24,000 bases of DNA, taken from positions 7,552 to 31,551 of the forward strand of contig DAITME010000010.1 in NCBI GenBank assembly GCA_036835305.1. Reading direction: 5' to 3'. This DNA is from Lewinella sp. (GTDB taxonomy: Bacteria; Bacteroidota; Bacteroidia; Chitinophagales; Saprospiraceae). Positions 1-24,000 of the stretch are shown here, in pieces (within the stretch, counting starts at the first letter, position 1; each line of letters opens with the position of its first letter). A model generated the notes under the pieces. The model was not told the DNA's origin. It did no database searches and saw nothing but the letters and a program-made list of their open reading frames with translations. The position numbers and the translations under genes are program-made.

Positions 1-3000
1 CTAACGCAGCAAAACGACCTCGCCAAAGCGAACTACCTGGCTGCCGTCGGGCAATTCCAGCCTTAGGTGCCAAACAAAAGTTTGAGGGTTCAGTGGCTGA
101 CCGTTTAAAGTGCCATCCCAGCCAAAGACTGGGTTGTTGGGCGCAAAATCGCTGGCATCATACAGCATATTCCCCCAGCGATCAAAGATCATAAAGCGTT
201 TGATGCTTCGCACGCCTGGCCCAGCATAGGGGAAAAAGCGGTCATTGTTATTATCCCCGTTGGGGCTGAAGGCGTTGGGCATAAATAGACCTAGCTGGTT
301 ATCTATACCTACCCGAATAACATCACTTCCCTCACAGCCATTTTCATCTCTGATCGTGAGCTGGTAGATATATTCCTTATCTGGACGAACCACTAGCGGA
401 TTAGCTCCCGGCTGCGTGATAGGTCCTTGACTAGACCAAATAAGCGTATCCCAGCGAAGTAAATTGGTTGTAAAACGCAGTGCCAGACTATCTCCGAGTC
501 GGATACTGGTGTCTGGCCCTAGCGACACGAGTATGGGCGGCGTGGGGTTGATCTCGAAGCTGGTCGTTCTGTCGCAGCCGCTACTATCTACGATGGTGAG
601 TTGGTGTTGGCCAATAGGCAGATCCTCGTAAGTCATTCTACTCGTCAGTATCCCCCCATCCAGCCGAAAACGATAGGGAGGCGTGCCACCATCAAAACCT
701 ACAACCATAACTCCACCGCTGAGGTCCTCCGCACAGTTGGGAGGGATCACTTCCAACTCCAGGCTGCTAATAGACTGGGCTTGCCGCTCCAGTACAACGC
801 TATCTTGGGCACGGCAGCCGTTGAGCACATTCGCCAATTGAAAGATAAACACTCCAGCCTCGTTGGCGCGGATAGCGTAGGTGTTATTGGTGAGTACAAA
901 GTCGTTGTTAGCATTCGCCCAGCTTGCCAAATACTGAGCGCCCTCGCTAGAGCCCACGGCGGTAATGAGCGCACTAGGCCGATCGCAACCCAAGGACGCA
1001 GGATTATTTAACACGATGCTGGGCAACACCCGATTTTCCTCCACGCGTAGCTGGCGCGTGACGCTGCAACCATTGATCGTATCTTGTACCAGTAGCTGAT
1101 AATCACCACCTTGCGTAGCCAAGTAAGCAGCCCCTGCGATCGCATCGCTCACAGAGGGAGGTAACCAAGCGTAACGATAGGGGGCATTTTCTTCGGTGGA
1201 TGTCGCTAGTAGCGTGGTGCTGGGCGTGTTGCAGTCTAACAAAGCTGGCTCACTGAACTGAATACTTGGCGGGCTAAAGTTGCTGAGTACCTCCATGCTG
1301 AGCGTATCACTACAATTGTTTCCTTGATCCCTCACTACAAATCGGTAGCGCCCCCGGCTGTCGATATTCGCTAGGGGGCTGTTGTTATTGCTCAGATCGG
1401 TGCCTAAGCTAGGGAAAAGCCAACGGTAGCTCAGCGTATTTCCAGTGGTGGTTGTGCTGGCGCTGAGATCCAACAACAAACTAGGTTGGTAACAATTGAT
1501 AAGCAGGCTATCCTGAGTCACTAGCTGTGCGATTGGTCGGATGGTGTCTTCAGCAACCGCGATGACTGCTGCCGTGGTACAACTATTAACTGGATCGGTA
1601 ACAAAAAATTGATATTGCCCAGCAGCATTAATGAGTGGCGTAGGGCTTAAAGAATCTAGCAAAATGTGCCCATCCGACGTTTGCCAACGATAGCGGATTT
1701 GGCCGCTAAAGGTTTGTCCCTCGCCTAGCAAGCGGATCTGTCTGCGCGTACAAGTTAGGCTCGTATCTGCGGCAACATTCGCTATTGGTGCTTCCACATC
1801 TCGGAATAAAGTTACAGTATCTAGTGCCGAGCAGCCATTTTGCTGATCTGTTGCCTCCAGTACATAGCGATCGGGCAAAAAAGCGTAAGCCGTGGCATTA
1901 CCAGCCTGGCTTACCGGGAAGCCTGCTATTGATGACCAAGTAAATGCCACCCCCGCCCCCGTTTGGGTAGTCGCCGAACCGTTCAGCGCTATTGAGTCTA
2001 AAGTGCAGTAGAGCGTATCAGAAGGGCCAGCAAAAGCAGTGGGTGGGCGGAAATCTGTCCCTACTGCTATTGCAAAATCATTGAAACAGCCTGTTAGCGG
2101 ATTCGTAACGGTAAAGCGATATACGCCAGTGCTATCAATGATTAAATCTGTTCCCGAAGAACAAGACCCCGCCAAGGTATCACCCAAAGCCGTGGTAGCA
2201 CACCAACTGCTTTCATACTGTGGGTTGTCCAGGTAGCCGCTCAGCAGGATGGTATCGAAACGACAGGTCAAATTGGTATCGGGCAGTGGTTGCAGCAAGG
2301 GTAGCTCATCGGCAGCTACTACCACGACGGTATCGCGGCTGATACAGCCGTTGCGAAGATTCCTCACGGTTAAGACGTAATCTCCGCCGCAAATAACGAT
2401 GGGCGAAAGCGTCCGCACGCCCTCTATGCAGGCCGCGTTGTCGAAACCCGACCACGCAAAGCGGAAGTTGCTCCCAAGGCTGGAGTTGTTGCCATTCAAT
2501 ACACGGAAGCGATTATCGCAATCCAGCACCGTATCAAATCCCGCATCTGCTATGGGCGGCAAAGTATCAAAAGCCACAACAGTGGTATCTAATGCAATAC
2601 AATCACTGAGCGGGCTGTAGGTTCTTAGTATATAATTCCCCACCGTAGTGGCTCGTAGGAAAGAAGTCGTATCCTGCAATAGGGGCTGCCCAAAGGCATC
2701 CAGCCATTGGTACTGATAACCATAGAAAGTATCTAGCACAACAGACCCCAGCAAGACGCTGCTACTATCGCAACTCAAAAACCGATCCGGCCCTGCTGCG
2801 GCAGTTGGCATCACACGCCAATCATCCACCTGCGCAAAAGCATTGGCTGACAAACCAAACTGATTAACCGCAAAGACCCGATAATTACCCGCTTGTGTCA
2901 CCAGCAAAACTGAACTGTCCGCGTCAGGAATGGGCGCCCCGTTCCGAAACCAACTAAAAGTACAGCCTTGGCATGGCTCACAGAAATCAATTGCTAGCGG

Positions 3001-6000
3001 CAGGGGATCGGCTAAACAAGTCAAAGCTGTATCCACCAGGTTCATACAGGGCGGGCATGGAAGCTGCTCCACTCGTATGGAGAGTGAATTGGGGCAACCA
3101 TTTTGAAGATTCGTCACCGTAGCCGTATAAACGCCCGCCGCACCCAAAATAAGTGTAGCACTATCTCGGTTAGCTTGTATGCTCGGCCCTATCCAACTGT
3201 AGGCATAAGGCCTGTTTATTGGTGTAGCCAGCACCGTGAGCTGAAAACTGTCTTCGCGGCAGGGAATAAACTGATTAGACATCCGCAAGCTAGGAATGGC
3301 CACATCTCGGAAGATCGTCACCGCGTCCGTAGCGCTGCAGCCTGTTTCCTCGTTGGTGACTTGCAAAAAGTACAAGCCTGGCTGATTCACGCTTGTCACT
3401 TGTTGGGCGGCTAGTGTGTCGCTGGCTACATTCAACCAGCGATAGCTAAAACGGCTGTCTTGTTCAGAGGCGGCCGCGTCTAGTGTAATGATAGGTGCGT
3501 AACAATTAATAGTGTCGTTAGGCCCGGCATTAGCCACGGGAGGTACTAGGTTTCGCCGTACTGTTACGCTGGCTGTATCACGGATCCCCAGTCCTGCGCT
3601 GCTAATAACAAACGAATAATCACCAGGGCAAACCGTAAGGAGCTGCCGATCATTAGCGCCAGGTAAAATACAGGCCGGGTTTACATCGCTCAACCACTCG
3701 ATCGTGATACCGTCAGGATCGGCAGGAATACTAAAACTGGCATCCAACAGTATCTGCGAGCGCGCGCAAGTGAGGCTATCAGGCGGCACAATAATGGCTA
3801 AAAGTGGGCAATCAGCCACCACAGCGATGTTAGCTGTATCCACACAACTACCGTCGAAATTACTGATAATCAGCGTGTAAGTACCCGGTACATTCACGAT
3901 GGGGTTGGTGCCAATCAGATTTACCGCCTGGCCATCACGCAGCCAAGTTGTTCGGCTAGTAGGCGTACTCAGGGAGCGATCTATCGTGGCTAAGCCACTG
4001 GTGCAATCAATGAATGCCGTGTCTGGTAAAATGGCTACAACGGCGTTGTCTGCCAAAGACACTGTAATGCTGGAATCCGCCGTACAACCGTTATCAGTAT
4101 TCGTAAGTTGCAAGCGGTAGTCGCCAGGACAAAACACCCCGATAGCCGTGCTATCGCTATCGGCAGGCAAGCAGGGGCCAGACCAACTAAGACTGTAGTT
4201 GTAAAAAAGTGAAGTCGGGCGCGCATCCAAAAGCAACTCCTCTGCAAAGCAGCCGAAGGGTTCTACCGGAGCAAAGCGGATAAAAGGCGGTGTTTGATCT
4301 AGCAAAACACGAATACTATCCATTGCCCTACAGCCATTTTGCTGGTCAAATACGGAAAGAATATAGAATCCACCTGGCGGTTCTATATTTAAGAAGCGCT
4401 GCGTGCCCAGGGTGTCGTCAGGAGACCCCAGTAGCGTCCAGGCATAGCTAAAATTAGCCCCTTGGCTAGTGCTGTTATCTCCCAATGTGAGGGTGGGGTT
4501 GGTGCAAGTTAGGCTGGTGGTGTCAGGCCCTGCATCCACCACAGGGGGTGTTTGGTTACTCAGCACCGCCACGGCCAGAGAATCCCGGCAAAAATTGAGG
4601 GTGTCTTCTAAAAGCAAGCGGTAAAGATGGGCACTATCTACTAGCAAAGTAGGCAAATTGCCGAGTACATTCCCAGATTGATCTAGCCAGCGGTAGCGGA
4701 TTCGGTCGCCCGGACTGCTACTCCTTGCATCCAGTAGCTGGCTGGGTTCGTAGCAGCTAAGCGGATCGGGCACAGGAACAAGGGGCTGAGGCCCGGCCGT
4801 ATCTTGCTCGATCGTAAAAAGCTCGAAAGCTTCGCATCCATTCGTTTGATTGCGAACCAACAACTGATAAGTGCCGGCACAATCTAGGGTGAGGGCAGCA
4901 CCCGTAGCCGCCCCGGGCAAGCAAGCGCCAGACCAAGTGTATAGCAACTCATCGGCCCTGGCTTGCAGCGTATCTGCCTGGATGGTGAGGCTCGTGGCCG
5001 CACAATTCAAGACGGCCACACCCCTTGTGGTCGGCGATGGCCGCAAGGTATCCAGGCTTAGCTCCACACTGGCACTGTCGCGGCAGCCGGTTTCTTCGTT
5101 GATGATCCGCAGTTGATAGGTCCCCGGAGAGCCAACAGTGGTGGTTCGGGCATCGGTAGCCCCCAGAAATACCGCTGTGGGCGGCCCCGTCCATTGGTAA
5201 GAAAATTCATTGCCGCTACTACTATTTCCTCCCCCGAGCAAGGCGCTAAATTGTACGCAGCTGAGCGTATCACCACTACCGACGTCCACGCTCGGTAAGC
5301 TTTGGAAAGCAAGTATATGTACGCTATCTCGCACGGTACAGCTTTGACCTCGGTAGCTTTCCGTTAGTTCTGCGATGTATAAACCTGCCGTATCAACACT
5401 CAGTTGCTCTCCCGCACCTAGTAGGTTCCCTTGGCTATTGAACCAACGGACGCTGCGGCCAAACTGCGTGGCGGAGGGCGAAACATCCAAGGTCACAACG
5501 GGGGTATAGCAATTAATCACGGGCGTATCAGCAAAGACCAGTTGCGGCGCTAAAATCGCTAGATCCAAGGTAACAAAACTATCGCAGCCCACAGCGCTCA
5601 TCAAGGTGCGGCTGTAGATACCTGTGCTAGAGAATTGCTCAGTCCCTAGCTGAAAAAAATCACCCGCACAGCGTGCCACCGCTGTATCTATGGCAATACG
5701 GTCGCGAACCACTAGCTCCAGCGTAACGATGCTATCACAGCCCGCGGCTGCCGTCAGTGGCGTATCAAAAACCCCTGTTTGATCGTAATCTATGGTTCCC
5801 ACCCGGTAGGTATCGCCGAAGCAGATCGTATCGATCAGCCTTGTACGCAGGGTGCTGACGGCGGCGAGTTGTAGCTGCACTACGCTATCACACAATCCCC
5901 GTCCTAGCAGATCAACATGGTATAATCCACTTGTACTAAAACTTTGATTTCCCACCTGGTAGCTATCCCCCAAGCAAATCGTCTCGTCTATAAAGGTAGT

Positions 6001-6954
6001 ATCAACGCGGGGCAATATTCGAATATCGTAGCAATCTTCGGTAAGTTCTGCGCACAAATAGGGCGTAAAAGAAGCTAGGTTGTTACGAATATCCGCTAGG
6101 CTCAGTACGCCATCAGGCGGTGGGAGATTCCCTAGTTCATCCCGCCGATAGCTCAGGCCGCAGAGGGTGTAATTACCGGGGGCTTCATTGCGGAGGTCGG
6201 CTAGGCTATCTAAGCCAAAGAAAAGACCATCTCGGCCTATCAGGTAAGTGTAGCCGTATTCCGCTTCGTCGGGCCGCGGCATAGTGTAAAGGGGGCTAGG
6301 CTGTATGTCTAAATCTGGGTGCCCCTCACAGCGCTCCAGCGACTCCACGACGAGGCGACCGGGATCGGCAAAGCAGCAATCTATGCCTCTATCGTCGCAA
6401 AAAATTAGGCGAAAGAAAATGATTCCACCGCGCGCGCCTGCTCGGCTACTGTTGATCCGGATCGTCCAGTTGCCATTTGCGGGCCCTGTATTGAAGTCCT
6501 CCAGACAGCCTTGGTTGGGGTGGTAAGTACCCTGATGAAGGCCGCCAGCCGGCCAGTTGAATGGAAAATTATTGTTCCACACGCCTGGGGCTCCCATGTC
6601 CGGCGCATTCGGCTCGGTGCAGCGATTGAAATCAATAAACCAACGCGTCAGGAAAGTCGGAGGCCTAAATTGATTGTTCATCGGCCCAATCAGCGTCACC
6701 GATTGCCCGGCCGGGCTTTCCAAAACCACCTCCACATCATAGATGTACTGATGGTTGAAGCTCAGCTCCACACCACAAAGACCCTGATTGGCCGCTGCCA
6801 AATTATTGTTTACTAAATCACTGATCGTGAGCTGATAAACATTCATCCCCTCCGCCTCCAGCAAGAGCGTATCGCGCCGGCCACAGTTTTGCGCCAGCAA
6901 CTGAAAACAGCTCAGCAAAAAGAAACAGCCAAGAAGAAAGCGAAATGGGAGCAT
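1..6954 (-). CDS. Giant secreted adhesin-like protein, 2317 aa from the internal Met. Domain order is signal peptide, proprotein-convertase P-domain, three Cys-rich repeats, about 18 Ig-like modules, SprB-type repeat, then a T9SS type B (gliding-motility / CHU_C) C-terminal domain.
   Basis: A single 7-kb open frame has its TAG stop at 1..3. I place the start at the ATG at 6952..6954 (MLPFRFLLGCFFLLSCFQLLAQ, a typical signal peptide) rather than at the ORF-track start 7053. The last 95 aa (nt 4..288, LFMPNAFSPNGDNNNDRFFP...WDG...) match the type B T9SS sorting-domain pattern. The P-domain-like segment lies at about nt 6394..6882 (SFNHQYIYDVEVVLESPAGQSVTLIGP ... GNWTIRI). CxGDxY...GxY...GCDSxVxLxL repeats lie at about nt 5548..6000. 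Confidence 0.9.
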   Translation of the reverse strand: MLPFRFLLGCFFLLSCFQLLAQNCGRRDTLLLEAEGMNVYQLTISDLVNNNLAAANQGLCGVELSFNHQYIYDVEVVLESPAGQSVTLIGPMNNQFRPPTFLTRWFIDFNRCTEPNAPDMGAPGVWNNNFPFNWPAGGLHQGTYHPNQGCLEDFNTGPANGNWTIRINSSRAGARGGIIFFRLIFCDDRGIDCCFADPGRLVVESLERCEGHPDLDIQPSPLYTMPRPDEAEYGYTYLIGRDGLFFGLDSLADLRNEAPGNYTLCGLSYRRDELGNLPPPDGVLSLADIRNNLASFTPYLCAELTEDCYDIRILPRVDTTFIDETICLGDSYQVGNQSFSTSGLYHVDLLGRGLCDSVVQLQLAAVSTLRTRLIDTICFGDTYRVGTIDYDQTGVFDTPLTAAAGCDSIVTLELVVRDRIAIDTAVARCAGDFFQLGTEQFSSTGIYSRTLMSAVGCDSFVTLDLAILAPQLVFADTPVINCYTPVVTLDVSPSATQFGRSVRWFNSQGNLLGAGEQLSVDTAGLYIAELTESYRGQSCTVRDSVHILAFQSLPSVDVGSGDTLSCVQFSALLGGGNSSSGNEFSYQWTGPPTAVFLGATDARTTTVGSPGTYQLRIINEETGCRDSASVELSLDTLRPSPTTRGVAVLNCAATSLTIQADTLQARADELLYTWSGACLPGAATGAALTLDCAGTYQLLVRNQTNGCEAFELFTIEQDTAGPQPLVPVPDPLSCYEPSQLLDARSSSPGDRIRYRWLDQSGNVLGNLPTLLVDSAHLYRLLLEDTLNFCRDSLAVAVLSNQTPPVVDAGPDTTSLTCTNPTLTLGDNSTSQGANFSYAWTLLGSPDDTLGTQRFLNIEPPGGFYILSVFDQQNGCRAMDSIRVLLDQTPPFIRFAPVEPFGCFAEELLLDARPTSLFYNYSLSWSGPCLPADSDSTAIGVFCPGDYRLQLTNTDNGCTADSSITVSLADNAVVAILPDTAFIDCTSGLATIDRSLSTPTSRTTWLRDGQAVNLIGTNPIVNVPGTYTLIISNFDGSCVDTANIAVVADCPLLAIIVPPDSLTCARSQILLDASFSIPADPDGITIEWLSDVNPACILPGANDRQLLTVCPGDYSFVISSAGLGIRDTASVTVRRNLVPPVANAGPNDTINCYAPIITLDAAASEQDSRFSYRWLNVASDTLAAQQVTSVNQPGLYFLQVTNEETGCSATDAVTIFRDVAIPSLRMSNQFIPCREDSFQLTVLATPINRPYAYSWIGPSIQANRDSATLILGAAGVYTATVTNLQNGCPNSLSIRVEQLPCPPCMNLVDTALTCLADPLPLAIDFCEPCQGCTFSWFRNGAPIPDADSSVLLVTQAGNYRVFAVNQFGLSANAFAQVDDWRVMPTAAAGPDRFLSCDSSSVLLGSVVLDTFYGYQYQWLDAFGQPLLQDTTSFLRATTVGNYILRTYSPLSDCIALDTTVVAFDTLPPIADAGFDTVLDCDNRFRVLNGNNSSLGSNFRFAWSGFDNAACIEGVRTLSPIVICGGDYVLTVRNLRNGCISRDTVVVVAADELPLLQPLPDTNLTCRFDTILLSGYLDNPQYESSWCATTALGDTLAGSCSSGTDLIIDSTGVYRFTVTNPLTGCFNDFAIAVGTDFRPPTAFAGPSDTLYCTLDSIALNGSATTQTGAGVAFTWSSIAGFPVSQAGNATAYAFLPDRYVLEATDQQNGCSALDTVTLFRDVEAPIANVAADTSLTCTRRQIRLLGEGQTFSGQIRYRWQTSDGHILLDSLSPTPLINAAGQYQFFVTDPVNSCTTAAVIAVAEDTIRPIAQLVTQDSLLINCYQPSLLLDLSASTTTTGNTLSYRWLFPSLGTDLSNNNSPLANIDSRGRYRFVVRDQGNNCSDTLSMEVLSNFSPPSIQFSEPALLDCNTPSTTLLATSTEENAPYRYAWLPPSVSDAIAGAAYLATQGGDYQLLVQDTINGCSVTRQLRVEENRVLPSIVLNNPASLGCDRPSALITAVGSSEGAQYLASWANANNDFVLTNNTYAIRANEAGVFIFQLANVLNGCRAQDSVVLERQAQSISSLELEVIPPNCAEDLSGGVMVVGFDGGTPPYRFRLDGGILTSRMTYEDLPIGQHQLTIVDSSGCDRTTSFEINPTPPILVSLGPDTSIRLGDSLALRFTTNLLRWDTLIWSSQGPITQPGANPLVVRPDKEYIYQLTIRDENGCEGSDVIRVGIDNQLGLFMPNAFSPNGDNNNDRFFPYAGPGVRSIKRFMIFDRWGNMLYDASDFAPNNPVFGWDGTLNGQPLNPQTFVWHLRLELPDGSQVVRFGEVVLLR
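766..5541 (-). repeat. Protein-level tandem array of about 18 divergent Ig-like modules of about 88 aa inside the giant adhesin gene.
   Basis: The recurring pattern is L(S/T)C....L.a..S.....(F/Y)x(Y/F)xW.g........G.Y.L.V.n..nGC..(d/s). I counted the aromatic-x-W anchor about 18 times (FSYQW, LLYTW, IRYRW, FSYAW, YSLSW, FSYRW, YAYSW, CTFSW, YQYQW, FRFAW, VAFTW, LSYRW, YRYAW and others). The copies are diverged, and I could not see long identical DNA repeats by eye. Confidence 0.6.
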
Positions 6955-6987
6955 ACAGCCTAAACGATCAGCTTTTAGGTAAGATTG

Positions 6988-6995
6988 CAAAGGTA
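6988..6995 (-). promoter_or_regulatory. Bacteroidota-type -7 promoter box (TACCTTTG on the minus strand) for the giant adhesin gene.
   Basis: The plus strand reads CAAAGGTA, which is TACCTTTG on the minus strand. It lies 33 nt upstream of the ATG at 6954 and matches the TAnnTTTG consensus described for Bacteroides/Flavobacterium sigma-A promoters. Confidence 0.4.
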
Positions 6996-7320
6996 AGAAC
7001 TGCGTGGGAACATGGTGCGGGCTTTTAGAGGATTTGAGTGGATTTTGGCTCACGCCCTACTAAACCCAGACGGGCACGGCGGGCACTGCGTGCAGGAGCG
7101 ATGTTCTCTCTTTAGGAGCTATGCCTTTGGAGCTAGTGCGCTGCGCGGATTTGGTTTCAGCAGTTTGCTTTTGCAAAAAATGCTGCTCTTGCCAGAAAAA
7201 AGCTTGCTCCTGCAATTTTGCCAGACTTCCAACCCGCCTGGGCATCCTATGCACGACCAAGAACCGCACGCCCGTATGGGTAGTAGGCGAGCGCCATCCA
7301 TAGCATCGTTCAAATTATAT

Positions 7321-7328
7321 TACCTTTG
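7321..7328 (+). promoter_or_regulatory. Bacteroidota-type -7 promoter box (TACCTTTG) for pyrC.
   Basis: TACCTTTG lies 31 nt upstream of the ATG at 7360. I saw no clean -33 TTG. Confidence 0.4.
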
Positions 7329-7359
7329 TATTCCAGTCAAGCAAACAAAAATCCAAGTT

Positions 7360-8691
7360 ATGAGCCTACTGATAAAAGGAGGAACCTTGATCAACCGCGG
7401 CGAGCGGAAAGTGGCCGATATATACATCAAAGACGGCCGTATTGAAGCCATTGGCAGCCAACTACAAAAGCCAGCCACCCGGGAAATTAATGCCGATGGC
7501 TTGCTTGTCCTACCCGGCATCATAGATGATCAGGTGCACTTCCGCGAACCGGGCCTCACGCACAAGGCAAATATTTATTCCGAAGCCAAGGCAGCCGTTG
7601 CGGGTGGCACCACCTCTTTCATGGAGATGCCCAATGTAAAGCCCCCTACCCTTACCCAAGAATTGCTGGCCGAAAAATACAGGATTGGGCAAAAAACTAG
7701 CCTGGCCAACTATAGTTTTTACATGGGCGCCAGCAACGACAATCTCGAAGAAGTACTAAAAACCGATCCCCAAACAGTCTGTGGCGTAAAAATATTCATG
7801 GGCTCCAGCACAGGAAATATGCTGGTAGATAACGAAAAAACCCTCGAGCAGCTCTTCAGCCAAGTACCAATGTTGATTGCCACCCACTGCGAAGACGAGG
7901 CAACGATCCGCGCCAACGATGCTCTTTTTCAAGCCCGCTACGGTGAGGCCGCTACGGCTATGCTCCATCCGGTCATCCGCAGCCCGCGAGGCTGTTATCT
8001 GAGTAGCAGCCTCGCTATAGCACTGGCTAAAAAGCACCAGACGCGACTTCATATTTTGCATATCAGCACCGCTGATGAGCTGCTGCTTTTCAGCAACGAT
8101 CTGCCGCTGGCCGAAAAGCGCATTACGGCCGAAGTTTGTGTCCATCACCTGAGCTTCAACAGTGAGGACTACGTACGGCTGGGGAATAAAATCAAGTGCA
8201 ACCCAGCCATCAAGGGCGAAGAACACCGCAGCCAGCTCCTGCCCGCCCTTCTGGCAGACTATATAGACGTCATTGCCACCGACCACGCGCCCCACACAGC
8301 TGAGGAAAAGGCGCAACACTACTGGCAAGCGCCCGGCGGCCTCCCCTTGGTGCAGCATAGTCTGGATATGATGATGCGCTTGGAACAGCAAGGACTCATT
8401 AGCCTAGAAAAAATAGTAGAAAAAATGTGCCATGCCCCCGCCATTTGTTATAAAGTGGAAGCGCGCGGCTATCTCGATGAAGGCTACTGGGCCGATATAG
8501 TACTGTATGATCCGAAAAAGAAATGGATCGTGGCGCCTGACAATATCCACTACCATGTGGGCTGGTCTCCTCTGGAAGGGGAAAGCTTTCAAGGCCAGGT
8601 GAAAGCCACTATCGTCAGCGGCCACCTCGCCTACGAAAATGGCCAGTTTAATGAAGATAAAAAAGGCGAGCGGCTACTTTTTCATATGTAA
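7360..8691 (+). CDS. pyrC: Dihydroorotase (amidohydrolase superfamily, about 443 aa).
   Basis: The start is chosen at MSLLIKGGTLINRG..., in frame with ORF 7012..8691, because the upstream 116 codons look non-coding. Supporting motifs are IDDQVHFREPGL, AAVAGGTTSFMEMPN and IATDHAPH, and the length is typical of Bacteroidota PyrC. Confidence 0.9.
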   Translation: MSLLIKGGTLINRGERKVADIYIKDGRIEAIGSQLQKPATREINADGLLVLPGIIDDQVHFREPGLTHKANIYSEAKAAVAGGTTSFMEMPNVKPPTLTQELLAEKYRIGQKTSLANYSFYMGASNDNLEEVLKTDPQTVCGVKIFMGSSTGNMLVDNEKTLEQLFSQVPMLIATHCEDEATIRANDALFQARYGEAATAMLHPVIRSPRGCYLSSSLAIALAKKHQTRLHILHISTADELLLFSNDLPLAEKRITAEVCVHHLSFNSEDYVRLGNKIKCNPAIKGEEHRSQLLPALLADYIDVIATDHAPHTAEEKAQHYWQAPGGLPLVQHSLDMMMRLEQQGLISLEKIVEKMCHAPAICYKVEARGYLDEGYWADIVLYDPKKKWIVAPDNIHYHVGWSPLEGESFQGQVKATIVSGHLAYENGQFNEDKKGERLLFHM

Positions 8692-8696
8692 AGACC

Positions 8697-8704
8697 TACC
8701 TTTG
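8697..8704 (+). promoter_or_regulatory. Bacteroidota-type -7 promoter box (TACCTTTG) for the lipoprotein/NdpA-like gene pair.
   Basis: TACCTTTG starts 6 nt after the pyrC TAA and ends 20 nt upstream of the ATG at 8725. Confidence 0.4.
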
Positions 8705-8724
8705 CTACTTCAAATTATGTACTC

Positions 8725-9306
8725 ATGCTCCAGAATAATCTTATTATTATCGGTTTGCTCTTAGCATTTGCGGTATCAAGCTGCAAACAAGATAGTAGTG
8801 CTACTACAGCAACAACAAGCGATAGCAGCAGCCCCACAGCCAATACAGATGGTATTACCACCTACGAGCTAGGCTCGGCGGATATACCCCGGCCAGCTGG
8901 TTGTAATTTCTTGCCAGATGGGGTCTTGCAGGAAATCCTAGGAGGTGAAGAAGCCATGCCCATCTCGTTCTCTAGCGGCCCGATGGAAGCTTCTTGTATG
9001 TACCGCCTAGAAACCAAGTATTGGGCGGCTGACCTTATGATAGAAGTAGGCGATGGCAGCCGAGCCGCGGGTATCCAGTTGGAAATCAGCGAAGCCTTGG
9101 AAGGCGAAGCCACAACTGTTAATGGCCACCCTGCACGGGTGCGCAACGACAACCGTATCTTGCAGGTAGCCGCCAACCCGCCCTACGTCGTGAAGCTATC
9201 CGTGCTACCTAAACCGGGCTACAAAGAAATTGTGGATAGTGCGCAGCGCCGGCAGCTCCTAGAAGCCATCGGCAGCGAGCTGGAGAAAAAATTCCAAACC
9301 CAATAG
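8725..9306 (+). CDS. Hypothetical lipoprotein, 193 aa.
   Basis: The signal peptide has a lipobox (LLLAFAVSSC) and is followed by a Ser/Thr-rich linker (SSATTATTSDSSSPT). I recognise no other domain. Confidence 0.7.
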   Translation: MLQNNLIIIGLLLAFAVSSCKQDSSATTATTSDSSSPTANTDGITTYELGSADIPRPAGCNFLPDGVLQEILGGEEAMPISFSSGPMEASCMYRLETKYWAADLMIEVGDGSRAAGIQLEISEALEGEATTVNGHPARVRNDNRILQVAANPPYVVKLSVLPKPGYKEIVDSAQRRQLLEAIGSELEKKFQTQ

Positions 9307-9310
9307 ACCT

Positions 9311-10324
9311 ATGAACGAGCTCATCCTGCACCGCCTGATCGTCCACGAACTCGATAAGAACCCCGAAGAGCGAGATGCCCATCTCCGCCTGAGTGAAGTT
9401 CCGCTGGAGGTCAACGAAAACGCTACCGAACTGGTAGCTCATCTCGATCAGATGTTCGAGCGCAAGCCCGATTTGCTGCAAGGGTATCTGGCGAGTCCGG
9501 ATGAGTCGCTTTTTCCCGGTCACTACCAAATTTGGCTAGAAGAAGGCCAAAATCGGGAGGCTTTTATTAAGTTTTCGAAAGAGACCATGCGCGCCTTACA
9601 ACTGGGCCTCACTGGGGTGATCGGAGCCAAGGGCGGCTATCTCCTCTATGCCGACTATACCATGGAAGAGCAACGGATGCTGGGTATTTTCTTCATCCGC
9701 GACAAGACGGGAATGATCTTCCGCCGCCAAGAAGATGCAGCGGCTTTTAGCTTGGGCATGACTACCTTTTTGGATATCGACCACCTGGCAATGGCCTGCC
9801 GCATCCTCAACGGGCAGGGCCGCAACGTACAGGTCATCCGCCACGCGAAAACCCAAAGCAAAATCAGCCAGTATTTCACCGATTGGGTGGGGCTACACAA
9901 TGGCGAAACCAGCACCGAGCTTACCCACACTTTCCTAGATGCAGTAGATAGCCTACCGCTCCCCAAAGACCCCGAAACAGGCTTTGCGATGGAAGATGCC
10001 GATTTCAAACGCTCGCTCATCCAGTTTGCAGCCAAAAGCCCACAGCAGACCATTCAGGTAGATGCCTTCGACAAGCACTTTTATGGCAACGAAACCCCGC
10101 TGACGGCCTACCTCCAGGAAGAAAACCTCCCGCTAGAAGACGGCTTCCGCATCGATCGCCGAGCCATTCGCAAACAGTTCTATATCAAGGCCAGCCATCA
10201 GGGAATGAGCGTAGCCTTCAACAAAGAGCACTTAGCCGCCGGCCTCATCGACATCAATGAAGTGGATGGCAAGATCACTATCAATAGTACGGAACTAGCT
10301 CAGTTTTTGCTGGATCAGATTTAG
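9311..10324 (+). CDS. NdpA/YejK-family nucleoid-associated protein homolog, 337 aa.
   Basis: By eye it is collinear with E. coli YejK (335 aa). Matching segments are LILHRLIVHEL vs INQIALHQLI, ELVAHLDQMFERK vs EMVAELHRVYSAK, GGYLLYADY vs GGIVLFCHY, FLDIDHLAMACRI vs YLDINHADIVARI, and ISQYFTDWVG vs VADFFMDFLG. It starts 4 nt after the lipoprotein stop. Confidence 0.65.
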   Translation: MNELILHRLIVHELDKNPEERDAHLRLSEVPLEVNENATELVAHLDQMFERKPDLLQGYLASPDESLFPGHYQIWLEEGQNREAFIKFSKETMRALQLGLTGVIGAKGGYLLYADYTMEEQRMLGIFFIRDKTGMIFRRQEDAAAFSLGMTTFLDIDHLAMACRILNGQGRNVQVIRHAKTQSKISQYFTDWVGLHNGETSTELTHTFLDAVDSLPLPKDPETGFAMEDADFKRSLIQFAAKSPQQTIQVDAFDKHFYGNETPLTAYLQEENLPLEDGFRIDRRAIRKQFYIKASHQGMSVAFNKEHLAAGLIDINEVDGKITINSTELAQFLLDQI

Positions 10325-11832
10325 TCTATTCTCTCAAAACACCCAGCATCTGGCTGCTCATCGCGCATCTGGCCCGCTAGGTCAATCGCTTGGCCGGGCA
10401 GTGGGAGGCCGAGATTCTGTGCTACGGAGAGCGTATCCAGGCTGTAATCGTTTTCTTGGATGCTACTGAAGAGGGGATCACGAGACTGTAAGTTATAGCA
10501 ATCGCTACAGAGATTCTGGAAAAAATCGCTCCACAGACCATCGCGAGCCGTGAGGAATTCGTCCACCCGCACCACGCTGTTGCGAATATCTACCTGAAAT
10601 AAATTAGGCTGATCGCGCAAGCTGGCATCGGCAAAGCCGATCTCATCCCGCCCGGAGCCTACCAGAATGCTATTGCGCACCCGAAGGCGCATGGGTACTA
10701 CGGCCACTATACCGCATTCGTCATCGAAGCATTCAAAATTTTGTAGCGCCAGCGCCGAGGCGTCTGTACCGTAATTCGCCAGGGTGCAATGGTCTAGATT
10801 GAGCGTGCCGCCTTGTATAAACTGTACCGTGTTGCCACTGTTGTTGTAGAACAGGCAGTTGCGAGCGCTTACGTTGGCATTCCGGGCGCTTAGTGCGCTG
10901 GCGGCTGTGAAAGCCACCGTTGTATTCTCCATGGTGAGGTCTGCCAGGCTATCTACCGTTACGCCTTGTATGGCATGTAAAATCTGGGTGTGTTCCAGCC
11001 GATGTCCTCGGCTCAAAGGCCCGAAAATCAGGCCGAGGTACTGCCCGCGTTGGTCTTGGAAATTGGCTTCTAGTCGATCGGTCTGGATAATGACGGGCTC
11101 CTCCTGAGTACCTAAGCATCTAAGCGTTCCGTTGGGTAGCGTAAAAATGAAGCCATCGTTGAAAATACCGAATAGTTCGTTGCGCGCTACCCCGCCATGC
11201 ATATAGATGCGGGTACCCGCTAGCACTTCCAACACACAGCTATCTAAGAACATTTCACCGTAGATTACGTAAGGCAGGCCCGGCGTCCATTGGGCGGTTT
11301 GGTTGTTGCAGCTTAGCACAAACGGCACCCCTTTACCGAAGCCATTAAGGTAGTTGGCATTTTGCCCGAAGGCCTGGAGAAGCAACTCACTGCGGCGGTC
11401 GCCGGTAGTGATTACGAGTCGGTCTTCTACGATAAAAGGGCTGGTCTCTTCGGGGGAGGTAGGATCCACTTCTACTTCTACAAAAACGTAAATACTATCC
11501 GAGCCCCAAATGGTGACATCTTCCACCACCGGCCCTTGGAAACCATCTACATTAATCTGGAATTTTACGCCTGTTTGCCCCAAGACTTCGATACGATCGA
11601 TTTTGGCGGGGCTACTGCTCAGATTATAAATTTTGAGCTGCCGCGTGGCACTCCCCCGCTGTGTAAAGACCGTGTCAAAACTAAGCGTATCCATTTCTAG
11701 GCGCACGTTCACGGCCGCTCCTGTGAGGAAATCTCGCTCTACATCACAGCTGCTGGCCAACAAGAATAGCAGTAAGCAAAAACTGGCAATATGCTTTGTA
11801 TAGCCTAGAAGAGGCCCTGAATACTTGGTCAT
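10321..11832 (-). CDS. Hypothetical lipoprotein, 503 aa, probably with a right-handed beta-helix region.
   Basis: The signal peptide has a lipobox (LLLFLLASSCD). An N-terminal Ig-like segment (LSFDTVFTQRGSATRQLKIYNLSSSPAKI) is followed by repetitive N/G/T-rich beta-strand periodicity (NTTVAFTAASALSARNANVSARNCLFYNNSGNTVQF...). Its stop overlaps the NdpA-like stop by 3-4 nt in convergent orientation. Confidence 0.7.
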   Translation of the reverse strand: MTKYSGPLLGYTKHIASFCLLLFLLASSCDVERDFLTGAAVNVRLEMDTLSFDTVFTQRGSATRQLKIYNLSSSPAKIDRIEVLGQTGVKFQINVDGFQGPVVEDVTIWGSDSIYVFVEVEVDPTSPEETSPFIVEDRLVITTGDRRSELLLQAFGQNANYLNGFGKGVPFVLSCNNQTAQWTPGLPYVIYGEMFLDSCVLEVLAGTRIYMHGGVARNELFGIFNDGFIFTLPNGTLRCLGTQEEPVIIQTDRLEANFQDQRGQYLGLIFGPLSRGHRLEHTQILHAIQGVTVDSLADLTMENTTVAFTAASALSARNANVSARNCLFYNNSGNTVQFIQGGTLNLDHCTLANYGTDASALALQNFECFDDECGIVAVVPMRLRVRNSILVGSGRDEIGFADASLRDQPNLFQVDIRNSVVRVDEFLTARDGLWSDFFQNLCSDCYNLQSRDPLFSSIQENDYSLDTLSVAQNLGLPLPGQAIDLAGQMRDEQPDAGCFERID

Positions 11833-11851
11833 ATGTTTTCATTTGGGAGGT

Positions 11852-11859
11852 CAAAGATA
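11852..11859 (-). promoter_or_regulatory. Bacteroidota-type -7 promoter box (TATCTTTG on the minus strand) for the 503-aa lipoprotein gene.
   Basis: The plus strand reads CAAAGATA, 19 nt upstream of the ATG at 11832. Confidence 0.4.
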
Positions 11860-12264
11860 CGGATTAGTTGTCAGTCGTCTAGTATTACGCATTGGGCTAG
11901 CGCTCTGGCACGCTGAGCCCATTTTGTGGCTTATTCAATTATGAACGCCGTGCTGAGCGGTGCCGACGCTTTTTGCTTTAAGCACGTGTCCTACCTTAAG
12001 TACTTTTCTTTTCTTACCTTCCACAACCTTGCTCCTACATGGCAGCACGGCTCCTGCCCCCGGCGCGTGGTAGGTGAGCAAGCAATCTATATGCACACAA
12101 GTCTAAGAGCGTGTCTTAAGCAAACACTTTATGATTTCTTTAACAGTAGCCGTTGTAACTAAACAGCCGTTCCAACGTCTAATAATAGGTTAATTCAATA
12201 ACACCTATACCCCTGTTAACGTATCATTAACCGCTTTTTTGTAACACGGCTTCTAAAAAAGCGT

Positions 12265-12272
12265 TATCTTTG
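12265..12272 (+). promoter_or_regulatory. Bacteroidota-type -7 promoter box (TATCTTTG), with a candidate -33 TTG at 12239..12241, for the DUF1573 gene.
   Basis: TATCTTTG lies 33 nt upstream of the ATG at 12306. The TTG lies 23 nt upstream of the box. The 9-bp inverted repeat at 12232..12263 covers the TTG and ends 1 nt before the box. Confidence 0.45.
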
Positions 12273-12305
12273 TATCAGTATAAAATTCAAAATACAAATT
12301 CAGTT

Positions 12306-12749
12306 ATGAAGCGTATTCTTATTCTCACACTAGCCATTTTTGCTATGTCGCTCCAATTGAGCGCACAAGATGCAGGCCCCGCTATTTCCGTTGAGTCCCT
12401 CGAGGTGGACTATGGCACCATTGCACAAGACTCTGATCCCATCCGAGTTTTCAAAATTACCAACACTGGCGACGCGCCTTTGCTCATCACCAATGCACGC
12501 GGTAGCTGTGGTTGTACCGCTCCTCAGCGCGAGGACTGGAGCCGCCCTATTGCTGCTGGCGAGACACGCGAACTCCGCGTTCGCTACGACACGCACCGCG
12601 TAGGCCCCTTCCGCAAGCGCGTTACCCTTACGCACAATGCTGGTGACGATACCATCCTCACCATTTCAGGTACCGTTGAGCAGAAAGCAGCAGCACCAGA
12701 AGCGCTTCCCGCTGGACAGCAAGGTATTTTCAATGGTGGTGGTAAGTAA
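12306..12749 (+). CDS. DUF1573 domain-containing secreted protein, 147 aa.
   Basis: The start is chosen at MKRILILTLAIFAMSLQLSAQ (signal peptide), 12 codons inside ORF 12270..12749. The DUF1573 hallmark is FKITNTGDAPLLITNARGSCGCTAP...GETRELRVRYDT...GPFRKRVTLTHN. Confidence 0.8.
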   Translation: MKRILILTLAIFAMSLQLSAQDAGPAISVESLEVDYGTIAQDSDPIRVFKITNTGDAPLLITNARGSCGCTAPQREDWSRPIAAGETRELRVRYDTHRVGPFRKRVTLTHNAGDDTILTISGTVEQKAAAPEALPAGQQGIFNGGGK

Positions 12750-12766
12750 TTACTCGCTTTAGTTGC

Positions 12767-12803
12767 AAAAAAGCCCCTGATGCAGTGCACCAGGGGCTTT
12801 TTT
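12767..12803. terminator. Bidirectional intrinsic terminator between the convergent DUF1573 and proline dehydrogenase genes.
   Basis: A perfect 13-bp stem pairs AAAAAAGCCCCTG (12767..12779) with CAGGGGCTTTTTT (12791..12803) around an 11-nt loop. The A-run and T-run give a U-tract in either orientation. The T-run abuts the proline dehydrogenase stop codon. Confidence 0.8.
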
Positions 12804-14050
12804 TATACCTTTCTCCGATCTATTTCTTGGCGAATAAGCGATAGTTCTCGGCTCATGTCGCCGGTTACGGAGGTATTCTCTTGGGCGCGACGAATCAGGT
12901 AGGGTGTTACCTCTTTCACTGGGCCATACACCAAGTATTTCGCCACGTTGTAGCCACTGGCCGCCAGGTTGAAGGTGAGGTTGTCACTCATGCCATACAG
13001 CTGGCAAAAATTGAGGTGCTCGTGCTTTTTATCGAGCTGCTTTGCGGCAATGAGGTTCACCTGCAGCTCCACACTACTACGATTGTGGCTGGCATTGCAG
13101 CTAGCCATGGTTTCGTAGTGCGCTATGCAAAACTGTACGGCCTCATTGAAAGCCGCATGAGTAGCCCTTAGGTCGGGCTGAATCGGCGAAGGGTAGCCCA
13201 TTTCTTTGGCGCGCTGCCGTTCTTTATCCATGTAGGCACCTCTTACCAATTTAGCTCCCAATAAGTAGCCTTGTTGTTGGGCTTGTTCATAGCTAGCCAT
13301 CAAGTAGGCCAGCCGGTCGTGGCGATACATCTGAAAGGTATTGTAAACAATAGCCCGCGCGTTGTTGTAGCGCCGCATCATCACCGTGACCATCTGATCC
13401 AGTGTATCCTGTATCCAGCTTTCTTCCGCATCGAAAAATATCTTAACGCCCTTCTTATTCGCCAGAGAGCAAATAGCATCTAGGCGTTTCAAAACACTGT
13501 CGTATTCTTGACGCGTCTGCGGGGTAAAAACGAAATTCTGAGCCTGTAGTTCTTCTAACAAACCGAAGCGCGCCATACCAGATATTTTGGTACTAACCAC
13601 CGGCACCGCTTCGTTACGAGCGGCAAACTCAATTCCCCTGAGCACTTCCTTCATAGTCGCATTGAAATCTTGCTCCGTTTCCTTCGCCTCGGCACCATAA
13701 TCCAAGACCGAAGCAACACCTCGGCTCCACAAACGCTCAATGGCTGGTTCCGTAGCCACTAAGCTCGTGCCGCCTACAAACTGCGGATAAATAGTCTTCT
13801 TCACCATCCAAGCCGCCCCTGGCAAACCCCAAGCTACTGCCTTGAGTCCTACGCCTGCTAGCATATTCGTAAGCCAGGGCTTATTCATCAGGCCAAACAA
13901 ATAGGCACTCCGCTTCAGCTCCGCATCGCTCAGGTGGGAAAAAGTAGTGGCTGTATCGTCAAAATCTAAGCGCGGGTAATCTGCCCGCAGTGCCTCTAGA
14001 CCTACCTGTATTTGGGAAAAATCCTTTACTGGCCCAACGCTTTTTTTCAT
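12803..14050 (-). CDS. Proline dehydrogenase, monofunctional PutA-like, 415 aa.
   Basis: Supporting motifs are VLDYGAEAKE, GAKLVRGAYMDKER and CQLYGMSDNLTF...YLVYGPVKEVTPYLIRRAQENTS. Its ATG overlaps the aroE TGA (ATGA at 14047..14050). Confidence 0.88.
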   Translation of the reverse strand: MKKSVGPVKDFSQIQVGLEALRADYPRLDFDDTATTFSHLSDAELKRSAYLFGLMNKPWLTNMLAGVGLKAVAWGLPGAAWMVKKTIYPQFVGGTSLVATEPAIERLWSRGVASVLDYGAEAKETEQDFNATMKEVLRGIEFAARNEAVPVVSTKISGMARFGLLEELQAQNFVFTPQTRQEYDSVLKRLDAICSLANKKGVKIFFDAEESWIQDTLDQMVTVMMRRYNNARAIVYNTFQMYRHDRLAYLMASYEQAQQQGYLLGAKLVRGAYMDKERQRAKEMGYPSPIQPDLRATHAAFNEAVQFCIAHYETMASCNASHNRSSVELQVNLIAAKQLDKKHEHLNFCQLYGMSDNLTFNLAASGYNVAKYLVYGPVKEVTPYLIRRAQENTSVTGDMSRELSLIRQEIDRRKV

Positions 14051-14922
14051 TCTTTGGTGACTTTATTTGACTGCCAGATAGCCCAAGCAGCTTCGGCTTG
14101 TGCATATAACATCCCAAGACCGCTGCGGGTTGCTGCTCCTTGTGCTGCTGCTTGACGTAAAAATTCGGTTTGCGCCGGATTGTAGATTAGATCGTAGCAA
14201 CGGTGCTGAACCGTGAAAGCTTCGTAAGGCAGCGCCGGACTGTCTTCCAGCTGCGGATACATCCCCAGCGGCGTGGTGTTGACCACTAAACGATGCGCTG
14301 CCAGCACGGCTGCCGTCACCTCCTCGTAGGACAATTGCCCAGCTTGAGGCCGCCGCGAAACCAGCTTCGCTTCTATACCCAAGCGCTGCAAAACATAATT
14401 TACTGCCAGCGCAGCCCCACCTGTCCCCAAAACCAATGCCTGAAGCCCCTGAAAATTGGAAACATCTAGGCTAGTTCCCGCAGGGCTTGTATTGTCACTT
14501 TGGCTGTCGCAGGAGCCGTGTTTTCCTTTTAGAGCCATGCGCTTTTGTAGCTCCCCCGGCCCCAAAGGCCAAACCTCCCCCAATAACTCTAGTAAATCGG
14601 TCTCAAATCCCAGCGCATCCGTATTGTATCCGATTGTTTGGCCTTGCTTTATATGGATGGTATTGACTGCCCCGATGGCCTTGGCTTCGGGTGAAAGTGC
14701 ATCCAGATAAGCCATCACCGACTGCTTGTGCGGGATGGTTACATTCAAGCCCACCAAATCGGGGTGGGTCTCCAGTATGGCTCGGAAATGAGCTATGTCC
14801 ACTAGTTCAAAATTGAGATAACGGTAGCTTTCACTCAGCCCTAGGCGCTCGAATTTATCCGTAAAATACGGCCGCGAAAAACTATGCGATAGTGGGTAAC
14901 CAATGAGGCCAAAAGTGGGCAT
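14047..14922 (-). CDS. aroE: Shikimate 5-dehydrogenase, 291 aa, with an internal low-complexity insertion.
   Basis: Supporting motifs are FGLIGYPLSHSFSRPYF, NVTIPHKQ, GAVNTI, GYNTD and VLGTGGAA (the NADP-binding loop). Confidence 0.88.
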   Translation of the reverse strand: MPTFGLIGYPLSHSFSRPYFTDKFERLGLSESYRYLNFELVDIAHFRAILETHPDLVGLNVTIPHKQSVMAYLDALSPEAKAIGAVNTIHIKQGQTIGYNTDALGFETDLLELLGEVWPLGPGELQKRMALKGKHGSCDSQSDNTSPAGTSLDVSNFQGLQALVLGTGGAALAVNYVLQRLGIEAKLVSRRPQAGQLSYEEVTAAVLAAHRLVVNTTPLGMYPQLEDSPALPYEAFTVQHRCYDLIYNPAQTEFLRQAAAQGAATRSGLGMLYAQAEAAWAIWQSNKVTKE

Positions 14923-14944
14923 GTGTCTGCTTGTTGTATCGAGG

Positions 14945-14952
14945 TAAAGGTA
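14945..14952 (-). promoter_or_regulatory. Near-consensus -7 box (TACCTTTA on the minus strand) upstream of the aroE/proline dehydrogenase operon.
   Basis: The plus strand reads TAAAGGTA, 22 nt upstream of the aroE ATG at 14922. It has one mismatch to TAnnTTTG. Confidence 0.3.
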
Positions 14953-15028
14953 GCAGAATAATCAAAAAAAGTACGATAATGAAGTTAAAAAACTCTCTTT
15001 ACGTCAAATAGGCTTCAATATTTCGCTT

Positions 15029-16402
15029 ATGATCACTTACATAAAAGTAACCGGCTTCAAATCTTTTCACGAGATGGAGATGGAGTTCAGTCCATTCACC
15101 CTCATCGCTGGCGTGAATGCTTCTGGTAAAAGTAATCTATTCGATGCACTACAATTACTTGGCCGACTTGCCGTAACTGACAATATAAGAAGCGCTTTTT
15201 CCGAGCAACGAGGAGAATTCCTCGAACTCTTCACACAATATGGTGTCAATGAATATGCCAAGGAAATGTCTTTTGCTTTAGAAATGCTCGTGCCTAGAAC
15301 CGTCAAAGACGCCTAGGGAAGCAAGGCCAATCTTAAATATACCCGCCTACGATATGAACTTCGTATCAAGAGAAGCAGCAGTTCTAATGGATTCGAAGAG
15401 CTTTTTGTAACCCACGAGTCGCTGGTTAACTTGAAGCACAACGAAGATCAATGGATAAAAAAAATTGACAAAAAACTACGTGAATACTGGCGGCCAAGCG
15501 TTGCCATTGGGCGGCGAGGTGTTCCCTATATGGAAACAACCGAGGAAAATGGTATTCCTACCGTTATTGTACCACAAGACGGGTCGGGAGGAGGCAAAAA
15601 AAGGTTTCCACTCACGAACGCCAGCAGAACCGTATTAAGTAGTTTCGACTCTGTTGACTTTCCTCATCTGTTAGCGGTAAAAGAAGAACTGAAAAACTGG
15701 AAATTCCTTCAACTCAACCCAGATGACTTGAGGAAACCTAGCAAAAAAGATGGCCACGACAACATTTCACAAAGTGGCCAATACCTCGCTGCGGCACTTC
15801 AAAGAATAAAACGGCAGAACCCTTACATTTTGAGAGAAATAAGCAGAAAACTCAATAGTTTTTTGCCTAATTTCATCGACGTCGATGTCGTTGATGAAAC
15901 AGAAAACCGGCAGTACCTTATCAGGCTTCAAGACGTTGATGGTAAATATTATTCCTCGAGAGTACTATCTGAGGGTACCCTAAGGATTTTGTCTCTGTGT
16001 ATCCTCAAACATGATCCTTTTCACAACGGCCTTTTGTGTTTTGAAGAACCTGAAAATGGAATCCACCCCTTTCGTATTGAGGCTATGGCCAAGCTTTTAG
16101 AAGATTTAAGCACACAATTTGAAGATAAGGACGAGCCATTGAGACAGGTCATTGTAAATACTCATTCCCCCCTTTTGCTGCAAGTTATCCATTCATGGGT
16201 TAACAAAGACAAGCTTGGTATTTAGCTGTCGGACATACGCAAAAGGGTATTAGATTATGAGGGAAAACGAGTAAAAATGGCGGCGACTAGCATAATTCCT
16301 ATCGATACTGGTCCAACACAATTACCCTTGTTTAGCGAGCAGGATAAAAAAATGAGCATCGCCACCGCCCAAAAAGTTCTGAGTACCGCTAATCTTAATT
16401 AA
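15029..16402 (+). pseudogene. SMC/RecF-like ABC ATPase (AAA_15/AAA_21-type) of 457 codons, interrupted by two in-frame TAG codons at 15314..15316 and 16223..16225.
   Basis: The Walker A motif is GVNASGKSN (15110..15136). A signature-like LSEGTLR starts at 15965, Walker B LLCFEEPENGIHP starts at 16031, and VIVNTHSP is the H-loop. ORFs 15029..15316 and 15431..16225 and the unlisted tail to the TAA at 16400..16402 are all in one frame. The stretches between them translate sensibly (GSKANLKYTRLRYELRIKR...; LSDIRKRVLDYEGKRV...). Confidence 0.75.
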
Positions 16403-16416
16403 ACCCAAACAAAGCT

Positions 16417-17082
16417 ATGCAGCAATTTTTTGTTGGATTGTACACAGAGGGTACTACCGACGTCAGATTTTTAGAGGCTATAGTTAGAAAAACATTGGAG
16501 GAGGTGGCGTTTAAATGCCGAAAGCCGATAGAAATAGAAGTCATTCCCCTTCAAAAGAGGCTAGACGAACGGGATTTCATCTCGAGTATTGAGGTAATAG
16601 CCAGATTAGCTTACGCAAGTGGTGCCAATTTCCTCTGCTTACACCTCGATGCTGATGCTTCCGACCATGAAGTCGTTTTCAATCGCAAGATAAACCCTTT
16701 GATTAATCACATGAAAACTATATCCGGTGCTGATATCTGTAATAACATTCTACCCCTTGTTCTAGTACAAATGACAGAAGCATGGATGCTAGCTGATCTC
16801 TCTTTACTGAAGGAAGAAATTGGTACGCAGTTAAGCGACAAGCAGCTAGGTTTATTGAGAGCAGCTGAAAGTATTGCAGATCCTAAACAAACGATCCAAG
16901 AAGCCATACGAACCGCACGTGCTAACCTAAGTAAAAGGCGACGGAGAAGTCTTAGTATCGGAGATCTATATGAGCCAATAGGTAATCGAATATCTATTGA
17001 CAAGCTTGAACAATTAGCCTCCTATCGGAAATTCAAAGGTTTCGTTGAAGATGGTTTTCGCGAAATGGGCTTACTTCCCTAG
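16417..17082 (+). CDS. DUF4276-like (Toprim-related) protein, 221 aa, partner of the upstream ABC ATPase.
   Basis: It starts 14 nt after the ATPase TAA. It has an N-terminal GLYTEGTTDVRFLE (conserved Glu), LHLDADAS (DxD) and QMTEAWMLADL. I recognise this as the E...DxD...EaWllaD pattern of PF14103. This comes from memory, not from a search. Confidence 0.6.
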   Translation: MQQFFVGLYTEGTTDVRFLEAIVRKTLEEVAFKCRKPIEIEVIPLQKRLDERDFISSIEVIARLAYASGANFLCLHLDADASDHEVVFNRKINPLINHMKTISGADICNNILPLVLVQMTEAWMLADLSLLKEEIGTQLSDKQLGLLRAAESIADPKQTIQEAIRTARANLSKRRRRSLSIGDLYEPIGNRISIDKLEQLASYRKFKGFVEDGFREMGLLP

Positions 17083-17161
17083 CTCGAAACAAATAGAAAT
17101 CTCCACCATTGACCTTCAAGACTCAGATCAATTTGTAACAACAACCTAAATTAAGACATCA

Positions 17162-17202
17162 AGTAATACAAAAGCTTGTCAATAAAGCTTTTATGTATTA
17201 CT
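17162..17202 (+). terminator. AT-rich hairpin downstream of the DUF4276-like gene. It may be a terminator and lies near the right edge of the island.
   Basis: AGTAATACA (17162..17170) pairs with TGTATTACT (17194..17202). AAAGCTT (17171..17177) pairs with AAGCTTT (17185..17191). There is a 2-nt bulge (17192..17193) and a 7-nt loop, and no clear U-tract follows. Confidence 0.35.
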
Positions 17203-17224
17203 CATCCTTACAAATTCTTAAGTT

Positions 17225-19429
17225 ATGCGACACTTCTTCCTCTGTATCTATCTAGGGCTAGCGCTTTCAGTACTACATGCCGATCCTATTGATTACGCCC
17301 CGAATGTTGATTGGGCCTCTTTCCGAGATATCAGTGGCACGACCTACAGCCAGCTCTTTACCCAGTATAGTAACGATGGTTATATGCTGATAGATATAGA
17401 TGCCTACACCATCGGTAACAACCAGCGCTATGCCATGGTGTGGCGAAAAAACACCGACAATCGCAATTGGGTTGCGCATCGGGATCTCAGCTCTCAGACA
17501 TACAACGATCTGTGGACGCAATACCGAGAAACGGGCTACCGCCCTGTTGACATAGAAGCCTATACCACCAACCAAGGTTTACGTTTTGCGGGTATTTGGG
17601 TGGAAAACACCGAATCGCTCGCTTGGTCTTCCCGCAGAAATATGACGAGCGATTCTTACGCCGACTATTTTGTGGAGCAAAGTGGGCTGGGAAGAAGGGT
17701 GGTAGATTTGGAAATTTACCCAACCGATGCGGGGCTGAGATATGCGGCTATTTGGCAAACCAACCCCAATAATGCGGGCTGGGCGGCCTTCCGCGAAATG
17801 ACCCGCAGCAGCTACCAGGAGAAGGTAGATGAACTTAGCGCTCAAGGACTTTGGGTGGTCGACTACGAAGCCTATGATACCCCCAACGGAATAAGATATG
17901 CCGCCATCTGGGAGCCTCGCCCCAGCGGAAAAGCCATACAAGTGCGCACCAACCGTACCGAATTGGACTTTGCCAATCTGTGGCGACAATACAGAGACGA
18001 AGGCTACCGCTTGCTGGATTTTGAGCGCAACGATACACCTAATGGGCCCAGATACAGTGGTATTTGGATAGAAAACTACGATCGCTTCCGCTACCCCTTG
18101 AAAACGCAAATAGATAATAGTATCACCCAATACCTACAGGCAAATAATCTACCTGGTATATCGGTAGCCGTGGTGGTGGACGGGCAGACAGTTTATCGTC
18201 GTGGCTTTGGCTTCGCAGATGTGGAGGCGGGCAAAGTGGCTCACAGCCGAAGTGTGTACAATACCGCCTCGGTATCAAAAGTAGTAGGCGGCACGCTAGC
18301 AGCTAAATTAGAAGCCAACGGCCAGCTACAAAACGGCACGCCGATCCAGCTTGACCTGAGTAATCCAAGTAGTAATTACCTAAATAACCTACCCAGCAAC
18401 CACAATCATCAGGTAGATGAGTTATTAGCGCATCTTGGTTGTATTCCACACTACAATACCTCGCCCGGTATTGCCAACCAAACTACCCACTACAGCAGTG
18501 CCACCGCCGCAGCCTCCTCCGTTTGGGGAAGTTTACTCAACACTTGTAATACAGGTACTACTCGTAGCTATTCTACCCATGCCTTTACCCTAGTGGGAGC
18601 TGTTTTAGAGCAGGTGAGCGGTAGAAATATTAGTCAGCTCCTCCAGGACGAGATAGCCACTCCATATAGACTAAACTCATTGCGTGCCCAATTTGCACAG
18701 AGCACCCTCCCCAATAACTACGAGCGTGCCGTACCTTACCGAGATAACAACACGGCAACCTCCTACAGCAACAGTAGCTGGAAAGTGCTTGGCGGCGGCA
18801 TAGAGATGGATGTAACCGATCTGGCTCGCTTCGGTTGGCAAACCCTAAGCGGACAGATTGTTTCCCCAGCCGTTAGAGACGAGCGCCTATGGGCAGCCGT
18901 CCGCGACAACTGTGGAGATAACGTAAACGGGAATTGCCAGAACGGACTCGCCTGGCGAAGAGGAATTGCCAACGGGAGGAGGTTCGTTGAACATGGTGGC
19001 GAATGGACGGGAGCCAGATCTCATCTACGTATCTATCGCGACAATAGTTTGGTCATAGCGGTTCTCTCCAACAGAAGCAACCATAGTCCTGTCAATTTGG
19101 TTAGCAGCATCGGCAACATCATCCTGCCCTTCACCACACACACGGAGGAGATCGCCAACGCATCGACTGATAGTTATCTACTACAGCAAAACTCCCCCAA
19201 TCCCGCTAGCCACACGACCAACATAGCTTACCGCGTTCCGAGTAGCCAATTTGTAAGACTTAGCCTTCGGGATATGAGCGGCCGGGTTCTCCTTACGCCC
19301 GTACAGCAACAGCAAGCTGTAGGCGAATATACCATCGCCCTTCCTTTGGATCGCCTTCCTGCTGGCATCTATGTGTACACACTTCAGCTTGGCCAGCAAC
19401 TGTATAGCAAGCGCTTGGTGGTTCAGTGA
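17225..19429 (+). CDS. Secreted serine hydrolase, 734 aa. Domain order is signal peptide, five tandem repeats of about 52 aa, a class C beta-lactamase/PBP-fold domain, then a T9SS type A C-terminal sorting domain.
   Basis: The SxxK motif is SVSK at 18269..18280, within NTASVSKVVGGTLAAKL. YSN and HGG motifs lie downstream. The C-terminal 84 aa (19175..19426, SPNPASHTTNIAYRVP...GIYVYTLQLGQQLYSKRLVVQ) match the Por_Secre_tail pattern. Confidence 0.85.
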   Translation: MRHFFLCIYLGLALSVLHADPIDYAPNVDWASFRDISGTTYSQLFTQYSNDGYMLIDIDAYTIGNNQRYAMVWRKNTDNRNWVAHRDLSSQTYNDLWTQYRETGYRPVDIEAYTTNQGLRFAGIWVENTESLAWSSRRNMTSDSYADYFVEQSGLGRRVVDLEIYPTDAGLRYAAIWQTNPNNAGWAAFREMTRSSYQEKVDELSAQGLWVVDYEAYDTPNGIRYAAIWEPRPSGKAIQVRTNRTELDFANLWRQYRDEGYRLLDFERNDTPNGPRYSGIWIENYDRFRYPLKTQIDNSITQYLQANNLPGISVAVVVDGQTVYRRGFGFADVEAGKVAHSRSVYNTASVSKVVGGTLAAKLEANGQLQNGTPIQLDLSNPSSNYLNNLPSNHNHQVDELLAHLGCIPHYNTSPGIANQTTHYSSATAAASSVWGSLLNTCNTGTTRSYSTHAFTLVGAVLEQVSGRNISQLLQDEIATPYRLNSLRAQFAQSTLPNNYERAVPYRDNNTATSYSNSSWKVLGGGIEMDVTDLARFGWQTLSGQIVSPAVRDERLWAAVRDNCGDNVNGNCQNGLAWRRGIANGRRFVEHGGEWTGARSHLRIYRDNSLVIAVLSNRSNHSPVNLVSSIGNIILPFTTHTEEIANASTDSYLLQQNSPNPASHTTNIAYRVPSSQFVRLSLRDMSGRVLLTPVQQQQAVGEYTIALPLDRLPAGIYVYTLQLGQQLYSKRLVVQ
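17309..18088 (+). repeat. Five tandem protein repeats of about 52 aa, each W..(F/H/R)R(D/N/E)(I/L/M)(S/T)...Y.......GY...D.E.Y......RYA.IW..N.
   Basis: The repeat units start at DWASFRDISG, NWVAHRDLSS, AWSSRRNMTS, GWAAFREMTR and AIQVRTNRTE. I recognise the pattern as the bacterial tandem repeat (BTRD1 / polyglycine-hydrolase-like structural repeat) that commonly precedes beta-lactamase-fold domains. Confidence 0.65.
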
Positions 19430-19456
19430 CCTCTGTTTTGCCTACAAAAAGAAGCG

Positions 19457-21244
19457 CTAGAAGCGAACCACCAATGGCAAACGAGCCTGCACACCCTGCG
19501 CCTGAGACATATCGCGCAGCAAACGGTAATGCTGGAAGTACTCCTCGCCTAGTTCTTGGCGGAGGACACGATCGGAAAGCCGGACATCATCGTCGCCCCC
19601 CATCCCTAACAAGTCTTCGACAAAGCGCTCCAGGGCTGGTTTTACCCCGGGGTAAAGCTTCGTTTGGTAATCTCCTCCCAAGCCAGCTAAATCGGCCGCA
19701 GCCAATATGGCTTGGTTGAGATCGCCCAATTCATCCACCAGCCCTAATTCGAGAGCGTCGTTGCCGGAATATACGCGGCCACCAGCTATTTCCTCCACAC
19801 GCTTGATAGGCATCTTACGGCCGTCGGCTACGCGCTGCATGAACTGCTGATAGACGTAGCCCGAACGGGTCGTAAGTACCGCTCGCTGCTCTGGGGTAAT
19901 ATCTTGAAAGGGGCTAAGCGCTGTTGAGTTCCGAGCAGTGTTTACCGTGTCAAAGTTGATGCCGATCTTATCATTCATCAATTCTTTCAATATTGGGAAG
20001 GTGGTAAAAACACCGATAGAACCCGTGATGGTAGTAGGCTCTGCGATAATCTTGTTCGCAGCAGCAGCGATATAATAGCCTCCGCTAGCCGCATAGTCGC
20101 CCATACTCACCACTACCGGTTTACCGGCTTCCTTTAAGCGCTCCACGGCGTACCAGATGTTCTCGGAGCTACTCGCGCTACCACCGCCGCTATTGACACG
20201 AAGCACAACGGCTTTCACGTCTTTATCTTCCGTAAGCTTATCTATCTCTTTAACGTATTTTTTATCGCCAATGCTACCAGCTTCTCCTTTACCATCTACG
20301 ATGCTGCCTTCGGCGATTAAGACTGCAATTTCTTGCTTACCACCTTTAAGGGCCTGCAGGCGCGCGCGGAAATAATCATCCACACTCATACTTACTAGAG
20401 GTTTGTCGTAGTCCAGCCCTACCTGATCGTGCAGCAGCCGATCCATCTCCGTTTGCGTGAGGATGCCATCCACGAGGCCATCTGTCATGGCAGCCTCGTC
20501 TTTCCAGCCAGCCATCTCATCAGCTGCCTGCCGTAGTTTAGCGGGGCTGATGCCTCTGGTGCTGCTAATGTCTGCTAGCATCGTGGCGAAAAGATCTTCT
20601 AGGAAAATTTTAGTTTGTTCTCGATTTTCCGCGCTCATCTCCGAACGCAGGAATGGTTCGACCGCACTTTTGTAGTCGCCCACTTTAAAGACTTCCATCT
20701 TGATTCCTGCTTTGTCGAGTACATTCTTGAAATAGGGTACTTCCGCTCCTAAACCTCGGAAATCGACAATCCCCAAGGGGCCTAGATAGACCTTATCGGC
20801 CGTACTAGCTAGGTAATAGCCCGACTGCTCGTAGAAAGGAGCGTAGGCCAGCACAAACTTACCGCTCTCCTTGAACTTGAGTACTGCACTCCGCAAAGCT
20901 CGGCTGCTAGTGAGTGGCGCTGGTACACTTGCGTTGCGCAGATACAGTCCTTTTATATTGTCATCCTTAGCCGCTTCTTCCAGGGCTCGGATGAGATCGT
21001 GTAGGCCAATGACTTCTTTGTTTTCAAAGTCGAAGCCCGTCATGGCTATATTGCCCGTCAGTTCCGGAAGCCCCTTTCCCATATCAAAATACAGAATGGT
21101 ATTAGCACTGACCACTGGCTTATTCTCGCCAGCTATGTTTCCAGCTTTGGAGGCAAAGAAAGAAATTAAAATAATCGGAATCATCACCAGGGCAATTAAG
21201 CTGCCCAAACAAGACCCCAACACAATTTTCAGAAAACGACTCAT
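19457..21244 (-). CDS. sppA: Signal peptide peptidase SppA, 67K type (protease IV), 595 aa.
   Basis: It has an N-terminal TM helix (IVLGSCLGSLIALVMIPIILISFF) and duplicated ClpP-like halves. The catalytic-region motifs are VNSGGGSASSSE, MGDYAASGGYYIAAAANKI and TGSIGV. Confidence 0.9.
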   Translation of the reverse strand: MSRFLKIVLGSCLGSLIALVMIPIILISFFASKAGNIAGENKPVVSANTILYFDMGKGLPELTGNIAMTGFDFENKEVIGLHDLIRALEEAAKDDNIKGLYLRNASVPAPLTSSRALRSAVLKFKESGKFVLAYAPFYEQSGYYLASTADKVYLGPLGIVDFRGLGAEVPYFKNVLDKAGIKMEVFKVGDYKSAVEPFLRSEMSAENREQTKIFLEDLFATMLADISSTRGISPAKLRQAADEMAGWKDEAAMTDGLVDGILTQTEMDRLLHDQVGLDYDKPLVSMSVDDYFRARLQALKGGKQEIAVLIAEGSIVDGKGEAGSIGDKKYVKEIDKLTEDKDVKAVVLRVNSGGGSASSSENIWYAVERLKEAGKPVVVSMGDYAASGGYYIAAAANKIIAEPTTITGSIGVFTTFPILKELMNDKIGINFDTVNTARNSTALSPFQDITPEQRAVLTTRSGYVYQQFMQRVADGRKMPIKRVEEIAGGRVYSGNDALELGLVDELGDLNQAILAAADLAGLGGDYQTKLYPGVKPALERFVEDLLGMGGDDDVRLSDRVLRQELGEEYFQHYRLLRDMSQAQGVQARLPLVVRF

Positions 21245-21836
21245 AAGATATTTTTATATTGACCTTCCCCCGGCATCCGATCAAGATAAAGACCCGACGA
21301 AGGTTGGCTTTAAAACATGGCTCTTAAAAAAAACACAACTCCCGCATTTATGCCCGCCCCTATACGGACGCGGTGGGCGAGAGACAGCGACTACACACTA
21401 GATTCGTACAAATGCAACATCCGTATGAGCACACACCCAGTATCTCTTCTTGCCACAACTAGAAACAAAATACGTTGCCCTTTGGTCGGCAAAGAAACCC
21501 AGAAAAGAAGGTTTACTCGCTAATAATCGATCAAAGACCTAAAATTATGGCTCAAAGATCGAAAAAAATCGACCACCCCTTGTTATTTTGTTTCCCTTGC
21601 TGTATATTGCAGTCTCTTTGGGTACCTTTTGTTGATACTGAAAGGCTCACCCACTACGATTTTTCGGCCTTTCCCGCTTTTTAGCCGAGTACAGGGACCG
21701 CAGCGCCTTAGTATCTGTGGTTCTTTCAGCAACTACTCTCCAACTCTTGCGATCTTACGACGACCTGAGCGCACGCTTCGTCGGGTAAGTTTTCTTGCCT
21801 GGCATCATTTTTTATGTCGAATTACCGCAACCGCAT

Positions 21837-24000
21837 ATGTCCAAGAGATTAGAGCTTACTTACCTACTATTGGCTTTCGTTGTTTACCTCCCTGCCCAAA
21901 CAATGGAAGTGATCAATGAAGCCCCCTACACGCCGCAAGAGCTAATTGAGAATGTCTTCCTGGGGGAAGGCGTACAGCTTTTGGGCGTGCAATACGATGG
22001 CGACCCACGCTCGGCGGCCTACTTCAAAGGCGGGCAGCAAGCCGTGGGCATAGAGCGGGGAATTGTGATGACCACCGGTGTGAGCGTCACGGACGGCAAC
22101 ATTTACGGCGTGCATGAAAACGGCAGCCGGCAAGCTAGCCGCGATGTCGATAGCCCGCTCACTAACGATCCCGACCTACGCAATATCGTGGGTGCAGGCG
22201 TGAATCTCAATGATATTACACGCTATACCATTACCTTCCGACCACTCTCGGATACCATTAGCTTTCGTTATGTTTTTGCCTCCGAGGAATACCCTGAGTA
22301 CGTCTGCTCTCAGTTCAATGATGTCTTTGGCTTCTTCATGAGCGGCCCGGGTATCGTAGGCACAATCAACTTGGCACAAATCCCGAATGCCAACCTCCCC
22401 GTCAGTATTAATAGCGTAAACAGCGGAATGCCCGGCAGCAATGCCAATGGAGGCACTTGCAGTGGCAGCCAGGAATCTTTGGCCTTCAACCAATATTACC
22501 GCAACAACAACGGCTCCAACAACCAGCCTGTTTTTGATGGTATTTCTACTGTTTTCACGGCTACCATGCCCGTGCAAGCCTGCCAGACCTACACCATCAA
22601 ACTCGTGATTGCCGATGTGGGTGATAGCGCCTTCGACTCGGGTGTTTTCCTAGAAGCCCGCAGCTTTGGCGGAACGGCTACCAACCTCAACATCGTTAAT
22701 TTGGCTATCGACGGCACCCTTCGCGAAGGCTGCCAGGGTGCGGAACTACACTTCTATACCCTACAGCCCGTGGAAGAAGACCTGCCGCTTGAAGTCAGCA
22801 TCTTCGGCAACGCTACCCCAGGTGTGGACTATACCACCCTCCCCTCGGAGTTTATCATCCCTGCCGGCGACAGCCTACTGGTTGTTCCCGTTTCGGCTTT
22901 TCCAGATGATATCGACGACGATGGCGAGCTCATCCGCATATCGCTGCGCCGAAGTCCCTGTTTAGTCGATACTTTTGATATCCGCATCGAGCAAAGCCGC
23001 ATCGGCACGGCCTCCCTCACCGATCAGGTAATTATCTGTGGCGGTGAAACGGTACAACTCGATGGCACCCTCAGCAACAGTGAGCCGGAACGCTTCACTT
23101 TCACACGCAGCGAGGATGTTGTATTTGGCCGCCTTTTCACACCTGCCACCTTCACTTCCACCATCAACATCAATGGTTTCGTGCCTAACGCACTTTCGGA
23201 TGGCATCATCCAATCGGTCTGCATCAATGATCTGGAAAACAACCGTGTGCGACAAATATCGGCTTTCCTCATAGCACCCAATGGTGCCCAACTGGAACTC
23301 AGCAGTCGCAATGGCGGCACCGTCAACAACGCCCCCTTCTCGGGCTACCAAAATACTTGTTTTAGCCCCACGGCCACCAACCGCATTGCGCTACCCGGCC
23401 AGGAAGCCCCTGCCACACAGCTCCCCTTCAGCGGCAACTGGCTACCAGAAGGCGACTTCAACGAACTCTACTTCAACAACCCTATCACCAATGGTGCCTG
23501 GCAACTACAACTCATCGACAATGCCCCCCTCACCGATAGAACCCGCTTTGGCGACTGGTCCATCACGCTAGAACGCCCCTATCAAGTCTTCTACCAATGG
23601 CAGGAAGAGGCCTTGCTATCTTGCTACGACTGCCCCAACCCTGTGCTTACTGCCGAGCAACCCGGCTTTGTTTACATGACCGCCACCGATAGCTATGGTT
23701 GCGAAATTCGCGACAGTGTAGAAGTGGTCTTCCCGCCCAATAGCTTTCTGGAGGGCGTTAGTTGTGGCGTAGCTACCGACTCCACCCTTTCCATCAGCTG
23801 GAATACCAATGTGGATGCCCTTTTCTACGAAGTAAGTACTAGTGATCGGAACTGGATAGAGGTAGGCACGGCTACGAGCTTCACCTTTCAAGGGCTGCAA
23901 TTTGACAGCACCTACACCTTCTTCGTGCGCGGTATTTTTGCAGACTGCATTGGTCCAGTTCAGCGCGTAAGTTGCACCACCCTCCCCTGCCTCACGCCGC
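21837..24000 (+). CDS. Large secreted protein, 3'-truncated by the window end, with 721 aa visible. Domain order is signal peptide, choice-of-anchor L domain, Calx-beta-like domain, proprotein-convertase P-domain, then an FN3-like domain.
   Basis: It is not in the ORF track because no stop falls within the window. I translated it by hand from the ATG at 21837 and found it open to 24000. Choice-of-anchor L motifs (about 21909..22670) are NVFLGEGV, GIVMTTG, SEEYPEYVCSQFNDVFGFFMSG and KLVIADVGDSAFDSGVFLEARSF. The P-domain (about 23124..23576) shows ISAFLIAPNGAQLEL...GAWQLQLIDN...FGDWSITLE. The listed minus-strand ORFs between 21942 and 23900 are antisense artefacts. Confidence 0.85.
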   Translation, partial: MSKRLELTYLLLAFVVYLPAQTMEVINEAPYTPQELIENVFLGEGVQLLGVQYDGDPRSAAYFKGGQQAVGIERGIVMTTGVSVTDGNIYGVHENGSRQASRDVDSPLTNDPDLRNIVGAGVNLNDITRYTITFRPLSDTISFRYVFASEEYPEYVCSQFNDVFGFFMSGPGIVGTINLAQIPNANLPVSINSVNSGMPGSNANGGTCSGSQESLAFNQYYRNNNGSNNQPVFDGISTVFTATMPVQACQTYTIKLVIADVGDSAFDSGVFLEARSFGGTATNLNIVNLAIDGTLREGCQGAELHFYTLQPVEEDLPLEVSIFGNATPGVDYTTLPSEFIIPAGDSLLVVPVSAFPDDIDDDGELIRISLRRSPCLVDTFDIRIEQSRIGTASLTDQVIICGGETVQLDGTLSNSEPERFTFTRSEDVVFGRLFTPATFTSTININGFVPNALSDGIIQSVCINDLENNRVRQISAFLIAPNGAQLELSSRNGGTVNNAPFSGYQNTCFSPTATNRIALPGQEAPATQLPFSGNWLPEGDFNELYFNNPITNGAWQLQLIDNAPLTDRTRFGDWSITLERPYQVFYQWQEEALLSCYDCPNPVLTAEQPGFVYMTATDSYGCEIRDSVEVVFPPNSFLEGVSCGVATDSTLSISWNTNVDALFYEVSTSDRNWIEVGTATSFTFQGLQFDSTYTFFVRGIFADCIGPVQRVSCTTLPCLTP

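Follow-up and report, generated by a model that had tools for sequence, protein, structure and literature searches.

HEC-01 (Hma-embedded candidate 01) pairs an ABC ATPase, HEC-01A, with a TOPRIM-like protein, HEC-01B, which has the metal-binding site of BpOLD in common (Payne et al., bioRxiv 10.1101/2024.01.29.577857). The signal that led to its discovery was embedding inside restriction-modification (RM) or Hma systems, and no defence was detected for the representative assayed in that study (bioRxiv 10.1101/2024.01.29.577857). A different study found that a HEC-01 representative gave E. coli protection from one or more of the phages T4, T5 and T7 (10.1101/2024.09.26.614923). DUF4276, which has been assigned to the Toprim superfamily, is Mad4 of MADS and also the C-terminal effector domain of Menshen NsnC (PMC12065111), and the PARIS paper lists it among the partners of AAA15/21 ATPases (PMC11464382). 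The preliminary description of this DNA knew of no experimentally characterised system built on DUF4276; HEC-01 was already published and tested, and the domain is present in both MADS and Menshen.

The window analysed here is a 24,000-nucleotide stretch of a Lewinellaceae/Saprospiraceae (Bacteroidota) genome. Its positions 14923 to 17224 were first described as an AT-rich insert, and this is confirmed. The GC content of the region is 0.409, while the other 2.3-kb windows of the same stretch have a mean of 0.516 (sd 0.014, minimum 0.484), which places the insert approximately 7 sd below the remainder. It lies between aroE, which is divergent from the ATPase gene, and a gene encoding a secreted hydrolase. 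As initially reported, there is no integrase in the window; transposase and tRNA genes are absent from it as well. No convincing direct or inverted repeats or att sites were found at the edges of the insert, and the region has no match in Rfam. Most probably, the insert is a cassette of two genes of the HEC-01 type that was acquired horizontally and whose ATPase has recently been inactivated.

The first gene (15029..16402, forward strand) is a single 458-codon frame with two internal amber codons. It encodes, in order, a Walker A motif or P-loop (GVNASGKSN, residues 28-36, 15110..15136; G28 and N30-N36 invariant), an ABC signature-like motif (LSEGTLR, residues 313-319, 15965..15985), a Walker B motif (LLCFEEPE, residues 335-342, 16031..16054) and an H-loop with the switch histidine (NTHSP, residues 377-381, 16157..16171), the last three of which are invariant. 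The frame is matched by the Pfam profiles AAA_21, AAA_15, SMC_N, AAA_23 and AAA_29. This motif order, together with the SMC_N, AAA_15 and AAA_21 matches, agrees with the original assignment to the SMC/RecF-like ABC ATPases, and all of the motifs quoted for it do fall in this one frame. The gene is not intact, however, as TAG codons, omitted from that account, occur at codons 96 and 399. When these stops are masked as X, the frame matches the PADLOC model PDLC04184 (HEC-01A; E-value: 2.3e-137) with residues 1-454 on profile positions 1-460 of 464. Homologues of the ATPase are 60-82% identical to it. The N-terminal part shows weak matches to SMC, RecF, Rad50 and OLD structures, and the AF2 model of the protein (13 sequences) is too poor for use (pLDDT 44.6).

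The second gene (16417..17082, forward strand) starts 14 nt past the final TAA of the ATPase frame and encodes an intact protein of 221 aa, as first described. This protein matches PDLC04212 (HEC-01B; E-value: 2.1e-53) with residues 1-220 on profile positions 1-221 of 222. It is predicted to be a Toprim-like metal-dependent nuclease. The proposed identification as DUF4276 agrees with a match to PF14103 (E-value: 1e-6), although the score of 29.6 bits is 0.6 bit short of the gathering score of 30.2. The same profile matches all 37 aligned family members (best E-value: 2e-10), and precomputed annotation places it on most homologues of the protein. Four acidic residues, E11 in TEG (16447-16449), D78 and D80 in LDADAS (16648-16650 and 16654-16656) and E121 in TEAWMLAD (16777-16779), are invariant in the 37 homologues. 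In the AF2 model (pLDDT 93.2), strands at residues 2-10 and 72-77 directly precede the Glu and the DxD, so that the Glu follows strand 1 and the DxD follows strand 3 of an alpha/beta core, as in Toprim proteins. Fold and profile searches with this protein did not recover Toprim: Foldseek of the model against PDB and BFVD gave unrelated, non-significant matches only, a sequence-profile search of PDB was empty, and in a comparison with P2 Old by hhalign the probability was 0.2%. The Toprim-like character first proposed is therefore suggested by motif order and the literature. The intact state of this gene counts as a point against a dead cassette, as it would allow a residual or altered function of the locus.

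By their profile matches, the two proteins belong to the catalogued candidate defence family HEC-01 of PADLOC, which supports the earlier suggestion of a candidate anti-phage module. Both match their sub-models over the full length, and the genes have the same order, orientation and close spacing (one strand, 14-nt spacer) as in HEC-01. The locus differs from HEC-01 in that its ATPase is a pseudogene, with TAG at Trp96 and Trp399 while gene B is intact, and in that the cassette stands alone beside aroE, outside any Hma or RM system. Experiments on HEC-01 have used other members of the family, with mixed results.

Several other systems are built along similar lines. MADS Mad3/Mad4 (methylation-associated defence system; Maestri et al. 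2024, cited in PMC12065111) also combines an AAA_15/21-type ATPase with a DUF4276 protein, and the ATPase described here is matched by PADLOC mad3 (E-value: 7.7e-26) and NCBIfam MAD3 (E-value: 1.3e-49). The NCBIfam score of 169.5 bits is nevertheless far under the cutoff of 420, the PADLOC matches of gene 2 are limited to HEC-01B and two PDC models, and the window encodes no methyltransferase or other mad genes, so the locus does not classify as MADS. PARIS (AriA ABC ATPase and AriB DUF4435 Toprim nuclease) has the same split design of ATPase and Toprim-like effector, and the AriA model matches the ATPase at a generic AAA_21 level (E-value: 1.7e-27). Gene 2, in contrast, has no AriB/DUF4435 match at E ≤ 0.1 to 1, and while PARIS is typically found on phages and satellites, gene 2 has no relatives in IMG/VR viral contigs. 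OLD and Gabija GajA resemble the locus in having an ABC ATPase, the Walker A region here resembling OLD, SMC and RecF. The E...DxD acidic constellation is likewise shared with OLD (VEGKTE and ADCD in P2 Old, TEGTTD and DADAS here). Old and GajA are single fused polypeptides, however, whereas this cassette has two genes; PF20469 (OLD-like_TOPRIM) gave no match, and the Old and GajA models match only the ends of the ATPase. Menshen NsnB/NsnC and AbiL (AbiLi ATPase and RloB-like AbiLii) also pair AAA_15/21 ATPases with small Toprim-superfamily effectors. Their NsnB and AbiLi models match the ATPase weakly, far below HEC-01, and neither an NsnA/NsnC architecture nor an RloB match was found. The pair had previously been described as a split relative of OLD, Gabija and PARIS. 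This holds at the level of the design class (ATPase and DUF4276 protein), but profile searches rule out membership of PARIS, OLD or Gabija.

The two genes are conserved as a pair. The co-conservation check proposed at the outset was run on metagenome loci whose upstream sequence covers 600 bp or more: the ATPase gene is directly 5' of the DUF4276 gene in 64 of 64, and the same arrangement is found in L004 and in L085 to L089. Of five relatives that were examined, four (L085, L087, L088 and L089) have frames that overlap or are 4 nt apart. Where both genes are intact, they are organised as an operon.

Comparison of the interval between aroE and the hydrolase gene, which had been put forward as a check on insertion, gave a mixed outcome. 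The pair is upstream of aroE in none of 80 Saprospiraceae/Lewinellaceae loci, and the closest species representative (L005) has a TPR gene at that site. Together with the composition of the region, this shows a foreign origin. Recent insertion is not indicated, as a closer relative, L004, carries an intact ortholog pair at the same aroE-proximal site with a divergence like that of the flanks: amino-acid identity between the window and L004 is 82% for the ATPase and 71% for the DUF4276 protein (73-91% for flanking genes), and synonymous sites are saturated in the pair and the flanks alike. The pair was therefore acquired horizontally, but not recently. An exact empty site is not definable; in the 80 relatives, synteny is not conserved past aroE and sppA is never nearby.

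The proposed mode of action is as follows. The analogy to OLD, Gabija and PARIS suggests an ATPase that detects a trigger and controls the effector. As effector, the DUF4276 protein would be a Toprim-like nuclease dependent on Mg2+/Mn2+ that cleaves nucleic acid by means of E11, D78, D80 and E121, and this cleavage would stop either an invader or the cell that it has infected. In the genome studied here, the ATPase has recently been inactivated by two changes from Trp to amber (TGG to TAG). Translation ends at codon 96, far ahead of the signature motif, Walker B and the H-loop (residues 313-381), and a product restarted 3' of this stop would lack Walker A.

The first TAG (codon 96, 15314..15316) is at a Trp position that is TGG in the L004 ortholog; this column is Trp in 12 of 12 homologues and in 53 of 58 metagenome homologues. 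Codon 96 is TAG in every sampled contig that spans it. The second TAG (codon 399, 16223..16225) is also at a Trp position, which is TGG in L004 and Trp in the closest homologues (Trp in 47 and His in 19 of 72 metagenome homologues). The window and L001 carry this TAG, and the near-clonal contigs L002 and L003 have TGG; position 16224 is thus A/G polymorphic between contigs with only 3-4 differences in 8-10 kb. The two stops leave ORFs of 95, 264 and 41 aa in the ATPase frame. No in-frame stops were found in 57 full-length homologues. The dN/dS value is 0.045, and comparison with outgroups shows no acceleration of the rate. The ATPase is a pseudogene, and its inactivation is recent. The idea that the first stop arose at a hotspot of Dcm type (CCTGG to CCTAG) is unsupported, as CCWGG is not depleted (46 observed, 50 expected). 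The series from intact ortholog to one stop to two stops shows that such cassettes can persist at a single position in the chromosome over a long period before point mutations remove them.

Each stop differs from the expected TGG by a single G-to-A change, as a sequencing or assembly artefact in a gene that is intact in the organism might do. This explanation is hardly credible, because the first stop recurs, beyond the window, in two contigs that were assembled independently from separate runs (L001, SRR3311151; L002, SRR3311156), and the second behaves as a real allele, being carried by the window and L001 and absent from L002 and L003. It is also very unlikely that the system still works, either by readthrough or suppression of the amber codons or with an ATPase that acts as fragments (a 95-aa N-terminal piece and a 264/323-aa piece restarted at TTG 15431). 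The frame is otherwise preserved, with no frameshifts and every motif intact, the nuclease gene is intact, and a TTG-initiated ORF is present 3' of the first stop. Against this, TAG is the ordinary terminator of four other genes of the window, gene 2 included, and the window contains no suppressor tRNA; reassignment or suppression of the stop codon was ruled out on these grounds. In addition, the first stop parts Walker A from the signature motif and Walker B, a split seen in none of the 57 homologues, and the second is a fresh polymorphism of the kind expected under relaxed constraint. As the ATPase is interrupted by two codons that are normal stops in this genome, and as the codon-96 stop removes the signature, Walker B and H-loop while a restart would be without Walker A, the cassette here is most likely non-functional, with the nuclease gene alone still intact. 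A more elaborate possibility, which we consider improbable, is that the successive Trp-to-amber hits were selected, such that the population is silencing an autoimmunity-prone cassette with a costly ATPase and keeping the intact DUF4276 nuclease, complete in its motifs, for an ATPase-independent function, as an orphan effector or re-wired to another sensor. If so, the ATPase and not the nuclease would be the liability in HEC-01.

The anti-phage role of the family itself is a separate matter. The preliminary description proposed a check for enrichment in defence islands; in 20 metagenome loci, the neighbours of the pair are mostly housekeeping genes, with few defence genes. The pair often stands alone among housekeeping genes without mobility genes, as between thrA and thrB in L089 and at aroE here. 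A type III-like methyltransferase gene and a ResIII/RE_endonuc gene enclose the pair in L087 and L088, and in L170 both of these RM genes are within 1-1.5 kb, one on either side of the pair. Such neighbourhoods, along with the negative assay of Payne et al. (bioRxiv 10.1101/2024.01.29.577857), could also be explained if the family were not primarily anti-phage but a selfish addiction or toxin-antitoxin-like module, or an RM or DNA-repair accessory, that spread selfishly and then decayed at this locus. We regard this as unlikely, although it is the least improbable of the alternatives. The very discovery of HEC-01 rested on embedding in RM or Hma systems as a signal of association with defence, one representative confers protection from one or more of T4, T5 and T7 (10.1101/2024.09.26.614923), and the related ATPase and DUF4276 pairs of MADS and Menshen are both from defence systems (PMC12065111). 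A decayed HEC-01-type defence cassette thus remains the preferred reading. The significance of the locus is small and mainly one of annotation, as it adds one Lewinellaceae example to a family already in PADLOC. The mechanism of HEC-01 (trigger, target, and DNase or RNase activity of the DUF4276 protein) is worth study, for which the L004 ortholog is suitable and the copy described here is not.

The non-coding parts of the region have a few features of their own. In the upstream intergenic region between the divergent aroE and ATPase genes (14923..15028, forward strand), the block AAAAAACT[C/A]TCTTTACGTCA is conserved with the L004 locus and may be a promoter. The absence of the TAnnTTTG box before the ATPase had been noted, and no exact copy is present there on the forward strand; TATCTTTA in L004 departs from the box at one position and TCTCTTTA in the window at two. 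This absence is weak evidence, however, because the window has 14 matches to the motif where 14.6 are expected, which amounts to no enrichment. Downstream of gene 2, the 142-nt spacer has a folding energy of -21.1 kcal/mol (z = -3.3), and a repeat search located within it an AT-rich 16-bp hairpin (17162..17202, forward strand) that is possibly a terminator.

The two-gene cassette at 14923-17224 is a new but decayed copy of an already known system, HEC-01, a PADLOC candidate defence system consisting of an ABC ATPase (HEC-01A) and a TOPRIM-like protein (HEC-01B). Both components have full-length matches in PADLOC-DB: the ATPase to HEC-01A (PDLC04184; residues 1-454 against positions 1-460 of 464, E-value: 2.3e-137) and gene 2 to HEC-01B (PDLC04212; E-value: 2.1e-53). 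ATPase matches to AriA, mad3, NsnB, AbiLi, Old and GajA are far weaker than that to HEC-01A. Unlike a MADS component, the ATPase scores 169.5 with NCBIfam MAD3, well under the cutoff of 420, and gene 2 shows no match to AriB, DUF4435 or OLD-Toprim models. The preliminary description was right at the level of design in proposing a split ATPase plus DUF4276 relative of OLD/PARIS-like systems. Its impression that no characterised system is built on DUF4276 is out of date. In one of two studies of HEC-01, no protection of E. coli from the phages assayed was seen (Payne et al., 10.1101/2024.01.29.577857); in the other, a representative protected against one or more of T4, T5 and T7 (10.1101/2024.09.26.614923). 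In MADS, DUF4276 is known as Mad4, and Menshen uses it as an effector domain (PMC12065111); a PARIS phylogeny lists it among the partners of AAA15/21 (PMC11464382).

The ATPase is encoded in a single, interrupted reading frame from ATG 15029 to TAA 16400-16402 (plus strand). This frame carries the motifs Walker A GVNASGKSN, LSEGTLR, Walker B LLCFEEPE and NTHSP, and matches Pfam AAA_21, AAA_15, SMC_N, AAA_23 and AAA_29. All of the sequence features first listed are present, but the gene is not intact: two in-frame TAG codons, at codon 96 (15314-15316) and codon 399 (16223-16225), were missing from the reasoning. The earlier observation is thus partly confirmed and its interpretation partly supported; the ATPase gene itself is a pseudogene. 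Trp occupies the two positions in 12/12 aligned homologues, and metagenome homologues have Trp at codon 96 in 53/58 cases and at codon 399 in 47/72. Because the ortholog in L004, a metagenome contig of a related species, has TGG at both codons, both lesions are TGG-to-TAG transitions.

Two trivial explanations for the stops were considered. Recoding of TAG is ruled out, since four other window genes, gene 2 among them, use it as their normal stop codon. Assembly error is rejected because L001, a contig assembled from another sequencing run, matches the window without a single difference, and because the codon-96 stop is retained in L002. Over 8-10 kb, the near-clonal contigs L002 and L003 show only 3-4 differences from the window, and both carry G, not A, at 16224, which restores Trp399. 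The codon-399 stop is therefore still segregating, whereas the codon-96 stop is found in every population contig covering that codon. All six single-base differences among these contigs (window 13625-24000 against L002 and L003; positions 14135, 16224, 17136, 21306, 21640 and 23051) are transitions, one of them the ATPase nonsense allele. The first nonsense change (15310-15317) converts CCTGG to CCTAG, as expected from 5-methylcytosine deamination on the opposite strand of a Dcm-type CCWGG site; a methylation hotspot here is unsupported, as the window shows no depletion of CCWGG (46 sites against 50 expected).

Sequence comparisons show that the inactivation is recent. Compared with L004, the window ATPase has a dN/dS of 0.045, its divergence from outgroups is no greater than that of the intact ortholog, and its catalytic motifs are all kept in the alignment with 12 homologues. 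Internal stops are found in 0/57 full-length ATPase homologues in metagenome loci. In-frame stops occur in one of 80 metagenome DUF4276 homologues (L124, 31-684) and in none of the ATPase homologues, so that neither partner decays often.

Gene 2 (16417-17082, plus strand; 221 aa) starts 14 nt downstream of the ATPase frame and carries TEG (E11), LDADAS (D78, D80) and TEAWMLAD (E121), as originally reported. Its match to Pfam DUF4276 (PF14103; E-value: 1e-6, 29.6 bits) falls slightly short of the gathering score (30.2). PF14103 is matched by 37/37 aligned homologues, in which E11-G12-x-T14-D15, D78-x-D80 and E121 are invariant. The AF2 model (pLDDT 93.2) has a beta-alpha-beta-alpha-beta-alpha-beta core in which Glu immediately follows strand 1 and DxD strand 3, a predicted placement corresponding to the canonical Toprim order. 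The motifs TEGTTD and DADAS also resemble VEGKTE and ADCD of P2 Old. In PDB and BFVD, Foldseek of the model yielded neither significant matches nor Toprim proteins, PDB sequences searched with a profile gave no match, and hhalign with P2 Old gave a probability of 0.2%. As these fold and profile searches are negative, the Toprim-like assignment rests on motif topology and published structural comparisons, in which the BpOLD metal site is reported to be common to HEC-01B (Payne et al., bioRxiv 10.1101/2024.01.29.577857) and DUF4276 is a Toprim-superfamily member (PMC12065111).

The proposed model for the system, by analogy with OLD, Gabija and PARIS, is as follows. Sensing and regulation would fall to the ABC ATPase, and the DUF4276 protein would be the effector, a metal-dependent nuclease. 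The codon-96 stop would halt translation well ahead of the signature, Walker B and H-loop motifs (residues 313-381), and a restart at TTG 15431 would give a product lacking Walker A; with both outcomes, the system in this genome should be inactive. Gene 2 may be subject to transcriptional polarity from the upstream stop. That the ATPase was silenced under selection while an independently useful nuclease was retained seems very improbable.

The cassette lies between the start of aroE (14047-14922, minus strand) and a gene for a 734-aa secreted hydrolase (17225-19429). The AT-rich character first described is genuine: GC is 0.409, against a mean of 0.516 (sd 0.014, minimum 0.484) for all other 2.3-kb windows in the 24 kb, and the edges of the low-GC stretch are intergenic boundaries. 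As noted before, there is no integrase in the 24-kb window, nor a transposase or tRNA gene, and no repeats flank the insert. A scan with the neighbouring proline dehydrogenase gene (ProDH) gave 80 Saprospiraceae/Lewinellaceae loci; the aroE-ProDH pair is kept in 80/80 and the cassette occurs in none, within the upstream sequence available. The closest species representative (L005, Lewinella sp., 86% ProDH identity) has a TPR gene upstream of aroE. These absences favour the insertion first proposed, but L004, a closer relative known from a metagenome contig only, carries an intact ortholog pair at precisely this site, which speaks against a recent event. Amino acid identities between L004 and the window are 82% (ATPase) and 71% (DUF4276) for the pair, and 91% (ProDH), 73% (AroE) and 91% (SppA) for other genes; synonymous sites are saturated in pair and flanks alike. 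The L004 pair has a GC of 0.42, against 0.48-0.50 in its flanks. Absence from 80 relatives, orthologs at one site and similar divergence of pair and flanks together argue that the cassette was acquired horizontally by an ancestor of the small window/L004 clade, and has been inherited vertically since, keeping its foreign composition, rather than inserted recently.

The hydrolase gene (BTRD1, beta-lactamase and T9SS-tail) has a native GC of 0.51 and is absent from L004, where the DUF4276 gene meets sppA with a 4-nt convergent overlap (window 17083-19456 against L004 4754-4757); besides the cassette, the presence or absence of this gene distinguishes the two lineages. The 142-nt spacer between gene 2 and the hydrolase gene (folding energy -21.1 kcal/mol, z = -3.3) contains a 16-bp perfect-stem AT-rich hairpin (17162-17202), which may be a terminator without a U-tract. 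Upstream of the ATPase there is no exact TAnnTTTG, as had been stated, but the motif occurs in the whole window at chance frequency (14 observed, 14.6 expected from shuffles) without statistical enrichment. Several copies lie just 5' of gene starts (e.g. 6988-, 8697+, 11852-, 12265+). The orthologous upstream regions (window 14985-15003, L004 ~2612-2633) share the block AAAAAACT[C/A]TCTTTACGTCA. The L004 version includes TATCTTTA, which departs from the Bacteroidota -7 box TAnnTTTG at one position, and the window version, TCTCTTTA, does so at two; the cassette promoter may be degenerating too.

The closest ATPase and DUF4276 homologues share a contig. The ATPase gene is directly 5' of gene 2, overlapping or at most 4 nt apart, in 4/4 named-genome loci (Thermoflexibacter, Ca. 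Vecturithrix, Spirosoma, Arcicella). It is also directly upstream on the same strand in 64/64 metagenome loci for which 600 bp or more of upstream sequence is available, from 80 retrieved with the DUF4276 profile, bearing out the expected co-conservation. In 20 distinct metagenome loci, the two genes nearest to the pair on each side include a few defence genes (type III MTase, PtuA, PDC-S01, PDC-M02B) but are mostly housekeeping. In L087 (6597-13379) and L088 (Spirosoma, 3663-13594) the pair is flanked directly by a type III-like N6_N4 methyltransferase on one side and a ResIII/RE_endonuc gene on the other, with an SNF2 helicase additionally upstream in L088. In metagenome locus L170 the methyltransferase and Res gene are no further than 1-1.5 kb away, on opposite sides of the pair, and in Arcicella (L089, 5769-11661) the pair is between thrA and thrB. 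IMG/VR viral contigs yielded no relatives. Identity with Flavobacterium, Sphingobacterium, Thermoflexibacter and Ca. Thiomargarita homologues is ~60-63% for the ATPase and ~41-50% for DUF4276. Across phyla the ATPase is far more conserved than its partner, the reverse of what is expected for a fast-evolving sensor.
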